Translations under genes and position numbers: made by a program | Shown: piece after piece, positions 1 to 64,000 of the stretch | How the letters are laid out: every line of letters starts with the position of its first letter | How positions within the stretch are numbered: position 1 is the first letter of the stretch | The notes under the pieces: model-generated | Databases searched by the model: none | Told to the model about the DNA's origin: nothing | The model's input: only the letters and a program-made list of their open reading frames with translations | Source: Naegleria gruberi | Taxonomy: Eukaryota | NCBI GenBank assembly: GCA_000004985.1 | Contig: GG738910.1 | Length of the DNA: 64,000 nucleotides | Direction: 5' to 3' (one strand)

Positions 1-133
1 ATAGATTCGCTTCTAAAAAGGAAAATTTGAGAAATCATCCCATTTAACTCAATCTGATATTTAATAATTCCTACTATTTCCTTCATAAAAAAGTACAAAA
101 TATCATCACAAGCCTAATATTAATAATAACAAA

Positions 134-922
134 ATGAAACAAGAGTATCAACAAGTATTTAATCCTAGGAATGCATCTTCTAATAATAATAAATATAATA
201 CTAATAATAATAATAACAAAATGTCATTCATTGATGAAACTAATAATGTAACATTAAAAGTTAAAGTGAATCAACGAAATAATAATATGCATATTAAACA
301 ATCAAGATTGAGAAAACCATTACAAAATGATAAATTTCTATTAAATTATTTTGAATTTGATAAACAACAACATTCAAATGATTTAACTGTTTACAAAATT
401 GTTAATATTACAAATAGTAGTACATCATCAGCTCCACCATCAATAATTCCTAATGTTATTCAACAGTATCATCAAGGCTTGACTGCAATATCACCATCAT
501 CATTGGAATCTAATGATTTCATTTCTAATAATTATAGTAATTGTAAAATTAGTAAGAATCATGGTAGAAGAAGATTATCAGTTGATAGTATTGTTACAAC
601 TGAGAAAGTTAAAGTTAAATCACCACTCTCTCCTCAAATTGTAAATTATTCTAATAATAATGAATCTAATTCAAGCAATGCTACCACCACTAATAGTAGT
701 ACTAGTACTAGTTGTAGTAGTAATGATTGTAATATAACTGATAGTAATGATAATTATTATTGGGATTTACTTCTTTCAGAATTACAACAGGAAGAAACCA
801 AAGGCTTGGAATCATCATCCTCACATGATTCACTTTCTACCACAACAACATCACCAACAACATCAACAAGTGAAGTAGACGCGAACAACGTACCATGTGA
901 TTGTCTTGCTCAAATATTTTGA
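134..922 (+). CDS. Fam1 member a: small S/T/N-rich protein with N-terminal motif MSFIDETNNVT-KVKVNQRN-IKQSRLRKPLQNDKFLLNYFEFDKQQ-SNDLTVYKI and mid motif RRRLSVDSIVTTEKVKV. C-terminal motif divergent (PCDCLAQIF).
   Basis: Uninterrupted ATG ORF. The N-terminal ~60 aa are near-identical to 5 other ORFs in the window (8190, 17516, 19195, 22828, 24214). The shared mid motif G-RKP-ID-I-TTEKV is present. Confidence 0.55.
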   Translation: MKQEYQQVFNPRNASSNNNKYNTNNNNNKMSFIDETNNVTLKVKVNQRNNNMHIKQSRLRKPLQNDKFLLNYFEFDKQQHSNDLTVYKIVNITNSSTSSAPPSIIPNVIQQYHQGLTAISPSSLESNDFISNNYSNCKISKNHGRRRLSVDSIVTTEKVKVKSPLSPQIVNYSNNNESNSSNATTTNSSTSTSCSSNDCNITDSNDNYYWDLLLSELQQEETKGLESSSSHDSLSTTTTSPTTSTSEVDANNVPCDCLAQIF

Positions 923-1020
923 GTGTTATCCATGTACAAGTTCTGAAGTTTACATATTTGGTATAAAGTGATACCACTAACTAATAAAATTTCAAGCTTA
1001 AAAAAAAATAACGCACTTTC

Positions 1021-1760
1021 CCATTCTTCTGCATAAAATTGAATGGCCAAGAATAGCACCCAATCCGTTCTTCTAAAACAATCAGGTTACCTAAACACGA
1101 TGATCATCGTCAACTGCCACAAACAATCAACAACCACACCATCATCCCCATTATCAACATTATCAACAACACACAACAAACAACTATCATCAACATGATG
1201 GATAATACATACATCTAATAATTATTATTAATTTAATAATAATAATTAAAATCAACAAAAGACTAATGATCAACAGCCATTGTGCATGCATGCATTACAA
1301 CAACATCATGTTTAACAAACACATTTACATTTGATGTTATCACCACATACACATCTTGAATGTAAATGTACACAACTGAATGTAAATGTACACAACAACA
1401 ATATAATCGCATTAACAACCACACTACTATTAACATTTGAAATGATTATGATTAATTAATTTTACATCATGATGATGAACACATTTACATCTAGATGTTA
1501 TCCACATCATGTGATGCATGTGTAAAAAAACATAATACATCCTTTTTACAATCTAACATTTAATGCATGTAAAATGTGATGTGAATAATGTTGTACATGA
1601 TGTTGCCGTTATTGAAGTCATTAATGATGAGTNNNNNNNNNNNNNNNNNNNNNNNNNNNNNNNNNNNNNNNNNNNNNNNNNNTAAAGATAAATTTCTTAA
1701 TTTGTCCGTTCTCATTATTATCCTTTTACTGCTGTGATGTATTAGTTGAGTTGTAGTAAC
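1021..1760. repeat. Intergenic block rich in short inverted repeats (ACATTTACAT / ATGTAAATGT; 20-bp direct repeat TGAATGTAAATGTACACAAC x2 at ~1358-1397) and CATGCATG-type palindromes. Contains a 50-N gap.
   Basis: Direct reading of sequence: 'aacacatttacatttgatgttatcac' at ~1318 and 'aacacatttacatctagatgttatccac' at ~1478, plus 'gtgcatgcatgcatt'. No coding potential. Confidence 0.4.
1633..1682. other. Assembly gap (50 N)
   Basis: Run of n. Confidence 0.99.
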
Positions 1761-1789
1761 AGTCACACACTACTGATGGATTGAAAAAA

Positions 1790-2665
1790 ATGTTACCAAC
1801 ATTTAATTCCTCAAATCTTCACACTAGAAAGAGAGGAGATTTATCATCTTCATCGTCATCGTCATCTTCATCAAATCAACAACAACAACAACATTTTAAA
1901 TCAAACAAGTCTAATTGTTTGAGTAAAATAGTTTATTTAATAATAGGCTTGTTATTATTTATTATAGTATTATATTATTTATTATTTAATAGTAATAATA
2001 ATATTGATACTAATAGTAATAATATTGATACTAGTACTACAACAATTACAACTACTACCAATAATAATGATTTAACAATAACAACAAATAATGATGATAA
2101 ATTAGTATCAAATAATAATAATAATAATAATAATATTGAAAATGTACTAGTGGATAATAACATTAAATCATCATCATCATCATCCAATAATAATGAACCA
2201 CAACAACATCCACAACCAAATCCACAAGAACAAACACAACATGAACAAACACAACAATCGGATCAACAAGTACAAACTAATGAACCACAAGCACAACCAT
2301 CTCCTCAACCACAAGCACCTCAACAAGTACCACCAACACAACAACAAGAAGTAGAACATTCAGTAGTTGAAGAAGAAAAGAAAGAAACTCCATCAAATAT
2401 TCCACCACCACTATTAAAACGTGAAAAGACAGAAAAGGAGAAACAACAAGATTTAATATTTGAAGAAATTGCTAAATTATTAACTAATCCAGATCAAACA
2501 AGTGAAGGATCCTATGGATGGTATAGAAAACAATTAGATACCAATAATAGATTAGGTAATACTTTATTTGAAGATCCTATAATGACTAAATTAGGATTTC
2601 AAGATACAGTTACAACAAGTGAAGTATTATTTCACTATTTTAGAACATTTAATACAACACAAGAA
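1790..2665 (+). CDS. 5' part of a gene truncated by the 5.3-kb gap. Poly-Ser/Gln N-terminus, one TM segment (IVYLIIGLLLFIIVLYYLLF), Q/P-rich linker, then a globular region (GSYGWYRKQLDTNNRLGNTLFEDPIMTKLGFQDTV...).
   Basis: ORF from the first ATG (1790; the track start at 1781 is TTG) runs into the N-gap at 2666. Composition is typical of dictyostelid coding sequence. Function unknown. Confidence 0.45.
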
Positions 2666-5600
2666 NNNNNNNNNNNNNNNNNNNNNNNNNNNNNNNNNNN
2701 NNNNNNNNNNNNNNNNNNNNNNNNNNNNNNNNNNNNNNNNNNNNNNNNNNNNNNNNNNNNNNNNNNNNNNNNNNNNNNNNNNNNNNNNNNNNNNNNNNNN
2801 NNNNNNNNNNNNNNNNNNNNNNNNNNNNNNNNNNNNNNNNNNNNNNNNNNNNNNNNNNNNNNNNNNNNNNNNNNNNNNNNNNNNNNNNNNNNNNNNNNNN
2901 NNNNNNNNNNNNNNNNNNNNNNNNNNNNNNNNNNNNNNNNNNNNNNNNNNNNNNNNNNNNNNNNNNNNNNNNNNNNNNNNNNNNNNNNNNNNNNNNNNNN
3001 NNNNNNNNNNNNNNNNNNNNNNNNNNNNNNNNNNNNNNNNNNNNNNNNNNNNNNNNNNNNNNNNNNNNNNNNNNNNNNNNNNNNNNNNNNNNNNNNNNNN
3101 NNNNNNNNNNNNNNNNNNNNNNNNNNNNNNNNNNNNNNNNNNNNNNNNNNNNNNNNNNNNNNNNNNNNNNNNNNNNNNNNNNNNNNNNNNNNNNNNNNNN
3201 NNNNNNNNNNNNNNNNNNNNNNNNNNNNNNNNNNNNNNNNNNNNNNNNNNNNNNNNNNNNNNNNNNNNNNNNNNNNNNNNNNNNNNNNNNNNNNNNNNNN
3301 NNNNNNNNNNNNNNNNNNNNNNNNNNNNNNNNNNNNNNNNNNNNNNNNNNNNNNNNNNNNNNNNNNNNNNNNNNNNNNNNNNNNNNNNNNNNNNNNNNNN
3401 NNNNNNNNNNNNNNNNNNNNNNNNNNNNNNNNNNNNNNNNNNNNNNNNNNNNNNNNNNNNNNNNNNNNNNNNNNNNNNNNNNNNNNNNNNNNNNNNNNNN
3501 NNNNNNNNNNNNNNNNNNNNNNNNNNNNNNNNNNNNNNNNNNNNNNNNNNNNNNNNNNNNNNNNNNNNNNNNNNNNNNNNNNNNNNNNNNNNNNNNNNNN
3601 NNNNNNNNNNNNNNNNNNNNNNNNNNNNNNNNNNNNNNNNNNNNNNNNNNNNNNNNNNNNNNNNNNNNNNNNNNNNNNNNNNNNNNNNNNNNNNNNNNNN
3701 NNNNNNNNNNNNNNNNNNNNNNNNNNNNNNNNNNNNNNNNNNNNNNNNNNNNNNNNNNNNNNNNNNNNNNNNNNNNNNNNNNNNNNNNNNNNNNNNNNNN
3801 NNNNNNNNNNNNNNNNNNNNNNNNNNNNNNNNNNNNNNNNNNNNNNNNNNNNNNNNNNNNNNNNNNNNNNNNNNNNNNNNNNNNNNNNNNNNNNNNNNNN
3901 NNNNNNNNNNNNNNNNNNNNNNNNNNNNNNNNNNNNNNNNNNNNNNNNNNNNNNNNNNNNNNNNNNNNNNNNNNNNNNNNNNNNNNNNNNNNNNNNNNNN
4001 NNNNNNNNNNNNNNNNNNNNNNNNNNNNNNNNNNNNNNNNNNNNNNNNNNNNNNNNNNNNNNNNNNNNNNNNNNNNNNNNNNNNNNNNNNNNNNNNNNNN
4101 NNNNNNNNNNNNNNNNNNNNNNNNNNNNNNNNNNNNNNNNNNNNNNNNNNNNNNNNNNNNNNNNNNNNNNNNNNNNNNNNNNNNNNNNNNNNNNNNNNNN
4201 NNNNNNNNNNNNNNNNNNNNNNNNNNNNNNNNNNNNNNNNNNNNNNNNNNNNNNNNNNNNNNNNNNNNNNNNNNNNNNNNNNNNNNNNNNNNNNNNNNNN
4301 NNNNNNNNNNNNNNNNNNNNNNNNNNNNNNNNNNNNNNNNNNNNNNNNNNNNNNNNNNNNNNNNNNNNNNNNNNNNNNNNNNNNNNNNNNNNNNNNNNNN
4401 NNNNNNNNNNNNNNNNNNNNNNNNNNNNNNNNNNNNNNNNNNNNNNNNNNNNNNNNNNNNNNNNNNNNNNNNNNNNNNNNNNNNNNNNNNNNNNNNNNNN
4501 NNNNNNNNNNNNNNNNNNNNNNNNNNNNNNNNNNNNNNNNNNNNNNNNNNNNNNNNNNNNNNNNNNNNNNNNNNNNNNNNNNNNNNNNNNNNNNNNNNNN
4601 NNNNNNNNNNNNNNNNNNNNNNNNNNNNNNNNNNNNNNNNNNNNNNNNNNNNNNNNNNNNNNNNNNNNNNNNNNNNNNNNNNNNNNNNNNNNNNNNNNNN
4701 NNNNNNNNNNNNNNNNNNNNNNNNNNNNNNNNNNNNNNNNNNNNNNNNNNNNNNNNNNNNNNNNNNNNNNNNNNNNNNNNNNNNNNNNNNNNNNNNNNNN
4801 NNNNNNNNNNNNNNNNNNNNNNNNNNNNNNNNNNNNNNNNNNNNNNNNNNNNNNNNNNNNNNNNNNNNNNNNNNNNNNNNNNNNNNNNNNNNNNNNNNNN
4901 NNNNNNNNNNNNNNNNNNNNNNNNNNNNNNNNNNNNNNNNNNNNNNNNNNNNNNNNNNNNNNNNNNNNNNNNNNNNNNNNNNNNNNNNNNNNNNNNNNNN
5001 NNNNNNNNNNNNNNNNNNNNNNNNNNNNNNNNNNNNNNNNNNNNNNNNNNNNNNNNNNNNNNNNNNNNNNNNNNNNNNNNNNNNNNNNNNNNNNNNNNNN
5101 NNNNNNNNNNNNNNNNNNNNNNNNNNNNNNNNNNNNNNNNNNNNNNNNNNNNNNNNNNNNNNNNNNNNNNNNNNNNNNNNNNNNNNNNNNNNNNNNNNNN
5201 NNNNNNNNNNNNNNNNNNNNNNNNNNNNNNNNNNNNNNNNNNNNNNNNNNNNNNNNNNNNNNNNNNNNNNNNNNNNNNNNNNNNNNNNNNNNNNNNNNNN
5301 NNNNNNNNNNNNNNNNNNNNNNNNNNNNNNNNNNNNNNNNNNNNNNNNNNNNNNNNNNNNNNNNNNNNNNNNNNNNNNNNNNNNNNNNNNNNNNNNNNNN
5401 NNNNNNNNNNNNNNNNNNNNNNNNNNNNNNNNNNNNNNNNNNNNNNNNNNNNNNNNNNNNNNNNNNNNNNNNNNNNNNNNNNNNNNNNNNNNNNNNNNNN
5501 NNNNNNNNNNNNNNNNNNNNNNNNNNNNNNNNNNNNNNNNNNNNNNNNNNNNNNNNNNNNNNNNNNNNNNNNNNNNNNNNNNNNNNNNNNNNNNNNNNNN

Positions 5601-7981
5601 NNNNNNNNNNNNNNNNNNNNNNNNNNNNNNNNNNNNNNNNNNNNNNNNNNNNNNNNNNNNNNNNNNNNNNNNNNNNNNNNNNNNNNNNNNNNNNNNNNNN
5701 NNNNNNNNNNNNNNNNNNNNNNNNNNNNNNNNNNNNNNNNNNNNNNNNNNNNNNNNNNNNNNNNNNNNNNNNNNNNNNNNNNNNNNNNNNNNNNNNNNNN
5801 NNNNNNNNNNNNNNNNNNNNNNNNNNNNNNNNNNNNNNNNNNNNNNNNNNNNNNNNNNNNNNNNNNNNNNNNNNNNNNNNNNNNNNNNNNNNNNNNNNNN
5901 NNNNNNNNNNNNNNNNNNNNNNNNNNNNNNNNNNNNNNNNNNNNNNNNNNNNNNNNNNNNNNNNNNNNNNNNNNNNNNNNNNNNNNNNNNNNNNNNNNNN
6001 NNNNNNNNNNNNNNNNNNNNNNNNNNNNNNNNNNNNNNNNNNNNNNNNNNNNNNNNNNNNNNNNNNNNNNNNNNNNNNNNNNNNNNNNNNNNNNNNNNNN
6101 NNNNNNNNNNNNNNNNNNNNNNNNNNNNNNNNNNNNNNNNNNNNNNNNNNNNNNNNNNNNNNNNNNNNNNNNNNNNNNNNNNNNNNNNNNNNNNNNNNNN
6201 NNNNNNNNNNNNNNNNNNNNNNNNNNNNNNNNNNNNNNNNNNNNNNNNNNNNNNNNNNNNNNNNNNNNNNNNNNNNNNNNNNNNNNNNNNNNNNNNNNNN
6301 NNNNNNNNNNNNNNNNNNNNNNNNNNNNNNNNNNNNNNNNNNNNNNNNNNNNNNNNNNNNNNNNNNNNNNNNNNNNNNNNNNNNNNNNNNNNNNNNNNNN
6401 NNNNNNNNNNNNNNNNNNNNNNNNNNNNNNNNNNNNNNNNNNNNNNNNNNNNNNNNNNNNNNNNNNNNNNNNNNNNNNNNNNNNNNNNNNNNNNNNNNNN
6501 NNNNNNNNNNNNNNNNNNNNNNNNNNNNNNNNNNNNNNNNNNNNNNNNNNNNNNNNNNNNNNNNNNNNNNNNNNNNNNNNNNNNNNNNNNNNNNNNNNNN
6601 NNNNNNNNNNNNNNNNNNNNNNNNNNNNNNNNNNNNNNNNNNNNNNNNNNNNNNNNNNNNNNNNNNNNNNNNNNNNNNNNNNNNNNNNNNNNNNNNNNNN
6701 NNNNNNNNNNNNNNNNNNNNNNNNNNNNNNNNNNNNNNNNNNNNNNNNNNNNNNNNNNNNNNNNNNNNNNNNNNNNNNNNNNNNNNNNNNNNNNNNNNNN
6801 NNNNNNNNNNNNNNNNNNNNNNNNNNNNNNNNNNNNNNNNNNNNNNNNNNNNNNNNNNNNNNNNNNNNNNNNNNNNNNNNNNNNNNNNNNNNNNNNNNNN
6901 NNNNNNNNNNNNNNNNNNNNNNNNNNNNNNNNNNNNNNNNNNNNNNNNNNNNNNNNNNNNNNNNNNNNNNNNNNNNNNNNNNNNNNNNNNNNNNNNNNNN
7001 NNNNNNNNNNNNNNNNNNNNNNNNNNNNNNNNNNNNNNNNNNNNNNNNNNNNNNNNNNNNNNNNNNNNNNNNNNNNNNNNNNNNNNNNNNNNNNNNNNNN
7101 NNNNNNNNNNNNNNNNNNNNNNNNNNNNNNNNNNNNNNNNNNNNNNNNNNNNNNNNNNNNNNNNNNNNNNNNNNNNNNNNNNNNNNNNNNNNNNNNNNNN
7201 NNNNNNNNNNNNNNNNNNNNNNNNNNNNNNNNNNNNNNNNNNNNNNNNNNNNNNNNNNNNNNNNNNNNNNNNNNNNNNNNNNNNNNNNNNNNNNNNNNNN
7301 NNNNNNNNNNNNNNNNNNNNNNNNNNNNNNNNNNNNNNNNNNNNNNNNNNNNNNNNNNNNNNNNNNNNNNNNNNNNNNNNNNNNNNNNNNNNNNNNNNNN
7401 NNNNNNNNNNNNNNNNNNNNNNNNNNNNNNNNNNNNNNNNNNNNNNNNNNNNNNNNNNNNNNNNNNNNNNNNNNNNNNNNNNNNNNNNNNNNNNNNNNNN
7501 NNNNNNNNNNNNNNNNNNNNNNNNNNNNNNNNNNNNNNNNNNNNNNNNNNNNNNNNNNNNNNNNNNNNNNNNNNNNNNNNNNNNNNNNNNNNNNNNNNNN
7601 NNNNNNNNNNNNNNNNNNNNNNNNNNNNNNNNNNNNNNNNNNNNNNNNNNNNNNNNNNNNNNNNNNNNNNNNNNNNNNNNNNNNNNNNNNNNNNNNNNNN
7701 NNNNNNNNNNNNNNNNNNNNNNNNNNNNNNNNNNNNNNNNNNNNNNNNNNNNNNNNNNNNNNNNNNNNNNNNNNNNNNNNNNNNNNNNNNNNNNNNNNNN
7801 NNNNNNNNNNNNNNNNNNNNNNNNNNNNNNNNNNNNNNNNNNNNNNNNNNNNNNNNNNNNNNNNNNNNNNNNNNNNNNNNNNNNNNNNNNNNNNNNNNNN
7901 NNNNNNNNNNNNNNNNNNNNNNNNNNNNNNNNNNNNNNNNNNNNNNNNNNNNNNNNNNNNNNNNNNNNNNNNNNNNNNNNN
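2666..7981. other. Assembly gap (5316 N). The three long 'ORFs' spanning it (1781..8020, 2619..8921, complement 2635..8016) are artefacts.
   Basis: Run of n. Probably collapsed repeat or family copies, given the flanking family genes. Confidence 0.99.
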
Positions 7982-8189
7982 AAATTTATTAGGATCATCA
8001 ACATTACCAACAACAAATAATGATCAAATTATTGGTGCATATAAATTATTGAATAATTTATTATTATTAGAATCTAATCATTCAGAGCCTTCTCATCATC
8101 CACAACAACAACAACAACAAGTAAATGATAGTACTAGTACTTTTATTACTAATAATAGTAATTTACATAATTATGATCTTCCTTCTAAT

Positions 8190-8921
8190 ATGAATAAATC
8201 AGAATCTCAAGATTCAAAACATCAATTAACTAGTAATACTAACAATAATAATAAGAAAAGAAAGAATGATCACATTCAAACTAGTAATTCTAATAATAAT
8301 TCTAATAGTAATGTTAATAATAATTCTAATAGTAATGGTAATAATTCTAATAATTCTAATTCTAATTCTAATTATAATAATGGTAATAATACTAATAATG
8401 GTAACATGTCATTTATAGATGAAACTAATAATGTAACATTAAAAGCTAAAGTGAATCAACGAAATAATAATTTAAATATTAAACAATCAAGATTGAGAAA
8501 ACCATTACAAAATGATAAATTATTAAAAAATTATTTTGAATTTGATAAACAACAACAATCAAATGATTTAATTAAATTTAAATTAATTGATACTACTATT
8601 AATAATATAAATGGTAATATTAAAGATAATTATGTAAATACATTTAATAATAGAATTGGGTGTAGAAAACCATCTATTGATCAAATTATTACAAGTGAAA
8701 AAGTTACATTTAATAATATTATAAATAATAATTTAATTAATAATATTGTAGTATATGATAATAATGATCAACAAGATAATTATTCATTACCTAAAGAAGA
8801 AGAAGAAGCAGATAATTTATTAAATATTGAAGATGAATCAATTTTCAATAATATTGAATTAAATAATGAAAGTGATGGTAATAGTTTTATCAGTTCATTT
8901 TCATTTCTATTTAAAGAATAA
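8190..8921 (+). CDS. Fam1 member b: MSFIDETNNVTLKAKVNQRNNNLNIKQSRLRKPLQNDKLLKNYFEFDKQQQSNDL..., IGCRKPSIDQIITSEKVTF..., ending EEEEADNLLNIEDESIFNNIELNNESDGNSFISSFSFLFKE.
   Basis: The frame is open from the gap. The first ATG after the gap is at 8190 (MNKSES...) and the MSFIDE Met is at 8406. All three family motifs are present, so the 5' end is uncertain. Confidence 0.5.
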   Translation: MNKSESQDSKHQLTSNTNNNNKKRKNDHIQTSNSNNNSNSNVNNNSNSNGNNSNNSNSNSNYNNGNNTNNGNMSFIDETNNVTLKAKVNQRNNNLNIKQSRLRKPLQNDKLLKNYFEFDKQQQSNDLIKFKLIDTTINNINGNIKDNYVNTFNNRIGCRKPSIDQIITSEKVTFNNIINNNLINNIVVYDNNDQQDNYSLPKEEEEADNLLNIEDESIFNNIELNNESDGNSFISSFSFLFKE

Positions 8922-9230
8922 TAAATTTATATTTAAACTTATTATAATCACCAAGGGATTCTATCAAATTTGTTAATAATCGTTTTACGCTAATGATTAG
9001 CAAGTAATATTGAGCCTACATGTTGAGATTCATATGTGAGAATCCCTCAAGAATTTGGAATCCATGGAGAGAGCATGAACTTTGGTTCCTTAATTTAAAC
9101 ATTAAGAAGGAGTGCCAACAGTGGTTGGTGACATGAAAGTCAAAACGACTGATTTATTCACAATCACAGTTCTGACATGTAATTGCTGAATTGTGTTTTA
9201 GAGATTATGTTTTTATTTTCATGCCATGTT

Positions 9231-9320
9231 CGCACAATACAGCAATAGTACTATCGTCCGAATTCGTCATGAAATCTGGAATTGTCAATTATTTCTTTCT
9301 ATTGTAGTGTATTGCTTCCG
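9231..9320 (+). promoter_or_regulatory. Conserved upstream module of Fam2 genes (...ACTATCGTCCGAATTCGTCATGAAATCTGGAATTGT...TTATTTCTTTCTATTGT...TATTGCTTC). Repeated at 10756-10850 and absent from the third copy.
   Basis: ~90-bp near-identical block located ~120-200 bp upstream of the ATGs of Fam2 copies a and b. The track ORF 9226..9420 over it is rejected as coding. Confidence 0.3.
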
Positions 9321-9442
9321 AGTTTCGTTCAATACAATTCAATACAAGGAAAGTATTATTGGAAATATGAGAGTGGATGAAATAGAGGATGCAAGTTTCT
9401 TTTGCTTGATGCTCAGTTGAATATTCACAAAAAAACAACATT

Positions 9443-10429
9443 ATGATGAATAATAACTCGACTTCAAGTTGGATAAATGAATTTTCCTCTACTGCTCATA
9501 CCTGTTCAGTTGATGTTTTTTGTGGAATGGTCTCTCCATCATTCTCCAACAACAAGCCTTCAATAACAATGAACAATACAATTACAGATGATGAATGTAT
9601 TGAACCAAGTCTAAATCTTGATGTTATTGATTTTATTCAGAGTTGGGAATTATTAAAGATGATGACAACTCCAAAGCAACAATTATTTAATAGAAAGCCT
9701 TTTGACAAGCCTTCTATTCACCAAATGTCAGCCTTCAATAATATCCAATGTACTAAAATCACCTCAACTGTTATGAATTCTATTGATGCTGATATTAAGT
9801 GCACTCCATCACACTCATCCACATGCCATATTGTATTACCATCACCAACTGAGACATTATCTCTACTGACACTTAACACCTCACCTCCTCATCAGCAACC
9901 CTTCAATGCTAATACTATTGAAAATAGCCTGACCAATACCATTTCTAATACTGACATTGCTGATAAGGTACTTTTAACCAATTTAGAATCATATCAATTT
10001 CCCAAGAATCCTTATCATGAACATTATGATCAATCACCACCACCATCAAATGATATATCCATGATGCCACTCCAACAACAAACTAATGTAAACAATACAT
10101 TCAACAAGAAGGATGATAATCGTATTCTAAAGAGAAAGAGAAAGATTTCTAATGTATCTTCATTCGAATCAGAAAAGAGAAAAACCTCAATTTCATCCAC
10201 CACACCACCTACAACATGTTCAAGTAATTCATCCTCAATTGGTAATAATAGTTCATTATCAACAAATGTGCACTCACAACAATCATTCAATAATTGTATT
10301 ATAATTTCAAATCCAAAACATTTGAAAAGAAGAAGAAAATATCAAAAGAGAAAGAATTCAGCCAATACAAATCCTGCTCAAACTCAAATGGAATTTCACT
10401 TTCCAGTTTGGACTTTTCATTTAGAATAA
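9443..10429 (+). CDS. Fam2 member a (328 aa): N-terminal MMNNNSTSSWINE...CIEPSLNLDVIDFIQSWELLKMMTTPKQQLFNRKP, S/T/P-rich middle with KRKRKISNVSSFESEKRKTS, C-terminal basic block NPKHLKRRRKYQKRKNSANTNPAQTQMEFHFPVWTFHLE.
   Basis: ATG ORF. Paralogous to 11002, 11657, 15288, 16323 and complement 26260. No recognisable Pfam-type domain. The basic block is NLS-like. Confidence 0.6.
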   Translation: MMNNNSTSSWINEFSSTAHTCSVDVFCGMVSPSFSNNKPSITMNNTITDDECIEPSLNLDVIDFIQSWELLKMMTTPKQQLFNRKPFDKPSIHQMSAFNNIQCTKITSTVMNSIDADIKCTPSHSSTCHIVLPSPTETLSLLTLNTSPPHQQPFNANTIENSLTNTISNTDIADKVLLTNLESYQFPKNPYHEHYDQSPPPSNDISMMPLQQQTNVNNTFNKKDDNRILKRKRKISNVSSFESEKRKTSISSTTPPTTCSSNSSSIGNNSSLSTNVHSQQSFNNCIIISNPKHLKRRRKYQKRKNSANTNPAQTQMEFHFPVWTFHLE

Positions 10430-10486
10430 ATTGTTTTTTTAATAATATTTGTTTTATATTCTCTGTGTGTCCGAATAATTTAATAT

Positions 10487-10592
10487 TCAACAAGATAATT
10501 ATTCATTACCACTTGAAGAAGCAGATAATTTATTAAATATTGAAGATGAACCAATTTTCAATTTTATTGAATTAAATAATGAAAGTGAAAAT
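10487..10592 (+). pseudogene. Orphan 3'-end fragment of a Fam1 gene (copy of 8765-8880, ~90% identity) lacking the terminal SFLF motif. Marks a duplication breakpoint.
   Basis: 'caacaagataattattcattacc...gcagataatttattaaatattgaagatgaa(t/c)caattttcaat...attgaattaaataatgaaagtga' is shared between 8760-8880 and 10487-10592. The same downstream spacer reappears at 11368-11487, immediately after the gap. Confidence 0.55.
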
Positions 10593-11001
10593 AAACTTCT
10601 GTAAAGAATATACAATTTATGATCAAGTAATAGTGAGATTGTATAATTTCGAAATACGATGAACCAGAATTTACCCTAACACTTACTGACATTCTATTAA
10701 GAAGGAGTGCCACAGCTGACGACATGAAAGAACTGTAATTGTTTAAGAGATTTTATTCGCACTGTACAACAATAGAACTATCGTCCGAATTAGTCATGAA
10801 ATCTAGGAATTGTAGATTATTTCTTTCTATTGTTGGGTATTGCTTCAGGATTTTGTATTTTTAAGGACCTCAATTACTAACATTATTCTTCAAGTACATC
10901 AAGTATTGGAAATATGAGAGAATAAATTGGGCGAGATGCAATTCTCTTTGGAGTTTATGCAGAAGAAATATTCAATGAATATTCTCAAAAAAACAAACAT
11001 T

Positions 11002-11317
11002 ATGATGAGCAATAACTTGACTTCAAGTTGGATAAATGAATATTCCTCTCCTGCTCATACCTGTACAGTTGATGTTCTTTGTGGAATGGTCACTCAATTT
11101 TCATCATCATTCTCAAACTACTCAATTAACAATCAATGTATTGAACCAAGTCTAAATCTTGATGTTATTGAGTTTATGCAGAGTTGGGAATTATTAAAGA
11201 TGATGACAACTCCAAAGCAACAATTATTTAATAGACAGCCTGTTGACAAGCCTTCTATTCAACAAATGTCAGCCTTCAATAATATCCAATGTACTAACAT
11301 CAGCTCAACAGTTATGA
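11002..11317 (+). CDS. Fam2 member b, 5' part only (MMSNNLTSSWINEYSSPAHTCTVDVLCGMV...EPSLNLDVIEFMQSWELLKMMTTPKQQLFNRQP...), truncated by a 50-N gap at 11318-11367.
   Basis: Same N-terminal motifs as 9443 and 11657. An upstream in-frame ATG at 10936 (MQFSLEFMQKKYSMNILKK) is also possible. Confidence 0.5.
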
Positions 11318-11367
11318 NNNNNNNNNNNNNNNNNNNNNNNNNNNNNNNNNNNNNNNNNNNNNNNNNN
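11318..11367. other. Assembly gap (50 N)
   Basis: Run of n. Confidence 0.99.
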
Positions 11368-11656
11368 AACTTCTGTAAAGAATATACAATTTATGATCAA
11401 GTAATAGTGAGATTGTATAATTTCGAAATACGATGAACCAGAATTTACCCTAACACTTACTGACATTCTATTAAGAAGGAGTGCCACAGCATAGTTGTTT
11501 AAGGATTTTGTATTTTTAAGGACCTCAATTACTAACATTATTCTTCAAGTACATCAAGTATTGGAAATATGAGAGAATAAATTGGGCGAGATGCAATTCT
11601 CTTTGGAGTTTATGCAGAAGAAATATTCAATGAATATTCTCAAAAAAACAAACATT

Positions 11657-12640
11657 ATGATGAACAATAACTCGACTTCAAGTTGGATAAATGAATATTC
11701 CTCTCCTGCTCATACCTGTACAGTTGATGTTCTTTGTGGAATGGTCACTCAATTTTCATCATCATTCTCAAACTACTCAATTAACAATCAATGTGTTGAA
11801 CCAAGTCTGAATCTTGATGTTATTGATTTTATGCAGAGTTGGGAATTATTAAAGATGATGACAAATCCAAAGCAACAATTATTTAATAGAAAGCCTAATG
11901 ACAAGCCTTCTATTCAACAAATGTCAGCCTTCAATAATATCCAATGTACTAACATCAGCTCAACTGTTATGAATCCTATTGATGATCATGATGATGATAT
12001 GAAGGACACTCCACCACACTTATCCAAATCCCATATTGTATTTCCATCACCTCAACCATCAACTCAACTGTTCCTATCACCAACAGAAACATTATCTCTG
12101 ACTCTTAACACCTCACCTCCTCAACCATTCAATAACCATAACGAAAATAGCCTGACCAATACCATTTCTAATACTGACACTGCTGATAAGGTACTTTTAC
12201 CCAATTTAGAATCATATCAATTTCTGATGAGCATTAAGAATCCTTATCAACAATATGTGGATCAATCACCACCATCATCATCAATTGAAACATCCATGAT
12301 GCCACTCCAACAACAAACTAATGTAAACAATACATTCAATGATAATCGTATTCTAAAGAGAAAGAGAAAGATTTCTAATGTATCTTCATTCGAATCAGAA
12401 AAGAGAAAAACCTCAAGTTCATCCTCCTCATCATCTACAAGTAATGTATCCTCAATTGGTAATAACAGTTCATTATCAACAACATTCAAAACTCCACTCA
12501 ATAATTGTATTGTAATTTCAAATCCAAAACATTTGAAAAGAAGAAGAAAATATCAAAAGAGAAAGAATTCAGCCAATACAAATCCAGCTCAAACTCAAAT
12601 GGAATTTCATTTTCCAGTATGGACATTTCATTTAGAATAA
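11657..12640 (+). CDS. Fam2 member c (~328 aa from ATG 11657; 352 aa if the upstream ATG 11591 is used): same architecture as a, ending NPKHLKRRRKYQKRKNSANTNPAQTQMEFHFPVWTFHLE.
   Basis: ATG ORF, ~85-90% identical to copy a at both the N- and C-termini. The proximal promoter is identical to copy b (10851-11001 vs 11505-11656). Confidence 0.6.
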   Translation: MMNNNSTSSWINEYSSPAHTCTVDVLCGMVTQFSSSFSNYSINNQCVEPSLNLDVIDFMQSWELLKMMTNPKQQLFNRKPNDKPSIQQMSAFNNIQCTNISSTVMNPIDDHDDDMKDTPPHLSKSHIVFPSPQPSTQLFLSPTETLSLTLNTSPPQPFNNHNENSLTNTISNTDTADKVLLPNLESYQFLMSIKNPYQQYVDQSPPSSSIETSMMPLQQQTNVNNTFNDNRILKRKRKISNVSSFESEKRKTSSSSSSSSTSNVSSIGNNSSLSTTFKTPLNNCIVISNPKHLKRRRKYQKRKNSANTNPAQTQMEFHFPVWTFHLE

Positions 12641-13170
12641 ATTGTTTTTTTAATCATATTTGTATGCAATATTCTCAAGACATGTAGTTTTCGGTTGTGT
12701 GTGAGCATCAAGTTGTGGATCCACAACACAGCCTAGCAGCAATGGAACCTCGGCACGGATACCCATAAGTAAATAAACCATGGAATCTCAAAGTTACATT
12801 GTTCACTTTAATACTCACATTTCAGAAAAGAGACCATTCTATAATTTGCAAAAGATCATTTCAAGATTCCAGATAACAATCAGAAAGAATATTCTCGTTA
12901 TCTAGTTACATTTTAACATAGAGATTGGAAGTTTCAAATTTCTTAATTGTACGGAATGGAAACGCATCTTCAAACTGAGTTTTTTATTCATGAAGTTTTG
13001 CATGATAAATGGTTAGATATCCTTAATATTTTTGTTAAATTTCCATTTTTAGTTTATAGATTCAAATTCTTCACTGAAATCTCCATGTTATAAACAGCAA
13101 CAATTTCACGAAAGTAAACTATACTAAACACCATATAGAAAGAAAACACACAACTAGAATATTCTATCCA

Positions 13171-13677
13171 ATGAATCCAAACAAACAATCGAATAGAAGA
13201 AAGTCTAAAGCACTCAAATTAACTGTTGTCGATTTTTGTTCTTCCAATCCAACATCAACTAGAAGATCTAACAATGATGATGTTGTCGATGATAATTGTA
13301 AAGTAATGACAAGTAAATATACAGAATACTTTTCAAATAATTCAAAGCCTTTCCAAGTCATTTCATTTCCATTCAAGCCTTCGAATACTTGCTCATCTGG
13401 AATTCAAAAACAACCAAAGAAAAAGAGAATTGAATCGCATCATGATGATCAATTTGGTAAAATACAATTTGGTAATAATAATACAGTTTGTAGTGGTGGC
13501 GGAGGTGATGATTCAGTAGTGGCAAGCCTTCATCAAGATCGAATTGAAGAATCGTCTTCTAATGATCAGCAGCAGCCTTCAACACCAACTTTAATTCAAT
13601 CATTACCATCAATGGATAAAAAAAGACAAAGAAGAACCTCAATTACTATTAGAGAATTATTAAATTATGATGATTAA
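13171..13677 (+). CDS. Fam3 member a (168 aa): MNPNKQSNRRKSKALKLTVVDFCSSNPTS...CKVMTSKYTEYFSNNSKPFQVISFP...MDKKRQRRTSITIRELLNYDD.
   Basis: ATG ORF. ~85% identical to complement(26909..27415). Shares the C-terminal R-R-T-[SA]-I-T-x-x-E-L-L-N motif with complement(20797..21369). Confidence 0.55.
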   Translation: MNPNKQSNRRKSKALKLTVVDFCSSNPTSTRRSNNDDVVDDNCKVMTSKYTEYFSNNSKPFQVISFPFKPSNTCSSGIQKQPKKKRIESHHDDQFGKIQFGNNNTVCSGGGGDDSVVASLHQDRIEESSSNDQQQPSTPTLIQSLPSMDKKRQRRTSITIRELLNYDD

Positions 13678-14518
13678 TGCCAGATCGTGAGATGAAAATT
13701 TTAAGGATTTGGCAATTATTGAATAAAGACTTGATGTTATTTGAAAAGATTTCAAAGTTGGTTCAATCCTCAATCTCCAGACGTGGCCTACCAACCTTAT
13801 TAAAAGATGAAATACATTGAGGATTCGAATATTTTCTTCTAATTTTTGTTGCTGTAAAATGAAGAGCGGGAAAATTATTCTCAACACACTTTCTATTTTA
13901 AATCCATTCAAAAGTCCATAATGCTCCTTTAAAGATATTCCACTCTTTGATTGCAGGTTTTAATCTTTGATGACTTTCAATATTAATTATAACACACGAG
14001 TTCAGTTCATCAATTAATTGTTAAATATTGGCGCATGTGGAGCTCCATGTATAGCATGTATTTCATTGTTATCCGACATGAGTACTTTCACTGATGAAAC
14101 AAGTCTTTACATAACCAGTTAACACATGCACACATGCACATGCAACAAATTGAATGCGTTGAGTATTATGAGTTACATGCATGCATATGTGAACATTGTT
14201 TTCTGTTGTGTGAAGGGTAATGATGTGTTTAATGACTGACGAAGACAATTTTGAATCTCAAAATAGGAAATAAGTGTACCCTTACATGGAGATTAAATCT
14301 CTCTTTTTTATGCTCCAATCGTTCACCTGTTGATTGGTTGAGTTTCTTTAATTGTATTGTTTGCATTGATTCGTGTTAATGTTTGTACTGACTCGTTCAC
14401 AAAAGGAACATTTGAGAGAGATTGTAAGCCATGCTTTGTGCTCAAGATAGTAAGTCATAGTATCGAATAAAGTATCCCACAGAAAATCCAACACAAGGCT
14501 CAGAAAAAAAACGAACAA

Positions 14519-15064
14519 ATGCCAAGTGGGTTGAGCAGGAAAATCCCTTCAAAATTGAGAAAACAAATCGACCACGATAAATTCAAACAATTTTACTTTG
14601 TTATGGTGCCAAATAGTAAACTAAACAAAACTAAATGTAGAGATGAAATTAGTAGGAATGAAGAATATACAGTAATGGATTTTAATACAATTCAGAGGTC
14701 AAATAGTGAAATGATGTCAAGTAAAATTATTGAATCTTTGTTTCATTTTCATGTTTCAGAGAAAACTGATACAGAAAATGAAACGAATGGAATGAAGGTT
14801 TCTAATAGCGAAGGTAGTGTTTTGAATACCATTGTTCATCCAAAGGAAAGTACGGACAGTAATAATGGTTGTAGATATAATTTCCAATCAATGTGTTTCC
14901 CACATTCAATTTTGACTAATCAACAATCTGAAAAAAGATCAGAATCATCATCATTACTAAATTCAAAATTAATGCTCTCCTTAGATTATGAAGGAATTGT
15001 TGAACTATTAACTGATGAACAATCTCCATATTATCAAATGTTGAAAAAACCAATATTTTGGTAA
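14519..15064 (+). CDS. Hypothetical protein (181 aa), no recognisable domain
   Basis: ATG ORF of moderate length between family genes. No paralog in the window. Confidence 0.3.
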   Translation: MPSGLSRKIPSKLRKQIDHDKFKQFYFVMVPNSKLNKTKCRDEISRNEEYTVMDFNTIQRSNSEMMSSKIIESLFHFHVSEKTDTENETNGMKVSNSEGSVLNTIVHPKESTDSNNGCRYNFQSMCFPHSILTNQQSEKRSESSSLLNSKLMLSLDYEGIVELLTDEQSPYYQMLKKPIFW

Positions 15065-15287
15065 TGTTTAACCGAAATGTACAAAATAGAATTTCTTAAT
15101 AACGTTTGTTGGCCAACAGTTGAAAGTTGTGAAATCTCTTTCCATAACACTATGGTATCTCAAGCCTAAATAGACCTGCCAAGTAATCATTTATTTCATG
15201 ATTTTCGTAAAGATACCTCTTGGCAATTTGAGAAGAACTTGATATACAATCATGATTGCTCTCTTTTGTTGAGGAGATAATAATGCC

Positions 15288-15937
15288 TTGTTCAGTATCC
15301 ANNNNNNNNNNNNNNNNNNNNNNNNNNNNNNNNNNNNNNNNNNNNNNNNNNATGTTGATGTACCCTCTCCATTTAATATTCATTGTGGAATAGTCTCTCC
15401 ATCATCAATGTCATCCTCCTCCTCTTCTATCAATACCAGTAACAATGAATTGCCAAGTTTAAATCTTGATATTGTTGATTTTATGCAGAGTTGGAAAATA
15501 TTACAGACAATCAAACAAGTTCATCACCAACAAGATGACAACGCTTTGTTTTTCATTCAGATGAACTAGTGAAAGATCAACAATTAATTAGTTCCTCATT
15601 AGTAGTATTAAACAATTCTGATCACAATGAGGCACTAGAAACGTTTCAACTTCCAACAATATTCACCACCACCAAGAATGAAAATACTACCATGCCCAAT
15701 ATCTCATCAATCTCAAAGAAGAGAAAGATTTCCTCTTCTTCATTCAAATATTATACAAGTCCAAATACAGAAAAGAAAATCTCAATTTCATCCACTACTT
15801 CTTGTATTGATAATTCAAATTCAAAACATTTGAAAAGAAGACGAAAATGTCAAAAGAGAAAGAATTCAGCCTATTCCAATCCAGCACAAACTCAAATGGA
15901 GTTTAATTTTCCAATATGGACTTTTCATATGGAATAA
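15288..15937 (+). pseudogene. Fam2 member d, disrupted: 49-N gap at 15302-15351 and a 2-bp indel relative to copy e around 15555-15565 that splits the reading frame (track ORFs 15288..15569 and 15569..15937). Retains SLNLDIVDFMQSWKIL and ...NSKHLKRRRKCQKRKNSAYSNPAQTQMEFNFPIWTFHME.
   Basis: Alignment by eye with copy e (16323..16928): d has 'gatgacaacgctttgtttttcattcag' where e has 'gatgacatctgctattttcattcaa' (+2 nt in d, in a T-run). Confidence 0.45.
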
Positions 15938-16322
15938 ATTGTAAATTATTAAAATAATTCAAAATTCAATATTTTGCAAAATACTCATCAACTTGATATC
16001 TATTATTTGAATGTATCTATTATTATTAACATATTGTATGTGTTTTGAAAGTTGTAAAATCTCACGATCAATCAATTTATATTGGAGAATATTCAAGAAT
16101 ATTTGATTTACGATGATGTTGTGAACGAAGTCATTTCTCTCTCTTTAAAAATTCGCTTTGATTTGATTCATCGCACAAACCAAAAAAGCTACTCTATCCA
16201 AAAACGAATTGGAAAAATTGGACTTGGAACGGATATTATTCAAGTAGTGCAGAATATACAAAATTACCGCACCACTAACACATCTTAGATATTATTCAAA
16301 AAAAACAAATCACTAGTTCATC

Positions 16323-16928
16323 ATGCTGATAACCTCTTCTTCCACCTGTACATTCAATAGCAATTTCAGCAATACAATACAATATCAAGATAATGAGCCA
16401 ATTCTAAATCTTGATATTGTTGATTTCATGCAGAGTTGGGAATTATTCAAAATGACAACAACAAATCAACAAGATGACATCTGCTATTTTCATTCAAATG
16501 AACCATTGAAAGATCAACAATTAATTACTTCCTCATTAGTATTAAACAATTCTAACTACAATGAGGCATTAGAAACCTTTCCAATAACAATACCTCTGCC
16601 CACAACCAATAATGAAAATACTACCACGCTCAATACCATACCAATAATCAATAATCAGAAGAAGAGAAAGATTTCCTCTTCCTTCAAATATTATACAAGT
16701 CCAAATACAGAAAAGAAGAAGAAAATCTCAATTTCATCCACTTCTATTACTACTTCATCTTGTCATTGTTCAAATAATGTATATTGTAAATTATCTTGTA
16801 ATTGTATTGTAAATTCAAATCCAAAACATTTGAAAAGAAGAGAATATCAAAAGAGAAAGACCTATTCAAATTCAGCACAAGCTCAAATGGAATTTAATTT
16901 TCCAATATGGACTTTTCATTTGGAATAA
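16323..16928 (+). CDS. Fam2 member e (201 aa, short form): ...EPILNLDIVDFMQSWELFKMTTT...NPKHLKRREYQKRKTYSNSAQAQMEFNFPIWTFHLE.
   Basis: ATG ORF carrying both family motifs. The Cys-containing stretch SSCHCSNNVYCKLSCNC is unique to this copy. Confidence 0.55.
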   Translation: MLITSSSTCTFNSNFSNTIQYQDNEPILNLDIVDFMQSWELFKMTTTNQQDDICYFHSNEPLKDQQLITSSLVLNNSNYNEALETFPITIPLPTTNNENTTTLNTIPIINNQKKRKISSSFKYYTSPNTEKKKKISISSTSITTSSCHCSNNVYCKLSCNCIVNSNPKHLKRREYQKRKTYSNSAQAQMEFNFPIWTFHLE

Positions 16929-17515
16929 ATTGGTTAATAATTGTAAAATTATTCAAAGCCTTCCATAATTCAATTCTCAATATTCATCAATTCGTTTGAT
17001 TATTAAATAGTTGGCTGATGAGAAATTAGGTACATTCAAGCCTTTGATTAATATTCAGGTAGGAAATCCGTATAATCATAGATGATTTCCTATGCCTTGC
17101 AGCGGAATACAAATTAGCAACAAACAATATACTACTATAGTAAGTACCATTATTGCTAGCAGCACAAATAATATTCGGATTGTACACAATTAAAAATCGT
17201 GGCACCTGTGTTTTCCCATTTTTTATAAATATTTTTATTAATTACAAGTAATAAATACATGTGTCAATTAATTGTGTTGTTTGTTGTTGTTGTTGATGGT
17301 GAGTGTGCAACGATAACGAATTCAATTTTCAACTCTGCAAGTTCGGGAATAAAAGAAAACAAATCAAATAAAAAGTTGAATGGATGACGTGAGCTAATTT
17401 AATCTATTTGGAAGTTTTACATGTTTAATAATGGTCTTAATTCAGTGACTGACTTCATAAATAGAAATGTAATGATGCTACTCTATTGACTTTTTCATTC
17501 GAATAAGAGATTCTT

Positions 17516-18061
17516 TTAATTGTAAAGGAATGAAATTGAACTGAGAAAGCTTTCACAATCATCAAATTCTACTGCTTCTTCTTCTTCTTCTTTTGAAGTA
17601 TTATCACTGCTTCCACTACTACTGCTTCCACCACTACTATTGTTGATTGTTAGTGATGATGATGAATATTCAATATTACTAGATGCATGTTGATTCAAAT
17701 TATTAGTATTATTCATAGTTTTGCATTTAACCTTTGTAATAATTGTATCCTTTACATTTTCACTAGTACCTGATGATAATGATGATGCATTCGAGCAAGT
17801 TGTAATATTTTCTGAAAAAGTATTGTCAGTAGATGCATTTGGTGGATTAATAATTTTGTAAATAGTTAAATCACTTTCTGTTAATTGTTGCTTATCAAAT
17901 TCAAAGTAATTTTTCAGTAAATTATCATTTTGTAATGGTTTTCTCAATCTCGATTGTTTAATTTTCAATTCCTTATTTCTCTTTTTCACTTTTGCTTTCT
18001 TTGTAACATTACTAGTTTCATCAATGAATGACATGTTGTTGGCATTCTGGTTCTTCTTCAT
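17516..18061 (-). CDS. Fam1 member c (181 aa): MKKNQNANNMSFIDETSNVTKKAKVKKRNKELKIKQSRLRKPLQNDNLLKNYFEFDKQQLTESDLTIYKI...EEEEEAVEFDDCESFLSSISFLYN.
   Basis: ATG ORF. Complete set of family motifs. Near-identical tandem paralog at 19195..19758. Confidence 0.6.
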   Translation of the reverse strand: MKKNQNANNMSFIDETSNVTKKAKVKKRNKELKIKQSRLRKPLQNDNLLKNYFEFDKQQLTESDLTIYKIINPPNASTDNTFSENITTCSNASSLSSGTSENVKDTIITKVKCKTMNNTNNLNQHASSNIEYSSSSLTINNSSGGSSSSGSSDNTSKEEEEEAVEFDDCESFLSSISFLYN

Positions 18062-19194
18062 TGGATATGTGTTCTTGATTATTTTTTAATAATATTAATC
18101 ACTCTTGTTGTGGTATTTTTGTTGTACTAACTTGTTGTTGCTGTTATTTGACTTTCTTTTATAAGACAGCATTCCATATATAGAACATGCCAAATGTATA
18201 TTCATTCCAATAGATACAGTGCTGGTGTTTTCAATCAACATACCTATATTATTTGAGATTGATAGGTCAATGTTATATTCTCTTGAACTGGATTGAATGT
18301 AGATGAGAGCTTGTTGATGATTTTTTTGTTGTAAACTAAAGTCATGTCATGAAGCCTTGGCGAGAGTTGTTATGTAATCAAATGATTAAATTAGAAAGTC
18401 TATAAGTGGTTATTAGTATTAAATAAGTGGAATTATTCTCAATAATAGTTCTCTAATTTCCCATTGCCCGACTATTAGCCATTCGAATACAAATGATAGA
18501 CATGCATGTTTAACCATGATGATTCGGCATGTGAAGGTTGAATGGATGTGTTATTAGATGCATGCAATGGAGTACAAGTTTGATACATGCATCAAACAAA
18601 CAATTAGATCATCATCATGATGCTTCACCACATGCATGCAATAAATACATGTGATTCTAAAAAGCCATCAACAACACTTTAAGGCTCACAAAACCTTTCG
18701 CGAAATAAATTGTTGTTGAAACATTTTCAAAAAATACAACACACATCTACCAAGTGTTGAGATAGTAAAAGCATGTGTGGTTTTCTAGCTTTGTCATCAT
18801 GATTCAATTTTTTTTAAAGTTGTAATTGCTTTCTAGACCCCAAATGTGTTCTCAGGATTGAATAAGGAAGGTAGAACTCGTTCCTGCGATATTCATAAAA
18901 AGTAAGTTGGACAACTAGATTAATGTTTATTCGTATCTCTCTCTTGCAACACATGCACGCAAGAAATGAATAGTGCTCACCTGTTTGATGAAGAACCTAT
19001 ATTACAAAAGTTAGCATGCATTCAATAATTGTTTAAAAAAATCTTAAAAGTAATACAACTTTTGGAAACGATGATTGTGTGAGCTAATTTAATGTTTTTA
19101 GTAATTTTACATGTTTATTGATTGAACTTAATTTGAATAGATCATAAATAGACATGCGTAAATACTACTCGTAAAACTGTTTCAAAGAGAGAAC

Positions 19195-19758
19195 TTAATT
19201 ATATAGAAACGAAATTGAACTGAGAAAGCTTTCACAATCATCAAATTCTACTGCTTCTTCTTCTTTTAAAGTATTATCACTGCATGCACTACTGCTGCTT
19301 CCACTAGTACTGCTTCCACCACTACTGCTGTTGATTGAGTTGATTGTTAGTGATGATGATGAATATTCAATATTACTAGATGCATGTTGATTCAAATTAT
19401 TATTATTCATAGTTTTGCATTTAACCTTCTGACATGTAATAATTGTATCAACTGTTGATGTTTCTATTGGACATGTTGTATTATTTTCAATACTACTAGA
19501 AGTATTAGAATTATCAATGATGGTGGTTGATGCATTTGGTGGATTAATAATTTTGTAAATAGTTAAATCACTTTCTGTTAATTGTTGCTTATCAAATTCA
19601 AAATAATTTTTCAGTAAATTATCATTTTGTAATGGTTTTCTCAATCTCGATTGTTTAATTTTCAATTCCTTATTTCTCTTTTTCACTTTTGCTTTCTTTG
19701 TAACATTGCTAGTTTCATCAATGAATGACATGTTGTTGGAATTCTGGTTCTTCTTCAT
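19195..19758 (-). CDS. Fam1 member d (187 aa), tandem duplicate of c
   Basis: ATG ORF. The N-terminal 75 aa and the C-terminal 25 aa are identical to c. The middle S/T-rich region differs slightly. Confidence 0.6.
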   Translation of the reverse strand: MKKNQNSNNMSFIDETSNVTKKAKVKKRNKELKIKQSRLRKPLQNDNLLKNYFEFDKQQLTESDLTIYKIINPPNASTTIIDNSNTSSSIENNTTCPIETSTVDTIITCQKVKCKTMNNNNLNQHASSNIEYSSSSLTINSINSSSGGSSTSGSSSSACSDNTLKEEEAVEFDDCESFLSSISFLYN

Positions 19759-20796
19759 GTGTGATGATTATTTTTTAATAAAATTAATCACTCTTGTTGT
19801 TGTGGTCTTTTTGTTGTACTAAATTGTTGTTACTTGTGGCTTTCTTTAATAAGTTTGACTACCAATTATAGAACATGCCAAATGAACATTCATTCCAATA
19901 GATACAGTGCTGTTGTTTTCTATCAACATACCTATATTATTTGAGATTGATAATTCAATGCTACTTGTTGTTGTTTTTTTGTTGGACAATCAGTTGTAAC
20001 AATGAATAGACCACATAGCAAGCACTATTGTACTATTGTACTCTTGTCATGAGAGATGAAATCTCAATATTAAATTAGAAAGTCTAAAACTGGTTAGTAT
20101 TAAATATGTATTGTGTTCTCAATAATAGTTCTCTAATATTCCAATTGTCCAACAATTATCAACTATCCAAATCAATCTGTTTCCATTATCACAACACATT
20201 TGAACATGCACATCATCTTCATTTGGCTAGAAGAGGAATCCAGTAAGTTGTGGCCAGTTAGACTAATTGAAAGGTCAGATGTAACCAACACAATATATTG
20301 TGGATTACAAGTTGTTGCTGTTTACAGTCAGATCAGGCACACACATCTTGTTTTTACCATCACCTACATTATGATCATGTAGCACATGTATCTAATAACA
20401 CTCTAAGGCTAATATGAATTAACATTTGTAATTGTTCTTCCGAGACACATGTATCTATATTATGGATGTTGTTGAAGAAATAGTTGTTGAAGAAATACAA
20501 CATGAAAAGCATCAGATGATGGAACGAGGTTGTGTGCTGAAGGTTTTGTCCAGCGCTTCGCGGGTTGACTCAATTTTTTTTAAAAGTACCAACCTATCGG
20601 TGTCTAAAACTCCAAATTGATATTCTAAGTATCAAAGTTGAATATGGCAGGTTTCGAGTATATCACATATTCAAGCATGTGTTTCTATTTCCATTCATTA
20701 AATAACATTTTACAAGCCTGTTTTATTTAACTTTTCAATTCGAAATACATTGTAACACGTGGATACAAGCCTTGTTGTCATCTTTGAGCAAAAAAA

Positions 20797-21369
20797 TTAA
20801 TTTAATAATTCTTGGAAGGTTATTGCAGTTCTATGCTTACGTTCACTTGTTGTTGTAGCAATATTGGTCGTTGTTATAGTGGTGGTCTTCCTAGGAATAA
20901 TATTATTGAATAATGGTGATGATAATGGTTGAATAATAATATTATCTTCACTGGTACATGTACTTTTGTGCTCCGAAGGTCTTCTCACTCTAATATAAGC
21001 ATCATCATTATGATTATTAGCTAAAGATGAGCAAGTAGTAATAGGCTCTGTTGAATCAATGGTCATTTGAATGGCTCCAACTTGTAATATTTTCCTCTTT
21101 GGTCGCCCACGAACCTTTGGTGCTGCTTTGTTAATACCACCAATACTACTAGTATTATTAATATTTGAATTAGACTTCTTCTGTTGTTGTTGACCCACAC
21201 GACCGAATGTAACAACTGAGAATTTTACATAATCTACCTTTTCAATTATTCTATTTGGAGGTGGATGTGGAGGTGGTGGTGATCTAATGGTTTGACTTAA
21301 TTGAGGTTCTGATGGCTTGGATTTTTGTTGGTGATTCAATGTTAAGGAATAATTTTCACAACTTTTCAT
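20797..21369 (-). CDS. Fam3-related protein (190 aa) with a Pro-rich stretch (PPPPHPPPN), an AT-hook-like motif (KVRGRPKRK) and the C-terminal ...SERKHRTAITFQELLN.
   Basis: ATG ORF. The C-terminal motif matches Fam3 (KKRQRRTSITIRELLN). The GRP core within a basic context is read as an AT-hook. Confidence 0.45.
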   Translation of the reverse strand: MKSCENYSLTLNHQQKSKPSEPQLSQTIRSPPPPHPPPNRIIEKVDYVKFSVVTFGRVGQQQQKKSNSNINNTSSIGGINKAAPKVRGRPKRKILQVGAIQMTIDSTEPITTCSSLANNHNDDAYIRVRRPSEHKSTCTSEDNIIIQPLSSPLFNNIIPRKTTTITTTNIATTTSERKHRTAITFQELLN

Positions 21370-22827
21370 TCTTGTAATAGTAGTAGTAGTGTTGAGTATT
21401 GTTAATGGTTAATAATAATAATATATTGGTATTTGTTTTTTATTTTCATCCTTAATATGAATTTATTCAGAGAACAAAGCCATTTATTTTAAATGTTAAG
21501 GAAACCACTGCGCCCTATTAATATAAAAAAGACAGTTTCCTTCTTTGATTCATTGATGCTTAAGAAGATCTATGGATAACTCTATAATTTGTGAAATGAT
21601 TGCCTTTTAAACATTAAGAGACAGTAATATATCTCTATCAATTCTTGGAAATCTTATTCAAATAGATGAGTGTGTGATTTAATCTCCATAAATTGTGGGG
21701 TATAAACTATTGAGTTTCATCATAAAACACAGTTAAACCCAAATAGGATTGATATTGAATCAATTGGATGATGATTCTGTCAATATAGATGATCAATGAA
21801 TGGAATATAAATTGTATGAATTATTGCAATTATTATTGCTGAGAATTAATCAGCACAATGTGAGGTATCTGTTTGGAAACCTCCCAAATATGAAATCCAT
21901 CTTGAAAACTCACAAAAAAAACAAACAAAAAAATGTCTTTTCACCCTCTATTCCACAAGAGACAATTTTTTAATATGATTATTAGCTCACTGGTTGCGTG
22001 TTGGTAATAATAACACATGTAATACATGTAATATAATATTTACATCATATGATGATGGAAGATAAAAATGCATCACATGTATCATCAAGTAGTAGGCACG
22101 GGTAACCAACACATGCATTGATTTGATCCGAACAGATATAAGAGAAATAACAAATGTCAAACAAATCACTCCATCATTGTTCATCACATCATTTTTATGA
22201 GTTGTAAAGGTCCTTTCGTAATTAATAGTACTAATAATGAGATTATTTCACAATTTAAGCCTATCCGTTTGTAGACTCTTTCAATTTAGTATAGAACGAA
22301 GTGACAGACCTACCTGCAGGTGCATTGTTTTTCACCAACCACGCAACCACACATCATCAATTTCCTTGTTTTCTGCAGAAACTCAACACTACTGTCAACA
22401 AATCAACATTGGATGTGATCACATGAAAATGATGAGTGAAAAAAATCATTTCAAATCAATTTCTCTTATTAGCTAGTAAACCCTACACAGTGAGTACTCT
22501 CTGTGTGTCCATTGAACAGTCAAGATATAATCAAGAGTTGGCCAATAATTGAGTAGTATCAATAGTCAAGCACATTTTGAGAGCGTTTCAAATCATTTTA
22601 TATTAGGTAAATATATGAAACTATTATGAAAGGCTTACAATAGAATTAGTTTAATTTACAAAAACTTTGATATATTTCAAACTTGAGTTTACATTTGGCA
22701 TGTTCTAAATATGGTATGAGTATATAACTTCAATACTTCTCAACAACCACAACAATAACCACAGCAGCAAGACAAAAACAATACAACAATCAAAAATTGA
22801 AGAATAATTACAACAATCAACATTACA

Positions 22828-23883
22828 ATGAAGAATAATACTAATAGAGTTACTTATAATAGTAATAATAATACTACTACTACTACTACTAATACTAATA
22901 CTTGTACTAATAATAATAATCATGGGATTAGACGGAGTGATTCAAGCAGTAGTAATAGCAACATGTCATTCATTGATGAAACTAGTAATGTTACAATGAA
23001 AGTTAAAGTAAAAAAGAGAAATCATCAATTGAATATTAAACAATCGAGATTGAGAAAACCATTACAAAATGATAATTTACTGAAAAATTACTTTGAATTT
23101 GATAAAAAGCAACAATCAAACGATTTGACTGTTTACAAAATTATTAATACTACTACTACAAATGCTACTAATTCTACCACCAACAACACCAACACCACCA
23201 GTTGTAGTTCTAATAATATTAAAGAGGAAGAAGAAGAAAAGGAAAATTTCATTACAATGAATAACACTATTAATACTATTAATAATAATAATAATGGAAT
23301 TGATAAGAAGATGCATCGATTTGGATGTAGAAAACCAACAATTGATAAAGTTGTTACAACAGAGAAAGTGCAAGTGAGCAAGAATTACAAATCAACAAGT
23401 TTGAATAGTATTGCAACAACAAGTAATACTATTACAAATAATTATTTAAATAATCACAACAATTATATTGGAAATAATCCATTGAAAAGTAATGAAAGAG
23501 TTGAAGAATATCAACAACAATTAGAATATAATAATCGAGTTTATAATGAATTTACTATTAATCATTACAATGATGTAAATAATATGAATCAATTATTTAT
23601 TAATAGTAATAATAATAATACTATTTCATATCCTCTCACTACTACCACAACTACAACTGCTGCTAATTTACCAATTCAACAAGTTTACAATCAACAATTT
23701 AATAATCAATTTAATAATCAATTATCATATTTATGGAATTCTCGAGTCAATTATTCAATTAATAATAGTGATAGTAATAGTAATAATAGTCAAACTAATA
23801 ATTCAAAAGAGGAAGAAGAAGAATTTGATGATTGTAAAAGTTTTCTCAGTTCCATTTCATTTCTATATGATTATCAAAAATAA
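22828..23883 (+). CDS. Fam1 member e (351 aa, long form): N/T-rich leader, then MSFIDETSNVTMKVKVKKRNHQLNIKQSRLRKPLQNDNLLKNYFEFDKKQQSNDLTVYKI, ...FGCRKPTIDKVVTTEKVQV..., ...SKEEEEEFDDCKSFLSSISFLYDYQK.
   Basis: ATG ORF with all three family motifs. The leader may be 5'UTR if translation starts at the MSFIDE Met (~22963). Confidence 0.55.
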   Translation: MKNNTNRVTYNSNNNTTTTTTNTNTCTNNNNHGIRRSDSSSSNSNMSFIDETSNVTMKVKVKKRNHQLNIKQSRLRKPLQNDNLLKNYFEFDKKQQSNDLTVYKIINTTTTNATNSTTNNTNTTSCSSNNIKEEEEEKENFITMNNTINTINNNNNGIDKKMHRFGCRKPTIDKVVTTEKVQVSKNYKSTSLNSIATTSNTITNNYLNNHNNYIGNNPLKSNERVEEYQQQLEYNNRVYNEFTINHYNDVNNMNQLFINSNNNNTISYPLTTTTTTTAANLPIQQVYNQQFNNQFNNQLSYLWNSRVNYSINNSDSNSNNSQTNNSKEEEEEFDDCKSFLSSISFLYDYQK

Positions 23884-24213
23884 TACAACAAATATATTTA
23901 ATAAACTTGATAATTTGCTAATTTAATTATGCACATGATATGAAACGCAACTTGATCACCATTTAAATAGAATGGATATGAGTGAACAAATCATTTCAAT
24001 TCATTCAATGACATTTCACTTACTAATTTGAAGTGAAGAAATAGTATTGAACGCATCGTGACTTTTGAAGAAATCTACCATTACTGCTAATTAGATAGTT
24101 TTTAGATTGTTGTTTGAGATTCACACAGACACGCACACACATTCCCTCACTCTTAGTAAGTCAACAATCTGAATTTTTGCTTGGAAGAAAAAAATTAAAT
24201 CACCATCATCAAC

Positions 24214-24673
24214 ATGAAGAAGAATATCAACTCATCACAACATTTTACTGATGAAACTAAAAAGATTGTCAATAATTGTAGGAAGAGGGATGAGAATTTG
24301 AAAAGTCATCGACAACCCAGATTTAAAAAATCATTGAGAAATTCCAACTTTTTAAAGAATTATTTCGAGTTTGAAAGTGGTGATCATTCGAGAGATCAAT
24401 TAACAGTATACAAAATGAGGAATCAAAGTAATAGGCACCAATCAATTGAACATTGTAAGAAAAAAGATTGTTAATATTTCCAAAAATAGTAATTCCATTC
24501 CTGAAGCCTCCAATAATGACTCTTCTGCTTCAATACGAGACTTGCCAATGAATGTTTTCAATTATGAAAATAATATAATGATGATATTCAGCAATTTATT
24601 TAATTCTTCGTCACAGTTACCAAATGTGGAAGACGATGATTGCCAAAGTTTTCTAAGCTCTTTATCATTCTAA
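24214..24673 (+). pseudogene. Divergent Fam1 member f with a reading-frame break near 24445-24475: N-terminal ...FTDETKKIVNN...RQPRFKKSLRNSNFLKNYFEFESGDHSRDQLTVYKM, and a C-terminal part in another frame ending ...EDDDCQSFLSSLSF.
   Basis: Two adjacent track ORFs (24214..24474, 24446..24673) in different frames carry the N- and C-terminal family motifs. I could not find a GT..AG intron with compatible phase (GTAAGA at 24455 with AG at 24488 gives the wrong phase). Confidence 0.4.
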
Positions 24674-24809
24674 TATTGTATGTATAAATTTTATAAAAAA
24701 ACAATTTATTCTAAATGAAAACTCCATATTGGAAAGTGAAATTCCATTTGAGTTTGTGCTGGATTTGTATTGGTTGACTTCTTTTTCTTTTGATATTTTC
24801 GTCTTTTTT

Positions 24810-25370
24810 TCAAATGTTTTGGATTTGANNNNNNNNNNNNNNNNNNNNNNNNNNNNNNNNNNNNNNNNNNNNNNNNNNAAATGATAAATTCATTGGATAT
24901 ATTTCTTTAAATATTGGTAAATGTCTAATACTTTGATAATTTTGGGGCCATGCGTCCAAGCCTAATGAATGTTTCGTCTTGTTAAATCTTCTCTTTAATG
25001 TTGACAAGTGACAGTCCAATATTTTGGCAGCTTGTATTTGAGAGAGGTGTAAAACTCGAATCATTTCTTCATTGGAGATTGCTCTTGCTCTCTTGTATGA
25101 ATTAACAGGAGCTGCACTGAAAAAAGTTCCATATTTAGTTTCTCGTTTCTTCCAATTAAATAGAGAAACAGCTAATGGGCTATTATTATAATTTTCAATA
25201 TTATTATTATGAATGTTATTATTGGTGTTATTGGTAATGGATGTGGTAGTGGAAGATTTGGCAAAAGATATCAAAGTTATTGAAGATAGAGAGCTAGAGT
25301 TGCTATTCGAAAGTTTGCTCGAGTTTAGTTTAGTTGAAGGCTTGGAAATTTTAGATGAGTTTCTATTCAT
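24810..25370 (-). CDS. Small RWP-RK-like protein a (186 aa; Fam4). S/T/N-rich N-terminus. C-terminal ...AISNEEMIRVLHLSQIQAAKILDCHLSTLKRRFNKTKHSLGLDAWPQNYQSIRHLPIF... A 50-N gap at 24829-24878 lies inside the 3' end.
   Basis: ATG ORF. Spacing of L-x-AAK-L-x5-TLKR-x9-G-x3-WP fits the RWP-RK domain (PF02042) consensus, though it reads AWP not RWP. Paralog at 27707..28216. Confidence 0.5.
   Translation of the reverse strand: MNRNSSKISKPSTKLNSSKLSNSNSSSLSSITLISFAKSSTTTSITNNTNNNIHNNNIENYNNSPLAVSLFNWKKRETKYGTFFSAAPVNSYKRARAISNEEMIRVLHLSQIQAAKILDCHLSTLKRRFNKTKHSLGLDAWPQNYQSIRHLPIFKEIYPMNLSFXXXXXXXXXXXXXXXXXQIQNI
24829..24878. other. Assembly gap (50 N)
   Basis: Run of n. Confidence 0.99.
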
Positions 25371-25819
25371 GTTGTTTAGTTGTTTTTTTAAATTGTGTTC
25401 AATCTATTATAAATGGAATTAAGAGTCATGTAATTAGTTCATCAAATCTCTTGTCATACATTGTCAACTGACATTTGGAAGTAAAGTTAGCTATTTCAGA
25501 AACTCGTAGTACAACAAGATTGTAAGAGATCGATTTTTCGTAATGCCAGATTCAAACTGTTTGGTCCATTAAAATTACTTTTTTTGAAGCAGAGACAGTT
25601 TATGGAATTACTCAAAACATTTTGCTCGCTAAAATTTTCCAATACGAGTGAATCATTTCAAAATTGCCTTATTAATACAAAATTGAAAAGTTTAAGAGAA
25701 TATCAATTCAAGTTGATTGTGTCAACAATCTCATTTGTCCGCGTGTAATCGAATCTTTGTTGAATGGAGAGGTTTAGGATGTCTGTTAATTCGAAACAAA
25801 TTTAGTATTCCAATAAAAT

Positions 25820-26260
25820 TTATTCTAAACAATGTGGTGCAAAGTTCTTTAGAAATGTAGAANNNNNNNNNNNNNNNNNNNNNNNNNNNNNNNNNNNNNN
25901 NNNNNNNNNNNNACTGTTATTATCGATTGAAGAAACATCATTACTTGTAGATGATGTAGTGGATGAAATTGAGGTTTTTCTCTTCTTTAATGGTTGAGTG
26001 TTCGATAGCCGTGATGTGTATGAACTATTGTATTGAAAACTTTCTATATTATTAGTTAATAGAGTTGAATTATATTGATTACTACCACTAGCTGCACTCT
26101 CCTCCATCTGGTTGATGCTCATCTCTTGATTAAATATATTATTAATATAATTCATTGTAATATCAGCAGTATTAGTAATTATCTTTAAACATTCCCAACT
26201 TTTCATAAAATCATTAACATCAAGTTGTAATTTAATAGTATTATCATCACACTGATTCAT
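25820..26260 (-). CDS. Fam2 member f (minus strand; ATG at 26260, since the track start at 26332 is TTG): MNQCDDNTIKLQLDVNDFMKSWECLKIITN...KKRKTSISSTTSS... C-terminal region interrupted by the gap at 25862-25912.
   Basis: Retains a degenerate LDV-DFM-SWE-LK motif and a KKRKTS block. Divergent from copies a-e. Confidence 0.4.
   Translation of the reverse strand: MNQCDDNTIKLQLDVNDFMKSWECLKIITNTADITMNYINNIFNQEMSINQMEESAASGSNQYNSTLLTNNIESFQYNSSYTSRLSNTQPLKKRKTSISSTTSSTSNDVSSIDNNSXXXXXXXXXXXXXXXXXSTFLKNFAPHCLE
25862..25912. other. Assembly gap (~51 N)
   Basis: Run of n. Confidence 0.99.
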
Positions 26261-26908
26261 GGTTGATTGATTGTTTTTTTTATAAGTGAGATTTCGTATA
26301 TTCTGTAACTTGATTGGAACTATTTGATACAACTCTGATACAGATTTGTCAAGTTTGGAATCAAATGTGGAATGAATATTAAGGAGTTGCGCTTATGAAC
26401 ACTACAGGAGTGCATTGTTATTGCTCATATCATTGTTATGAATATTTAGTGCGTGCTACAATTATTTATCTCTTCATTGTAAGATGGTGATTATATCACT
26501 TATCATTAATAATATTACGTTCACATTTTAAAAAGTAAATTGGTGATTCTCTAAAGGAAACTAATATATTATTCGATAAAAGAGTCACTGAAGAGAGAAA
26601 GGAGGTTTCACGGAATTATTGAATTACAGTAACTGTAGATTCTGAATACTTTTCCTTACTTACCATTAACTGTGATTAAGGATCTTTAAACCACTCTCTA
26701 TATTATTTACAATCCCAAACTTTATAAAATAAATCACCAAAACATTAAAGATGAATTGTTCATAATGGTTCGAATAGGTTGAACAACACTCAATGTGCAG
26801 TTGTTCCTAGTAGTTCCGAAATCAATGCTCATCATCTCTTTGTTTTCTTTTATCATTATTAGTGAAACTAACTATTAATAATTGTTGTACAGTTTATTAA
26901 GGTTAATG

Positions 26909-27415
26909 TTAATCATCATAATTTAATAATTCTCTTATAGTAATTGATGTTCTTCGTTGTCTCTTTTTATCAATTGGTGATGATTGAATTGAAGTTGGTG
27001 TTGAAGGCTGTTGGTGCTGATCATTAGATTCTTCAATTCTATCTTGATGAAGGCTTGCCACCGAATCATCACCTCCGCCACTACTGACCATTGTATTATT
27101 ATTACCATATTGATCATTTTGCTGATGCAGTGCCATTCTCTTATTCTTTCTAATTCTTGTTGAGTCATCTTTCTGAAGCGTTTTGAATTGTGTTGGTTTG
27201 CATGGAAATGAAATGACTTGGAAAGGCTTTGAATTATTTGAAAAGTATTCTGTATATTTACTTGTCATTACTTTACAATTATCATCAACAACATCAGCAT
27301 GATCATTGTTAGATCTTCTTCTAGTTGATGATGTTGGATTGGAAGAACAAAAATCGACAACAGTTAATTTGAGTGCTTTTGCCTTTCTTCTATTCGATTG
27401 TTTGTTTGGATTCAT
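26909..27415 (-). CDS. Fam3 member b (168 aa), paralog of 13171..13677, ending IDKKRQRRTSITIRELLNYDD
   Basis: ATG ORF. ~85% aa identity with copy a across the full length. Confidence 0.55.
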   Translation of the reverse strand: MNPNKQSNRRKAKALKLTVVDFCSSNPTSSTRRRSNNDHADVVDDNCKVMTSKYTEYFSNNSKPFQVISFPCKPTQFKTLQKDDSTRIRKNKRMALHQQNDQYGNNNTMVSSGGGDDSVASLHQDRIEESNDQHQQPSTPTSIQSSPIDKKRQRRTSITIRELLNYDD

Positions 27416-27706
27416 TGGTTATAATATTCTAGTTGTGTGTTGTCTTTGGGTGATACGTGTTGTTTCGTTTCGTTTTGTGAAATTGTTACTGATAAAGATT
27501 GCAGATTTCATCGAAATATTTTGCTCTTTTTTCCCAAAACGGCAATTTTTCAAAAAAGAACCCTTGTTGATATATATAAATCTCCACTAAAAGTATAAGC
27601 AAAACAGCGTATGTGTTGATAATGTTGAATAGATAATTTATTCCCCTCATGGGGTAGTTTACTTCAATTTGATAAGAACTGCAATTATTATTCAGAATAT
27701 TGTAAA

Positions 27707-28216
27707 CTATTTGGAATCTTTATTTAAAATAAATGATAAATTCATTGGATATATTTCTTTAAATATTGGTAAATGTCTAATACTTTGATAATTTTGAGGC
27801 CATGCGTCCAAGCCTAATGAATGTTTCGTCTTGTTAAATCTTCTCTTTAATGTTGACAAGTGACAGTCCAATATTTTGGCAGCTTGTATTTGAGAGAGGT
27901 GTAAAACTCGAATCATTTCTTCATTGGAGATTGCTCTCTTGTATGAATTAACAGGAGCTGCACTGAAAAAAGTTCCATATTTAGTTTCACGTTTCTTCCA
28001 ATTAAATAGAGAAACAGCTAATGGGCTATTATTATAATTTTCAATATTCGTATTGTTATTATTTTTATGGGTATTATTGGGAATGGATGTGGTGGTGGAA
28101 GATTTGGCAAAAGATATCAAAGTTATTGAAGATAGCGAGCTAGAGCTTCTATTCGAAAGTTTGTTGGAGTTTAGTTTAGTTGAAGGCTTGGAAATTTTAG
28201 ATGGTTTTCTATTCAT
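27707..28216 (-). CDS. Small RWP-RK-like protein b (169 aa; Fam4), intact copy
   Basis: ATG ORF. C-terminal 110 aa essentially identical to 24810..25370. The ~170-bp 5' flank (28300-28470) is also duplicated at 25440-25610. Confidence 0.55.
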   Translation of the reverse strand: MNRKPSKISKPSTKLNSNKLSNRSSSSLSSITLISFAKSSTTTSIPNNTHKNNNNTNIENYNNSPLAVSLFNWKKRETKYGTFFSAAPVNSYKRAISNEEMIRVLHLSQIQAAKILDCHLSTLKRRFNKTKHSLGLDAWPQNYQSIRHLPIFKEIYPMNLSFILNKDSK

Positions 28217-28852
28217 GTTGTTTAGCTATTTTTTTAAATTGTGTTCAGTACATTTGCAGCATCTCTTATAAATGTAATGAAAGTGGCTTTCAATAGTTCA
28301 TCAAATCTCTTGTCATACATTGTCAAGTGACATTTGGAAATATGGTTAGCTATTTCAGAAACTCGTAGTACAACAAGATTGTAAGAGATCAATTTTTTGG
28401 TAATGCCAGATTTAACTGTTTGGTTCATTACAATTACTATTTTTGAAGCAGACAAGTTTATGGAAAGAAATCACATAATTGCCTTATTAATACTAAATGA
28501 AGAAGAATATCAATGCATGTTGAATGTGTCAACAATCATTTGTCCGCGTATATTCGAATCTTTAGGACCGTCATTAAGGATGATTGAATATTCAATGTAT
28601 GCTGTTGCCAAAACTTAAAAATTTTACAAGTCGTCAACAACCTTACTCAGTAGAAACAAGTTCAAATCTGAAAGAAATCGATTGTCCAGGATACAATTTC
28701 AAATAGCTATCCTCTACAGAAATATTCAACAAACAAGCAAGAACTTCCTATATTTATTCGAAACTGAAAGTCTTCTAAGGAAGATTTCATTGTAAAGTTT
28801 TAAGAGAGAATGACTTTGAATCTTCAATAATCTAAAGAAAACTTTGAACAAA

Positions 28853-29560
28853 ATGCCCAAACACAATCCACCTCTCTTCATTAAAGATAATTCTCAACTT
28901 GCCGCACACAAGTACATTGCCAAGGAACATGATCCGAACTATTCTTATGACAATTATTACGATTATTATGATTATTATGATTATTATGATGATGATTGGT
29001 ATTATGATGATTATGAAGACGACAATGATGAAATTGTCAAAAATATTTATAATTGGCGATGTTTAAATAAGAAATGTAATGATTTTCAAGTGGAGGAAGA
29101 AAATTATCCATTTTATCATTCACAATTGAATAAGATGTATTCTCAAAATAGAAATATTTCAATGCTGAATACTCAATTGAGTGATACGAGAAGTTTGTTG
29201 GCTATTTTCCCAAAGAGAATTTGTTCAAAGGCTAAAACATTTCAATACTTGTTCATGTATGAGATTAAGTGGATGTTAATTGATTGGGAGAGGAAGAAAA
29301 TGAGAATTATTTCACCATTGACTTATCCCATATATAGAGATGAATTGGAAGTTTCACTTTCATTCAAACTTTGTAGAAGAACGAGTTGGAATTCTCAATT
29401 AGTTTTCCCTTTTGAAATGAATGGAGGATTCAGTGATGGAGTTTTATTTAATTGTGGACAACAGACACAGCTTACTAATGAGGAAATTAATAATTATTCA
29501 CCATCTGCAATTTATCTGGGTTCGATCAAATGGAGAAATTATTGTTTCAGAAACAGGTAG
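28853..29560 (+). CDS. Hypothetical protein with an acidic Tyr/Asp repeat (DNYYDYYDYYDYYDDDWYYDDYEDDNDE). May be the 5' part of the downstream NHL-repeat gene.
   Basis: ORF from ATG 28853 (track start 28844 is TTG). No domain recognised. Its 3' end overlaps the NHL-repeat reading frame. Confidence 0.3.
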   Translation: MPKHNPPLFIKDNSQLAAHKYIAKEHDPNYSYDNYYDYYDYYDYYDDDWYYDDYEDDNDEIVKNIYNWRCLNKKCNDFQVEEENYPFYHSQLNKMYSQNRNISMLNTQLSDTRSLLAIFPKRICSKAKTFQYLFMYEIKWMLIDWERKKMRIISPLTYPIYRDELEVSLSFKLCRRTSWNSQLVFPFEMNGGFSDGVLFNCGQQTQLTNEEINNYSPSAIYLGSIKWRNYCFRNR

Positions 29561-30060
29561 ACACATGATTCGTGTTAGAATTGATAGAATTTCAAATATA
29601 CTGGAATGATTGATTCAATTACTGGTAAAAATGGTAATGGCGGTGATGGTTTATTGGCTACAAACACACAATTATCAAACCCTTTTGCAGTTGCACTGGA
29701 TTTAGAAGGTCAAGTTCTTGTTTCAGATTCTAGTAATGGAACGATGGTTATCATCGCAGGAATTGGTTTAGCAGGTTATTATGGAGATGGTATTGATGCT
29801 AGGAGTGCTAAATATAATTAAATAATCCAGCAGGCATTTTGGTTGATTCCAAAACTGGTGAACTATATATTGCTGACAATGGCAATTATAGAATTAGAAA
29901 GGTCTTAACCTTGGGAGTTAACGAATGGTACAATTATAACAGTTGTAGGAACTGGTTCAGAACCCTAAAGCAAGATATTTCAATGTTGTTCTACCATCAT
30001 ATGAAATTAATTTGTAAACATTTGAGTGATATGTGTGATATGAATGGTCAATATAATTTC
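29490..30060 (+). pseudogene. NHL-repeat (six-bladed beta-propeller type) coding region, split over three reading frames (29421..29609, 29606..29821, 29839..30075).
   Basis: Repeated units of the NHL type: FIWVRSNGEIIVSETGRHMIRV; ITGKNGNGGDGLLATNTQLSNPFAVALDLEGQVLVSD; NPAGILVDSKTGELYIADNGNYRIRKV. Two frame changes lack convincing GT..AG introns, so this is either a pseudogene or indel errors in the draft. Confidence 0.4.
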
Positions 30061-30240
30061 AAATCTGGATATTGAGTGTAATTTTGATCTGAATTTATTG
30101 GTAAATTGAAACAATTAACAATTCTTAATAATACCTAAATTACCATTTCCTCCACCATTCTTGAAGTATGACATGATTACTTGTTGGACAATTACTTCCT
30201 TAACAAGCCACAATTACAAGTAATGAGATGCTTTATTATT

Positions 30241-32551
30241 TTATAATTGGTTTGTGATATTATTTGTTGAATTCAATTTGACAGAGGATTCAATTTTGTT
30301 GAGTTCTTTGATAAGTTCAGTTGCATCTTTGATTCTTTCTTTTGGATTGGTTTTCAACATTTTTTCAAGGAGTGATTTAACGACTTGATCTTCTAAATAA
30401 TCAACCAATTTTGCAAGGTTGTTTCTTTTTACATTAATATCAATTTTTAGACTTGTTGCCGTGTTTTCAGAATCGTCCATCTCGGCATTCTTATCAATCT
30501 CAGCATCTTTGCTTTCCATATCAACTCGATCACTTTCAACTTGTTCTTTCTTCTCTTCAATAGTTGAATCAGAATTATCAGCTTTCTCATAGTCTTCTCT
30601 CCATGAAGAGTATAACAAATACAATCCTGATAATGCTACTGAATAAATTTCAGCAGAAGTTGATGCCGGAGGACGAGTGTTTGGGAAATCATCATATTCT
30701 GGAGGATGGAAACCTTTTGTGCATCCATTAATTGGGTCTTCCTTATTAACAGAGAACTCAAAATCAATTAAACAAATCCGGTCATCTTTCATCAAAATAT
30801 GTTGTGGCTTAATATCACCATGAACACGATTGGCTTTGTGTATTGGTTCTAAAGCTAATGCTGTTGATTGTAACCAGGTTAATAGATCTGTTTTGTCTTT
30901 TATATTGCATGAATGAGCAATAGACATGACTAAAGTATGGGTATTGGTATAAAAGTCAATTGACCTGTTTTTGACAAGAGTGTTCCATTTTAGCTCCATT
31001 ATGTAGGCATAATTTTCTCTGTATTGCTTAATAAATTCATGATTAATCCACCCTTCATCTGTTTTGATTTGAGCCAGGTAAACACTAGATCTTTCATTTT
31101 TTGACAGTTGTTTGAATCTATAATTGAACCAATTCATTTCTGGCAGTGAAACTTCTTGAAGCTCATCTATAGGACAAGAGAAAGAAAGTTGCAATTCTTC
31201 TTTCATCATTTCAACCATTTTCAAAATATATTTGCAAGTAACCAAACAATAATATATTAGTGTCTTCATACCACTTGAGGATTCCACTGGAAAGTACATT
31301 AAATTGTTTTCATGAACAAACTCGCCTTGTTCTCCCACACAAAAAGCTGAATTTTCTATTGAAACAGATTCATCTCTTAAGAATTGTGGAAAGAATGTTT
31401 CAAGGTAACTTATCTTGTTTGTAACAGTCTCTAAATCATTCTCATCTTTTGTTCTTTCTTCAATTCCTTTCAATTCTTTGTTTTCTTCATCTTGCAACTT
31501 GTCTATCAATTGTTTTTCTTCGGTATTTTTCAACTTCTTCTGTAAAATTGTCTTTCTATCATTCTTTGAAGAACAGAGATCTGAAATTTTGATACTGTTC
31601 AACTCCATGCATTCCAGATTCTCCTTATACTTCAAATAGTAAAGTAATGATGAAGGAAGGACACAGGTAAGGGATAATCTATATAAATTTCCTGCATTGG
31701 CTAAACTTGGTGCTCGGATTGGATAGATAAATCCTGTTTTTTCAAACAAGATTTGCATCATTTGAAAGCATTCTCTCATTGCAAGCATGATAATTTTAAG
31801 GCTAATGTAATTGTTGAATTAAAAACAATTTCATTACAACTTACAAATCTTTTGAAAAATCATCAGCTGATTCTTTAGCTTCAGTTCTAAACAGCTCAAT
31901 GAAACCAAATCCAAACTGTTTCAAATCTTTAGTGGAAAATAAATTAGTAAGGTCTTGTTCTAAAAAGAGATCTGGTTTTAACTTGTTCCCTAAAATTTGT
32001 GAAATGTAGTACAAGACTAAATTGAAACTCTTTTCTTCATCCTCCAACACAAGTTCACTTTTTGAAACTTGCTTATCTTTTGAATGCAAAACATCACCCT
32101 TTTGAAATATTAATCGTTCGTTTGTGGAGGTTACAACTTGAGAAAAATAATCATTAAGGAATAGGAGATGATTAATTGGAGAACATGATATTCTTTCTTC
32201 AACTTTTACCCTTGATAGATCTTTAACAAAAAAGTGTTCTATTAGTTTCTGATTTCTAAAAACGCTTTTTGAAACAACTGACTCAATGATGTTCTCATCA
32301 CAAACAATTTTGGTTTTAAATTTATCAAGATTAATTCCAAAAGCCTTAAGCATTTCTGAATTTACTTTACTAGTTAACAGTCCAGCATTAGATGATGAAG
32401 TTATTTTTCCAGTTGAATTACAAAGAGTGAGGAATCGCAATTTTGTTGATTCTTCAATCAAGAAATCAAAATTTAATAAGGCATCATCTACTTTTTTCTT
32501 CTTTGTGTTTTGTTGAATGGAGGAACGTGAAACCAACTCTTTTCGTTTCAT
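30241..32551 (-). CDS. Protein-kinase-like protein, 2 exons: complement(31845..32551) + complement(30241..31801), 43-nt intron GTAAGTTGTAATGAAATTGTTTTTAATTCAACAATTACATTAG (31802-31844). Kinase-like C-terminal domain with variant motifs HGDIKPQHIL (HRD>HGD) and DFE (DFG>DFE).
   Basis: Exon 1 ends ...GAT TT | GTAAGT. Exon 2 begins C CTT AAA..., giving an in-frame junction ...FSKDF-LKIIMLAMRE. Catalytic-loop, beta3-Lys-like (VYLAQIK) and APE-like (HPPEY) motifs read directly. Confidence 0.55.
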
Positions 32552-33437
32552 TTTTTTGTTGTGTATTTGTTGAAAGGTATCTTCGACTTGAAAGGAGCTG
32601 GACTTTCCATGAGGAAAGGAAATTGTAAAATTAATAATATTTAATAAAATTGCAAAATATCCATATATTTAGTCAAGTGAAGCTGATGAAGAAATATCTT
32701 GTAAGCTAACGAATAAACGGAACTTTTTTGACACATCAGCTTGTTCAATGGGACTAAATCAAGTCCTAACCACAGAGATGAAGCATCTCTTTGTGAATTC
32801 CGTGTCAAAGGCACAATTGTAATATCTACTGTAGAACACAAACAAGAAAAAAATAAGGCCAAACCTACTTGCTTTGCTTGTTGGGTTTTGTAGGAGAATT
32901 CCAACTTCATAGATCATAATAAGAAGACGAATATGGCCTTGGACAACAATGCTTGGATAGAAGAACTTGTGAGTTTTTATTAAGAAAATCATTACAACAC
33001 ATGTCTTCAAATCACGCATGCTGTCAATCTTCTAACACTCACGAATGGGATCATTATCATCATCAACAATAGATATGGATTTAAAAGCAAGGCTTTGTTC
33101 AGTAACCTTAATGAAATCCCTTAGTAGTCTAAACACGTGCATTCCATGCATCTTGTTATCACATTCATACATGACCAAAATCGAACATGACCAATATATG
33201 GGTAGGTCTTTTTGAGTGGAGTTCTCCTCAAATATTGTTTTGACAATGGTTTAAGGAAAATTAGCGAGCAGTCCAAACCTTGTTGCACCACCACACATGA
33301 ACATGTATGGGAATATTAATTTCAACACTCTTTTTAAGAAATCTACATCGAAACCAAAGACTCCACTACATCCATATCGCCACTCAACAAAGATACAGCT
33401 CTGAGAGGACAAAATGTTGTTTGGTGACAAATCATTG

Positions 33438-33965
33438 TTAACTTCCCTTTATTTCTGCCTCAAAATGCACAGCCTGGCACCAAGGTCTAACACTTGAACA
33501 GTGAGTAACTATTATTCTGGTATGATTGATGAGTGTACTCATGGCATCTTTGAAATCAATGAAAATGTTTTTGAAAGAATAACAATCTTTGGATCCATCA
33601 CATGGACATCTGAATAATTCCCTAGAGCTGTAATCATCACGACATTGAAGACTAAAGATGAAATATGTGCATTCTCCTTCAAATTTTGGTAAATTATCAA
33701 TTCTGACCGATAGCTTGTTGCCATATCTCAACAAATCATCAATATTCACGTCTGGTCCAATTTCTCTATCATTTGAAAAATCAACAAAATCATAATTGAT
33801 GGAAATTCTCACTCTTGTTCTAGCATACAAATGAACCAACGAGCTCGTAGTTTGTTTGATAATTTGTTCATTTTCGTGCATGTCTACATCATCTTCAAAA
33901 CATGCCACATCATCAAAAGGGTCATTGTTATTGAGCATTTCTGTAGAGTGATAGGAGGATTGCAT
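33438..33965 (-). CDS. Uncharacterised protein, tandem paralog A (175 aa)
   Basis: ATG ORF. Shares -EIGPDVNIDDLL[KR]YGNK-...-NLP-F[KE]GE-T[FY]F[VI]F-...-F[RK]C..GDGSK-...-FIDF[TK]DAM..LI...RI[VI].[VT]H.S..RP-...-FEA...G with 34397..34954. Confidence 0.45.
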   Translation of the reverse strand: MQSSYHSTEMLNNNDPFDDVACFEDDVDMHENEQIIKQTTSSLVHLYARTRVRISINYDFVDFSNDREIGPDVNIDDLLRYGNKLSVRIDNLPKFEGECTYFIFSLQCRDDYSSRELFRCPCDGSKDCYSFKNIFIDFKDAMSTLINHTRIIVTHCSSVRPWCQAVHFEAEIKGS

Positions 33966-34396
33966 TGTTTTGGTGAATTGATTGTTGTTTGTTTGTTTTT
34001 TGAGTTTTTACTTTCTTGGATCAACAAACCAACCACACAACAACGCGTACCTTAAGCACGCATACTACTAGTAATTTACTAGTAAACCACAGAACTTGCG
34101 TCCTAAAAGGGGTTAGACCCTCATCATCAAGAGGATTACTCCCAAGGATTACTATAATTGGGCATGTTATGTTTGCATGCTTAAGCATGTTGTGGACGCA
34201 TGTGTGAAAAACTCTAAAGAGCATGCTGCCAAGATATTTCTTCACATACCACCATCAAAAAGTGGTACCCAACACTAACACTGATTACTTTACCTAGTTT
34301 GGTCTATGTTGTAAACCTTCCCTCCTCTCTTTGAAGTTATCAACGTTTGGTAAAAATGTTTCCTTTATTTATCAACTAGCCCACTTGTTATTTTGA

Positions 34397-34954
34397 TTAT
34401 TTTCCACTTACTTTAGCTTCAAATAGAACTGAGTGATACAGTGGTCTATGAATTGATCCATGTACCATGACAATTCTACTTTGTTTGATGAGTACATTCA
34501 TAGCATCTGTGAAATCAATGAAAAATCTCTTGATTGTCATCTTACTCTTTGATCCGTCACCATTGCAATATCTGAATATTTCCCTGAATTGCCAATCTTC
34601 AAAGTTTTGAACGTAGAAAACGAAGAAAGTTTTCTCTCCTTTGAATATTGGCAAGTTTCTGATGGAGGCAGATGACTTATTGCCGTACTTTAACAAATCG
34701 TCAATGTTCACATCTGGTCCAATTTCATTCTCATTGCTCAAGCTTACTGGATCAAAATTAATTCCCAATTCAACCGTAGTTTGGTTGTACTTGTCAAGGA
34801 ATGGACAGTGGGATGGCAAGATAATTTGGCTATTGATTGGAGTGCTTGGGTTCTCTTGTGTTCTATCATCAAACAACTCGCAATTTCCTTCACTTTCATG
34901 TTGATGATAGGGAATTAAGGGATGATTCAAATCCTCTTGTTCTTCTAATTCCAT
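34397..34954 (-). CDS. Uncharacterised protein, tandem paralog B (~186 aa from ATG 34954; the track start at 34981 is GTG)
   Basis: As above: ~45% identity to paralog A over the C-terminal 130 aa. Confidence 0.45.
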   Translation of the reverse strand: MELEEQEDLNHPLIPYHQHESEGNCELFDDRTQENPSTPINSQIILPSHCPFLDKYNQTTVELGINFDPVSLSNENEIGPDVNIDDLLKYGNKSSASIRNLPIFKGEKTFFVFYVQNFEDWQFREIFRYCNGDGSKSKMTIKRFFIDFTDAMNVLIKQSRIVMVHGSIHRPLYHSVLFEAKVSGK

Positions 34955-35868
34955 TAATGTTTTGTTTTTTTTCAAGTTCACTGTTTGATTGATGTAACTT
35001 AATTAAGGAAGGAAAATTGTTGGCTTTGGAGCCGTTGTTGAGAATCTAAACTATAAAAGGTCAATAAAATTTTGTTAAACTGTTTTAGGGATTGAATTTG
35101 AAGATGCATTTCTTATCTCTGTAAAGTAGAGACGAATTGTGAACATACATCACATGACCAATGTTCACAACGCTCCATTACCCTAGTACTTTATTGATCA
35201 GTTTGAATTACATAACAGATATACAATTTCTGTTTTTTTCATCACCATTTTAAAAATTACAAAAAGGTCCTCTCCTAGAATTTGCTTACATGGGTATCTT
35301 GTTTGCTGCAAGAAATTACATAATATTCAAGAAGAGTATTATCTTTCGCCATGAATTCAAGTCAATCAAACTCAATTGTTGCAATGTTGTAGGCAGAATT
35401 TGATGTATTGGCTCAAAATTGGTTGTGCGGTAATTACCAGATCAGTTCATTAATGATTACAAACTTTAAATAGATGTTTATCCATTTTGCAAGCTTTACT
35501 TTCTATTTCAATTTTGGAAGTTTCCAACTCTCTTTCAATCATTGTGTTGGGTAACTTCTTTGCGCTTGTTAAGAAATTCAACAAACCAATTTTAAAAAAT
35601 AATCTTACAAGGGGATGCTGTTCATTAAATCATCATGAATTTATTATTTATTAATTGTTGTTAAATAGAGCCGATATTTCATGATTTATCATACCATAAG
35701 GATCATGATCAAAATGTCATGGTAATTTGCCCAACTGGATGACATACCAAACTGGAACCTCCAGTTCATCTGCTTACAGAATCAAGAAATTCAAACTGGA
35801 AACATCGATTAGATTACCAAACGGAAATCATGTTGATGATAACCAATTGATTTTAAAAACAAATTGTG

Positions 35869-37553
35869 ATGAAATCAAGAAAGCAAAAGGAAGCTGAATT
35901 TTGTGATGATTATGACAAGGCTGCAAAATACATTGATAACAGTGTAAAGAACATCCGAAGCTATTGTCAGAAGGCTAATTTAACAACAGACTTGCAGAAT
36001 GAATTTGGTGATTATTTGAAAGACTTAGGCTTGGAGAATGAAGATGAATGTAAGTAATATATCAACAATTATATTTACGTTTGATAGTAGGAGAAACTCT
36101 CATCAAATTAGGAGATTGTTTAAAGTCCATGGCTACATTGAATCATGTCATGCTGTGTAATATTGAAGACAATTATCTTCAACCAATTTCAGAGTTTAGG
36201 AAGGATCTTGTTGGAAACAATGACCTTTCATCTGCTGAACAATACGCCAAAAAGTGTCTAAAACAAGAAGAACACATGAAACAATTATTGCAATACTTTA
36301 TGTGTTTCTACCACTATTATTCAGAGGGTTACACTCTCACATTTCACTTGAAAGAACCTTTAGAGAAGATCAAGGATCGTTCTGTGAAGAATGTCATTGC
36401 AATGAGAGATCAAGTGATGGAGGAATTAAAACCAAAGAAGAAGCCACTTCCATCACCACCTTCAGCAAGTAGTTCTACTTCACCAAACAGTTTCTCCTCA
36501 TCCAGCACATCTCTTAAAAGACAGGATTCTACATTGAGTGGAACATCCCAATTTAAAAAAGCACCACCAATTCCAAAACATGCCTCTAGTTTGAGTTTAA
36601 ATTCCACTTCATCAGATAATAATAAGGTTAACAATGGACATGTTCATCAATATAGTGATAGCACTGTTTCAACAATTTCAAACAGAAGTTCCTCCTCGTC
36701 ATCATCCGAGGAATATGTTGAGCAAATGGTTACACCAAGAAGTGTCCCAGTTGTCACTCCTCGAGTCATTCCACCAAAACCAATATCAAAACCTCCTGTA
36801 AAGACTCAATCACCTCCATCTAATGACAACTCACCTGTTGTTGAGCCAAAAGTTATTGAAACGACAGCTTCAAATTCTATTAGTACTTGGAAGAAACCAG
36901 TTGCTCCAACCATCAAGAGAAATGATAGCTCTACCCTTTCTCAACCAGCTCAACCCGAATCTTCACCCTCAGTAGATGTGAGCAGTCCCACTACCAGTAA
37001 CAACTCTTGGAAGAAACCAACAGCTCCAACTGTTAAAAAACAGGAAGAAACCACAAGTCCATCATTGGAATCTCAAAGAAAGCTCAACACCCAACAAACT
37101 AATTCGGATACCTCATCAACAAAACCACAAAACAAAGTGATTACAAATAGTAGTGAGGAATTATCTTCAAGTGTTTCATCATTTAAAAAGAATTTGGAAC
37201 AAAGTATTCAATTTAGATTACCTGGTATGGCAAATGATAGTACTCACTCAGGAACTTCTCCATCTCATGAGACTGCAACTAGCCCAGCTAGCCCAGTAGT
37301 AAATAGACCTAACACAAAACCTCCTGTTCCACAATCCAGAAGACCTGTTCAACCATCTATTCCACCCCACGTTGCAAAATGTAAAGCCATCTATCCCTAC
37401 AATGCACAGAGCTCGGAGGAGATTACTTTCAAACCAGGGGATATTATTCTTATTTTTGAAAAAGAACAAGACTATGGTTGGTGGAAAGGAACTGTTGAAT
37501 CTGATTTGGAGAGAAAAGGAATGTTTCCCTCTAACTATGTTCAAATTATTTAA
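35869..37553 (+). CDS. SH3-domain protein with a BAR-like helical N-terminus and a long S/T/P-rich linker (amphiphysin/Rvs167-like layout). Exons 35869..36049 and 36088..37553, intron 36050..36087 (GTAAGTAATATATCAACAATTATATTTACGTTTGATAG). More 5' exons possible.
   Basis: C-terminal 58 aa are a canonical SH3 (AIYPYNAQSSEEITFKPGDIILIFEKEQDYGWWKGTVESDLERKGMFPSNYVQII). The exon 1/2 phase was checked: ...NEDE-L-GETLIKLG. BAR assignment rests on helical amphipathic character only. Confidence 0.55.
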
Positions 37554-37847
37554 TGTTTGTATAATTTCACAATAGCTCAATAGCTCGATAATAAATATTT
37601 GTATTATGTCTGAATGACCATTGTTGATTTATCTCAGAAACATGGCCATTAAAAAATCCCTGTTTGGAAAAATCGGGACCCAACAAACTTTCGAAAAAAT
37701 TGCAACAATATTCGTCAAGTCAAGCCCTTTGGGTTACGTGATTTATCTTATTAGAGATAGATTCGGCAATTGTAGTTTCATTTAGTAGTATATTTTGTAG
37801 TTTTCATCAAGAAAAACAACAAGTCATCATTCATCAATTTTATTAAC

Positions 37848-39432
37848 ATGGAGGAATGCAACCAATCCATACTAGTTACTCAAGAAGACAACATACTAGT
37901 TTGTGGTTCAACAGGACATGGTCAGCTAGCCCTATTTCCTCATCAGATGACCCAAATCAAAGAGGAAGGAATTATTGACCAACAGACTGGAGGTTTATTT
38001 GATTACATTCCGATTAAATTAGAAAAACTTTTAATTTCCTACAATGAAGGAGAACAAATAGTAGATATTGTTGTGGGAGCAACATTTACTCTATATTTAT
38101 CATGTAGGTTGTTGTTTGGTAAATAATTTATTCATCATCATGTGTGACATTTTCAAAGCCTTCTCCCGAGTTTATTACTGTGGGAAAGTTTTATTGTTTG
38201 ATGATGATTGTTCTAAAATTGTAAATGGTGAAATGCCATGCTTTAGATGGGTATTCTTTTTCGATCCTGTTCGGATATCAGGGCTAGAAGGTGTGAATGG
38301 TTTAATATTTGTTAGACAGATAACTTGTGGAGCTAAACATTGTGCCTTTTTACTTTCTAATAACTGTGTTTATGTGGTAGGAAGTAATGAAATGGGTCAA
38401 ATTGGCATGGGAACTAGCAACCCATTTATGTCATTTCCACAAAAACTTGAGATTGGAGGTTCTTCACAACCAGAAAAGCATCAATCATCATCCAGTGAAG
38501 AAGATAGTGAAGACGAGTTGGAGGTTCCTGAACCAATGCAAAAAAAGAGGAAATTTCAAGATATCTCAACTCAAATAACTAAAATCAAATGCTCCTATGA
38601 CAATACTGTTCTTCAAACAGCAGATGGGTTTGTCTATGCTTCAGGAGATAATGAGTATCAACAGATATCCAATTCAAAAGAAGAAGGGAAGATATACGAA
38701 TTTAGAAGATTATTTTTCAAAGAATTATCGTTGGATCAATATAAGAATATTGAGGAGATTATTGTAATGGATAGTTTTATGCTTGCCTTAACTAATGAAG
38801 GACGGTTATTCATAAGTGAAGGAAACAGAACTTTTGAAAAGATGGGATTGGATATTGATTATTTTAACACAACAGATTTTCCTCGAAACTCAATCATTCA
38901 AATATTCAAAACCTCCTATGCTTTCTTTGTTAGAACTAGGACTGGGGAAATATTTTATCTACAACAAGGTATAGCCAAGATGGTCAAGTCTGCTCTATTA
39001 TCTTACAAAAGGTTTATAATAGGAAGTGGCAGGTATCATGTGGTATCTATCTCTACTGATTTAGTTGATGAGGGTTTATACGAGGCTATTGGTTACAACA
39101 AGTTTGGAAATTTAGGATTCAAATCTAATGAAGAAACAGTGAAAGCGCCTCAAGCAATACCAAAAGTAACTGATTGGATCAGGTCAAAGTGTTTGCATTC
39201 TTACCACTACAAGTTGGCTGCTGATTTTTTCAACACTGTTGTTTATAGAGTTAGAGATTTAAAAAGAGATGCTTCACAAAGAATAGCAGCCAACTTAATT
39301 TCAAAGGCTCGAATTAGAAATTATGTGGATGTAACAATTTCTTGCATTTTTGAGTCTTATTCTGAAATTGAGGATTTAGATATTGTAAAGAAAGAAAAAA
39401 GAGTATTAGCTATCGTAAGTACATTTCATTAA
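37848..39432 (+). CDS. RCC1-repeat-containing protein. Proposed intron 38104..38158 (GTAGGT...TTTCAAAG) joining ...GATFTLYLS to SFSRVYYCGKV...
   Basis: RCC1-type repeat signatures: ILVCGSTGHGQLAL, RVYYCGKVLLF, VYVVGSNEMGQIGMGT, FVYASGDNEYQQIS. Two track ORFs in different frames (37848..38126, 38068..39432) are reconciled by a phase-1 intron. Confidence 0.5.
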
Positions 39433-39696
39433 TTGAAATTTTACAATTTGCTTAGGAAAAGAAAGGATCATTCGATGAAGGAACTTCAAATGAACAACTA
39501 AATCACATTATGAATTTGATGACACCTGGAGGAAATAACGACACAAAGAAGTAATTAAGAGCTATGTTCATAATATTGTTGTGGTAATCGTTATATTGGA
39601 GGAAATGATAAGTTTGTTTGGGTGGTCATCTTTGTATCAATTGACTTTGGTTTGTAAATCTTGTCTGCTAATAATTTGTTATTTTTATTTACAGAG

Positions 39697-41103
39697 TTAA
39701 GTTTGAGTAATGTTGCTTGGAATTTCTGGAACAGGAGAAGTGTATTCACCCACACACGGTTTGATATCTTTATACTCCATACAATTCCTGGATTCTTCCT
39801 TCATTCTAAACTTGTTTCCAACGTGCCATTGATGCTCCCCCAAATTTTCTTTGCACTTCACGTCTCTCCCTCCAAACACTTTCTTGTCATTTCTTTCCTT
39901 CCAATTACTTTCGTGGCCAATGTGCTGCAGATAACTTAATGATGTAGAATAGTGTGTTAATCCATCATCAACACAAGTTTTGTATCCTTCTCCTCTCTTG
40001 AATGAAATAAAGTGAATAAGAATATCGATTGGTTCTAATTCAATATTATTTTTTGCATAGTCAAGGAATAAGGTGGCATAATGTCTTGATACAATAAATC
40101 CTCCAAGACCTGTTGATATTCTCATCGAACAAAAACCCTTTTCAAATTGGAATCTTTTTTCTTTGTGATACTTTTCAATTCGATCTAAACTTTTTAATGT
40201 TCCCACAAGCATGTCCTCACAGGGAAGAAAATCATCCTCAGTATAAAGAAGGTACTTGAATTTAAAGTTGTCCATAATAAATTTGGTCATAGATAACATG
40301 TCACAACTTTGCTGTCTTGCCATCTTCCCAGGGTAAGCATTGGTTGGTGAAGAATATTTAACTCCTGGGATATCTGAGTAAGGATCTTTGAATCTAAAAG
40401 GAGGTATGAAGAAAACAAATTCTACCACATTTTCGAACTTTTTGGCTGCTTTCTGGAAAATAGTATGTGTCTTTTCATTGATAAATGCATGTATAATAAA
40501 TAAAATAGATTTTCCAGTTAAATATTGCTTATTGGACGAGCTTGTTAACTGTTTCTTATATTCTTCTAAAACCTTAATTAAATAATCGGCATGCATTCCT
40601 GTGTCTGAATTAATTCTTGCCAGAGTTGGTATGAGAACTATCATATCAAATACTTTTGTTGGTGAGACCAGTCGGTTGTTGAGTGAAATACTAACATTAA
40701 CACCATCTGTTATTTTTAAAGGACTAAATGTTGGCACATCCAAAATCAAAGGGTTTGAAGCAGCCCTAACTTTCCTCTCTCTACTTTGCTTTAAGATTTC
40801 GTCATTACCAACATTTCCAAACTTTGGTTTTGGTTTCCTTGAGATTTTAGAAAGTTGCATGGTGATATTTTGTTTGGGTTGTTGAGAAGGAGAAGGAAGG
40901 GGAGAAGGAGAAGAAAAGGGGATTATTGGTGAAGGAATTTCATCAGTCTTGTTGGAACAAAATACATTTTCTTGTTCAACAGTTGATTTTGTATTACTTT
41001 CATTCTGAGGTCCCACAAAATTATTTCGTAAAATTAAAAAGTTTAAGAACAAGGAAAGGCATAGAAGGAAAAGCAACACCTTAACAGCAAGGGTGTTAGT
41101 CAT
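39697..41103 (-). CDS. Type II membrane glycosyltransferase-like protein (468 aa): N-terminal signal-anchor (VKVLLFLLCLSLFLNFLIL), S/P-rich stem, globular domain with DxD-like motif (YTEDDFLPCEDM).
   Basis: Uninterrupted ATG ORF. Topology and acidic motif read directly. Family not assignable from sequence alone (GlcNAc-transferase-like is a guess). Confidence 0.45.
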   Translation of the reverse strand: MTNTLAVKVLLFLLCLSLFLNFLILRNNFVGPQNESNTKSTVEQENVFCSNKTDEIPSPIIPFSSPSPLPSPSQQPKQNITMQLSKISRKPKPKFGNVGNDEILKQSRERKVRAASNPLILDVPTFSPLKITDGVNVSISLNNRLVSPTKVFDMIVLIPTLARINSDTGMHADYLIKVLEEYKKQLTSSSNKQYLTGKSILFIIHAFINEKTHTIFQKAAKKFENVVEFVFFIPPFRFKDPYSDIPGVKYSSPTNAYPGKMARQQSCDMLSMTKFIMDNFKFKYLLYTEDDFLPCEDMLVGTLKSLDRIEKYHKEKRFQFEKGFCSMRISTGLGGFIVSRHYATLFLDYAKNNIELEPIDILIHFISFKRGEGYKTCVDDGLTHYSTSLSYLQHIGHESNWKERNDKKVFGGRDVKCKENLGEHQWHVGNKFRMKEESRNCMEYKDIKPCVGEYTSPVPEIPSNITQT

Positions 41104-41202
41104 TTTTTAATCTTAATTAAAAATGTGATCGGATGTGATTCAGGGTGCAGCGCGCTAAGTTGAGACTTGATATAAGGAGATCTTTATTCTTAATGCACCC
41201 AA

Positions 41203-44200
41203 TCATTGTTCTTCCAATTCAATAATGATAGGAGAGTCAGTTGGCTTGAACTTTTCAATATCTTCCAATTTGAAACAAGATTCACGAATATTCTTTTGAG
41301 CAATACATGTGGCATCAGCTTTGTACCAATTGGTAACTTTGAATTTTGTCTTAGTGTCAAAGACAATCTTTTGACCAACTCTAACTCCACTCTTTGATTT
41401 GATGAGGAAAAGTGTTCCTTGCTTTGGAATATTCCAATTCAAACCAGCAACTTGGAATTTGTTCCAACCAACAGTTGACCCAGGCACAAATTTGGATCTG
41501 TCTACCTTCTTGTCAACTTTTTGTTCAACAATGAAACATTCGCCATCAAACTTTGGAACATCACCCATTTGAATAGATTGAGGATGCTCGTTAAAAATTT
41601 GTCTAGCTGATGTTTCACCTGCAATCAAATAAAGAATGGCCCATGTTCTTGGTGAGAGATTTGATCCACTAGCTATCTTTCCAATGACTTGCCTCTTGAC
41701 ATTGAACATTTCCTTGAGGAAAACATTCTTTCCACCAATCCAATTTGGATGATCAGCAAGCTTCATTGGTTCTATGATTAATTCTTGTGTGACAGGTTCA
41801 TCCAAATCATTAATGCTTGGTAAGTTAACGGTAACATTTCCTGCAGAAGGTGGTTTACCGACCATGGTAATTAATTGCTTATCCTTTCCAAGAATAGAGT
41901 TGAGCTTGTTGATTAATTCAGGATTTGGTGTTCCTGGAATATTTGTCTTCATCATTCCACCAACAATTTCAGCCCAATCTCTAGAATTCATTCCACATTG
42001 ATCTTGAATGGAAGCATCAGCACCTAGTTCAATAAATGCCTTGGCAGCATTTAGATTTCCATAAACTACAGCCTCAATCAAAGCGCAGCCTGCTACAAGT
42101 CCACGGACATTGGTGATTTCTCTTGGATCTAAATAGCCAGCAAGATGAGAATTATTCTTCAAGACTTCAATAAACTTATTTTCAAGCAAACCATATTCTC
42201 CACGAGCAATTTTTACGAGGTATGGATACAAAGGATCAACAAGAAGATCTGGATTGATACCATGACAGTACGCTCCTGGCATATTTCCTGCTTTGTCAAG
42301 AGCAAACATGTTGGCATTTCTTGAAATGAGTACCTTAATTACATCAAAGTTTCCACGTAACATTGCAATATGCAATGGTGTCATTCCAGCAAGGTCTTCT
42401 GCATTAATATCAGCTCCCAAGTCAAGTAAAACTTTAGCAGCTGCTGCGCAATTGTAAAGAGCAGTCAAGTGAAGTGGTGTTGCATATTGAATTATTTGAT
42501 TGTCTGGTCTAGTTCTACATTTGACAGAAGCTCCAAAACGATGTAATGTAAGGATACAATCAGCACGATCCTGTTCAGCAGCACTGAACACAGCATTGAA
42601 GCCATCAATCTTTGCACAGTATTGTAAATCTTCTTCAGTAGCTTTAGAAAGGAATATTTCAAGAATTTCAGCTTGACCTGTTCTACAGGCAATGATAAGA
42701 GGATTATCACCATTCTTATTTGGTGTATTTACCTCAGCTCCGTAGCTAATTAAAATTTCTGCAATTTCAACACTTCCTCTCTGAGCACATGAAATAAGTG
42801 GAACAACACCATCATCATTTCTAGTATTAGGATCAGATCCAGATTCAAGCAGAGTTTCAACAACATCAATACGAGCATTACAACAAGCAATCCACAAAGG
42901 TGTGTTTCCCTTATCATTTCTCCATTCCTTATCGGCTCCATTCTCCAACAATACCTTAACATAATCCAATTTACCAGTACCAGAAGCAACAAAAAGAAGG
43001 GATTCATATGCTCCTTCATATCCTACAATACTATTTACATCTATTGTTTTAGCAAGGGCCTTGAAGATTGGTAAACTTCCATAGTCCATAGCTAGATACA
43101 AGTGGTATTCGAATGGCTTGAAACCAGACTTGATACATTTTTCAAAAAGTTCGAGATTATTCTTCTTGATAGCCAAATCTAACATTTCTTCTGAGGCAGC
43201 ACATGTTTCACGATCCTCAATCCACTTGTAACATGTTCCATCGACAAAGTTACGTACTTCATTACTGATGTGGCAAATCTTTCTCTCTAATAAAATAGAG
43301 GCAGTTCTAAAGAAGTGTCTATCAAAAATGTAATTCATCAAATAGTCATTATGAGAGGCAATTTTAGCACCATTGTCAAGAAGGAATGTAACTGTACGAT
43401 CGAATCCAAAAAGAATGGCAAGATCGAGAGCTGACAAGCCGCTACTATTAATAATTGTCAAGGAGGCACCCAATTTAACCAATAACTTTACAGCAACCAA
43501 GTTACCTTTCATGCATGCAAGGTGTAGAGCAGTATTTCCATCTCTATCTGTGGAATCCAACAGATTCAAACACTTTTGATTAATGTGATCTTCCAATTCA
43601 CTGTTCTTCAATTGAACAACTGCTGTGTGGAGATCTGTAAATTCTTTCTTTCCATGAGTGTAATGAACCTTTGTCATGTTGTATTTGCTTGTTCCACCAC
43701 TACCTCCAGAGGTAAGACTCTTAAATTTAGGTGGTTGAATGTTTCTAGTACGAGTTTTCTTTGATTTGTTTTCGGTTTGTTCGGCCTCTTTCTTTGGAGC
43801 AAACATACTGGAGAATTTCAAATCATTGAGTACATTCTTATTTACACCTTCTCCATTCTTAAGCTTGGTAATCTCAGCTGAAATGACCATAATCTTGTCA
43901 TTCAAATAGGATTCAACTCCATTGAATGCTTTACAACTTCTCAATAATAATTCGCAATGGAATACAAATAATTCTTCACCATATTGCTTTCGATCAATAT
44001 TTGATAATTGCAATGTTTGAGAGGCCAATTGATCAACATGGTGAGAGGCCAATCTTTGGAGAGATTTGAGTCTAAGTCTTTGAGGGCAACGAGTTTGCTT
44101 GACTTCCAAAACCAATGGTTCCTTTCCTGTCATTCTCAATTCTGTCCTCAAACTCTTTTCAGATTCAGGCTCACATGATACATATCTTGTAATCAAACCC

Positions 44201-45285
44201 TTTCCTGAACTATTCACCGGCACATTGATACGGTAAATGTTTGAATCAACTGAAGGATTTGATCCACTAGCTGACAACATTTTCATACCTTCAGGCAGAA
44301 CAATATCTGCAGAAACAGTACTGGAAGAACTAACAGAATCAAAAATAGAGGTCAACTTTCCACAAATTACATCATTATTGTCATCATAGTTGGCATATCT
44401 ATAAGCTCCCTCAATAGTACCAACTTTTCTAATGTTATCTAATAATTCTAAATTGTGGTGAGACCCAAATCCAACTGTGTGAATAGTAATATCACCTCTG
44501 TAAACTCTATTAATTTCTTCTGATAAGTATTGTAAACCTCCTGGTTTTCCTACCTTTGAGAAATCTTCTCCATCAGTCAAGAAGGTAATAACAACATTTC
44601 CAAATGGCAAATTTTCTCTATCTTGACCACTTTCTCTGGTAATAATAGTGCAGGCCAGTTGGAAAGCAGATGCAAAATCAGTACCACCACCAGTAAATGC
44701 AGTTTCAATGTTTCTAATAATACTTTGCAGGGTTCCTTTCATATCAATTTCCTTAGCAGAACTTTCATAAGCAACCATTCTGCAAATGATTGCAGGATTA
44801 TTGAAGGATTGCTGAGCGAAATGTTTCAAAGAAGTGCAAACTTGTTCCCATGGTCTTCCCTGCATAGATCCACTTACATCAGCTAGGGCAATAAATAATG
44901 TGGGTTTAGGATTCAAGGAGGGATCATTGACATGTATTGTCAGCTCAGCAACACCAATATCATGATCATCTAAATCAATTAAATGTTCAACTTCAATTCT
45001 GAAAAGGCTCTTTTCTTCAACTTGTTCAACTTTTTGATTAGAATTGTTTGGGTTTAAAACTTGATCTATCAAGGAGGCTAAATTAACATTCTTCGGAGCA
45101 GATTCAACATCAAATTCATCCAAATTTCCTCTACAACATGGACATGTACGGTATTCGATAGTAGAAAAATAATTAGCAAGTGATTGTCTGGAAAATGCTC
45201 TTCCACAACATGGGACTACAATAGGATCTTCGAGTAATTCTCTTGAAATTGGGCAGAGTAAATCGTCGTGTTCTTCAGTTAGCAT
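41203..45285 (-). CDS. Large multidomain protein (1360 aa): N-terminal U-box/RING-like (LLCPISRELLEDPIVVPCCGRAFSRQSL...RTCPCCRGNL), a vWA domain with MIDAS (LFIALADVSGSMQG...ITFLTDGED), >=10 ankyrin repeats, C-terminal beta-rich domain.
   Basis: Single uninterrupted ORF. Motifs read directly, e.g. ANK: DGNTALHLACMKGNLVAVKLLVKLGASL, GNTPLWIACCNARIDVVETLLESGSDPN, GMTPLHIAMLRGNFDVIKVLISRNANM. Confidence 0.7.
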   Translation of the reverse strand: MLTEEHDDLLCPISRELLEDPIVVPCCGRAFSRQSLANYFSTIEYRTCPCCRGNLDEFDVESAPKNVNLASLIDQVLNPNNSNQKVEQVEEKSLFRIEVEHLIDLDDHDIGVAELTIHVNDPSLNPKPTLFIALADVSGSMQGRPWEQVCTSLKHFAQQSFNNPAIICRMVAYESSAKEIDMKGTLQSIIRNIETAFTGGGTDFASAFQLACTIITRESGQDRENLPFGNVVITFLTDGEDFSKVGKPGGLQYLSEEINRVYRGDITIHTVGFGSHHNLELLDNIRKVGTIEGAYRYANYDDNNDVICGKLTSIFDSVSSSSTVSADIVLPEGMKMLSASGSNPSVDSNIYRINVPVNSSGKGLITRYVSCEPESEKSLRTELRMTGKEPLVLEVKQTRCPQRLRLKSLQRLASHHVDQLASQTLQLSNIDRKQYGEELFVFHCELLLRSCKAFNGVESYLNDKIMVISAEITKLKNGEGVNKNVLNDLKFSSMFAPKKEAEQTENKSKKTRTRNIQPPKFKSLTSGGSGGTSKYNMTKVHYTHGKKEFTDLHTAVVQLKNSELEDHINQKCLNLLDSTDRDGNTALHLACMKGNLVAVKLLVKLGASLTIINSSGLSALDLAILFGFDRTVTFLLDNGAKIASHNDYLMNYIFDRHFFRTASILLERKICHISNEVRNFVDGTCYKWIEDRETCAASEEMLDLAIKKNNLELFEKCIKSGFKPFEYHLYLAMDYGSLPIFKALAKTIDVNSIVGYEGAYESLLFVASGTGKLDYVKVLLENGADKEWRNDKGNTPLWIACCNARIDVVETLLESGSDPNTRNDDGVVPLISCAQRGSVEIAEILISYGAEVNTPNKNGDNPLIIACRTGQAEILEIFLSKATEEDLQYCAKIDGFNAVFSAAEQDRADCILTLHRFGASVKCRTRPDNQIIQYATPLHLTALYNCAAAAKVLLDLGADINAEDLAGMTPLHIAMLRGNFDVIKVLISRNANMFALDKAGNMPGAYCHGINPDLLVDPLYPYLVKIARGEYGLLENKFIEVLKNNSHLAGYLDPREITNVRGLVAGCALIEAVVYGNLNAAKAFIELGADASIQDQCGMNSRDWAEIVGGMMKTNIPGTPNPELINKLNSILGKDKQLITMVGKPPSAGNVTVNLPSINDLDEPVTQELIIEPMKLADHPNWIGGKNVFLKEMFNVKRQVIGKIASGSNLSPRTWAILYLIAGETSARQIFNEHPQSIQMGDVPKFDGECFIVEQKVDKKVDRSKFVPGSTVGWNKFQVAGLNWNIPKQGTLFLIKSKSGVRVGQKIVFDTKTKFKVTNWYKADATCIAQKNIRESCFKLEDIEKFKPTDSPIIIELEEQ

Positions 45286-45429
45286 TTTTATTTTAATAAT
45301 TTAATCAATGTGAACTTTGGTGTAAAGTATTTAAAGATCGAGATTGAAGGTGGAATGCAAAAATGAAAATGAAAATACGGAACCTTCGGAAAGGTAGGTT
45401 GAATGTACAGAGTTCTAACTAAGGTTTTG

Positions 45430-48400
45430 TTAAATGTTGGAAATTATTGCCTCACTCTTCTGATTTTCCTCATTTACATCCTCAAGAGATTCGAATTCTA
45501 TTATTGGATTTTCGTGGTGAATAGGTTGAATGAGATAGGTCTGACATTCTCCTTTTCCTTTCACCTGAACAATTCTCTCTTCGTAGGTGTACATATCATG
45601 TACTCTTTCATAGGTTGCTCTAGAAATTTGAATTCTTCCTGCTATTGAGGTTGATTCCATTCTTGAGGCAGTATTCACTGTATCACCCCACAAATCAAAT
45701 GCAAACTTTCTCTTTCCAATAACACCAGATGTAGCTGGTCCAGTATTGATACCAACACGGATATTAATTTGATGAGGAGGTATTAATTGTTGTTGATTAT
45801 TTTCAAATCTCTCTCTAATAAACTTCTCTATTGTTTTGGTATTGTAATTTTTGATAACTCCAAATGATTCACAAGCAAATTTACACATTCTTTCAGCATG
45901 ATCTGAATCTGGAAGTTCGTTGAGACCGGAAACTGCAAAATAAGCATCTCCAATAGTCTTGATTTTTTCAATATTATATTTCAATGTCAAATCATCAAAA
46001 CCATTAACAATTTCATTTAACAATCCTACCAATTCGTGGGAGGCCATGTTGGAAGACATTTGTGTGAATCCAACCATATCTGAGAAGAAACATGTAATGC
46101 AATTCAATTTCTCTGAAATAAAACTCTCTCCGGTAGAATTTTTCAACTTGTTAGCAACTGAGAAAGGTAGAATGTTTAGTAACAATTCTTCAGAGTGTTT
46201 CTTCTCATCCTGTAATAGGGCATTCTTTTTCTTCTCAGAGGTTTGATCAGCAATGAAACAAACAACCAACTCCTTTCCCTTATGCAGCACAACAAATATG
46301 CTAATCTTGCTTGGAAATTTCGTCTTGTTCTTTCTAATACATTCTCCTTCAAAAGTCTCTCCTGTGGAAACATCCTCGTTAGATTGATTGCTTCGTATAG
46401 ATTGCACTATTGCCTCTACGGATTTTTTTACCTTATCCTTAATAGCGTCCTCAAACAAATCGAATATTGATGTTCCTATGATTTCAGTCTTGTTGTATCC
46501 AAACATGGTTTGGGCAACTGGATTAAAGGCATCAATATCACCTTTTGAATTCCAACACATAGCTACTCCATCTATTGAGGCATTCAAAACAGATTGAATG
46601 ATAGAGGTATTGTTATCATTGAGAGCATATACCTTGTTAGATTTTGAGAAAGTCCTTTTTAAAGTAGCTGTGGCACCTGTGGATCTTGCCTTTGGATCTA
46701 CTTGATGGAATAAAATATAGTTTCTCAAGTCCTCAGAGCTTTCTATGGCATCTGTATTCAAATAGTTTAGAATCATTCTCAAAGAGTTAACTCCATCAGA
46801 ATAACTACTGAATTGCTTGTAAATAAAGAAGAATAATATTGTTATGAATGGAACAGTCACAATTCCAAAACCTGTGTCAAGTGAGAATAAGGGAACTGCC
46901 GCATAAATAGCAAATATACCTGAGAATTCTATCAATGTAGAGGACACATGTGTCATGTACAGTAAAACTTGGGCATACAGCTCGTGAACATCACTGGATT
47001 TTGATGAAACTTTTTGAGATAGCAAAACTGTCAAATCCAACATTGTAGCTACAACGGTGTCCATGCTTATTGTGCAATTGCTACCATATTTTTTCACTTC
47101 TTGAAAAGTACAGTTATCGTCTCCTCTAATTATCATATCGATTTCAGGGTACATGCCTATCACTAAAGTTTCGTCCTTCTTTGTTGAAGATCCATACATA
47201 CATAAATTCCAAAAATATCTTACTTTGGCCACCAATGGCTCTATTTCCGAATACAGGGCATAAACTTCTGAACTGGTTCTCAGTGGAGGGTTGATTATTG
47301 GCAAAGAGCTTGGAAGAGAGGTATGCATATACAGCTCTGTTACTGCAAAAATTAAATGTTGAAGATAATAGGCAGCGTCATTTGAATCTTTCATAGTAAC
47401 ATAGGATTGACGAGCATACACGCCGTTTCCAGTCATTTCCTCTACAAAAAGACCACAACTTAACGAAGTGAACACCAAAATACCAACAGCCGTGAATATT
47501 ACCAACATTCTTGGATTGAATACCTTACTGTATTCTATTTTAAGAGAAACATCTCTTCTACCATTTCTTGCATTCAACGAGTGATAAATTTTTCCAATAA
47601 TGTTTTTAGAAATAGACTTCTCATAAAGTTTGAAAATACTATCCGTAAATTTCAAATCCTTATAGACATAGTAAATAAATAATATTCCTAGTAGTAGATA
47701 AATGAATAAGAGACTAAAATACACTCCAATTATAATATACTGATACATAGCTCCATTATCGATTGATCTGTCCATATACTGGTTACAAAATGAATTAAAG
47801 GCCTGAATTACAGTGTCATTATTGTAGTATACCCACATAAATGCATAATCATCATATGTACTATTATGACCAGAATCTATAGAGCTGATCAGATCTGTGA
47901 CAGAGGATATGGCCATATTGGTAAAGTCAGCAATGGTGGCATTAATTTGAATGAAAGAAGTGAAAGATTGGTTATTACTACCGTACACAGTTTGAGGCTT
48001 GTAGAGAGGATAATACACTTCATGGAAATCAGAATATAAAGCAAGTGAAAACTTTCCATGACTGGCCATGTTTTTGATAGTTTGATAAGTATTAATGATG
48101 TCGTTAAGAGCGGCTCTATGACTCTGTTTATATTCGAGCACTGTTTCATATCCATAATCTTTCATCATCTGTGACCAATCAGATTCATTCTTATAGAGAT
48201 AGGAAAAGGCTTGGAAAGTTCTGACCTCAGATATTGTGTGAGTATTTGTAGAAATGGTGGAACATGAAGTAAATACAAGCATAACCTCAGAAGTTACCAT
48301 ATAGGAAAAGTAAATTGACATCGAAAGACAAACAGCAAAAAATAATAATGAAAATAAAACAAAAGCTACAAAAAGTGAACATCTGAAACTTGTAGAATGA

Positions 48401-50661
48401 GGAATAGCCAAATTGTTTCTGAACACGTCATTTCTGTTCTCAATCCCATCAAATGATTCCCCAACTACATTCATACTAGGATCTGATGCGTTATCATCTT
48501 CTGTTGCAGACATATTGAAGGCCTTGTTCTTTCTGTACATTGAATCTGAGCCACTAAATCTATATTTGGCCTTATTAGATACTGATCGCCTAACCTTTGC
48601 CTTCATTGCATTCTTTTCCTCTGCCTCTAACTTGATTGCCTCTGTGAATAATTCAGTTGCTTCTTCCTTGTTAAACATGAACGACTCTAAAAATTTTCCA
48701 TACGAAATAACTAAGTCCTTATCAGAAGGATATGCAGACAACAGATTATTGTAGGTAGTGTCAGAACTTTCAATAATTGAACCAATTTTAAGAACTGTAG
48801 CCTCTAGAATATTATAATTTACAATCTCATTCATTAATTCTTTCCATACATCTCTGTGCAGAGATCTCAAGATATCTTGTTGTAATTCCAGGTCTTCCAA
48901 ACTATTTTGAAGTTCATACCTTGTGGTTCCAGTTTCATTCTTGGCAATTTCTTTCAATTTTACATTAATTTGATATTTGTAGTAAAGGCCAGGTTTTCTT
49001 CTCTTAATTTTAGATAGTACTGATTTGGAAAAAGTTTGTGCGTTGGAATCGGCAATATTGACATTGGATATAATGGATGCAAAGAGAATGAGTAAACTGT
49101 AATCTGTGAATGAACTTTGAGTAGTAATTCCCTTGATAAATGCAATAGTTGCATCAACATCATAAACACTAACATTTCCACCAATTGATCTTATATAGGA
49201 GTTACTAAGAAAGGAAAATTTGAGAAAAAGGGCAAGAGATTTCTGGTATCCACTCTCCATAATACCTTGATAAAAGTAAAATGATCCAGACTCTAGTACC
49301 TTTAAGAAACTAAGGTCAGCTGCATTCTCATTACCATCTGTGGCTTCTTGGTTTGTAGTATTTTCGTCAGTGCTAGTACTGGCAAACTCTGAAATATTGT
49401 TCCTAATTAATTTCAAGTGACGTCTTACAACAAACTCAACAAACACACAATACGTAATACCAAATAAAACAGCTAGAACCAGAACAAAACAAGCAAGCCC
49501 TATCCCCAATCCATTATAGTCAAACGACGACTTTGGAACTGTGGTAAATAATATGTTTGAAACAAGTGCTGCCAAGGCTGCTCCAACTCTAGCTCCTAAA
49601 CCTATTCCGAACAATGAGTTATCAATTTTTTTGTAAAAAGGCATAGTTTTAAAATGAAGTATTGCCAATCCAATACTACATATCAAGTGTATAGCACTTC
49701 TTACGTATGAGTATTGAAAAGGTACCAACATTTGAACGCATAATTGTATCAAGGTTGTGGACTGCAAGCAGGCAATAATAATTGGACTCTCTGAAATGAA
49801 TGGGGTTGAATTGAGCATGTGACAATTTGTAGTAATAAAGAGGCAAACTCCATTCAAAATGATCAATAATATGGATGCCAATGAGAACACTATCGTAAAC
49901 AATATTTGTGTTTGCGACATTGACGAATAGCATGAAATTTTCTCATTTGGAAAACTAGTGAGTACACCTTGATCCAAATCACAATTGAAAATAGTATTCA
50001 TCATTACAAATAAGAATACGCTTGAACCAAGCAAAAATACTCTACATGAAATGGAAAAAACCTGTCTCAAATATGGCAGAAATTTCGAAGTAATCTTAAA
50101 GGCATACATTGATGCTCCTACAACACAACATAATATAAATACAAAACCAACTCCTACAAAGGAAATAACAACCGAGCCAATATAAGGAAGTCTATCCAAT
50201 GACAAACTTAATGGCCAGTTTAAAACGTTAGCCAACCATACTCCCCATTCTCCATATGTTGAGCTGGTCAAGCTTTCTCCTAAAACAGGCAAAAATATTC
50301 CAATATACAAAAAGTAAATATTCAAAACTAGGAAGAATATGTAATTCTTGTATCCTTTCTTCAATCCACCATCTTGAAAATAGAACAAATAGGAAAAAAA
50401 AGAGGAAAGTATTTTCTTTGCGTTGTACTGATTTGTTTGTAAACTAGTAGAGGTTGAAGCAACTGTACTAGTTTCGTTTGGATTACTCGTCTCGGCTGCT
50501 GGCGAAATTACACTACCAATAGCTATGGATGACATGGAAGAGTTCATATTAATGTTTTTAGTGGAGGGAGTCCTGTCAAATGCTGCTTTTGACACACCTC
50601 TTTCTAAAGGATGATGGCGATCCATTGTTTTTTTAGCCTTTGTTCTTTTGCCAACCATCAT
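45430..50661 (-). CDS. Multi-pass membrane class III adenylate cyclase (1743 aa): ~10 TM N-terminal block, additional TM segments with two large loops, a PAS domain, and a single C-terminal cyclase catalytic domain.
   Basis: Catalytic motifs: FFSDMVGFT (metal Asp), KIKTIGDAYFAVSGL (second metal Asp, substrate Lys), FAFDLWGDTVNTASRMES (substrate Asp, transition-state N/R). PAS: IDGVAMCWNSKGDIDAFNPVAQTMFGYNKTEIIGTSIFDLF. Single uninterrupted ORF from ATG. Confidence 0.75.
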   Translation of the reverse strand: MMVGKRTKAKKTMDRHHPLERGVSKAAFDRTPSTKNINMNSSMSSIAIGSVISPAAETSNPNETSTVASTSTSLQTNQYNAKKILSSFFSYLFYFQDGGLKKGYKNYIFFLVLNIYFLYIGIFLPVLGESLTSSTYGEWGVWLANVLNWPLSLSLDRLPYIGSVVISFVGVGFVFILCCVVGASMYAFKITSKFLPYLRQVFSISCRVFLLGSSVFLFVMMNTIFNCDLDQGVLTSFPNEKISCYSSMSQTQILFTIVFSLASILLIILNGVCLFITTNCHMLNSTPFISESPIIIACLQSTTLIQLCVQMLVPFQYSYVRSAIHLICSIGLAILHFKTMPFYKKIDNSLFGIGLGARVGAALAALVSNILFTTVPKSSFDYNGLGIGLACFVLVLAVLFGITYCVFVEFVVRRHLKLIRNNISEFASTSTDENTTNQEATDGNENAADLSFLKVLESGSFYFYQGIMESGYQKSLALFLKFSFLSNSYIRSIGGNVSVYDVDATIAFIKGITTQSSFTDYSLLILFASIISNVNIADSNAQTFSKSVLSKIKRRKPGLYYKYQINVKLKEIAKNETGTTRYELQNSLEDLELQQDILRSLHRDVWKELMNEIVNYNILEATVLKIGSIIESSDTTYNNLLSAYPSDKDLVISYGKFLESFMFNKEEATELFTEAIKLEAEEKNAMKAKVRRSVSNKAKYRFSGSDSMYRKNKAFNMSATEDDNASDPSMNVVGESFDGIENRNDVFRNNLAIPHSTSFRCSLFVAFVLFSLLFFAVCLSMSIYFSYMVTSEVMLVFTSCSTISTNTHTISEVRTFQAFSYLYKNESDWSQMMKDYGYETVLEYKQSHRAALNDIINTYQTIKNMASHGKFSLALYSDFHEVYYPLYKPQTVYGSNNQSFTSFIQINATIADFTNMAISSVTDLISSIDSGHNSTYDDYAFMWVYYNNDTVIQAFNSFCNQYMDRSIDNGAMYQYIIIGVYFSLLFIYLLLGILFIYYVYKDLKFTDSIFKLYEKSISKNIIGKIYHSLNARNGRRDVSLKIEYSKVFNPRMLVIFTAVGILVFTSLSCGLFVEEMTGNGVYARQSYVTMKDSNDAAYYLQHLIFAVTELYMHTSLPSSLPIINPPLRTSSEVYALYSEIEPLVAKVRYFWNLCMYGSSTKKDETLVIGMYPEIDMIIRGDDNCTFQEVKKYGSNCTISMDTVVATMLDLTVLLSQKVSSKSSDVHELYAQVLLYMTHVSSTLIEFSGIFAIYAAVPLFSLDTGFGIVTVPFITILFFFIYKQFSSYSDGVNSLRMILNYLNTDAIESSEDLRNYILFHQVDPKARSTGATATLKRTFSKSNKVYALNDNNTSIIQSVLNASIDGVAMCWNSKGDIDAFNPVAQTMFGYNKTEIIGTSIFDLFEDAIKDKVKKSVEAIVQSIRSNQSNEDVSTGETFEGECIRKNKTKFPSKISIFVVLHKGKELVVCFIADQTSEKKKNALLQDEKKHSEELLLNILPFSVANKLKNSTGESFISEKLNCITCFFSDMVGFTQMSSNMASHELVGLLNEIVNGFDDLTLKYNIEKIKTIGDAYFAVSGLNELPDSDHAERMCKFACESFGVIKNYNTKTIEKFIRERFENNQQQLIPPHQINIRVGINTGPATSGVIGKRKFAFDLWGDTVNTASRMESTSIAGRIQISRATYERVHDMYTYEERIVQVKGKGECQTYLIQPIHHENPIIEFESLEDVNEENQKSEAIISNI

Positions 50662-51611
50662 TTCCTTTTACTAAACTACAACATTGTTTATCATCACATC
50701 ACAGCCCATTAAATATTATTACTGCAAGAGATAAACAGCTAACACTTGAGATAATTCCATCAACGGTTAATTTCATTTTACCAAATTCCATAAAATTATG
50801 ATGATAAATTAACTACATCTGCTTTAACAGTATTAATTTCATTTTTTTAAGGTAGTCACCAAAATTTTATTCACAATCACTGCCACACAACACACGAGCT
50901 GATTATATACAAGGACAACTTTTGCAGTACATGAGCATGATTTCTTATTCTTTCTTTTTCGGAAATTAATTACTGTTGAATGTGTATGTAGATCAATATT
51001 CTCTTTTGCATGCTACAGAAACAGTCTAGGGACTTCATTGCAATTTCATTTAAAATTTGTAGAAAAATCCGAAAATAAAATTAATTGGTTTTGAATACGG
51101 AAACACAATAAGTAAAGTTGGAGCTGCAGTTTGCAGCCTATCAAGCTGCTCGTGGTTCTGTATTTAGTGTCCGCCAACTTCAAATATAAAAAAATGGTTT
51201 GTTGTGGCGCACAATGCTTGGTTGTTTTTGCAAACTACGGAATGACATAGTATTTTAATTAATTTCAAGAGGAGAACATGATAAATTAATTTTTCCAGAC
51301 ATCTTGCAATTCTATCGAATTCTGAACATTTTGATAGTTTTTGTTTGTTTTTATGTGAAGGTCTGTTATTGTGATGGTGGTGAAACTGTTAGCATAAACT
51401 ACAGACACTTTGGGTACATCATATCCCTTCTGCTTGATCGCACTCAATCAAACCATTGAAAAAAGTACGGTCTCGGTCCACGATGCGTACCAAAAATGTT
51501 CTCCGATTACCGATTTGCACTTTGTAGTGAGAGATAAAAATGACCATTAAATTCTCAGTTTAAAAAAAACATTCAAAGATTCAATAAATAATAATATTCA
51601 ATTTATTAATA

Positions 51612-52025
51612 ATGGAGCTTTCAATACCATCAGCAATAGGAGTACCAATAGAGTGTATTTCTTCACCACATACAATTGCTTCATCAATACGGCCTTTTAC
51701 TGCAGTGTCATCTTCTCAATTAAAAAGTACTACAACAACAATAGATAAGAAGAGAAGACTCAGCAATCCCCCAAAGCCAGTAGTAAACTTTAATGGCTTT
51801 AAACATTTTGTGAGACATGTTAGAAATAACTCTCGTATTTTGGATGAAGAAGTTGTGCCAGAAGAACCAACAGAAGCAGTCCCAGTTACAACAGTCAAGA
51901 AAGTTGTTACTGTGCGCTCCAATAGCAAGATCTTTTCTTTCACGCATTCAATACTGGTGCTGTATGGAGTTTTATTAGCATTGGCTCTGTTTACCATCAT
52001 CAGTGCTTTAATTATTTTAGATTAA
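51612..52025 (+). CDS. Small hypothetical protein (137 aa) with a C-terminal TM segment (tail-anchored type)
   Basis: ATG ORF. Hydrophobic C-terminus ILVLYGVLLALALFTIISALIIL. No homolog recognised. Confidence 0.25.
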   Translation: MELSIPSAIGVPIECISSPHTIASSIRPFTAVSSSQLKSTTTTIDKKRRLSNPPKPVVNFNGFKHFVRHVRNNSRILDEEVVPEEPTEAVPVTTVKKVVTVRSNSKIFSFTHSILVLYGVLLALALFTIISALIILD

Positions 52026-52136
52026 CAAACCATACACCCGAGAATCTCTCTAATGTACATAATACTAACAGAAATCTAATTTACAATGTAAATAATGTAA
52101 ATAAACTGCATCCTAATAGGGACATCACTAAAAAAA

Positions 52137-53528
52137 ATGCAAAGACTTGTCACATGGATTCTTGTTTGTCTGTGCTTGGTGACTTGTAATGCAAATATGG
52201 CTAGTGGTGTTGAGCAGAACAGGAATGTGAGAAAATATCATAATAATATCAAAGCTGGGAGCACTTCATCATATGTTCAGCCTGGCATTAATAATTCTTT
52301 ACAACCTCTGTTTGGACATAATATTGGATTAATTACTAACCCGTCTGGACAAAATTATCAATTATCACAATCAACAATTGATTTACTGATGGAGTTGACA
52401 AAACAGGGCTATTTGAATTTGGTTGCACTTTTTGCTCCCGAACATGGAATTTATGGTGACAAGCCTCCAGGGCAATTCTTTAATGATTATATTGACCCAT
52501 ACACTAAATTACCTGTTTATAGTTTATATAGTGAAACTAATCCGACTCATGAACCACTTCCTTACATGTTGAAAAATGTTACAATGCTAGTTTCGGATAT
52601 TCAAGATGTTGGAATGAGACCTTTCACGTTCATTAGTACAATGTGTGAAGGATTAATTGGAGCAAAGAAAAATTCAATCAAGTTCACAGTTTTGGATAGA
52701 ATTAATTATTTGAATGGAAACATTATAGCTGGTCCAATTTTGAATATGAAATACAAAAGTTTTATTGGAATTTATAAATTACCAATTGTAACTGGTATGA
52801 CTATGGGCGAATTGGCTCTATTGTTTGACAAGGAAATGTATATTAATTTAGACAATGATCTAACAATTATTCCAATAGTAGATGATAGTTCTCAAACCTA
52901 CGGGAAATACAGACCTTCATTCAGAGAAATAAGACAAGTATTCAGACAACCAATATTATATCTACCACCAAGTCCAAATTTGCCAACAATAGAAAGTGTA
53001 GAGTTGTACTCTGGAATGGTCTTGTTTGAAAGTCTGTTCAACATATCTATTGGAAGAGGAACAACAAATCCATTCCAAGTCATTGGTTCTCCATTCATTG
53101 ATTCAAGAAAATGGATGAGCTTTTTGCAACAAGAATTTGCTACAGAACTATCTCTCTATTTCAAATACGTTCAGCTTTCATATCCCACTTATTTTATTCC
53201 ATCTCTTGATATCCACCAGAATGCTCCATGTGAGGGAATTCGTTTAGTGTTAAAACCACTCGATTACAACAATATTACAAACATTGAAGAGTACTATAGA
53301 AGCTTTTTACCCCTCTCTCTTACCCTCATGAAATCTTTACTCAAACTTTACGGAAAGGAATTGCTAATTTGGAGAACTGATTTTGCTCATATTCTCATTG
53401 GATCTGAAGAAACAATATCACAAATATTGGACAATTCTGTGACAGTGGGAGAGATTGTCAATTCATGGAATAAGGATCTTGTCAAGTTCGACAAGAATGT
53501 CAGGCAAAAGTATTTAATTTACAAATGA
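52137..53528 (+). CDS. Secreted DUF1343 / NamZ-like protein (463 aa) with N-terminal signal peptide. Bacterial-type exo-beta-N-acetylmuramidase family.
   Basis: Family motifs: IGLITNPSGQN, LVALFAPEHGIYGD, LPVYSLYSETNPTHEPLPYML, MLVSDIQDVGMRPFTFISTM, FTVLDRINYLNG, IYKLPIVTGMTMGELALLFDKE. Signal peptide MQRLVTWILVCLCLVTCNA. Confidence 0.6.
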   Translation: MQRLVTWILVCLCLVTCNANMASGVEQNRNVRKYHNNIKAGSTSSYVQPGINNSLQPLFGHNIGLITNPSGQNYQLSQSTIDLLMELTKQGYLNLVALFAPEHGIYGDKPPGQFFNDYIDPYTKLPVYSLYSETNPTHEPLPYMLKNVTMLVSDIQDVGMRPFTFISTMCEGLIGAKKNSIKFTVLDRINYLNGNIIAGPILNMKYKSFIGIYKLPIVTGMTMGELALLFDKEMYINLDNDLTIIPIVDDSSQTYGKYRPSFREIRQVFRQPILYLPPSPNLPTIESVELYSGMVLFESLFNISIGRGTTNPFQVIGSPFIDSRKWMSFLQQEFATELSLYFKYVQLSYPTYFIPSLDIHQNAPCEGIRLVLKPLDYNNITNIEEYYRSFLPLSLTLMKSLLKLYGKELLIWRTDFAHILIGSEETISQILDNSVTVGEIVNSWNKDLVKFDKNVRQKYLIYK

Positions 53529-54969
53529 AGTTAATGACAGAACAACAGAAACCACCACCTCACAATATTCGATCGTTCATCAAATCCAAATAAAACAATA
53601 TTCAAATTTTTTTCCTTTAATTTAGATGTGCAATATTCTACTTCTAATCCCTATTCCAGTTCTTGAAAAAATCGTTCCAATTACTAATGTTATTGTGCCC
53701 TTGACATTCTTCCATCAGCCCTATCATAGATATCCCACAAAACTTCAAGACACTTAGACTCCAACTTGTCATATTCCATTAATTTAATGAATATCTCAAA
53801 TTCTCCCTTCCCAACTTTGGAAAGTTGTGGTTTGAGTCTAATTTAAATAATAGATATCTTGACAATTTCATTTCACCAATAGCTGCAAAGTTTACATGGC
53901 GATATGATAGAAGTCCCCAAATATAGATCCTACTCAAGTCAAATCTTTAACCACCATATAAAATATTACTTTTGGCTACAACATCTTTGGAAAAGTAGAA
54001 TGATATTGTAGTTTTCGAGAAATGATGATGGAAAATGATCGATTGAATGGATGAAACATAGAATTTTATCAATTCCATATCAAGCTGGGAAGAAATTTAC
54101 AATGAATTAGACATTTTAGAGAAATGCTGTTCCAAATTAGACAGATTTGTTTCTTACTGAATTACTAGTGGATCTTCCACATCAAACGAAGAACTTGACA
54201 TGGTAAAATACAACACTTGAAAACAGGTTTCCAGTATTGGGTGCCTTAATTAATGACAAAGGGCGAGAATGAAAGAAAACTTGATAATGTGTTCTTTGAA
54301 CAAAACCGCATGTTCAGGAGCAACGTCCAAACTTGTGTAAGCAATCATTTAATCAAGAACCAACACTCTTACTTTGGGGAGTTCAATATTTACTCAAACA
54401 TTTATGTAATATTTCAATACCAACATCCCAAATTTCAAAATCAAGAGTGAGCACTTGGCATCTTCTTGGAATAGGGTTGGGAGCAATCATCTGTCATTGA
54501 GCTCAGAAAGTATTATAAGAAATTCATATTTATTTTCAAATGCCACATCTAAGGAGATTGGGTTCGCACATGATTTTAAGCAATTTGGAAAAACAAGTTT
54601 TTGTGTTTTAAAGTGCTTTATTTTGAAACAGCACAAGAAATTAAACAACAATCTTTTGATAATTAGCTGAAGATTGAGCTTTTTCAAATAATATCATAGC
54701 CACAGTAATTGTCCTCTGTTGTATGTGGACAATAATTCAAAGAATGAGTACCATTCAAAGTTGATAAAAGTTACAGAAGCAAATCTTTGGGTGTTCTGAT
54801 TTCAATAAAAATTCAATTGTATTCAAATTTTTTTCAGCGTCGATATAATTGCCTGGAATCTCTCCTTATCCATTCATTGTTTGTGAATGTTTGTTATGCT
54901 TCTATGTTTGTCTACCGTACCACCAATACAGCCTGCTGTTATTCATAATAATTTTTATTTATTAAAAAA

Positions 54970-56107
54970 ATGACTGAACCAACACCAGTCGATATCACAC
55001 AAATCCCACCACTATCTCATTCCACCAAGGTTGCCTTAATATCTGGTGTTACTGGACAAGATGGATCCTATCTTGCTGAATTACTTTTAGATAAAGGATA
55101 TACTGTATATGGCATGATTAGACGTTCATCATCTTTTAATACAGGAAGAGTTGAACACCTCTATAAGGATGTTCATATTGTTGATGCGAGTAAGTTTAAC
55201 ATTTTATTATTGCTTAGTTTAATTAGAGTTTAAACTTGTGTACGGTGATTTAACTGATACTGGTAACATTATATCTATCATTTCAAAGATAAGACCTGAT
55301 GAAATATACAACCTGGGAGCTCAATCTCATGTTAAAATAAGCTTTGAAATGCCTGAATACACAGCAAATGTTGATGGTATTGGTACCTTACGATTTCTTG
55401 AAGCAATCCGAGCATGTGGTTTGGAAACGAAGACAAGATTTTATCAAGCAAGCACATCAGAGTTGTATGGCTTGGTACAAGAAATTCCTCAAAAAGAAAC
55501 TACTCCATTTTATCCTCGATCTCCTTATGCTTGCGCTAAGTTGTACAGTTACTGGATTGTTATTAACTATAGAGAAGCTTATAACATGTTCGCCTTGAAT
55601 GGTATTCTTTTCAATCATGAAAGTATCCGTAGAGGTCCAACCTTTGTAACAAGAAAAATCACAATGGCAGTAGCTCGTATTCATCTAGGTCTTCAAGAGT
55701 GCTTGTATTTGGGTAATTTGGATGCTGAAAGAGATTGGGGCCACGCAAAGGATTACGTTGAGGCTATGTGGTTGATGCTCCAACAAGAGAAGCCATCAGA
55801 CTATTGTGTTGCCACTGGAGAAAAGCACAAAGTTAGAGAATTTGTTGAAAAATCGTTTGCTGTTCTTGGTAAGAAGGTTGAATGGAAAGGAAAGTCAGGA
55901 ACTGTTGATGAATATGGTGAAGTTGATGGTGCTGTTAGAATTAGAGTTGACCCTCGTTATTTCAGACCAACCGAAGTTGAATTATTAATTGGAGACCCAA
56001 CAAAGGCCGAAACTGAATTAGGATGGAAGAGAAAAGTCAGCTTTGAGGAACTAGTAAAAGGAATGGTAAAAGGAGACGTGGAGTTATTGGGTAGCCAATG
56101 TAACTAG
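54970..56107 (+). CDS. gmd: GDP-mannose 4,6-dehydratase, 2 exons (54970..55189, 55227..56107). Intron 55190..55226 (GTAAGTTTAACATTTTATTATTGCTTAGTTTAATTAG).
   Basis: Motifs: [24 protein letters not shown] (NADP-binding GxxGxxG), [40 protein letters not shown] (Yxxx K), FNHESIRRG. The junction ...[14 protein letters not shown] restores the conserved sequence. Confidence 0.85.
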
Positions 56108-56282
56108 ATTAGATTTATGAATAAAATTTCAATAAAGAATAGTTGCAAACGAACACACCAAAGTTTCTTTGTAATCTACCACCAGCCTTTGGATTTATAG
56201 CGGCAGGGTATTAAACATTGGCAACTTCCTTAAAGTTAACAAGCCAAAGCCAATCTCCACCTGGCGATGTTCTCCATCGATC

Positions 56283-57377
56283 ATGAACTCGATAAAAAAT
56301 TACCCCATTTTACCCCACAAAATATTAGGGTTACAACGAACACTCCTAAAAAAAATGCAAAAAAGACTAATATTTGTTGTAGTTTCAATCTTAATAATAG
56401 GAGTAATTTTTCTCTATTATTCTAATCTTTCTCGGAATGATAACCAAGCCAATAATGTTGTCATCTCAACTAAGGTCAGAGAACAAACATCTTCACAAGA
56501 ACCAAAAGTCATTGAAAAGATAATTGAAAAGACAATAGAAATACCTTTAGAAAAGATTGTTGAAAAGATAATTGAAAAACCGTGTGCCACAAGTCAAACC
56601 AACGATGATAACTTGTCCAAATTTTCACAATTGTTAAAAAATGATCAATTAAAATCAATTGAACTGACTAAACAAATCTTAAGTGGAAATGTTAAAAATC
56701 CAGCAGTTCATTTAGTAACTCAATTATTTGGAGGTATGCAAAACGATCATTATGTGGATATGTTGGCAGCAATTCAATTAAATCTTTTCAATCCATTTGT
56801 TGAAAAAGTTCACCTCCTTCAAGAGAATGATGCAAACGATAAAGATTTAAAGAAGTTAATTGGACAAGAAAAACTTGTCATTCACATGCTAGGTCATCGT
56901 ATTACAGTTGGTGATTTTATGAGATATTGTAATGACAAATTACCACAAAAAATTGTAGGACTCATTAATACTGATGTTTATTTTGATAATACCCTAGTTG
57001 AGTTCCATAGAATGCCATATCAAACTGCATATGTTATTTCAAGAAAGGAAACTCTAGTTGGTAATAAGCCAGATCCAATTAATAATAGAGATCAATGTGG
57101 TGGATATCAAGGTTCACATGATGCATTCATTTTCAGGAATACGGATAAATTTGGAGATTCAATCATCGACAAGTTAAATAATACTAATTTGGGATATATG
57201 GGCAGTGAAAATGTTATTTTATATTATTTGAAACGTGATTCTAATAGATATAGAATTTCAAATCCATGTTATGCTGTTAATTTATTCCACTTGCATAGAA
57301 ATAGATCAGAGAAGGAGGTTAAAAGATTTAATGGTGGAGGTATTTCTGATACACAGAACCCATCTGGAGATTTTTAG
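56283..57377 (+). CDS. Type II membrane protein (signal-anchor VVVSILIIGVIFLYY). Lumenal domain of unknown family, possibly a Golgi glycosyltransferase. Likely start at ATG 56355.
   Basis: Uninterrupted ORF. A-rich context before ATG 56355. No diagnostic GT motif recognised. Confidence 0.4.
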   Translation: MNSIKNYPILPHKILGLQRTLLKKMQKRLIFVVVSILIIGVIFLYYSNLSRNDNQANNVVISTKVREQTSSQEPKVIEKIIEKTIEIPLEKIVEKIIEKPCATSQTNDDNLSKFSQLLKNDQLKSIELTKQILSGNVKNPAVHLVTQLFGGMQNDHYVDMLAAIQLNLFNPFVEKVHLLQENDANDKDLKKLIGQEKLVIHMLGHRITVGDFMRYCNDKLPQKIVGLINTDVYFDNTLVEFHRMPYQTAYVISRKETLVGNKPDPINNRDQCGGYQGSHDAFIFRNTDKFGDSIIDKLNNTNLGYMGSENVILYYLKRDSNRYRISNPCYAVNLFHLHRNRSEKEVKRFNGGGISDTQNPSGDF

Positions 57378-57502
57378 ATTGTGCAATCAATTATTAAATT
57401 TTAACTTTATTTCACTGCCCTTTCCGTATATTATGGACAACCAACAGATAAGGAAATAAAACATGGTTTTATCTAGATTAATATCCTGATTAAAAGAAGA
57501 GT

Positions 57503-60500
57503 TTATTGTTGTGGTTGTCTTGGCTCTAATTCTAAAGACCTATCCCACAATGTATCTTCATCAACAAGTTGAATGTTTCCAAGAGAAAGTAAGGATTGGA
57601 TAGAAGGATTGGTTGAAACTCCACTAGTGTAAAGTTTGTAATCCTCCAAAGTTACTGTTTGGATTTGATTGATAATTCTCTTGATGAAATCAACAGTTTC
57701 GAAATAGTAAGGTTGCATTTGATATTGTCTAATTTCTAAAATAATTTTAGAAACTTGTCTTCGTTTGAATACGTTGATTAGGCCATCACGAATATAGTCT
57801 GGATTACCATCGTTGATGAATGTTAAATCTTTCAGATACATGCTTAATGGAGGAATGCATGGAGGGAGGCAAAGTTGAAGAGCTTGTCTCATGTTCTTGT
57901 TTGCTTGCTCTTGAGAGCACAATTTCTTCAAATCCTCATACAATGTCAAGTACTCTGTTGGAACTGTTGCCCAAGTCTTTTTCAATCTGTAAACAGAAAC
58001 ATTGGATAAACCGCTGAGTATTTCTGAAAGACCATGGAAATTATTGATATCTCTTAATGCATTTGCCAACTCTATAAATTTGATAATGTATCTTCTTCTA
58101 ATTTTGAGATCATTTTGTGAAAGAATAGAACATGCAACAAATTGAGTCATCTTATTCCATCGATCAGTCAAGTGGGCAATATTTGGAGCTTCGTCATATT
58201 TTGAAGATTTTGTCCAGGCACCACTAAGGCATTCCTTTGGTTCAATCTTTTGGAAATATTCGTATTCAATGAGTGTGATTTGTCTTGCGATTTCAATTGG
58301 GCTCCATTCGAGAATATTAAAGGCAACATGTTCACTAAAGTTTTCTGGAATAATAGGGTCAGGAACATCAGTTTGTTTAGCATGTTTAACAGCCTTATCG
58401 TTATCTTTGATCAGCTTGTTACTGAGCGTTTTTCTGAGAGCATTGCAGAAGGAAGAAAATTCTTTGATATTTGCAACTGAATCCAAAAATTGAATCAAAC
58501 GAACAAGCAATAAATTATCAAAATCATGGAAATACTTTTCGACCCACATTTTAACAGCATTGATAACTCTGAGGAGTACTTTAGTGTTGGCTTCTGGTTG
58601 AATATCTTGCTTTTTCTGTTCTTCAGCAATATTGAATCTGTCAATTAACTTATCCATTAGGACATGGCTAGAACAGAAGGAACGATAGGTGAGGAAGAAG
58701 ACATCTCTGAACTTTGGGTCCGTTTCCTTGTCGCTGGTGATTTTTTCAATAAGCTTGTCAAGAGTAGCTGCTTTGATTTGATTATTCTCCACTACATAGT
58801 TCTTCTCAGAGTCTTCAGTAAGGATAAGCTTCTCGTGATTTTTCTCAATGTTCTCTAATTTGGCTTGGTGAGATATCAAGAGGCAGTCAATACTTTCAAG
58901 GATATATGATTCATTTTCTGATTGTGATAGTGGGAAGCAACAAACAGACAATAGAGTACCTAAAGCCCATTTCCATCTGTCGTCATGAATATCAATGCTG
59001 AAAACAGGAATAAGCTTTTGTACAATTGTAACGAATAAAGGAGTTAACATGGTATTTGTCAACATTGGATCCATTCTCTTTCTTACATTTTCAGCATCTT
59101 GTGAAGATTGGTTGAATTGCTCAATATATTTCATAATTAAAAGCAATACCTCCTCGATAACAGGAGAATATTTTTCGTTTTCCATAATCATCAATTCCCA
59201 TTTTTGTTCAATGAAACAGACCAAAATTTCAATAACAATTGTTTTGATCATTCTTCTAGTAACCCTGACAGGATATGCAATGTGCTTGTTAATGGCAATC
59301 GAAAGAAGTTTTACAAAACTAACGAGCACATCTGGAGACTTGTGGTTCCAAATCTCAGGCCATTCTTCTTTCTTTCTATTTCTCAAACAGTGAACAAACG
59401 AAACAGCAAAGTGAGACTGAAGATCATTGTCCATATTTCTTAATAATTTTTCTACATGGGCAATCTCAAAGAAAAGTGGCATTACTAGTTTGCAAATTTC
59501 ATTTCTAGAATCAGCAGAGCTAAACTTTGTTAATGAGTCTAGCTTTACAATTAATCTATTAATTATTCTCAGAGTTATTGTTCTTAAATCTGGTTTGTTG
59601 GCCTTTTGTAAGATACCAATAACAAACTTTAGAAGAAATGGTGTTTCACTACACATGTTAACTTCTACAAATATGCTTGAGTCAATTATAATTTCAGCAA
59701 AATCAAACTTTAGACCCACCACAACAGGAGAAGATTTGAATTGTGTTGTAAGTACATAATCATTGAGGGCTGTCTTGACAAATTTTCTAAATCTAACATC
59801 ATCTTTCATTTCTTTCATTAGTGAAATTTCCAATAAATCACACATGAACAAGGCCAAGTGCCTATTGACAACCTTAACAAAATGTAACTTGATAGGGTCG
59901 CCTGAGGCTGTGAGTAGTCTTTCCATCAATTTTGTTTGTAAGCTTCTCATCTTGGTGTAGAAAACTTCTGTAAATACGTCTTGTTTCTTTCCCTCCAAAA
60001 TGTAGAGTTTCATTGATTTGACAAGTGTATCAAACAAAAACCAAGAAAGTTTCAATGAGTCCAAAGCATTAATTTCTTCAACAGTGCTTTCTTGGCTTTC
60101 TGATGATTGGTTAGAGCGTGGTTTAGAGAAGTAGGTTGCTCTTCTTGGTCTATTGGCTACGCTATCGTTTGTAGAAGAAGAAGCTCCTGAACTTTCTGTA
60201 GTATTCGAGTTTGATTCTTTGGTTCTACTCTCTGTTTCTTTGGTATGACATGATTTGAAGAATTCTTCCCATCTTTCTGCCAACAGTAAACAAAAGCTTG
60301 TATTATCTGGCGTTGGAGGATTTTTGAACATGTAATAAATATATCCATTCAAAAATTGATCTCTCTCATAATAATCTAATCTGGAATTACTTCTCATACC
60401 TCTCAACATGTGGAGAAGAGTTTCAAAGACTAGCAATGAAAGGGAGGTTGTGGTTGTTGATGTTGATGTTGTTGTCTCTTTCACAGATTCAACATTTTTA

Positions 60501-63500
60501 GTTCTGGAGGTGAGAGTGGCTGTTCTCTTTTTTACAAATCCAGCAATACCTAGAGTTTTCTCAGATACAGAGTTATTGTTTTGAATTTCTGAACTTGTAG
60601 AATTCTGCAAAGAGGCTGTTTTAACATTAGCAATAATGTACATTACACAATTCAAAAATACAGGGAAATGATAAAGCATTTGAGACCAATGAGCTTTCTG
60701 GAAGTTTTTCAAAATACTTTCAGCATCAGAAAGTGACATGGCATCATTCAATTGACTCAAAAAGGAACCCTTTGGTAAATTATTGTTCTTTGAATTAATG
60801 AAAAGCCCAGAGTTTGTTAATAAAGATACAGCATTCTTGTCTGATGGGAAAATTGATGATTTGGCAATAACATTAAATCTAAAAATGGATTTTCCATTAG
60901 CATACTTTTGTAAAGACTTATCAGAAAGATAATTGTTTGGTAAAGTTGTGCACTTATATATTGGTAATTTTTTCATACCATTCTTAAATCCTTCATCTTG
61001 GACCAGTTTCAGAATAGAGAAGCCAATCACTGTAGTATCAGCTTTTCCAACTACACCTGATACTGGTTGACCTCTCTTGGAGGAAACATGTCTAAATTCA
61101 AAAACTAAATGATGGTTATCATGAATAGGGAATGGAAGTTGAATTTTGATTTGGTCAAAGAACAGAGGATACTTTTCGTGATAAGTAATACTGGATATGG
61201 CTTGTTGCTTAATATCCATACCTCCAATATAGTTTCTACTTCCTTCAGAGAAAATTCTACTAGCTCCAACAAGAACGCCTCCACTCATTTCATCATTTTC
61301 TCTTAACAAAACTCTAACGGCAACTGATTTGTAAGAATTTGGAAGTGATGTCATATTGATGTTATCAAGTAAAATATACAAAACATGATTGAATGTTAAA
61401 TCTAACTTTGGTGCTGTTGTGAAGAGAGTTGTGGATTTTGAAGAATGAGAAAAAGTATTGAAAGACATGGTTATGGTTTCATCATCATCAAATGTGAAGG
61501 AATCAGCATTGTCTTCTGAGACAGAAACAGCTTTAACTTCATGCACTCCAGTATCATAGAGTGGCCTAACTTGATGATATTTAGAAATATTATCAGGATT
61601 ACTATCAATAAGCATTGTAAATTTTGCAGAAATATTTTTGAAAGTAATATTGTCAACTTTTAAAGTTCCTTTCTGTTTGGAGTAGTCTCTTTGGTGTTCA
61701 ATGAGACTAGAAACATTGCACCTTTGTTTCTTTCCATCTAAGTGAGGGACAACAAATAGCTTGTCAAAGATAATTGCTCCTTTTCTCACTTCATATGTTG
61801 GTGGCTCTTCAATGCTTACTTTGAGTTCATTAGATGTGACAGATTCTCGTTTTTCCTCAAAGAGAGGCTCGACGGCACAGATCAGAGGGGATTTAAATTG
61901 ATCCAAGAACGAGTAAGCTGTTTTAAGTTTTTCCAAGTATGATTTTTTAGATGATTCATCAATCTTTTTCTTTGCTAGATAGGTATTATCAACATATGAG
62001 TTATCTGAGAATATTCTCTTAACCCAGAGAACTAGATAAATGTTTGGATTCTTATCCTTCACAGAAAATATAGCCTTCATCTTGGCCTCTGTACTAAGTA
62101 AATCTTTAGGGAAAGATTTTTCAATTCCCAATTGGGTAAGAGTTCCCATACCAGTGTTCAAAGTAAAATTGAACTCTTCTGAAATTCTTGATTCTGTCTT
62201 TTTATCATACAGATACAGTGTCGCATAGAGTGGTTCCAGATTAATATCAGTATTTTCAAATATTAAACCTTTGGCATTGATGAGAATTTTGAGAGATTGA
62301 TCGACTTGGAAAGGATTTGAAGGTATTCCTCTCTTGCAAACATCCTCTTCCAAATTTGACAGTCTATAAAAAGGGTTATAGATTGAGGCAACTCTATTTG
62401 AAGTTTCTTCATACATCTTTTCGGATACTTCTCGGAAGTTTAACTCTGTGTTAACAATTTCTTCTTCTTCCTCTTCTTCTACATCAACTTCTAATGTTTC
62501 AAGATCGACATCACTTCTTCTTGGGTCAACTAAACTACTACCACTATTGGTCAAAATCATTCCCAAACCAGTATTGGAAGCAGATGAATACTTGCCTCCT
62601 AAATATTCTTGTGAGTTGACAGAAAGATAATTCGTTGAAATTGGAGAAAATGATGAACTGGCAGGAGGAGCAACATTCACAGTTGGGTTGGAAAGTACAT
62701 TATTGGTAGTGTTACTTCTAGCTTTAAGTCTTTTTGGAGTAAGAGGTAGAGAGGCACTTGGAGTAAGAGATGGTTTGTAAGGTGAATCATCAATTCTAAT
62801 CTGATTGGCTGATAGTGGAGCAGAAATTGGTACAATTGTACTTCCGATTTGTGAGCTAATAAGTAAATTACAAGTGGTTGATGTAGAATCAGACAATTGC
62901 TTTCCTGTAATTGGATTCAATCCAGCCTTTGCGCTCATCTCCAAATCCCAATCCAATTGATTTTTAATTTTCGAACCATCTAAATTATTATTATTAATTC
63001 TAACAATTTGTTTTTCATCTAGAATTAATCGTGTTGCAAATTGAAGAGCAGGATGATCGGAAAGTGAATTATTAAGAATTTGTCTAATAGATTCATCATT
63101 ATTTGATGTTAGTACATCATTAAAGTGGATTGGTAAATTCTCATGAACCATCTCTATGAAATTATCTGGTGGTGAAAAGAGAGGATGTTCCACAAAATCA
63201 TCAGATTGTTTTGGTCGACTTGTAACTGGTACATTTGTTGTTGCTGTTGTTAGACCATTAGTATTATTACCTGTTGTACTAGTGGTTGTTGATGAATTAT
63301 TGTTTCTACATTCTGTATTTTCCTTCTGTGGTGATACTTGTTGTTGATCAACTTCATTTTCTTGTGAGAAGACTTTAACTCCAACAGCCGATGATGCTGC
63401 AAGAGGAGAAGAATTCTTGAAGGAAGATGATTTGCTGTTGGTGTTGGTGGAGGAGGCAGACGATGGGGTATTAGAAGGTCTGGGGGATCTAGGAGTCAAA

Positions 63501-63940
63501 TTTGCTGATTCAAACCTGAGAGCACTTGGTAATCTCTTCAGATTGGAGTTTGATGCTGCTGCCAAGTGATTGCCTCTTGGAGAGGAATAGGAAGATGGTT
63601 GTCCATTTGGTGAATGATCGTTTTCCACAACTTTTGGCAAATTGTGTAATTGTAACTTGTGTTGGAGCATGATTTGAGAAAGGGACTGTTGTTTCACTTC
63701 CACTGGTACCAAATTATCCATTGTTTGATTTGTTGTTGTTGTTGTTTGATTATTGTTATTTGGAGATGGAGTATTTTCCTCATCATCACTTTCAATAGAT
63801 TGAATATCATTTAAACTTTCATCGTCAACATAATCGTCATGTGATGGATAAAATTCCTCTTGTTCCTTCTTTTGTTGTTCTGTTTTGTGAAAGAAATTAT
63901 CTAATAGAAATCTTTGGAAAATACAAACCTGCAATTTCAT
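57503..63940 (-). CDS. Large RasGEF (2145 aa): S/T/N-rich N-terminus, C2/DOCK DHR-1-like region, armadillo-like helical region, RasGEF N-terminal (REM) domain and a C-terminal Cdc25-homology RasGEF catalytic domain.
   Basis: Cdc25 domain: FNILEWSPIEIARQITLIEYEYFQKIEPKECL...PNIAHLTDRWNKMTQFVACSIL...NNFHGLSEILSGLSNVSVYRLKKTW...LPPCIPPLSMYLKDLTFINDGNP. REM: LDKLIEKITSDKETDPKFRDVFFLTYRSFCS. DHR-1-like: ...YPLFFDQIKIQLPFPIHDNHHLVFEFRHVSS...VIGFSILKLVQDEG (coding at ~61080-61140). Single ORF from ATG. Confidence 0.75.
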   Translation of the reverse strand: MKLQVCIFQRFLLDNFFHKTEQQKKEQEEFYPSHDDYVDDESLNDIQSIESDDEENTPSPNNNNQTTTTTNQTMDNLVPVEVKQQSLSQIMLQHKLQLHNLPKVVENDHSPNGQPSSYSSPRGNHLAAASNSNLKRLPSALRFESANLTPRSPRPSNTPSSASSTNTNSKSSSFKNSSPLAASSAVGVKVFSQENEVDQQQVSPQKENTECRNNNSSTTTSTTGNNTNGLTTATTNVPVTSRPKQSDDFVEHPLFSPPDNFIEMVHENLPIHFNDVLTSNNDESIRQILNNSLSDHPALQFATRLILDEKQIVRINNNNLDGSKIKNQLDWDLEMSAKAGLNPITGKQLSDSTSTTCNLLISSQIGSTIVPISAPLSANQIRIDDSPYKPSLTPSASLPLTPKRLKARSNTTNNVLSNPTVNVAPPASSSFSPISTNYLSVNSQEYLGGKYSSASNTGLGMILTNSGSSLVDPRRSDVDLETLEVDVEEEEEEEIVNTELNFREVSEKMYEETSNRVASIYNPFYRLSNLEEDVCKRGIPSNPFQVDQSLKILINAKGLIFENTDINLEPLYATLYLYDKKTESRISEEFNFTLNTGMGTLTQLGIEKSFPKDLLSTEAKMKAIFSVKDKNPNIYLVLWVKRIFSDNSYVDNTYLAKKKIDESSKKSYLEKLKTAYSFLDQFKSPLICAVEPLFEEKRESVTSNELKVSIEEPPTYEVRKGAIIFDKLFVVPHLDGKKQRCNVSSLIEHQRDYSKQKGTLKVDNITFKNISAKFTMLIDSNPDNISKYHQVRPLYDTGVHEVKAVSVSEDNADSFTFDDDETITMSFNTFSHSSKSTTLFTTAPKLDLTFNHVLYILLDNINMTSLPNSYKSVAVRVLLRENDEMSGGVLVGASRIFSEGSRNYIGGMDIKQQAISSITYHEKYPLFFDQIKIQLPFPIHDNHHLVFEFRHVSSKRGQPVSGVVGKADTTVIGFSILKLVQDEGFKNGMKKLPIYKCTTLPNNYLSDKSLQKYANGKSIFRFNVIAKSSIFPSDKNAVSLLTNSGLFINSKNNNLPKGSFLSQLNDAMSLSDAESILKNFQKAHWSQMLYHFPVFLNCVMYIIANVKTASLQNSTSSEIQNNNSVSEKTLGIAGFVKKRTATLTSRTKNVESVKETTTSTSTTTTSLSLLVFETLLHMLRGMRSNSRLDYYERDQFLNGYIYYMFKNPPTPDNTSFCLLLAERWEEFFKSCHTKETESRTKESNSNTTESSGASSSTNDSVANRPRRATYFSKPRSNQSSESQESTVEEINALDSLKLSWFLFDTLVKSMKLYILEGKKQDVFTEVFYTKMRSLQTKLMERLLTASGDPIKLHFVKVVNRHLALFMCDLLEISLMKEMKDDVRFRKFVKTALNDYVLTTQFKSSPVVVGLKFDFAEIIIDSSIFVEVNMCSETPFLLKFVIGILQKANKPDLRTITLRIINRLIVKLDSLTKFSSADSRNEICKLVMPLFFEIAHVEKLLRNMDNDLQSHFAVSFVHCLRNRKKEEWPEIWNHKSPDVLVSFVKLLSIAINKHIAYPVRVTRRMIKTIVIEILVCFIEQKWELMIMENEKYSPVIEEVLLLIMKYIEQFNQSSQDAENVRKRMDPMLTNTMLTPLFVTIVQKLIPVFSIDIHDDRWKWALGTLLSVCCFPLSQSENESYILESIDCLLISHQAKLENIEKNHEKLILTEDSEKNYVVENNQIKAATLDKLIEKITSDKETDPKFRDVFFLTYRSFCSSHVLMDKLIDRFNIAEEQKKQDIQPEANTKVLLRVINAVKMWVEKYFHDFDNLLLVRLIQFLDSVANIKEFSSFCNALRKTLSNKLIKDNDKAVKHAKQTDVPDPIIPENFSEHVAFNILEWSPIEIARQITLIEYEYFQKIEPKECLSGAWTKSSKYDEAPNIAHLTDRWNKMTQFVACSILSQNDLKIRRRYIIKFIELANALRDINNFHGLSEILSGLSNVSVYRLKKTWATVPTEYLTLYEDLKKLCSQEQANKNMRQALQLCLPPCIPPLSMYLKDLTFINDGNPDYIRDGLINVFKRRQVSKIILEIRQYQMQPYYFETVDFIKRIINQIQTVTLEDYKLYTSGVSTNPSIQSLLSLGNIQLVDEDTLWDRSLELEPRQPQQ

Positions 63941-64000
63941 TGACAGTTTTTAATAATACAACTGGAAATTGTCGTAAATTATCAAGAAGTTGGTCTAAAT

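What the first reader, a model, noticed from the sequence alone, without database searches (positions are those of the whole stretch)
24810..28216. Pair of small RWP-RK-like proteins bracketing Fam2/Fam3 copies
The two ~170-186-aa proteins end in a region that fits the RWP-RK DNA-binding domain spacing: ISNEEMIRVLHLSQIQAAKILDCHLSTLKRRFNKTKHSLGLDAWP. The invariant R of RWP is replaced by A. Small RWP-RK proteins of this size are known as cell-type or mating-type determinants in green algae (MID), and as NLP/RKD regulators in plants. Here two copies, each with its own duplicated promoter, sit in inverted-cluster context with three other expanded families of putative nuclear proteins. They could be the DNA-binding component of whatever this gene cluster does. 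The R>A change makes it worth testing whether DNA binding is retained.
Basis: partly seen in the sequence, partly recalled or inferred. Interest (0 to 1): 0.55.

Follow-up and report, generated by a model that had tools for sequence, protein, structure and literature searches.

The report
Divergent RWP-RK-type regulator gene pair
Two recently duplicated small genes of the amoeba Naegleria gruberi encode a divergent helix-turn-helix domain related to the plant and algal RWP-RK transcription factors; they belong to a large, so far undescribed Naegleria-group subfamily, and the "missing arginine" that drew attention is normal variation within it.

Summary
The window is Naegleria gruberi, not a dictyostelid. 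Copy 2 (27707-28216, minus strand) is an intact 169-aa gene, NAEGRDRAFT_74024. Copy 1 (24879-25370) is real, but its 3' end lies in a 50-N assembly gap, so "186 aa" is an artefact.

The copies are direct repeats of about 915 bp, including about 430 bp upstream. They bracket one family-B and one family-C orphan gene.

Pfam ranks RWP-RK first, but below threshold (17.7 bits against 29.3). Homology is nevertheless firm:
- Paralogs pass the threshold.
- A subfamily profile finds a plant NLP and UniProt-labelled RWP-RK proteins.
- hhalign gives 99.7% probability.

The proteins belong to a subfamily of about 45 clusters; every named member is from Naegleria or Willaertia. It has a 4-residue insertion in helix 3, no RK, and a conserved tail (IYPMSLxFILN).

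In this subfamily the residue before WP is non-basic in 24% of clusters. The two closest paralogs have S and T there. R>A is therefore neither unique nor evidence of lost DNA binding.

The predicted fold is a confident beta-hairpin plus HTH. A MID-like role, or a functional link to the neighbouring families, has no support so far.

The parts
27707..28216 (-). Copy 2: an intact single-exon gene of 169 aa plus stop. It is NAEGRDRAFT_74024 (EFC38205.1, UniProt D2VY83), annotated only as 'predicted protein'.
   Evidence: ORF. It is 100% identical to P0001; accession numbers are. An environmental contig, L004, matches this locus at 97.5% over 931 nt.
27722..28009 (-). Folded domain of copy 2, residues 70-165. 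It comprises a beta-hairpin (73-86, with the conserved W73), a three-helix HTH (98-104, 109-115, 120-134), the WP turn, and three short helices that carry IYPMNLSFILN.
   Evidence: AlphaFold2 with a 44-sequence alignment gives block pLDDT of 78-97 over residues 71-160. W73 is invariant among 8 small paralogs. All invariant subfamily positions are retained.
27797..27931 (-). RWP-RK-homologous core, residues 96-140 (ISNEEMIRVLHLSQIQAAKILDCHLSTLKRRFNKTKHSLGLDAWP). The presumed recognition helix is STLKRRF. There is a 4-residue insertion relative to the canonical domain.
   Evidence: Pfam alignment covers residues 96-141 against model positions 2-43. hhalign places a 4-column gap here, probability 99.7%.
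27803..27805 (-). Codon GCA for Ala138, the position of the R in RWP. In copy 1 the equivalent codon is at 24951-24953.
   Evidence: Read directly from the sequence.
24879..25370 (-). Copy 1: the first 164 codons of a paralog. It has a 2-codon 'RA' insertion and 13 substitutions in the low-complexity N-terminus. The 3' end is missing in the gap. No annotated protein for it turned up in these searches.
   Evidence: Across the domain there are 0 non-synonymous and 1 synonymous differences.
24829..24878 (.). 50-N scaffold gap that truncates copy 1 and creates the spurious 186-aa ORF.
25371..25795 (-). Duplicated 5' flank of copy 1. It is homologous to 28217-28600 and contains 43-, 13- and 8-nt indels.
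28217..28600 (-). Duplicated 5' flank of copy 2.
   Evidence: The environmental contig L004 matches 340 of 348 nt here.
25820..26332 (-). Family-B orphan gene between the copies, interrupted by a second 50-N gap (25863-25912). Its stop-codon context (TTTAGAATAAATT) lies on the same small contig as copy 1.
26909..27415 (-). Family-C orphan gene between the copies: NAEGRDRAFT_74023, 168 aa. It is 67% identical to the ORF at 13171-13677.
   Evidence: No Pfam hit.

Best explanation
The two ORFs are recent tandem (direct) duplicates of a Naegleria gruberi gene for a small nuclear regulator.

Each protein has a disordered Ser/Asn/Thr-rich N-terminus of about 67 residues, followed by a compact basic domain of about 95 residues. 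That domain is a beta-hairpin, then a helix-turn-helix homologous to the RWP-RK domain, then a conserved tail specific to the subfamily.

Inferred mechanism: helix 3 (STLKRRF, with its invariant K-R-R) lies in the DNA major groove, as in other HTH factors. The invariant W-P is a buried structural turn. The C-terminal IYPMNLSFILN helices pack on the HTH, taking the place of the canonical RK helix.

The Ala before WP is one of many tolerated residues in this subfamily and is offset by extra basic residues in helix 3. The proteins are therefore most likely still sequence-specific DNA binders, possibly with altered specificity or affinity.

Shown: homology, duplication, conservation and predicted fold. 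Inferred: DNA binding, nuclear role and target genes.
For: Identity and annotation.

Homology to RWP-RK:
- Best Pfam hit for all 8 of 8 close relatives.
- Paralogs at or above the gathering score.
- The exhaustive profile search finds 153 proteins, including UniProt-labelled RWP-RK proteins and a plant NLP.
- hhalign probability 99.7%.

Fold:
- The AF2 domain is confident, with 67 residues at pLDDT 90 or above.

Constraint:
- Every invariant subfamily position (Q109, A112, S121, K124, R125, F127, W139, P140, P157) is retained.
- The domain shows 0 non-synonymous changes between the copies.
- An independent environmental allele differs by only 1 nt in 240 across the domain and keeps DAWP.

Tolerance of a non-basic residue before WP:
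- 11 of 45 clusters have one.
- The nearest paralogs have S and T.
- The 11 residues between RRF and WP carry net charge +1, tied for highest of 46 members, whose mean is -0.78.

Published support: W and P are buried, and the R is less conserved outside plants (PMC7399023).
Against: - The window proteins themselves fail the Pfam gathering score (17.7 bits against 29.3).
- They lack both halves of the eponymous motif.
- They carry six substitutions unique in the subfamily, or nearly so (S119H, Y128N, E129K, L130T, K/R138A, S159N). Three of these sit in helix 3, which could mean relaxed constraint or a changed function.
- There are no expression or binding data.
Confidence: 0.7

Rival explanations
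1. The proteins do not bind DNA on their own. Instead they act as small partner or competitor subunits that pair with longer members of the same family, in the way algal MID redirects the RWP-RK factor VSR1. The divergent helix 3 and the lost basic residue would then reflect reduced DNA contact.
For: - The protein is small (169 aa), with the domain at the C-terminus, like MID.
- Unique substitutions cluster in helix 3 and at the pre-WP position.
- Many longer paralogs (200-740 aa) exist in the same genomes.
- MID-VSR1 heterodimers are documented (bioRxiv 10.1101/2023.03.26.534280).
Against: - The K-R-R of helix 3 and all other invariant positions are kept.
- The helix-3 segment is more basic than in most relatives, not less.
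- MID binds VSR1 through its N-terminal domain, not its RWP-RK domain. The N-terminus here is low-complexity and predicted to be disordered.
Confidence: 0.15
2. The 'pair' is partly an assembly artefact. The 984-bp contig that carries copy 1 (24879-25862, with gaps on both sides) would be a divergent haplotype or a misplaced repeat copy, not a second gene at this position.
For: - The contig is about the size of a single sequencing read and is flanked by two 50-N gaps.
- About 915 of its 984 bp are homologous to the copy-2 region.
- N. gruberi is reported to be heterozygous (PMC9928731).
- The cluster is rich in repeats and gaps.
Against: - Copy 1 matches the environmental contig L004 at only 86% (with 11 gap openings) and differs from copy 2 by several indels. 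L004 matches copy 2 at 97.5%. That is too divergent for an ordinary allele.
- The contig's other end carries the stop-codon context of a family-B gene, in the right frame and orientation to continue the B gene beyond the gap. Its placement is therefore coherent.
Confidence: 0.12
3. The genes are decaying lineage-specific duplicates with no function, or are on the way to becoming pseudogenes.
For: - They lie in an AT-rich, fast-evolving orphan-gene cluster.
- They score lower against the Pfam RWP-RK model than every paralog scanned here (17.7 bits, against 27.3 and 29.0 for the nearest paralogs).
- They carry several unique substitutions.
- No ortholog was found in N. fowleri or Willaertia; the closest hits are 55-64% identical paralogs.
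Against: - ORFs are intact in copy 2, in the visible part of copy 1 and in the environmental allele.
- pN/pS is 0.36 overall and 0 in the domain.
- All invariant residues are retained.
- The predicted fold is confident.
Confidence: 0.05

Closest known systems
RWP-RK domain transcription factors (Pfam PF02042: plant NLP/NIN and RKD, algal NIT2 and MID)
   Same: - Homologous HTH core: hhalign 99.7%, and the best Pfam hit.
- Shared LSxxxAAxxLGVSxSTLKR signature and invariant W-P.
- Predicted three-helix HTH.
   Different: - No RWPxRK: the sequence is AWPQNY.
- A 4-residue insertion between LKR and WP.
- The helix that carries RK is replaced by a conserved IRHLPIFxxIYPMxLxFILN tail.
- An N-terminal beta-hairpin is predicted.
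- No PB1 or GAF-like domain.
- The score is below the Pfam gathering threshold.
Heterolobosean RWP-RK-like expansion (for example N. gruberi NAEGRDRAFT_70555, 70553, 71777, 71772, 72001 and 80184; N. fowleri FDP41_006133 and 006135; Willaertia magna ABK040_009551)
   Same: - The window proteins are full members of this group.
- Same 17-residue spacing, invariant residues and C-terminal tail.
- A W-containing N-terminal hairpin motif shared with 70555 and 70553.
- These genes often occur as local pairs.
   Different: - The window proteins score lower against the Pfam RWP-RK model than any paralog scanned here.
- They have unique changes at S119H, Y128N, E129K, L130T and S159N.
- They are the only cluster with Ala before WP.
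Volvocine MID (minus-dominance mating-type/sex determinant)
   Same: Small protein with a C-terminal RWP-RK-type domain, and fast-evolving.
   Different: - No orthology was shown.
- There is no evidence of haplotype-limited inheritance.
- The MID N-terminal domain, which contacts VSR1, has no counterpart here.
- A sexual cycle has not been observed in Naegleria.
Bacterial LuxR/FixJ/GerE-type and Fis-type HTH domains
   Same: These are the best structural matches for the predicted core (DegU, DosR, NarL, GerE). The plant RWP-RK fold has likewise been compared with Fis.

Membership tests
RWP-RK domain (Pfam PF02042) | Whole-protein HMM score at or above the curated gathering score (29.3 bits) | tested here: not met
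   17.7 bits (copy 2) and 17.9 bits (copy 1), E about 0.003. The paralog P0002 scores 29.6 bits. 13 of 44 subfamily members reach about that level.
RWP-RK domain (Pfam PF02042) | Homology of the domain to canonical RWP-RK domains | tested here: met
   hhalign gives 99.7% probability, E 2.8e-25, over 46 columns. The subfamily profile retrieves a plant NLP and UniProt-labelled RWP-RK proteins.
RWP-RK domain (Pfam PF02042) | The RWPxRK motif | tested here: not met
   The sequence is D-A-W-P-Q-N-Y. Only W-P is kept. RK is absent from all 45 subfamily clusters.
RWP-RK domain (Pfam PF02042) | Canonical spacing between the LKR of helix 3 and WP | tested here: not met
   17 residues against 13, a 4-residue insertion.
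RWP-RK domain (Pfam PF02042) | Helix-turn-helix fold | tested here: inconclusive
RWP-RK domain (Pfam PF02042) | Sequence-specific DNA binding | not testable with these tools
   This needs EMSA, PBM or DAP-seq.
Heterolobosean 'xWP + IYPMSLxFILN' subfamily (defined here) | 17-residue spacing, invariant Q/A/S/K/R/F/W/P/P positions, and the C-terminal tail at a fixed distance | tested here: met
   Profile score is 145.9 bits, E 2.4e-38, across the whole library. All nine invariant positions are retained. The tail IYPMNLSFILN is present.
Heterolobosean 'xWP + IYPMSLxFILN' subfamily (defined here) | Restriction to Heterolobosea | tested here: inconclusive
   Nine of the 10 subfamily clusters looked up carry names, all N. 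gruberi, N. fowleri or Willaertia magna. The broader tier also includes Acrasis kona. The remaining clusters come from unnamed metagenome contigs.
MID-type mating-type determinant | Small protein with a C-terminal RWP-RK domain | tested here: met
   169 aa, with the domain at residues 70-165.
MID-type mating-type determinant | Orthology to MID, or an N-terminal VSR1-interaction domain | not tested
   No MID sequence was compared. The N-terminus is low-complexity and predicted to be disordered. All close relatives are heterolobosean.
MID-type mating-type determinant | Presence in only one mating-type haplotype, and control of gamete identity | not testable with these tools
   This needs population resequencing and genetics. 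Mating has not been observed in Naegleria (PMC9928731).
NLP/NIN subfamily | C-terminal PB1 domain and an N-terminal nitrate-responsive region | tested here: not met
   No PB1 or any other domain was found by Pfam.

The most novel reading that the evidence does not exclude
The heterolobosean 'xWP' proteins could be a distinct, undescribed class of RWP-RK-derived DNA-binding domain (beta-hairpin, extended HTH, IYPMSLxFILN tail, no RK).

Within it, small, rapidly duplicating, strain-variable members such as this pair could be cell-type or mating-type determinants. They sit in a gap-rich, N. gruberi-specific orphan-gene cluster. That would give a first molecular handle on the never-observed sexual cycle of Naegleria.
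Probability: 0.06. Interest if true: 0.75.

Novelty: new variant of a known kind. Interest (0 to 1): 0.33.

Why it matters
RWP-RK factors are usually described as plant, algal and slime-mould regulators of nitrogen responses and gamete identity. In this library only three papers mention them together with Naegleria, and one of those states they were known only from plants and Dictyostelium (PMC8296547).

This finding shows that Naegleria and its relatives carry a large, structurally modified branch of the family:
- About 45 clusters at 50% identity have the full tail, and more than 100 further relatives were found.
- Standard domain thresholds partly miss this branch; the window genes, for instance, are annotated only as 'predicted protein'.

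That matters for transcription-factor catalogues of Heterolobosea, including the pathogen N. fowleri. It also matters for understanding which residues of the RWP-RK domain are really essential: W-P and K-R-R are, while R and RK are not.

The specific R>A change is not in itself remarkable.

Tried and rejected
1. Better match to another HTH family. PucR HTH_30, Xre-like, sigma-70 region 4 and Mga all scored below RWP-RK, and none was consistent across relatives.

2. Sequence search of solved structures with the protein and with the profile. No RWP-RK structure was found. The only hits were an archaeal GINS chain (E 0.0017 over 29 residues, judged spurious) and a weak NtrC/Fis HTH match.

3. Hidden third copy, or a downstream exon that would make family C an RWP-RK gene. 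A six-frame HMM scan of the window found only the two copies.

4. Relationship of families A, B and C to the RWP-RK set. phmmer found none.

5. Conserved co-clustering of A, B and C with RWP-RK-like genes elsewhere.
   - They are absent from the N. fowleri locus.
   - Family A occurs only on this scaffold and one 8.9-kb scaffold.

6. A shared cis-motif upstream of the cluster genes. No non-trivial 9-mer is shared by three or more families. This was a crude test.

7. Genomic context of the N. gruberi paralogs. The N. gruberi contigs are not in the look-up index.

8. The AFDB fold library was unavailable.
Full report
**What is in the sequence**

- Copy 2 (27707-28216) is a clean 169-codon ORF. 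It is 100% identical to the annotated Naegleria gruberi protein NAEGRDRAFT_74024 (EFC38205.1, UniProt D2VY83, 'predicted protein'), which lies on a 243,952-bp scaffold. The window is therefore a heterolobosean amoeba, not a dictyostelid.
- Copy 1 is real but incomplete. A 50-N scaffold gap at 24829-24878 removes its last codons.
- The '186 aa' ORF starting at 24810 comes from translating the Ns. Only 164 codons (24879-25370) are visible.
- The two proteins are 92% identical (147/160).

**The duplication**

- The copies are direct repeats, not inverted.
- The unit is about 915 bp: 24879-25795 against 27731-28600. It covers the coding region and about 430 bp of 5' flank. That flank is about 88% identical and has 43-, 13- and 8-nt indels. 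The 'duplicated promoter' observation therefore holds.
- Divergence is uneven:

| Region | pS | pN |
|---|---|---|
| Low-complexity N-terminus | 0.125 | 0.055 |
| Domain | 0.024 (one synonymous change) | 0 |
| Whole gene (pN/pS) | 0.36 | |

- Copy 1 sits on a 984-bp contig between two gaps, which raises the question of mis-assembly. Two points argue for a true paralog in roughly this place.
  - Copy 1 is much more diverged from copy 2 than an ordinary allele would be. An independent environmental contig (L004, ENA ERZ929261) matches the copy-2 locus at 97.5% over 931 nt but matches copy 1 at only 86%.
  - The other end of the small contig carries the stop-codon context of the family-B gene that continues beyond the second gap.
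- Only long reads can settle this.

**Surroundings**

- Positions 134-29560 form an AT-richer (GC 0.27-0.31 against 0.33-0.37), gap-rich cluster of small low-complexity genes. They fall into paralogous families:
  - A: six copies, one of them frameshifted.
  - B: five copies plus a fragment.
  - C: two or three copies.
  - D: the RWP-RK-like pair.
- A, B and C have no Pfam match and no detectable relation to the RWP-RK set.
- Family A occurs only in N. gruberi, on this scaffold and on one 8.9-kb scaffold.
- Beyond 30 kb the genes are ordinary: protein kinase, SH3, RCC1, ankyrin/VWA, PAS-adenylate cyclase and a NamZ-like muramidase.

**Is it an RWP-RK domain?**

- On hmmscan alone the answer is borderline. 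RWP-RK is the top hit for both copies, but at E 0.003 and 17.7-17.9 bits, below the 29.3-bit gathering score.
- Deeper searches make the homology firm.
  - The N. gruberi paralog P0002 scores 29.6 bits, which passes the threshold. Its C-terminal 77 residues are 62% identical to copy 2.
  - All eight close relatives have RWP-RK as their best family.
  - 13 of 44 subfamily members reach about the gathering level, and no other family does.
  - A profile of the C-terminal 80 residues, searched exhaustively against 1.84 billion representatives, found 153 proteins at E of 1e-3 or better.
  - Those hits include proteins that UniProt labels 'RWP-RK domain-containing' in N. gruberi and Acrasis kona. 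They also include a plant NLP with three RWP-RK domains and a PB1 domain.
  - hhalign of the subfamily against canonical-spacing domains gives 99.7% probability, E 2.8e-25, with a single 4-column gap in helix 3.

**The subfamily**

The hits fall into two tiers.

- *Tier 1:* about 45 clusters at 50% identity match the entire profile.
  - They share a fixed 17-residue spacing from STLKRRF to WP, against the canonical 13.
  - RK is completely absent; aromatic or hydrophobic residues follow WPx.
  - They carry a conserved tail, EIRHLPIFxxIYPMSLxFILN.
  - Every named member is from N. gruberi, N. fowleri or Willaertia magna.
- *Tier 2:* this tier matches only the HTH part.
  - It contains more heteroloboseans, including Acrasis kona.
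  - It mostly has canonical spacing and R or K before WP (80 of 81).
  - It often carries a [LMIV]x[FY][ILV][LVM]N motif at variable distance downstream: 31 of 81 proteins, against 0.1 expected from shuffles.
- In the paper library only three papers mention RWP-RK together with Naegleria. One states the family was previously known only from plants and Dictyostelium (PMC8296547). The expansion therefore seems not to have been described.

**The R>A issue**

- In tier 1 the residue before WP is K 21, R 13, Q 5, T 2, and A, C, S, H 1 each. That is 24% non-basic.
- The window protein's closest full-length paralogs are NAEGRDRAFT_70555 and 70553. They share an N-terminal W[KR][KR]x[DE]TxxGxFF motif with it and have S and T at this position. 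Loss of the basic residue therefore predates the duplication in the window.
- The oomycete study likewise reports that R1 and K6 of the motif are less conserved, and that W and P are buried (PMC7399023).
- The window protein keeps every invariant subfamily position, including K124-R125-R126 of helix 3.
- Its unusual features lie elsewhere: S119H, Y128N, E129K, L130T and S159N.
- These changes make the segment between RRF and WP net +1, tied for highest of 46 members, whose mean is -0.78. The surface has not lost positive charge.

**Structure**

- AlphaFold2 with 44 sequences gives a confident domain, with block pLDDT of 78-97 over residues 71-160. Its elements are:
  - a beta-hairpin (73-78 and 81-86),
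  - three helices (98-104, 109-115, 120-134),
  - the WP turn,
  - three short helices through the tail.
- Residues 1-67 are predicted to be disordered.
- No RWP-RK structure has been solved. An earlier structural comparison likened the plant domain to Fis.

**Mechanism and rivals**

- Best reading (confidence 0.7): the pair are small HTH transcription regulators of the RWP-RK lineage that still bind DNA through helix 3. WP and the tail would serve as structural elements.
- Rivals:
  - A partner or competitor subunit, in the manner of MID-VSR1. The retained KRR and the basic helix 3 argue against this.
  - Partial assembly artefact (see the duplication section above).
  - Non-functional decay. 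Intact ORFs in three sequences and zero non-synonymous change in the domain argue against this.
- Nothing supports a functional link to families A, B and C:
  - They are absent from the N. fowleri locus, where two subfamily genes flank a UDG gene.
  - No upstream motif is shared.
- A mating-type reading is not excluded, but it rests only on analogy.

**Verdict**

- The RWP-RK assignment is right in the sense of homology, but the eponymous motif, the canonical spacing and the Pfam threshold are all not met.
- The stress on an 'invariant R' is misplaced.
- The more interesting result is the heterolobosean subfamily itself.

Noticed in passing
window 134-29560: An AT-richer, gap-rich cluster of N. 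gruberi-only orphan gene families. N runs lie at 1633-1682, 2666-7981, 11318-11367, 15302-15351, 24829-24878 and 25863-25912. Family A has copies at 134, 8190, 17516(-), 19195(-), 22828 and 24214. Family B has copies at 9443, 10936, 11591, 15692, 16323 and 25820(-). Family C has copies at 13171 and 26909(-), and possibly 20797(-). None has a Pfam match. Family A shares a strongly conserved block of about 60 aa (MSFIDETSNVT...IKQSRLRKPLQNDNLLKNYFEFDK...DLTxYKI), and its homologs occur only on this scaffold and one 8.9-kb scaffold.
   Followed up: partly
window 24214-24673 (+): This family-A copy is split into two overlapping ORFs in different frames (24214-24474 and 24446-24673). It is either a frameshifted pseudogene or a gene with a short intron.
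   Followed up: no
C-termini of window ORFs 17516-18061(-), 22828-23883(+), 26909-27415(-), 27707-28216(-): Unrelated families end in similar short hydrophobic motifs followed by acidic or polar residues: A ends ...SFLSSISFLYN, C ends ...ITIRELLNYDD, and D ends ...LSFILNKDSK. Among the broader heterolobosean RWP-RK-like proteins, a [LMIV]x[FY][ILV][LVM]N motif follows WP in 31 of 81, against 0.1 expected. This may be a shared short linear motif, for example for binding a co-regulator. That idea is untested.
   Followed up: partly
L003 (N. fowleri VFQX01000051.1) 6045-7236 and 10001-10627; N. gruberi NAEGRDRAFT_70553/70555 and 71772/71777: Subfamily members repeatedly occur as nearby pairs on one scaffold. 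In N. fowleri the pair flanks a uracil-DNA glycosylase gene. Local duplication therefore seems to be the usual way this family expands.
   Followed up: partly
L004 (ENA ERZ929261, k127_18269) 1-931: An environmental metagenome contig is 97.5% identical to the copy-2 locus, but it carries the 6-nt 'RA' insertion otherwise seen only in copy 1. This hints at gene conversion or recombination between the copies. The same sample also yields another subfamily member, P0003, which has C before WP.
   Followed up: partly
window 24879-25085 vs 27731-27937: The part of both copies that encodes the domain is nearly identical: the repeat tool reports 100% over 207 nt, and the alignment shows 1 synonymous difference. 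The rest of the gene and the flank are 88-93% identical. This is compatible with gene conversion or with strong constraint. The counts are too small to decide.
   Followed up: partly
window 52137-53528 (+): This ORF has full-length matches to the bacterial exo-beta-N-acetylmuramidase NamZ N- and C-terminal domains (E 1e-58 and 3e-28). It may be a bacterial-type gene acquired by the amoeba.
   Followed up: no
window 33438-33965 (-) and 34397-34981 (-): Tandem paralogs, 46% identical, with no Pfam match.
   Followed up: no
window 28844-29560 (+): This ORF, immediately upstream of copy 2, contains an acidic, tyrosine-rich run (YDYYDYYDYYDDDWYYDDYEDD). No family was assigned.
   Followed up: no

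What the first reader, a model, noticed from the sequence alone, without database searches (positions are those of the whole stretch)
45430..50661. Membrane-embedded PAS-domain adenylate cyclase with a single catalytic domain and non-canonical topology
The catalytic domain has both metal-binding Asp, the ATP-specifying Lys (EKIKTIGDAY) and Asp (FDLWGD), and Asn/Arg transition-state residues. It should therefore be an active homodimeric AC, not a GC. Upstream are a PAS domain and an ~1100-aa region with three TM clusters and two large loops. This does not match the classical 2x6TM-2xcyclase, single-TM receptor, or His-kinase/receiver cyclase layouts known from D. discoideum. It may be a lineage-specific sensor cyclase.
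Basis: partly seen in the sequence, partly recalled or inferred. Interest (0 to 1): 0.55.

Follow-up and report, generated by a model that had tools for sequence, protein, structure and literature searches.

The report
Naegleria membrane PAS adenylate cyclase paralog
This is an already annotated gene of the amoeba Naegleria gruberi, one of dozens of paralogs that join a 12-helix membrane module with two outward-facing helical-bundle domains to an intracellular PAS domain and one adenylate cyclase domain; it is a real but uncharacterised receptor-type cAMP-making enzyme, not a one-off oddity.

Summary
The ORF is real: window 45430-50661, minus strand, 1743 aa. It is 100% identical to the GenBank protein [quoted passage not shown]. 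The organism is therefore Naegleria, not a dictyostelid.

The single class III cyclase domain carries all seven canonical residues, including the ATP-specifying pair: D1528, D1572, K1568, D1656, R1635, N1663 and R1667. A PAS domain (1355-1474) feeds an 18-residue linker whose length is invariant across the family. That linker leads into the LLxNILP transducer helix.

The membrane part is not 6+6 TM. Hydropathy, positive-inside counts, conserved Cys and glycosylation sites, and a confident AlphaFold model (pLDDT 87.5) agree on 12 TM, N-in:
- an 8-TM bundle;
- a cytosolic all-helical domain with a TmcB-type TPR;
- two TM-ectodomain-TM units.

About 100 representatives share the module. Every named one is Naegleria or Willaertia, and 26 of 31 long members carry the cyclase.

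But the gene and its family are already annotated, and nothing has been tested experimentally. Interest is low to moderate.

The parts
45430..50661 (-). Whole ORF, 1743 aa plus stop. It equals the N. gruberi protein P0001, whose annotated model starts at Met13.
50347..50661 (-). Hydrophilic Ser/Thr-rich N-terminal tail (aa 1-105), predicted cytosolic. No signal-peptide-like hydrophobic start.
49420..50346 (-). Eight-TM bundle (aa 106-414). TM helices lie at about 108-126, 163-181, 201-219, 254-272, 295-313, 319-337, 354-372 and 389-407. The conserved Cys pair C227/C244 sits in an outside loop. The conserved 'MPFY..N' motif sits in an inside loop.
48397..49419 (-). Cytosolic all-helical domain (aa 415-755). 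It includes the Pfam TPR_TmcB match at aa 581-684 (window 48610-48921) and a disordered stretch at about 700-740.
47668..48375 (-). TM9 (763-781), ectodomain 1 (782-979) and TM10 (980-998). The ectodomain is a four-helix bundle plus a beta hairpin. Cys C800/C959 are conserved in 97% of members and the sequon N907 in 28 of 31.
47503..47667 (-). Short cytosolic loop (aa 999-1053) with the family motif GKIYHxL. It is rich in Lys and Arg.
46825..47502 (-). TM11 (1054-1072), ectodomain 2 (1073-1260) and TM12 (1261-1279). The ectodomain is a four-helix bundle. The conserved N1183-C1184-T motif combines a sequon and a Cys.
46600..46824 (-). Cytosolic juxtamembrane linker (aa 1280-1354) with the family motif LRxMLNY.
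46240..46599 (-). PAS domain (aa 1355-1474), ending in the 'DQT' variant of the family's D(I/V)T motif. There is no FixL-type heme His and no LOV Cys motif.
46117..46239 (-). Signalling helix and cyclase-transducer element (aa 1475-1515). An 18-aa spacer of invariant length is followed by LLLNILPFSVANKLK. This region aligns to the helix that precedes the AC9 catalytic domain.
45526..46116 (-). Single class III cyclase homology domain (aa 1516-1712) with D1528, K1568, D1572, R1635, D1656, N1663 and R1667.

Best explanation
The ORF encodes a receptor-type, membrane-integral class IIIa adenylate cyclase of Naegleria gruberi. It belongs to a large paralog family confined, as far as seen, to Naegleria and Willaertia.

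Shown here:
- One catalytic domain carries both the C1-type residues (two metal Asp, Arg1635) and the C2-type residues (Lys1568/Asp1656 for adenine, Asn1663/Arg1667 for the transition state).
- A cytosolic PAS domain joins the catalytic domain through a linker of strictly conserved length and a transducer helix.
- The membrane part is a 12-TM, N-in/C-in module. It consists of an 8-TM bundle, a cytosolic TmcB-type TPR domain, and two TM-ectodomain-TM units. The ectodomains are glycosylation- and disulfide-marked four-helix bundles.

Inferred:
- Two chains must pair head-to-tail through their catalytic domains to form two symmetric ATP sites, as in mycobacterial Cya/Rv1625c.
- A signal sensed outside by the helical-bundle ectodomains, and/or inside by the PAS domain, changes the register or rotation of the dimeric helix between PAS and cyclase. 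This switches cAMP synthesis on or off.
- The ligand and the role of the 8-TM/TPR part are unknown.
For: Identity: 100% match to the N. gruberi protein named 'membrane bound PAS domain-containing adenylate/guanylate cyclase'.

Catalytic domain:
- Pfam E 9e-51.
- Best solved relatives are AC9, AC8 and AC5, with C1 and C2 matched about equally (103.7 versus 102.8 bits), and the homodimeric mycobacterial Cya (E 1e-39 to 1e-41).
- All seven functional residues are present. They are also kept in 19 of 31 family members, and most of the rest are truncated gene models.

Linker:
- The spacer from the PAS D(I/V)T motif to LLxNILP is exactly 18 aa in all 36 family sequences.
- The LLxNILPxxVAxxLK helix aligns to the AC9 pre-C2 helix.

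Topology:
- Family-averaged hydropathy gives 12 TM.
- Lys+Arg flanking the TMs number 22 on predicted inside loops and 5 on outside loops. Conserved Cys (227/244, 800/959, 1184) and conserved sequons (N907 28/31, N933 17/31, N1183 23/30) lie only in outside loops.

Structure:
- AF2 models reach pLDDT 87.5 (aa 91-1290) and 88.5, pTM 0.82 (aa 745-1295).

Family: 100 representatives at E<1e-3, 34 at E<1e-30. All named ones are Naegleria or Willaertia.
Against: - No enzymatic, localisation or expression data exist for this protein or any paralog in what I could search.
- Homodimerisation is inferred from the residue pattern, not modelled.
- The PAS cofactor is unknown.
- This paralog deviates from the family in two ways: DQT instead of DIT, and a 2-aa insertion between the transducer helix and the catalytic domain. 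Either could alter coupling.
- The 8-TM bundle has no informative structural relative, so its role is open.
Confidence: 0.75

Rival explanations
1. The PAS domain is the real sensor, detecting intracellular O2, redox state, light or a metabolite. The membrane module only anchors or localises the enzyme.
For: - PAS is present in 29 of 31 family members.
- It is coupled to the cyclase by a linker of invariant length.
- The closest solved PAS domains are the heme sensors FixL and EcDOS (E 0.003-0.01), with weak NCBIfam hits to FixL and DosP.
- N. gruberi has an unusually large PAS repertoire (PMC10468136).
Against: - The FixL heme-ligating His aligns to Ser1414, and no His is conserved in that helix across the family. 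[quoted passage not shown]
- No LOV 'NCRFL'-type motif is present in the sequence.
- The ectodomains carry family-conserved Cys pairs and glycosylation sequons. This argues that they are functional rather than a passive anchor.
- This rival is not exclusive of the main explanation.
Confidence: 0.3
2. The membrane module is a transporter or channel, and the protein is a transporter-cyclase fusion like the ciliate and apicomplexan P-type-ATPase or K+-channel cyclases.
For: - The 8-TM bundle has no assigned function.
- Transporter-cyclase fusions exist in protists. P0004, a P-type ATPase plus cyclase, appeared among the cyclase-domain hits.
- Weak Foldseek rows to TTYH2, ASCT2 and XPR1 (E 2.5-2.8).
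Against: - Those Foldseek rows are not significant. No PDB hit reached E<=1e-3.
- No Pfam transporter or channel family matches.
Confidence: 0.12
3. It is a guanylate cyclase, a dual-specificity cyclase, or a catalytically dead regulatory paralog.
For: - The GenBank name leaves 'adenylate/guanylate' open.
- Some relatives are degenerate. P0041 has I/K at the Asn/Arg positions and P0065 has E/K at the second metal Asp and Arg1635 positions. P0003 lacks the Asn/Arg pair.
Against: - The query has Lys1568/Asp1656, the ATP pair, rather than the Glu/Cys-type pair of guanylate cyclases.
- It keeps every metal, phosphate and transition-state residue.
Confidence: 0.07
4. It has the classical 6TM-C1-6TM-C2 topology with a degenerate first catalytic domain.
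For: There are twelve TM helices in total, and a large cytosolic loop follows the first TM group.
Against: - The TM split is 8+4, not 6+6.
- The cytosolic loop matches TPR_TmcB (E 8e-14). In a confident model it is all-helical, with only two 3-residue strands, and has no alpha/beta cyclase fold.
- There is only one Guanylate_cyc match, even at E 0.1.
Confidence: 0.01

Closest known systems
Mycobacterial membrane adenylate cyclase Cya / Rv1625c (PDB 4p2f, 5o5k, 7yz9, 7yzi)
   Same: - Membrane-anchored.
- One class IIIa catalytic domain per chain, carrying all canonical residues.
- Therefore active only as a homodimer.
- A helical transducer lies between the membrane and the catalytic domain.
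- Sequence match E about 1e-39 to 1e-43.
   Different: - Cya has a 6-TM anchor.
- It has no ectodomains, no TPR domain and no PAS domain.
- It is bacterial.
- The Naegleria protein has 12 TM (8+4), two about 190-aa ectodomains and a PAS domain.
Mammalian AC9/AC8/AC5 and Dictyostelium ACA type (2x6TM, C1+C2)
   Same: - These are the best sequence matches for the catalytic domain and the preceding helix (E 3e-58).
- They also have 12 TM in total.
   Different: - Those enzymes are pseudo-heterodimers, with two complementary half-degenerate catalytic domains in one chain and 6+6 TM.
- Here there is one complete domain and an 8+4 TM split.
- A TPR domain sits where C1 would be.
Protist receptor-type cyclases: Dictyostelium ACG and trypanosomatid receptor adenylate cyclases
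   Same: Extracellular sensor domain, single catalytic domain, homodimeric, in a free-living or parasitic protist. This rests on general knowledge; ACG and the Trypanosoma enzymes are mentioned in PMC9928731.
   Different: - Those have one or two TM.
- Their ectodomains are CHASE-like or periplasmic-binding-protein-like.
- They have no PAS domain and no TmcB-like module.
Dictyostelium TmcB/TmcC family (Pfam PF25474 TPR_TmcB)
   Same: - The cytosolic loop matches the TmcB TPR model over nearly its full length (positions 21-124 of 125, E 8e-14, 52 bits against a cut-off of 27).
- UniProt names N. fowleri paralogs 'TmcB/TmcC TPR repeats domain-containing protein'.
- TmcB is described as a regulator of the cAMP pathway in Dictyostelium sexual development (PMC8516963 and PMC12750705, citing Muramoto et al. 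2005).
   Different: - Homology outside the TPR stretch could not be tested, because no Dictyostelium sequence was obtainable.
- phmmer with the 1200-aa module returned only Naegleria and Willaertia among the named hits.
- From memory, and not verified here, TmcB proteins are not known to carry PAS or cyclase domains.
Bacterial four-helix-bundle and NIT sensor domains (NasR, PcaY_PP, McpN, PilJ, NarQ, Tar/Tsr)
   Same: - Shared fold, and the same placement between two TM helices that continue into the bundle.
   Different: - Identity is only 4-11%, and no Pfam 4HB_MCP or NIT match was found.
- The fold is generic. Designed bundles score alike.
- Here two such units are in tandem in one eukaryotic chain, with glycosylation and disulfide marks.
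PAS-coupled signalling enzymes (FixL-type PAS histidine kinases; PAS/LOV-cyclases)
   Same: - A PAS domain ends in a D-x-T motif and runs into a helical linker of fixed length before the output domain.
- The nearest solved PAS domain is FixL.
   Different: - There is no heme His and no flavin-Cys motif.
- The cofactor is unknown.
- The output is a class III cyclase reached through a transducer element.

Membership tests
Class III nucleotidyl cyclase (cyclase homology domain) | Significant match to the Guanylate_cyc (PF00211) profile over its full length | tested here: met
   E 9e-51, 172.5 bits, profile positions 3-182 of 183.
Class III nucleotidyl cyclase (cyclase homology domain) | Two metal-binding Asp residues | tested here: met
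   D1528 and D1572 align to the AC9 C1 metal Asp residues.
Class III nucleotidyl cyclase (cyclase homology domain) | Transition-state Asn and Arg, plus the phosphate-binding Arg | tested here: met
   N1663 and R1667 align to AC9 C2 'VNIASRM'. R1635 aligns to C1 'RVGVHTG'.
Adenylate-specific (versus guanylate-specific) class III cyclase | Lys and Asp at the two base-specifying positions (guanylate cyclases have Glu and Cys/Ser-type residues) | tested here: met
   K1568 in EKIKTIGD and D1656 in FDLWGD align to the AC9 C2 Lys and Asp. They are conserved in the family. The product itself was not assayed.
Class IIIa subclass with cyclase-transducer element | Conserved helix LLxNILPxxVAxxLK immediately N-terminal to the catalytic domain | tested here: met
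   Residues 1491-1507 (ELLLNILPFSVANKLKN) align to the AC9 pre-C2 helix 'LLRNIIPYHVAEQLK'. The motif is present in all family members. The CTE concept is cited from PMC10622942 and general knowledge.
Homodimeric single-domain cyclase (Rv1625c type) | C1-type and C2-type residues in the same domain, with only one domain per chain | tested here: met
   Dimer formation itself was not tested.
Classical 2x6TM pseudo-heterodimeric adenylate cyclase (mammalian AC1-9, ACA) | Two catalytic domains (C1, C2) separated by a second 6-TM block | tested here: not met
   There is one Guanylate_cyc match only. The TM pattern is 8+1+2+1. The large cytosolic loop is helical TPR.
PAS domain | Match to PAS profiles above the gathering score | tested here: met
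   PAS_9 E 2e-13 (50.9 bits, cut-off 27) and PAS E 1e-6. TIGR00229 E 1.4e-6.
Heme-PAS (FixL/DosP type) | Proximal His on the F-alpha helix | tested here: not met
   The FixL His aligns to Ser1414. No conserved His is present in this region of the family.
TmcB/TmcC family | TPR_TmcB (PF25474) domain | tested here: met
   E 8e-14, 52.1 bits against a cut-off of 27, aa 581-684. Present in 29 of 31 family members.
TmcB/TmcC family | Homology of the multi-pass membrane part to Dictyostelium TmcB | not testable with these tools
   No Dictyostelium sequence was retrievable, and the afdb50 library was unavailable. The only weak support is a collinear 'MPFY..N' loop motif shared with P0003, another TPR_TmcB-cyclase protein (hhalign E 0.69).
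Bacterial 4HB_MCP / NIT sensor domains | Four-helix-bundle fold flanked by TM helices | tested here: met
Bacterial 4HB_MCP / NIT sensor domains | Sequence-level membership (profile match) | tested here: not met

The most novel reading that the evidence does not exclude
The TmcB-like 12-TM module may be a previously undescribed eukaryotic receptor type. In it, an 8-TM/TPR core and two tandem four-helix-bundle ectodomains bind extracellular ligands and drive cAMP synthesis directly, through PAS and a fixed-length helix.

By 'Rosetta-stone' logic, stand-alone TmcB proteins of Dictyostelium, which are genetically linked to cAMP signalling, would then act by physically regulating an adenylate cyclase. 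The dozens of Naegleria and Willaertia paralogs would be a chemosensory receptor repertoire analogous to bacterial chemoreceptors.
Probability: 0.3. Interest if true: 0.55.

Novelty: already known. Interest (0 to 1): 0.27.

Why it matters
As a finding it mostly re-derives an existing annotation. This protein is already named a membrane-bound PAS-domain adenylate/guanylate cyclase in GenBank. The expansion of membrane cyclases in Naegleria has been noted since the genome paper, as paraphrased in PMC9928731.

What this analysis adds is a coherent, testable anatomy for the whole family:
- 12 TM in an 8+4 arrangement;
- a cytosolic TmcB-type TPR domain;
- two glycosylated, disulfide-marked four-helix-bundle ectodomains;
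- a PAS-to-cyclase linker of invariant length.

If the ectodomains are ligand sensors, the family would be a large direct receptor-to-cAMP repertoire in free-living and pathogenic Naegleria (N. fowleri has orthologous paralogs). The fusion would also suggest how the poorly understood TmcB proteins of Dictyostelium connect to cAMP signalling. None of this has been tested experimentally.

Tried and rejected
1. Word-indexed homolog searches:
- The full protein gave only itself plus cyclase-domain hits.
- The N-terminal 1250 aa gave only itself.
- The family alignment gave irrelevant multi-PAS bacterial proteins.
- The exhaustive representative search was what revealed the family.

2. The self sequence was not among the representative hits. 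The best was 33% identity. This is unexplained and does not affect the conclusions.

3. The afdb50 fold library was unavailable, so no comparison with AlphaFold models of Dictyostelium TmcB was possible.

5. The heme-PAS (FixL-like) idea was rejected because the His is absent.

6. The classical 6TM-C1-6TM-C2 reading with a degenerate C1 was rejected.

7. Profile-profile comparison with P0003, a metagenomic TPR_TmcB-cyclase protein, outside the cyclase found only the TPR stretch (E 2.8e-4, probability 41%). Deeper homology of the membrane parts remains unproven.

8. The Naegleria genome paper (Cell 2010) is not held in the library. Its statements are cited only through later papers. The TmcB primary paper (Muramoto 2005) is likewise cited only through reference lists.
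Full report
**1. What is at the coordinates**

Window 45430-50661 holds one uninterrupted minus-strand ORF of 1743 codons. At the local base composition the chance of 1743 codons without a stop is about 1e-55. No competing ORF longer than 113 aa lies on the other strand.

The product is 100% identical to a GenBank/UniProt protein of 1731 aa named [quoted passage not shown]. The annotated model starts at Met13 of the ORF.

The window is therefore N. gruberi (Heterolobosea, Discoba). The roughly 34% G+C content and the assembly gaps fit a draft scaffold.

**2. Domains**

Pfam finds four things:
- Guanylate_cyc at 1516-1712 (E 9e-51);
- PAS_9 at 1366-1474 (E 2e-13);
- PAS at 1356-1464 (E 1e-6);
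- TPR_TmcB (PF25474) at 581-684 (E 8e-14, 52 bits against a cut-off of 27).

There is only one cyclase domain, even at E 0.1.

**3. Catalytic residues**

Alignments to solved AC9 show that the single domain matches C1 and C2 about equally (103.7 and 102.8 bits). It carries both sets of functional residues (numbering):
- the C1-type metal Asp residues, D1528 in FFSDMVGFT and D1572 in IGDAY;
- the C1-type Arg, R1635 in IRVGINTG;
- the C2-type adenine-specifying K1568 (EKIKTIGD) and D1656 (FDLWGD);
- the transition-state N1663 and R1667 (TVNTASRM).

The next-best solved relatives are the homodimeric mycobacterial Cya/Rv1625c catalytic domains (E 1e-39 to 1e-43).

By established class III cyclase logic, a domain with all of these residues forms two symmetric active sites as a homodimer and uses ATP. 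Activity itself is inferred, not shown.

**4. The PAS-to-cyclase connection**

The PAS domain ends in D-Q-T, a variant of the family's D-(I/V)-T motif. From that motif to the LLxNILP helix there are exactly 18 residues in all 36 family sequences examined. The LLLNILPFSVANKLK helix aligns to the helix preceding the AC9 C2 domain. This is the cyclase-transducer element (concept cited in PMC10622942).

Strict length conservation is what one expects of a coiled-coil signalling helix whose register matters. This particular paralog has a 2-residue insertion between the transducer helix and the catalytic core: 29 aa, against 27 in 26 of the other sequences.

The nearest solved PAS domains are the heme sensors FixL and EcDOS (E 0.003-0.01) (weak NCBIfam hits). 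However, the heme-ligating His of FixL aligns to Ser1414, and no His is conserved in that helix in the family. That His is the main determinant of heme binding (PMC10468136). The PAS ligand is therefore unknown.

**5. Membrane topology**

Single-sequence hydropathy and family-averaged hydropathy over 31 aligned members give 12 TM segments:
- eight between 108 and 407;
- four more at 763-781, 980-998, 1054-1072 and 1261-1279.

An N-in/C-in orientation is supported in three ways:
- Lys+Arg in TM-flanking stretches number 22 on predicted inside loops and 5 on outside loops.
- The family-conserved cysteines (C227/C244 at 81%, C800/C959 at 97%, C1184 at 87%) lie only in predicted outside loops.
- The conserved N-glycosylation sequons (N907 in 28/31, N933 in 17/31, N1183 in 23/30) also lie only in predicted outside loops.

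This places the 355-aa loop with TPR_TmcB in the cytosol. The two loops 782-979 and 1073-1260 face outside, and PAS and cyclase are in the cytosol.

There are four TM groups and three large loops.

**6. Structure prediction**

An AlphaFold2 model of aa 91-1290, built on an alignment of 52 family sequences, reached mean pLDDT 87.5 and pTM 0.66. It is almost entirely helical and shows, in order:
- eight TM helices;
- a long extension of TM8 into a helical repeat domain (about 445-699);
- a disordered stretch (700-740);
- TM9-TM12, whose helices extend about 40 residues beyond the membrane.

A separate model of aa 745-1295 reached pLDDT 88.5 and pTM 0.82. In it each outside loop forms a four-helix bundle together with the extensions of its two flanking TM helices. 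The first bundle also has a beta hairpin (884-908).

The large cytosolic loop is not a degenerate cyclase domain.

**7. Fold comparison**

- Foldseek against the PDB found nothing at E<=1e-3.
- The full N-terminal model gave the same list, with nothing specific for the 8-TM bundle.
- Designed four-helix bundles and talin rod domains score nearly as high, and identities are 4-16%.

I therefore take this as a fold-level and architectural resemblance (TM - helical-bundle sensor - TM). It is not evidence of homology or of a particular ligand.

**8. The family**

An exhaustive phmmer search with aa 91-1290 against 1.84 billion representatives found 100 proteins at E<1e-3 and 34 at E<1e-30. The best was 33% identical over the whole 1200 aa.

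Every hit that carries a name is from N. gruberi, N. fowleri, N. lovaniensis or Willaertia magna. The short hits are fragments of genes of about 1500-1830 aa.

Of 31 long members aligned, 29 have PAS, 29 have TPR_TmcB and 26 have the cyclase domain. Nineteen keep all seven catalytic residues, and most of the others are truncated models.

At least six full-length N. gruberi paralogs were identified by name: the query, P0006, P0018, P0132, P0151 and P0152.

This is consistent with the literature. Naegleria contains many membrane-bound adenylate/guanylate cyclases, at least 81 in the pangenome analysis, paraphrasing the 2010 genome paper (PMC9928731). N. gruberi also has 50-80 PAS proteins, an unusually large number for a eukaryote (PMC10468136).

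I found no experimental characterisation of any member.

**9. The TmcB link**

The Pfam model derives from Dictyostelium TmcB/TmcC. The tmcB family is described as acting in, or regulating, the cAMP pathway during Dictyostelium sexual development (PMC8516963; PMC12750705; both cite Muramoto et al. 2005, reference seen).

Here a TmcB-type TPR domain, and perhaps the whole 8-TM + TPR unit, is covalently fused to an adenylate cyclase.

A second, very divergent TPR_TmcB-cyclase protein (P0003, 2165 aa) comes from a metagenomic eukaryotic contig with a same-strand gene array. Apart from the cyclase, only its TPR stretch aligns to the Naegleria family profile (E 2.8e-4, probability 41%). There is also an insignificant collinear "MPFY..N" loop motif.

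Whether the membrane part is homologous to Dictyostelium TmcB could not be tested. No sequence or AlphaFold library was available.

**10. How it most likely works**

Shown:
- the domain order and topology;
- a complete ATP-type active-site residue set;
- a fixed-length PAS-helix-transducer connection;
- conserved extracellular Cys and glycan marks.

Inferred:
- two chains dimerise through the catalytic domains, the coiled-coil linker and probably the PAS domains;
- a stimulus at the helical-bundle ectodomains, transmitted through TM10/TM12 and the juxtamembrane linker (motif LRxMLNY), and/or a stimulus at the PAS domain, changes the linker conformation and gates cAMP synthesis.

Rivals are listed separately: PAS as the only sensor, a transporter-cyclase fusion, GC or inactive, and the classical topology. 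The last is refuted, and the others are less supported.

**11. Novelty and score**

The gene, its name and its gross domain content are already public. The family expansion is already noted in the literature. The finding as written is therefore "already known", apart from the wrong organism.

The following are not described in anything I could search and are testable:
- the 8+4 topology;
- the twin four-helix-bundle ectodomains;
- the invariant 18-aa linker;
- the cyclase-TmcB fusion as a clue to TmcB function.

These justify a low-to-moderate interest of about 0.27. The more novel reading is a new eukaryotic receptor module plus a Rosetta-stone explanation of TmcB. I give it probability about 0.3 and an interest of about 0.55 if true.

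Noticed in passing
window 52137-53528 (+): A 463-aa ORF matches both halves of the bacterial exo-beta-N-acetylmuramidase NamZ (NamZ_N E 1e-58, NamZ_C E 3e-28). A peptidoglycan-recycling-type enzyme in a bacterivorous amoeba may reflect horizontal transfer or a role in digesting prey cell walls.
   Followed up: no
window 57503-63940 (-): A 2145-aa ORF combines a DOCK-type C2 (DHR-1) domain with RasGEF_N and RasGEF domains. No DHR-2 match was found at E<=1e-3. This is an unusual domain combination.
   Followed up: no
window 41203-45285 (-): The immediate downstream neighbour is a 1360-aa ORF with an N-terminal U-box/zf-Nse-like RING, a VWA domain and a long ankyrin-repeat array.
   Followed up: no
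window 55238-56107 (+): A GDP-mannose 4,6-dehydratase ORF matches the profile only from position 58. The true gene probably has an upstream exon or an earlier start.
   Followed up: no
window 2666-7981; also 1633-1682, 11318-11367, 15302-15351, 24829-24878, 25863-25912: Runs of N mark scaffold gaps: one of 5316 bases and five of exactly 50 bases. The very long 'ORFs' listed across 1781-8921 are artefacts of translating N runs.
   Followed up: yes
L001 3001-9498 (P0003; ENA ERZ21831265 ctg79675l): A 2165-aa metagenomic eukaryotic protein also combines TPR_TmcB, many TM segments and a C-terminal cyclase domain. It has no PAS domain and has lost the transition-state Asn/Arg ('VAIANAMES'). Its neighbours all lie on the same strand, as in kinetoplastid-like gene arrays.
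   Followed up: partly
window 46117-46248 (aa 1472-1515): This paralog departs from its family at the signalling junction. It has DQT instead of D(I/V)T, and a 2-residue insertion between the transducer helix and the catalytic core (29 aa against 27).
   Followed up: partly
search result: The exhaustive representative search did not return the query's own protein. The best hit was 33% identical. Short fragments of 40-58% identity (P0021, P0035, P0053) may come from an ortholog in another Naegleria-like organism.
   Followed up: no

What the first reader, a model, noticed from the sequence alone, without database searches (positions are those of the whole stretch)
52137..53528. Secreted bacterial-type DUF1343/NamZ-like protein in a eukaryotic context (HGT candidate)
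Signal peptide plus a full set of DUF1343 motifs (GLITN, ALFxPEHG, YSLY, DIQDVG, VLDR, GMTMGEL). The family is essentially bacterial, typified by the exo-beta-N-acetylmuramidase NamZ, which acts on peptidoglycan fragments. In a bacterivorous amoeba a secreted or lysosomal muramidase of bacterial origin makes biological sense. It would be one more case of the known acquisition of bacterial cell-wall-degrading enzymes by dictyostelids. The gene is intronless and sits between unrelated eukaryotic genes, so it is not contamination.
Basis: partly seen in the sequence, partly recalled or inferred. Interest (0 to 1): 0.55.

Follow-up and report, generated by a model that had tools for sequence, protein, structure and literature searches.

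The report
Naegleria secreted NamZ exo-muramidase gene
This is an intact, selectively maintained gene of the amoeboflagellate Naegleria gruberi (not a slime mould) for a secreted bacterial-type enzyme predicted to clip N-acetylmuramic acid off bacterial cell-wall sugar chains; it was probably acquired from bacteria long ago, is shared with other amoebae, and is a plausible but ordinary addition to the known toolkit of bacteria-eating protists.

Summary
ORF 52137-53528 (+) encodes a 463-aa protein with an N-terminal signal-peptide-like segment and all six cited motifs. It has full NamZ_N and NamZ_C (GH171/DUF1343) domains. The AlphaFold model is confident and matches only the two DUF1343 crystal structures. 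The proposed catalytic Glu (E102) and cleft Arg (R307) are conserved.

The host is Naegleria gruberi (Heterolobosea), locus NAEGRDRAFT_59573, not a dictyostelid. Contamination is excluded by several results:
- GC and codon usage match the neighbouring genes.
- The neighbours are eukaryotic.
- Microsynteny with Willaertia magna is conserved.
- The N. fowleri and W. magna orthologues carry spliceosomal introns at two different positions.
- dN/dS is 0.13 between two N. gruberi-like strains.

The gene is not a recent private acquisition. It belongs to a 26-sequence clade (NJ bootstrap 100) whose checked members all lie on eukaryotic contigs and keep a secretory N-terminus. The rest of the family (about 4,900 representatives) is, as far as named hits and the literature show, bacterial. 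The bacterial donor is unresolved.

The best reading is an anciently transferred secreted or phagosomal exo-beta-N-acetylmuramidase. It would feed the MurNAc catabolic route for which Naegleria has a biochemically validated etherase. NamZ transfer into protists is already published for ciliates, so this is a new member of a known kind. The public gene model appears to lack the signal peptide.

The parts
52137..53528 (+). Complete intronless CDS (463 aa plus stop) of a GH171/NamZ-family protein. It corresponds to N. gruberi NAEGRDRAFT_59573, extended by 20 N-terminal codons.
   Evidence: ORF list. 100% identity to P0001/XP_002670902 over 96% of the query. A 463-aa version, P0121, was called independently on an ENA contig.
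52137..52193 (+). Signal-peptide-like N-terminus (aa 1-19: MQRLVTWILVCLCLVTCNA), with predicted cleavage after Ala19. The public model starts at Met21 (ATG at 52197) and omits this segment.
   Evidence: 14-residue hydrophobic core with a maximum 12-residue Kyte-Doolittle mean of 2.98. Helix at residues 2-19 followed by a disordered linker at 22-41 in the AF2 model. In the sister strain, Met21 is Val while codons 1-20 are conserved. A-rich start context aaaaaaaATG. Every full-length clade member has an equivalent segment.
52323..52991 (+). NamZ_N catalytic domain (aa 63-285), a Rossmann-like alpha/beta/alpha fold.
   Evidence: PF07075, E=1.1e-58. phmmer hits to 4k05 (1.4e-42) and 4jja (3.3e-40). 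Foldseek target-normalised TM 0.87 and 0.85.
52440..52442 (+). Codon for Glu102. It is equivalent to the proposed catalytic Glu92 of B. subtilis NamZ, within ALFAPEHG, just after beta-strand 2.
   Evidence: Alignment to a B. subtilis 414-aa NamZ; the residue is conserved in all 20 sequences compared and invariant in alignment A2. The strand spans residues 94-100 in the model. The role of Glu92 is proposed in PMC8054146.
53004..53522 (+). NamZ_C auxiliary domain (aa 290-462).
   Evidence: PF20732, E=2.8e-28.
53055..53057 (+). Codon for Arg307. It is equivalent to the cleft-facing Arg279 of B. subtilis NamZ, within SIGRGTTNPF.
   Evidence: alignment. (R307 at least 90% conserved). The role of Arg279 is proposed in PMC8054146. 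4k05/BfNamZ1 has Val at this position (SIGVGYT), whereas 4jja/BfNamZ2 has SLGRGTT.
57503..63940 (-). Synteny anchor, not part of the enzyme: a 2145-aa DOCK-C2 + RasGEF gene downstream of NamZ on the opposite strand. The arrangement is conserved next to the Willaertia magna orthologue.
   Evidence: Pfam. tblastn 44% identity over 1423 aa to L005 12178-16326, which lies 2.6 kb downstream of W. magna NamZ.
51430..53598 (.). 2.17-kb block (orf137 + NamZ). It is the only stretch shared, at 96% nucleotide identity, with the N. gruberi-like metagenomic contig L008. The flanks on both sides are unrelated.
   Evidence: blastn and sliding identity. No terminal repeats at the block ends.

Best explanation
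The gene encodes a functional GH171 exo-lytic peptidoglycan hexosaminidase, most likely an exo-beta-N-acetylmuramidase like B. subtilis NamZ.

Proposed mechanism. The enzyme enters the secretory pathway of Naegleria gruberi through a cleavable signal peptide. It then acts in phagosomes/lysosomes or extracellularly on peptide-free peptidoglycan glycan strands and muropeptide sugars. Lysozymes, amidases and hexosaminidases would first have opened these substrates. The enzyme removes non-reducing-end MurNAc. The released MurNAc would then be phosphorylated and cleaved by the amoeba's GKRP-type MurNAc-6-P etherase into GlcNAc-6-P and D-lactate.

Proposed evolution. The gene descends from a bacterial namZ that was transferred into a eukaryote long ago, before the Naegleria/Willaertia split and probably earlier. 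It has since been inherited vertically and fully domesticated.

Shown here: family membership, fold, conservation of the two proposed active-site residues, a secretory N-terminus by heuristic and conservation, eukaryotic integration, purifying selection, and monophyly of the eukaryote-context clade.

Inferred: the exact substrate and product, the compartment, the link to the etherase pathway, and the direction and timing of transfer.
For: Family and fold:
- Pfam NamZ_N at 1.1e-58 and NamZ_C at 2.8e-28.
- PDB sequence hits to 4k05 and 4jja.
- AF2 model with pLDDT 90.6 and pTM 0.86. By Foldseek it matches only those two DUF1343 structures, at target-normalised TM 0.87 and 0.85.

Active site:
- E102 corresponds to Glu92 and R307 to Arg279; both are conserved. 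Their roles are proposed in PMC8054146.
- The Arg is kept, as in BsNamZ and BfNamZ2 (the monosaccharide-releasing type). It is replaced by Val in BfNamZ1, which clusters with the disaccharide-releasing TfNamZ1.

Secretion:
- A hydrophobic N-terminus is present in every full-length member of the clade, either 14-18 aa (signal-peptide-like) or 27 aa (signal-anchor).
- Met21 is not conserved, whereas codons 1-20 are.
- The bacterial NamZ enzymes are themselves secreted.

Functional constraint: dN/dS = 0.13 at dS = 0.124 against L008.

Eukaryotic residency:
- GC 0.338, GC3 0.289 and RSCU correlation r = 0.92, all within the range of 13 neighbouring ORFs.
- Neighbours include a PAS-adenylate cyclase, an intron-containing GDP-mannose dehydratase and a DOCK-RasGEF gene.
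- The NamZ/DOCK-RasGEF microsynteny is shared with W. magna.
- Canonical 51-nt GT..AG introns split ALFAP|EHG in N. fowleri and HG|MTMGEL in W. magna.

Phylogeny:
- A 26-sequence clade has NJ bootstrap 100. Naegleria spp. plus Willaertia within it also have bootstrap 100.
- The clade has diagnostic residues P111, F115, M234 and V295.
- Contigs from three of the four non-Naegleriidae subclades carry eukaryotic genes: ARPC4 with an in-frame insert read as an intron, SBDS, PP2C, Pkinase and OGFr_N. One further member comes from EukProt.
- The family has 4,882 representatives. Named hits outside the clade are all bacterial, and the literature describes a bacterial distribution.

Pathway context:
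- Naegleria has lysozymes, anhydro-MurNAc kinase, a GKRP homologue and D-lactate dehydrogenase (PMC9928731).
- The N. gruberi GKRP homologue has measured MurNAc-6-P etherase activity (bioRxiv 10.64898/2026.05.08.723886, citing its ref. 17).
Against: - No enzymology, expression or localisation data exist for any eukaryotic member.
- The authors of the T. forsythia study state that specificity within GH171 cannot be predicted from sequence.
- B. subtilis NamZ is optimal at pH 6-8 and stable only at pH 6-10. That fits poorly with a strongly acidic lysosome unless the amoebal enzyme has adapted or acts elsewhere.
- The catalytic mechanism of GH171 is itself unresolved. Glu92 and Arg279 are 'putative'.
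- In all clade members the Glu of the Bacillus-type SEGRGT motif is replaced by I/L/V. BfNamZ2 shares this feature.
- The bacterial sister group is unresolved (bootstrap below 10), so the direction of transfer rests on taxonomic distribution only.
- The tree is NJ on Kimura-corrected distances, not maximum likelihood.
- No MurNAc-pathway genes are clustered with the gene in the window.
Confidence: 0.7

Rival explanations
1. Same family, different chemistry. The amoebal enzyme is an exo-disaccharidase like T. forsythia NamZ1, releasing GlcNAc-MurNAc. Alternatively it acts on a non-peptidoglycan hexosamine glycan, such as chitin-like prey or symbiont walls (as suggested for Paramecium NAMZ) or the amoeba's own cyst-wall or surface glycans.
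For: GH171 members with about 40% identity differ in product, and the authors warn that sequence does not predict specificity. The clade is about as far from characterised NamZs (mean corrected distance at least 1.02) as it is deep internally. It has its own diagnostic substitutions and an SxGRGT variant. The Paramecium study speculates about action on chitin-like substrates.
Against: The proposed catalytic Glu and the cleft Arg are both retained. The only structure from the TfNamZ1-like branch (4k05/BfNamZ1) lacks that Arg. MurNAc catabolic enzymes exist in Naegleria, which argues that MurNAc is really liberated. No GH171 member has been shown to act outside peptidoglycan.
Confidence: 0.17
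2. Ancestral eukaryotic gene. GH171 was present in early eukaryotes, or arrived with an endosymbiont, and was lost from most lineages. The clade then reflects vertical descent, not a later HGT.
For: The eukaryote-context sequences are monophyletic (bootstrap 100). The clade is deep (mean internal distance 0.79, maximum 1.14), almost as deep as its distance to bacteria. The bacterial sister group is unresolved.
Against: Only three named eukaryotes appear in the clade: N. gruberi, N. fowleri and W. magna. They are accompanied by unidentified environmental eukaryotes and one EukProt entry. No animal, fungus, plant, dictyostelid or Acanthamoeba protein is among the best 120 hits. The one placement test available puts the NamZ-linked SBDS nearest Acrasis kona, also a heterolobosean. 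This suggests a taxonomically narrow clade. Ciliate NamZ genes are reported as separate prokaryote-to-eukaryote transfers.
Confidence: 0.08
3. Recent, lineage-specific HGT into this species.
For: The gene is intronless in N. gruberi. The 2.17-kb orf137+NamZ block sits in a different genomic context in a closely related strain, which hints at local mobility.
Against: Orthologues exist at 52-65% identity in N. fowleri, W. magna and L006, with conserved synteny to W. magna and independently acquired introns. Codon usage is fully host-like. There is no close bacterial relative: the best bacterial hit is 37% identical, versus 38-44% for other eukaryote-context sequences.
Confidence: 0.03
4. Bacterial contamination, or a mis-assembled bacterial fragment in the scaffold.
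For: The family is bacterial in type and the gene is intronless. The scaffold contains assembly gaps elsewhere.
Against: No gap lies within 25 kb of the gene; the nearest N run ends at 25912. GC, GC3 and RSCU are indistinguishable from the flanking eukaryotic genes. Identical sequence lies on a 244-kb N. gruberi scaffold. The gene was recovered independently in a metagenome, in N. fowleri and in W. magna, with spliceosomal introns in the latter two.
Confidence: 0.01
5. Acquisition through a virus, either a giant virus of amoebae or a phage carried by prey.
For: 18 IMG/VR contigs encode DUF1343 proteins.
Against: Those hits are only 28-32% identical. They lie at the extreme ends of 10-44-kb prophage-like contigs, and are therefore probably flanking bacterial genes. 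None approaches the 38-69% identity seen within the eukaryotic clade.
Confidence: 0.01

Closest known systems
B. subtilis NamZ (YbbC), founding member of CAZy GH171 (PMC8054146)
   Same: Same two-domain architecture (NamZ_N + NamZ_C), about 36% identity over the full length, N-terminal secretion signal, and conserved Glu92 and Arg279 equivalents.
   Different: The host is eukaryotic. There is no murQ-murR-murP-amiE-nagZ operon context. A 35-residue disordered linker follows the signal peptide. The motif is SIGRGT in place of SEGRGT. There are clade-specific substitutions (P111, F115, M234, V295) and four N-glycosylation sequons. The activity is untested.
Bacteroides fragilis BfNamZ1/BfNamZ2 (PDB 4K05/4JJA) and Tannerella forsythia TfNamZ1 (exo-disaccharidase) and TfNamZ2 (exo-muramidase)
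   Same: These are the only solved structures with this fold. The model superposes at target-normalised TM 0.85-0.87. The SxGRGT motif with an aliphatic x is shared with BfNamZ2.
   Different: Foldseek identity is 28%. BfNamZ1 lacks the cleft Arg that the Naegleria protein keeps. Which of the two specificities applies here cannot be settled from sequence.
HGT-derived NAMZ of Paramecium bursaria (bioRxiv 10.1101/2024.09.14.613017) and NamZ among the LGT genes of anaerobic APM ciliates (PMC13198582)
   Same: The same protein family, reported as transferred from prokaryotes into bacterivorous protists and proposed to process cell-wall amino sugars.
   Different: A different eukaryotic supergroup. 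Neither paper's main text discusses Naegleria or Heterolobosea in this context; the only mentions are in a reference list. I could not test whether the ciliate genes belong to the same clade, because no ciliate sequences were retrievable.
Naegleria MurNAc-catabolic enzymes: GKRP-type MurNAc-6-P etherase, anhydro-MurNAc kinase and D-lactate dehydrogenase, together with phagosomal lysozymes
   Same: The same proposed physiological process, digestion and catabolism of prey peptidoglycan sugars. The etherase activity has been shown biochemically for the N. gruberi protein.
   Different: These are unrelated folds and they act downstream or upstream. NamZ would be the step that releases free MurNAc. 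That step is not mentioned in the Naegleria literature I could search.

Membership tests
GH171 / NamZ (Pfam PF07075 + PF20732, formerly DUF1343) | Both family domains present, full length and in order | tested here: met
   NamZ_N covers model positions 1-202 of 203 (198 bits against a cut-off of 26.9). NamZ_C covers 2-152 of 152 (100 bits against a cut-off of 25).
GH171 / NamZ (Pfam PF07075 + PF20732, formerly DUF1343) | Characteristic fold: Rossmann-like alpha/beta/alpha N-domain plus an alpha/beta C-domain, as in 4K05/4JJA | tested here: met
   AF2 pLDDT 90.6. Foldseek E = 1e-28 and 2.5e-24, target-normalised TM 0.87 and 0.85; the next hit has E = 0.02.
GH171 / NamZ (Pfam PF07075 + PF20732, formerly DUF1343) | Conserved carboxylate at the tip of beta-strand 2 (Glu92 in BsNamZ) | tested here: met
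   E102 in ALFAPEHG is invariant in A2. It lies just after the strand at residues 94-100.
GH171 / NamZ (Pfam PF07075 + PF20732, formerly DUF1343) | Conserved cleft-facing arginine of the C-terminal region (Arg279 in BsNamZ) | tested here: met
   R307 in SIGRGTT, at least 90% conserved in A2. Its spatial proximity to E102 in the model was not measured.
GH171 / NamZ (Pfam PF07075 + PF20732, formerly DUF1343) | Export signal (the characterised members are secreted or periplasmic) | tested here: met
   Signal-peptide-like N-terminus by heuristic criteria, conserved across the clade. No SignalP-type predictor was available.
GH171 / NamZ (Pfam PF07075 + PF20732, formerly DUF1343) | Exo-lytic release of non-reducing-end MurNAc (or GlcNAc-MurNAc) from peptide-free peptidoglycan glycans or pNP-MurNAc | not testable with these tools
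   Requires enzymology. Literature standards are given.
GH171 / NamZ (Pfam PF07075 + PF20732, formerly DUF1343) | Genomic association with MurNAc or peptidoglycan recycling genes (murQ, nagZ, amiE, ampG), as in B. subtilis and T. forsythia | tested here: not met
   The neighbours are an adenylate cyclase, a 137-aa tail-anchored ORF, GDP-mannose dehydratase and a DOCK-RasGEF gene. This is expected for a eukaryote and is not a strict family criterion. Pathway partners exist elsewhere in the genome according to the literature.
Prokaryote-to-eukaryote HGT-derived gene | Physically integrated in a eukaryotic chromosome among eukaryotic genes | tested here: met
   The gene lies on a 244-kb N. gruberi scaffold.
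Prokaryote-to-eukaryote HGT-derived gene | Eukaryotic gene features (host-like composition; spliceosomal introns in the gene or its orthologues) | tested here: met
   RSCU correlation r = 0.92 and GC3 = 0.29, both within the neighbours' range. 51-nt GT..AG introns are present in the N. fowleri and W. magna orthologues.
Prokaryote-to-eukaryote HGT-derived gene | Phylogeny nests the eukaryotic sequences within a specific prokaryotic group with support | tested here: inconclusive
   The eukaryote-context clade is monophyletic (bootstrap 100), but its sister node has bootstrap 9 and deeper nodes have 0. Bacillaceae NamZ are nearest by distance, by a negligible margin of 1.02-1.07 against a mean of 1.18. 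The tree is NJ only.
Prokaryote-to-eukaryote HGT-derived gene | Patchy and narrow distribution in eukaryotes against a broad distribution in prokaryotes | tested here: inconclusive
   There are 4,882 family representatives. Named hits outside the clade are bacterial. The named eukaryotes are only Naegleria spp. and Willaertia. The other clade members are unidentified eukaryotes: the SBDS marker groups with Acrasis kona at only 55% bootstrap. The AFDB taxon survey was unavailable.
   The host is Naegleria gruberi: Discoba, Heterolobosea. No dictyostelid homologue appears among the best 120 hits.

The most novel reading that the evidence does not exclude
The 26-sequence clade may be a eukaryote-adapted GH171 lineage that is spread over several groups of phagotrophic protists, not only Naegleriidae. 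Its members are targeted to the endomembrane system either as soluble signal-peptide proteins or as type II membrane-anchored proteins. It would be the missing first committed step of a complete eukaryotic MurNAc catabolic pathway: NamZ, then a MurNAc/anhydro-MurNAc kinase, then the GKRP-type etherase, then D-lactate dehydrogenase. If so, peptidoglycan-sugar catabolism would be an old, assembled eukaryotic trait of bacterivores. It would also be the physiological setting in which the ancestor of the animal glucokinase regulatory protein operated.
Probability: 0.25. Interest if true: 0.6.

Novelty: new member of a known kind. Interest (0 to 1): 0.36.

Why it matters
N. gruberi is the organism in which the GKRP ancestor was shown to be a working MurNAc-6-phosphate etherase. 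The Naegleria literature I could search does not name the enzyme that liberates MurNAc from prey cell walls. A secreted GH171 exo-muramidase would fill that gap and make the pathway testable.

The gene also documents an old, well-domesticated bacterial gene in Heterolobosea, including the pathogen N. fowleri. The supporting evidence is unusually clean: independent intron gains inside catalytic motifs, conserved synteny and purifying selection.

There is a practical point as well. The public N. gruberi gene model appears to be truncated at the 5' end and so hides the signal peptide.

Against this, the gene is already catalogued as a DUF1343 protein, and NamZ transfer into bacterivorous protists is already published for ciliates. 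The conceptual advance is therefore modest.

Tried and rejected
- NCBIfam scan: no family at E <= 0.01, so it was uninformative.
- Literature searches for DUF1343 with Dictyostelium, DUF1343 with Naegleria, the locus tags and accessions, and the sample accessions all returned nothing.
- Identifying the unnamed eukaryotes of the clade. The SBDS gene linked to NamZ on L001 and L003 was used as a marker, first alone and then as a profile. The closest named sequence is Acrasis kona (52% identity; NJ grouping at 55% bootstrap). This suggests Heterolobosea but is not decisive. The Naegleria SBDS was not retrieved by the word-indexed search, so there was no calibration. The species behind the EukProt entry 'gene6162-10169_t' (P0013) could not be resolved.
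- The AFDB50 fold search, intended as a survey of named eukaryotes with this fold, was unavailable.
- Donor inference was abandoned. Support for the bacterial sister node is 9% or less and the distance margins are negligible.
- Viral vector: only distant hits (28-32% identity) at the edges of prophage contigs, so it was rejected.
- Transposon-like mobility of the orf137+NamZ block: there are no terminal direct or inverted repeats at the homology boundaries, so it is not supported.
- Contamination and recent-transfer readings were rejected on composition, synteny, introns and orthologue distribution.
- orf137 has no tblastn match at the N. fowleri, W. magna or L006 loci, so it is not a conserved partner of NamZ beyond N. 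gruberi.
Full report
1. THE OBSERVATION

One search lists an ATG-to-stop frame at 52137..53528 on the + strand, encoding 463 aa. All six quoted motifs are present: GLITN at aa 64-68, ALFAPEHG at 97-104, YSLY at 128-131, DIQDVG at 154-159, VLDR at 185-188 and GMTMGEL at 220-226. Pfam finds both halves of the family end to end: NamZ_N at E = 1.1e-58 and NamZ_C at E = 2.8e-28. The only sequence relatives with solved structures are the two Bacteroides fragilis DUF1343 proteins, 4K05 (1.4e-42) and 4JJA (3.3e-40).

An AlphaFold2 model built on a 55-sequence alignment is confident, with mean pLDDT 90.6 and pTM 0.86. By Foldseek it matches those two structures only, at target-normalised TM 0.87 and 0.85. 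The next hit has E = 0.02.

The N-terminus has the shape of a signal peptide. It reads MQR, then a 14-residue uncharged hydrophobic core LVTWILVCLCLVTC, then NAN, with small residues at -3 and -1 if cleavage follows Ala19. A disordered linker follows at residues 22-41.

2. WHOSE GENE IT IS

The protein is in fact 100% identical to Naegleria gruberi NAEGRDRAFT_59573 (XP_002670902, UniProt D2VY90), which lies on a 244-kb scaffold. N. gruberi is a heterolobosean in Discoba and is unrelated to Amoebozoa.

The public model is 443 aa long and starts at Met21, so it lacks the hydrophobic N-terminus. Three results favour the ATG at 52137 as the true start:
- An independently assembled N. gruberi-like contig (L008) encodes the 463-aa form. 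In it residue 21 is Val, while codons 1-20 are conserved with only V10I and C13F changes.
- The start context is aaaaaaaATG.
- Every full-length relative in the eukaryotic clade carries an equivalent hydrophobic N-terminus.

3. CONTAMINATION IS EXCLUDED, AND THE GENE IS OLD IN THIS LINEAGE

The gene's GC (0.338), GC3 (0.289) and codon-usage correlation with the pooled neighbouring ORFs (r = 0.92) all lie inside the range of 13 other long ORFs in the window.

The flanking genes are eukaryotic. They include a 1743-aa PAS-domain adenylate cyclase, a GDP-mannose 4,6-dehydratase that is split across two ORFs and so apparently interrupted by an intron, ankyrin/VWA, RCC1 and SH3 proteins, and a 2145-aa DOCK-C2 + RasGEF protein.

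Orthologues exist in N. fowleri (FDP41_000984) and Willaertia magna (ABK040_016449). In W. magna the orthologous DOCK-RasGEF gene (44% identity over 1423 aa) lies just downstream of NamZ on the opposite strand, as it does in the window.

Both orthologues contain canonical 51-nt GT..AG introns, at different positions. In N. fowleri the intron lies between Pro and Glu of the catalytic ALFAP|EHG motif and contains an in-frame stop. In W. magna it lies inside HG|MTMGEL. Removing each intron restores the conserved motif.

Between the window and L008, dN/dS is 0.13 at dS 0.124, so the gene is under purifying selection.

4. A EUKARYOTIC CLADE, NOT A PRIVATE TRANSFER

After the Naegleria and Willaertia proteins (52-69% identity by protein search or tblastn), the next-best matches (38-44% identity) are unnamed metagenomic proteins and one EukProt entry. 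They all score above every bacterial sequence; the best bacterial sequences are Bacillaceae NamZ at about 36-37%.

Their contigs are eukaryotic:
- L001 carries SBDS and an ARPC4 gene whose ORF holds an in-frame insert that I read as an intron.
- L002 carries a protein kinase and ABC1.
- L003 carries PP2C, a CN-hydrolase and SBDS.
- L004 carries OGFr_N and GST.

An exhaustive HMMER scan of 1.84 billion representatives finds 4,882 family members. There is a clear score gap after the first eight or so.

A neighbour-joining tree of 254 domain sequences over 374 columns, with 100 bootstraps, gives the following:
- N. gruberi plus the other Naegleria-like sequences: bootstrap 100.
- That group plus Willaertia: bootstrap 100.
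- A 26-sequence clade containing all the eukaryote-context sequences: bootstrap 100.
- Nodes joining that clade to bacterial groups: bootstrap 9 and 0.

The clade has its own diagnostic residues, P111, F115, M234 and V295. It is deep, with a mean internal corrected distance of 0.79 against 1.02-1.18 to outsiders.

All full-length members keep a secretory N-terminus. In most it is 14-18 residues long and signal-peptide-like. In one subclade it is a 27-residue signal-anchor preceded by a short cytosolic tail.

The identity of the unnamed eukaryotes is only partly resolved. The SBDS gene that sits next to NamZ on L001 and L003 is closest to that of Acrasis kona, another heterolobosean. However, identity is only 52% and the grouping has only 55% bootstrap.

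Even so, named hits outside the clade are all bacterial and the founding paper describes a bacterial distribution. Bacterium-to-eukaryote transfer remains the most economical origin, but an ancient one with an unresolved donor. Viral carriage is not supported: the IMG/VR hits are 28-32% identical and sit at the edges of prophage contigs.

5. WHAT IT MOST LIKELY DOES

B. subtilis NamZ is a secreted exo-beta-N-acetylmuramidase. It removes non-reducing-end MurNAc from peptide-free peptidoglycan fragments and works with the amidase AmiE and the glucosaminidase NagZ. Its proposed active site has Glu92 at the tip of beta-strand 2 and Arg279 pointing into the inter-domain cleft (PMC8054146).

Both residues are conserved here, as E102 and R307. 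E102 lies just after the strand at residues 94-100 in the model.

Within GH171, T. forsythia NamZ1 releases GlcNAc-MurNAc disaccharides, whereas NamZ2 and BsNamZ release MurNAc. The authors caution that sequence does not predict which. One hint comes from the alignments. BfNamZ1 (4K05), which clusters with TfNamZ1, has Val in place of the Arg (SIGVGYT). BfNamZ2 (4JJA; SLGRGTT), BsNamZ (SEGRGTT) and the Naegleria protein (SIGRGTT) all keep it. I therefore favour monosaccharide exo-muramidase activity, with low certainty.

The physiological context is supportive. Naegleria encodes several lysozymes, an anhydro-MurNAc kinase, a GKRP homologue and D-lactate dehydrogenase (PMC9928731). The N. gruberi GKRP homologue has measured MurNAc-6-phosphate etherase activity. 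A secreted or phagosomal NamZ would supply the free MurNAc that this route needs.

One caveat concerns pH. BsNamZ works best at pH 6-8 and is unstable below pH 6. An acidic-lysosome role would need an adapted pH profile or a different site of action.

6. COMPARISON WITH WHAT IS KNOWN, AND NOVELTY

Membership in GH171/NamZ is met on every criterion that could be tested: domains, fold, both proposed active-site residues, and an export signal. The enzymatic activity itself cannot be tested here.

The gene is already catalogued as 'DUF1343 domain-containing protein'. Transfer of NamZ from prokaryotes to bacterivorous protists has been published for Paramecium bursaria and for anaerobic ciliates. 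I found no paper linking DUF1343/NamZ with Naegleria or with the locus tags. Neither ciliate paper discusses Naegleria in this context.

This is therefore a new member of a known kind. It is a well-supported but conceptually unsurprising case. It has added value because it fills a gap in a partly validated pathway and corrects a gene model.

7. LOOSE ENDS

The N. gruberi-like contig L008 matches the window only across 51430-53598, which is orf137 plus NamZ, at 96% nucleotide identity. The flanks on both sides are unrelated, and there are no terminal repeats at the boundaries. Within the block, orf137 is almost identical between the two sequences, while NamZ has dS 0.12. I could not distinguish a rearrangement between N. 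gruberi-complex lineages, relocation of the two-gene block, or a chimeric metagenome assembly.

The tree is distance-based only. The ciliate sequences could not be included. The AFDB taxon survey was unavailable.

Noticed in passing
window 52137-52199: The public N. gruberi gene model (XP_002670902, 443 aa) starts at the internal Met21 (ATG at 52197) and omits the 20-codon signal-peptide region. In a sister strain residue 21 is Val, so the upstream ATG at 52137 is the likely true start.
   Followed up: yes
window 51430-53598 versus L008 868-3032: A metagenomic N. gruberi-like contig shares only this 2.17-kb two-gene block (orf137 + NamZ, 96% identity). The boundaries are sharp, the flanks on both sides are unrelated, and there are no terminal repeats. 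Divergence is also uneven within the block: orf137 has 2 differences in 411 nt, whereas NamZ has 51 in 1389 nt. The cause (rearrangement, block relocation or chimeric assembly) was not resolved.
   Followed up: partly
window 51612-52025 (+): A 137-aa ORF with a C-terminal hydrophobic helix, which looks tail-anchored, lies 111 nt upstream of NamZ. It has no Pfam hit. It is conserved in L008 but has no match at the N. fowleri, W. magna or L006 loci.
   Followed up: partly
L007 8496-8546 (N. fowleri) and L005 8746-8796 (W. magna): The two orthologues each have a single intron of exactly 51 nt beginning GTAAGT, at different positions. Both introns split highly conserved motifs (ALFAP|EHG and HG|MTMGEL). 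The N. gruberi gene has neither.
   Followed up: yes
proteins P0006, P0007, P0010 and P0132; L002 4668-6047: One subclade of the eukaryotic NamZ clade has a 27-residue signal-anchor in place of the short signal peptide. It is preceded by a conserved cytosolic tail (..DDYYSK.RK.NL..). This suggests type II membrane proteins with a possible tyrosine-based sorting signal.
   Followed up: no
L001 1434-3664 and L003 6001-8510: NamZ is immediately followed by the ribosome-maturation gene SBDS, on the same strand, in two unidentified eukaryotes with very different GC (35% and 49%). This is conserved microsynteny that Naegleria lacks.
   Followed up: partly
proteins P0133 (990 aa), P0134 (1544 aa) and P0216 (1329 aa): Some high-scoring representatives contain two or three NamZ units in one predicted protein. 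These may be tandem duplications or merged gene models. They fall outside the 26-member clade in the NJ tree.
   Followed up: no
window 57503-63940 (-) and L005 12181-17539: A 2145-aa protein combines a DOCK-type C2 domain with RasGEF_N and RasGEF domains. The architecture is conserved between N. gruberi and W. magna at 44% identity.
   Followed up: partly
window 45430-50661 (-): A 1743-aa multi-pass membrane protein with a TmcB-like TPR region, a PAS domain and a class III adenylate/guanylate cyclase domain lies directly upstream. Cyclase genes also lie upstream of NamZ in W. magna and N. fowleri, but the N. fowleri one is only weakly similar (23.5% identity over 200 aa) and the W. magna one gave no hit.
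   Followed up: partly
window 1633-1682, 2666-7981, 11318-11367, 15302-15351, 24829-24878 and 25863-25912: Runs of N mark assembly gaps: one of 5.3 kb and five of 50 nt. ORFs listed across 1781-8921 are artefacts of the large gap. None of the gaps is near the NamZ gene.
   Followed up: no
window 54970-56107 (+): GDP-mannose 4,6-dehydratase is split into two ORFs (54970-55233 and 55238-56107). This is consistent with a short intron near 55180-55240, but the exact splice sites were not determined.
   Followed up: no
L009-L026 (IMG/VR contigs): DUF1343 genes recur within the first or last 1.3-2.2 kb of many prophage-like viral contigs of about 30 kb. This suggests a conserved bacterial integration neighbourhood and not a phage-encoded NamZ.
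   Followed up: no

What the first reader, a model, noticed from the sequence alone, without database searches (positions are those of the whole stretch)
57503..63940. RasGEF carrying a DOCK DHR-1-like C2 region: a Cdc25-family GEF on a DOCK-like scaffold
The C-terminal third is an unambiguous REM + Cdc25-homology RasGEF. The middle of the protein, coding at ~60800-61200, contains a segment strikingly like the lipid-binding DHR-1/C2 domain of DOCK-family RhoGEFs: ISSITYHEKYPLFFDQIKIQLPFPIHDNHHLVFEFRHVSS...GFSILKLVQDEG. Compare the DOCK core HL[LR]FTF[RY]H[RV]S. An earlier C2-like start (LYATLYLYDKKTESRISEEFNF) and a long helical region follow. DOCK proteins normally pair DHR-1 with a DHR-2 Rho/Rac GEF domain. 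Here the catalytic module would instead target Ras/Rap. That would couple the PIP3/membrane-targeting logic of DOCKs to Ras activation. This is a plausible but, to my knowledge, unusual architecture.
Basis: partly seen in the sequence, partly recalled or inferred. Interest (0 to 1): 0.6.

Follow-up and report, generated by a model that had tools for sequence, protein, structure and literature searches.

The report
DOCK scaffold fused to a RasGEF
This Naegleria gruberi gene encodes most of a DOCK-type Rho-GEF scaffold (two C2-like domains and a helical arm), but a SOS-like Ras exchange module replaces the usual DOCK catalytic domain, a conserved and apparently undescribed domain swap in excavate protists.

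Summary
One uninterrupted frame encodes, in order: a low-complexity N-terminus, a first C2 (DHR-3-like) domain, a full DOCK DHR-1 domain (Pfam DOCK-C2, E=1e-31), a DOCK-homologous ARM solenoid (profile-profile E=5e-41 on its own), a conserved helical spacer, then REM + Cdc25 (E=4e-23 and 2e-60). The catalytic module is SOS-like by sequence and by predicted fold. No DHR-2 is present.

The organism is Naegleria gruberi, not a dictyostelid. The gene is annotated there only as "rasGEF domain-containing protein". The ATG at 63940 is not the true start. A 49-nt intron lies at 63880-63928, and exon 1 runs off the window.

The architecture is conserved in N. fowleri, Willaertia magna, the jakobid Andalucia godoyi and several uncultured relatives. 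None of these proteins carries DHR-2.

Most likely it is a membrane-associated GEF for a Ras-subfamily GTPase, built on a DOCK-C-type chassis. The "PIP3 logic" is not supported: only one of the three basic residues that DOCK8 uses to bind PI(4,5)P2 is retained. I found no paper describing this combination. It is a new variant of known kinds, of moderate interest.

The parts
63929..64000 (-). 3' part of exon 1 (encodes ...LDQLLDNLRQFPVVLLKTVNEIA plus the first base of a split Glu codon). The true start codon lies beyond the window end.
   Evidence: Frame-2 translation of the window end matches aa 36-58 of the annotated N. gruberi protein P0181.
63880..63928 (-). 49-nt intron (GTTTGT...AACAG)
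   Evidence: Sequence read. Removing it joins exon 1 to EQQKKEQEE exactly as in P0181.
57503..63879 (-). Exon 2, the rest of the coding sequence including the TAA stop at 57503-57505
   Evidence: Uninterrupted ORF. 2125/2125 aa identical to P0181 aa 59-2183.
62333..63879 (-). Low-complexity Ser/Asn/Thr-rich N-terminal region (ORF aa 21-536), net charge -26, no domain detected
   Evidence: No Pfam hit. Composition. Only 40% identical to the N. fowleri-type orthologue.
61568..62293 (-). First C2-like beta-sandwich (ORF aa ~550-791), homologous to the C2/DHR-3 domain of DOCK-C proteins
   Evidence: phmmer to DOCK6 chain 261-386, i-E 1.5e-8. hhalign of the pre-C2 region to DOCK8 251-492, E=2e-27. 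Beta-sandwich in the AF2 model, residues 14-255, pLDDT about 80-90. Domain name from PMC13503879.
60836..61396 (-). DHR-1 (Pfam DOCK-C2) domain, ORF aa 849-1035
   Evidence: Pfam E=1.2e-31. DOCK8 DHR-1 (7clx) E=1.2e-13 and DOCK6 i-E 6.5e-11. hhalign E=1.7e-40. Foldseek to 7cly, 7clx and 3l4c, target TM 0.68-0.70.
59288..60835 (-). ARM/TPR helical solenoid homologous to the DOCK-C/D ARM region (ORF aa 1036-1551), with two disordered low-complexity inserts
   Evidence: hhalign of the post-C2 region alone: aa ~1071-1551 to DOCK8 751-1318, probability 100%, E=5.1e-41. Precomputed PF28208 TPR_DOCK9 on the N. gruberi protein. Full-length Foldseek alignments to DOCK5, E=4e-17.
58841..59287 (-). Conserved helical spacer between the DOCK-homologous ARM and REM (ORF aa 1552-1700)
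   Evidence: Not significantly DOCK-like (E=0.21). 75% identical to the N. fowleri-type orthologue, more than the ARM. Confidently helical, pLDDT 83-93.
58499..58780 (-). REM (RasGEF_N) domain, ORF aa 1721-1814
   Evidence: Pfam E=3.7e-23. Aligned with SOS1 REM.
57758..58294 (-). Cdc25-homology RasGEF catalytic domain, ORF aa 1883-2061
   Evidence: Pfam E=1.9e-60 over the full profile. SOS1 catalytic unit i-E 4e-53, with the PPCIP, GNPD, KRR and QYQxQPY motifs aligned. Foldseek to SOS1/SOS2 REM-Cdc25, target TM 0.72-0.81 at about 30% identity.

Best explanation
The gene encodes a multidomain exchange factor with the chassis of a DOCK-C/D-type Rho-GEF: a first C2/DHR-3 domain, the DHR-1 C2 domain and an ARM solenoid. 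The DHR-2 catalytic domain has been replaced by a SOS-like REM + Cdc25 module.

Shown here: the domain order, the homology of each part, the absence of DHR-2, an apparently intact Cdc25 core, strong conservation of the scaffold, and the presence of the same architecture in Heterolobosea and a jakobid.

Inferred: the two positively charged beta-sandwich domains and the ARM solenoid position and regulate the protein at a membrane, as they do in DOCKs. There the REM-Cdc25 module would catalyse GDP release on a Ras-subfamily GTPase. Ras, Rap or another Ras-like target cannot be resolved. The output of a DOCK-style input and regulatory platform would then go to Ras-type rather than Rac/Cdc42 signalling. 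The DOCK dimer interface (DHR-2 lobe A) is gone, so any oligomerisation or autoinhibition must use other surfaces, such as the ARM or the conserved spacer.
For: Pfam finds DOCK-C2, RasGEF_N and RasGEF and no DHR-2, even at E<=10. PDB sequence search gives SOS1/SOS2 E~1e-52 to 1e-55, and DOCK6 in three colinear stretches. The family profile against a DOCK-C/D profile gives probability 100%, E=3e-100, aligning aa 537-1675 to DOCK8 241-1504. The pre-C2, C2 and post-C2 regions are each significant alone, at 2e-27, 1.7e-40 and 5e-41. AF2 model 1 (pLDDT 76, pTM 0.72) shows two beta-sandwiches and a solenoid, with DOCK5 as top Foldseek hit (E=4e-17) and the DOCK8 and DOCK180 DHR-1 domains at target TM ~0.7. 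AF2 model 2 (pLDDT 83, pTM 0.75) matches SOS REM-Cdc25 at target TM 0.72-0.81. Among the top 150 relatives, 14 cluster representatives carry RasGEF, 84 carry DHR-2, and none carries both. Identity to the N. fowleri-type orthologue is 65% for DHR-1, 64% for ARM, 75% for the spacer, 65% for REM and 79% for Cdc25, against 40% for the N-terminus. DHR-1 has net charge +8 and the first C2 +5.
Against: No biochemical data exist. The canonical DOCK-C PI(4,5)P2 pocket is only one-third conserved in the Naegleria/Willaertia clade: N860, L866 and K871 correspond to DOCK8 R570, K576 and R581. In DOCK8 the single K576A mutation abolished binding in pull-downs. Lipid binding may therefore be weak, different in specificity, or lost. 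Substrate specificity cannot be read from the sequence. The DOCK NTD (PF11878) was not detected.
Confidence: 0.72

Rival explanations
1. The DOCK-derived scaffold no longer targets lipids. It is kept as a protein-interaction, oligomerisation or autoinhibition platform for the RasGEF, analogous to the ARM-ARM and DHR-1/DHR-2 contacts that autoinhibit DOCK6. Membrane recruitment would come from elsewhere, for example the disordered N-terminus or binding partners.
For: Two of the three PI(4,5)P2-binding basic residues of DOCK8 are replaced by Asn and Leu, and the Naegleria/Willaertia clade has only one basic residue in the L1 loop. The ARM and spacer are as conserved as REM. DOCK6 uses its N-terminal region and ARM for autoinhibition (PMC13503879).
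Against: The most critical position (the R581 equivalent) is still Lys, and it is basic in 9 of 12 family members. Both beta-sandwich domains are net positive. Most other family members keep two basic residues in the loop.
Confidence: 0.2
2. The Cdc25 domain is a catalytically dead pseudo-GEF, and the protein acts only as a scaffold or GTPase-binding adaptor.
For: No direct activity data. Some hairpin positions differ from SOS1 (by my own numbering, SOS1 L938 and E942 correspond to Thr and Asp in the alignment).
Against: The Pfam match covers the full profile at 204 bits. It is the most conserved region between species, at 79%. The LTFxxxGNPD-type hairpin motif is the common form in active Cdc25-family GEFs (own knowledge). 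REM is retained, and the fold matches SOS at target TM ~0.8.
Confidence: 0.05
3. The architecture is an assembly or annotation artefact that joins a DOCK gene fragment to a neighbouring RasGEF gene.
For: None beyond the general frequency of such artefacts. The window does contain an assembly gap elsewhere.
Against: The ORF is continuous across all domains. The same order is found in independent assemblies of N. fowleri, Willaertia, Andalucia and several metagenomic contigs, each as a single ORF. The C2-to-REM spacing is broadly similar across the family.
Confidence: 0.01

Closest known systems
DOCK-C subfamily (DOCK6/7/8, Drosophila Zir), together with DOCK-D (zizimins) and plant SPIKE1
   Same: Same order of first C2 (DHR-3), DHR-1 and ARM solenoid. 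Best sequence matches are DOCK6 and DOCK8. The HHL[LV]F.F.HVS core of DHR-1 is present. TPR_DOCK9 matches are precomputed.
   Different: No DHR-2 (lobes A-C), so no Rac/Cdc42 catalytic site and no lobe-A dimer interface. No detectable NTD (PF11878) or PH domain. Only 1 of 3 PI(4,5)P2-binding basic residues is kept. The C-terminus is REM-Cdc25.
SOS1/SOS2, RasGRF1 and yeast Cdc25 (Ras-specific Cdc25-family GEFs)
   Same: REM + Cdc25-homology catalytic unit. About 30% identity to the SOS catalytic unit, target TM 0.72-0.81, conserved motifs.
   Different: No histone fold, DH-PH, IQ or proline-rich regulatory regions. A DOCK scaffold supplies the regulatory and targeting part instead.
Dual-module GEFs that combine Rho-GEF and Ras-GEF elements (SOS and RasGRF with DH-PH + Cdc25; Dictyostelium GefC with DH + RasGEF, PMC1273635)
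   Same: One polypeptide combines parts of a Rho-GEF family with a Cdc25 RasGEF.
   Different: Those proteins use the Dbl (DH) family and keep the Rho-GEF catalytic domain. Here the partner is the DOCK family and its catalytic domain has been lost.
Dictyostelium DocA-D/ZizA-D and Gef proteins
   Same: Amoeboid protists with expanded DOCK and RasGEF repertoires.
   Different: The gene is not dictyostelid. Dictyostelid surveys list 8 DOCKs and 27-29 RasGEFs and mention no such hybrid in the text I could read (PMC8923023, PMC1273635). The one dictyostelid hit here is a normal DHR-2 DOCK.

Membership tests
DOCK (CZH) family GEFs | DHR-1 / C2 DOCK-type domain | tested here: met
   Pfam PF14429 E=1.2e-31, full profile. 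Fold match to the DOCK8 and DOCK180 DHR-1 domains.
DOCK (CZH) family GEFs | DHR-2 catalytic domain (lobes A, B, C) | tested here: not met
   No PF06920, PF20421 or PF20422 hit at E<=10. No phmmer hit to the DOCK8 DHR-2 in any RasGEF-bearing member. The sequence after the ARM is fully accounted for by the spacer, REM and Cdc25.
DOCK (CZH) family GEFs | ARM/TPR solenoid following DHR-1 | tested here: met
   hhalign E=5.1e-41 for the post-C2 region alone. PF28208 precomputed. DOCK5 full-length fold alignment.
DOCK-C subfamily | Additional N-terminal C2 (DHR-3) domain before DHR-1 | tested here: met
   DOCK6 261-386 i-E 1.5e-8. hhalign E=2e-27. Beta-sandwich in the model.
DOCK-C/D subfamilies | N-terminal domain DOCK_C-D_N (PF11878), or a PH domain in DOCK-D | tested here: not met
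   No Pfam hit. hhalign alignments begin at about DOCK8 position 235.
DOCK-C subfamily | Three basic PI(4,5)P2-binding residues in beta1 and the L1 loop (DOCK8 R570, K576, R581) | tested here: inconclusive
   The equivalents are N860, L866 and K871, so only one is basic. The mapping rests on a pairwise alignment through a loop.
Cdc25-type RasGEFs | Cdc25-homology catalytic domain | tested here: met
   PF00617 E=1.9e-60, profile 1-181 of 181. SOS fold, target TM up to 0.81.
Cdc25-type RasGEFs | REM (RasGEF_N) domain upstream of Cdc25 | tested here: met
   PF00618 E=3.7e-23.
Cdc25-type RasGEFs | Conserved helical-hairpin and core motifs | tested here: met
   PPCIP...YLKDLTFINDGNPDY...INVFKRRQVSKII..IRQYQMQPY aligned to SOS1 PPCVP...YLTNILKTEEGNPEV...INFSKRRKVAEIT..IQQYQNQPY.
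Cdc25-type RasGEFs | Nucleotide-exchange activity on a Ras-subfamily GTPase | not testable with these tools
   Requires biochemistry.
Dictyostelium Gef family (orthology) | An orthologue with the same architecture in D. discoideum | tested here: inconclusive
   None among the named hits. Only the top 150 of 359 hits could be inspected and most carry no taxon label.

The most novel reading that the evidence does not exclude
This is the founding example of an old, Discoba-wide class of 'DOCK-scaffold RasGEFs'. The fusion would predate the Heterolobosea-Jakobida split. The C2-DHR-1-ARM chassis of DOCKs would then be a portable membrane-sensing and autoinhibitory platform, able to drive an unrelated catalytic domain. 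In these amoeboflagellates, part of what DOCKs do for Rac/Cdc42 in other eukaryotes would be wired to Ras instead.
Probability: 0.3. Interest if true: 0.65.

Novelty: new variant of a known kind. Interest (0 to 1): 0.5.

Why it matters
DOCK GEFs are described as having an invariant core of DHR-1 plus DHR-2 (Fort & Blangy 2017, PMC5499878). A conserved family that keeps the whole DOCK chassis but swaps DHR-2 for a Cdc25 module shows that the scaffold can be separated from its catalytic domain. It offers a natural experiment on what the C2-DHR-1-ARM platform contributes by itself: targeting, autoinhibition or oligomerisation. It also marks a candidate link between phosphoinositide or membrane cues and Ras activation in Naegleria. 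That genus's motility is studied as an independent origin of fast amoeboid crawling, and it includes the pathogen N. fowleri, which has a 62%-identical orthologue. The finding is still a domain rearrangement of known modules in a protist lineage rich in such rearrangements, and automatic pipelines already annotate the individual domains.

Tried and rejected
(1) Two single-sequence homologous-protein searches (aa 540-1720 and aa 540-1035) returned nothing. The exhaustive HMMER search and a later profile query did find relatives, so those blanks were index failures, not absence.

(2) Exact look-ups of the 2145-aa ORF failed, because its first 20 residues are intron read-through.

(3) I first dismissed the GT..AG at 63880-63928 as an intron because it breaks the frame of the ATG at 63940. 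The annotated protein showed that exon 1 is in another frame, so the intron is real.

(4) Dictyostelid origin was rejected.

(5) A single origin for all RasGEF-bearing members could not be established. BLOSUM62 NJ gives one exclusive clade of 12. Kimura NJ splits off P0006 + P0031, and bootstrap support for all 12 together is 4/100. The shared end point of DOCK homology, at DOCK8 ~1312-1327 in 10 of 12, and the high REM-Cdc25 scores of P0006 and P0031 relative to SOS1 favour a common origin for the core group. P0009, P0016, P0018 and P0021 remain open.

(6) I tested whether the spacer (aa 1552-1700) is a remnant of DHR-2 lobe A. There was no significant match, only a colinear match to DOCK8 1415-1475 at E=0.21.

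(7) Literature searches for the domain combination, in Dictyostelium, in Naegleria and generically, found no description.

(8) Three overlapping ~2000-aa ORFs at 1781-8921 turned out to be a run of N.


Full report
**What is in the sequence.** The minus strand of window 57503..63940 holds one uninterrupted 2145-codon frame. GC content is 31-40%. A Pfam scan of the translation gives three matches above threshold:
- DOCK-C2 (PF14429) at aa 849-1035, covering profile positions 3-186 of 187, at 110.5 bits against a gathering score of 33.6 (E=1.2e-31).
- RasGEF_N (REM) at aa 1721-1814 (E=3.7e-23).
- RasGEF (Cdc25 homology) at aa 1883-2061, covering the whole profile (E=1.9e-60).

No DHR-2 lobe model matches, even at E<=10.

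**Gene model and organism.** A profile search returned a protein 100% identical over the whole query, named "rasGEF domain-containing protein [Naegleria gruberi]". It has 2183 aa, and its precomputed Pfam hits are RasGEF, RasGEF_N, DOCK-C2 and PF28208 TPR_DOCK9. Its residues 59-2183 equal ORF residues 21-2145 exactly. Its N-terminus is encoded by an upstream exon in a different frame (...LDQLLDNLRQFPVVLLKTVNEIA, window 63998-63929). That exon is joined across a 49-nt GTTTGT...AACAG intron at 63880-63928. About 35 codons lie beyond the window. The ATG at 63940 and the first 20 residues of the naive ORF are therefore intron read-through.

The next relatives are an N. fowleri-type protein and a Willaertia magna protein. 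The first is 62% identical over the scaffold, and its 90% cluster includes KAF0979352.1, auto-named "C2 DOCK-type domain-containing protein". The second is 42% identical. The neighbouring genes fit that picture: a PAS-adenylate/guanylate cyclase, a U-box-VWA-ankyrin protein, and short intergenic spacers.

**How much of a DOCK is present.** Sequence search against solved structures gives SOS1/SOS2 for the C-terminus (E~1e-52). For the rest it gives human DOCK6 in three colinear stretches:
- ORF aa ~546-676 to DOCK6 261-386 (i-E 1.5e-8).
- DHR-1 to DOCK6 552-729 (i-E 6.5e-11).
- A weak stretch in the helical region.

DOCK8 DHR-1 scores E=1.2e-13, while DOCK1 DHR-1 reaches only 0.03, so the affinity is with the DOCK-C/D branch. 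The DOCK6 cryo-EM paper names the parts in order: NTD, C2 (DHR-3), DHR-1, ARM, DHR-2 (PMC13503879).

I built a 12-sequence profile of the pre-REM region of the family and compared it with a profile of 24 DHR-2-bearing DOCKs, numbered on carp DOCK8. The result was probability 100%, E=3e-100, aligning aa 537-1675 to DOCK8 241-1504. The C2 might have carried that score, so I repeated the comparison on separate pieces at default stringency:
- Pre-C2 aa ~551-780 to DOCK8 251-492, E=2e-27.
- DHR-1, E=1.7e-40.
- Post-C2 aa ~1071-1551 to DOCK8 751-1318, E=5.1e-41.

The last ~150 residues before REM (aa 1552-1700) are not significantly DOCK-like (E=0.21) and show no match to DHR-2 lobe A.

**Structure predictions.** An AlphaFold2 model of aa 537-1720, built with the family alignment (mean pLDDT 76, pTM 0.72), shows two beta-sandwiches followed by a long helical solenoid with two disordered inserts. 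Its best Foldseek matches in the PDB are full-length DOCK5 chains (E=4e-17 to 1e-14, about 1250 aligned columns). Next come the DOCK8 and DOCK180 DHR-1 crystal structures (target TM 0.68-0.70).

A second model, of aa 1400-2145 (pLDDT 83, pTM 0.75), shows the spacer as confidently helical (pLDDT 83-93) and continuous with a REM-Cdc25 unit. That unit superposes on SOS1/SOS2 catalytic units at target TM 0.72-0.81 and about 30% identity. Residue-level alignment to SOS1 (i-E 4e-53) keeps the core motifs PPC[IV]P, GNP[DE], KRR and QYQxQPY.

**A family, not a one-off.** Among the top 150 of 359 relatives of the scaffold in a 1.8-billion-protein library, 14 cluster representatives carry a RasGEF domain, 84 carry DHR-2, and none carries both. 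Pfam confirms DOCK-C2 + RasGEF_N + RasGEF in every full-length member tested. Several also have precomputed TPR_DOCK9 hits. Each is a single ORF on an independent contig from a different sample.

Taxon labels exist for N. gruberi, N. fowleri, Willaertia magna and the jakobid Andalucia godoyi (ANDGO_07803). One further member comes from a metagenome of a terrestrial cyanobacterial culture. The architecture is thus present in at least two deep Discoba lineages.

Whether all members descend from one fusion is not settled:
- A BLOSUM62 NJ tree on DHR-1 + ARM recovers the 12 as one exclusive clade among 105 sequences.
- A Kimura-distance NJ tree separates P0006 + Andalucia, and bootstrap support for all 12 together is only 4/100. 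Naegleria + Willaertia get 92/100.
- In 10 of 12 members DOCK homology ends at the same template position (DOCK8 ~1312-1327), 135-185 residues before REM. This end point may partly reflect where the DOCK profile itself loses conservation.
- The REM-Cdc25 units of P0006 and Andalucia score 287 and 278 bits against the window's, well above SOS1 (189) or an ordinary Balamuthia RasGEF (196).

Taken together, the last two points favour a common origin for the core group. Four divergent members remain open.

**Constraint.** Against the N. fowleri-type orthologue, identity is 51% for the first C2, 65% for DHR-1, 64% for the ARM, 75% for the spacer, 65% for REM and 79% for Cdc25. The low-complexity N-terminus is only 40% identical. 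The DOCK-derived parts are therefore maintained about as strongly as REM. The spacer between ARM and REM is conspicuously conserved, which suggests a functional interface.

**Likely mechanism.** By analogy with DOCKs, the tandem beta-sandwiches (net charge +5 and +8) and the ARM solenoid should position and regulate the protein at a membrane. The REM-Cdc25 unit should catalyse GDP release on a Ras-subfamily GTPase. This step is inferred, not shown.

Lipid specificity in particular should not be assumed. DOCK8 binds PI(4,5)P2 through R570, K576 and R581, and single K576A or R581A mutations abolish binding in pull-downs (PMC7893821). The equivalents here are N860, L866 and K871, so only the most critical position is still basic. 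Most other family members keep two basic residues in that loop, but the Naegleria/Willaertia clade keeps one. A scaffold that now serves mainly autoinhibition or protein interaction, as the N-terminal region and ARM do in DOCK6, is a serious rival. Loss of lobe A also removes the conserved DOCK dimer interface.

**Comparison and novelty.** By definition this is not a DOCK GEF, because DHR-2 was tested and is absent. It is a bona fide member of the Cdc25 RasGEF family by domain criteria, carrying a DOCK-C-type chassis. Fort & Blangy describe DOCKs as having a conserved DHR-1/DHR-2 core with at most an SH3 or PH domain added, in contrast to the shuffling seen in Dbl GEFs (PMC5499878). This family is an exception to that statement. 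Full-text searches found no paper mentioning the combination. The Dictyostelium RasGEF surveys do not report it. Automatic pipelines already place the individual domains on the N. gruberi and N. fowleri proteins, so the novelty lies in recognising and interpreting the architecture. I rate it a new variant of known kinds, with moderate interest (0.5).

Noticed in passing
window ~2670 to ~8000: A long run of N (assembly gap). The three overlapping ~2000-aa ORFs listed at 1781-8020(+), 2619-8921(+) and 2635-8016(-) are artefacts of it. Only the 5' edge was read directly.
   Followed up: partly
window 52137-53528 (+): A 463-aa ORF with full-length NamZ_N + NamZ_C matches (E=1e-58 and 3e-28). NamZ is an exo-beta-N-acetylmuramidase of bacterial peptidoglycan recycling. 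In a Naegleria genome this is a candidate horizontal transfer, or a bacterivory-related enzyme.
   Followed up: no
window 45430-50661 (-): A 1743-aa protein with TPR_TmcB, PAS and an adenylate/guanylate cyclase catalytic domain. It looks like a member of the PAS-cyclase expansion typical of Naegleria (own knowledge).
   Followed up: no
window 41203-45285 (-): A 1360-aa protein combining an N-terminal U-box or MIZ-type zinc finger, a VWA domain and many ankyrin repeats.
   Followed up: no
window 55238-56107 (+): GDP-mannose 4,6-dehydratase. The ORF starts at profile position 58 of 332 with a GTG, so an upstream exon and intron are likely. The adjacent 364-aa ORF at 56283-57377 has no Pfam match.
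   Followed up: no
window 58841-59287 (-), ORF aa 1552-1700: The helical spacer between the DOCK-homologous ARM and REM is 75% identical to the N. fowleri-type orthologue, more than the ARM itself. It is modelled with high confidence but has no detectable homologue. It may be the family-specific interface between scaffold and catalytic unit.
   Followed up: partly
window ~58450-58680 (-), ORF aa ~1790-1831 (REM): In the SOS1 alignment, the residues I recall as forming the SOS allosteric Ras-GTP site (L687, R688, N691) are identical here, and W729 is Phe. Similar residues occur in REM domains without known allostery, so this is only a lead.
   Followed up: no
L001/L002 (protein P0003): A family member sits on a 284-kb eukaryotic contig from a metagenome of a non-axenic terrestrial cyanobacterial culture (PMC8354539). 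It presumably comes from an uncharacterised amoeba living in that culture.
   Followed up: no
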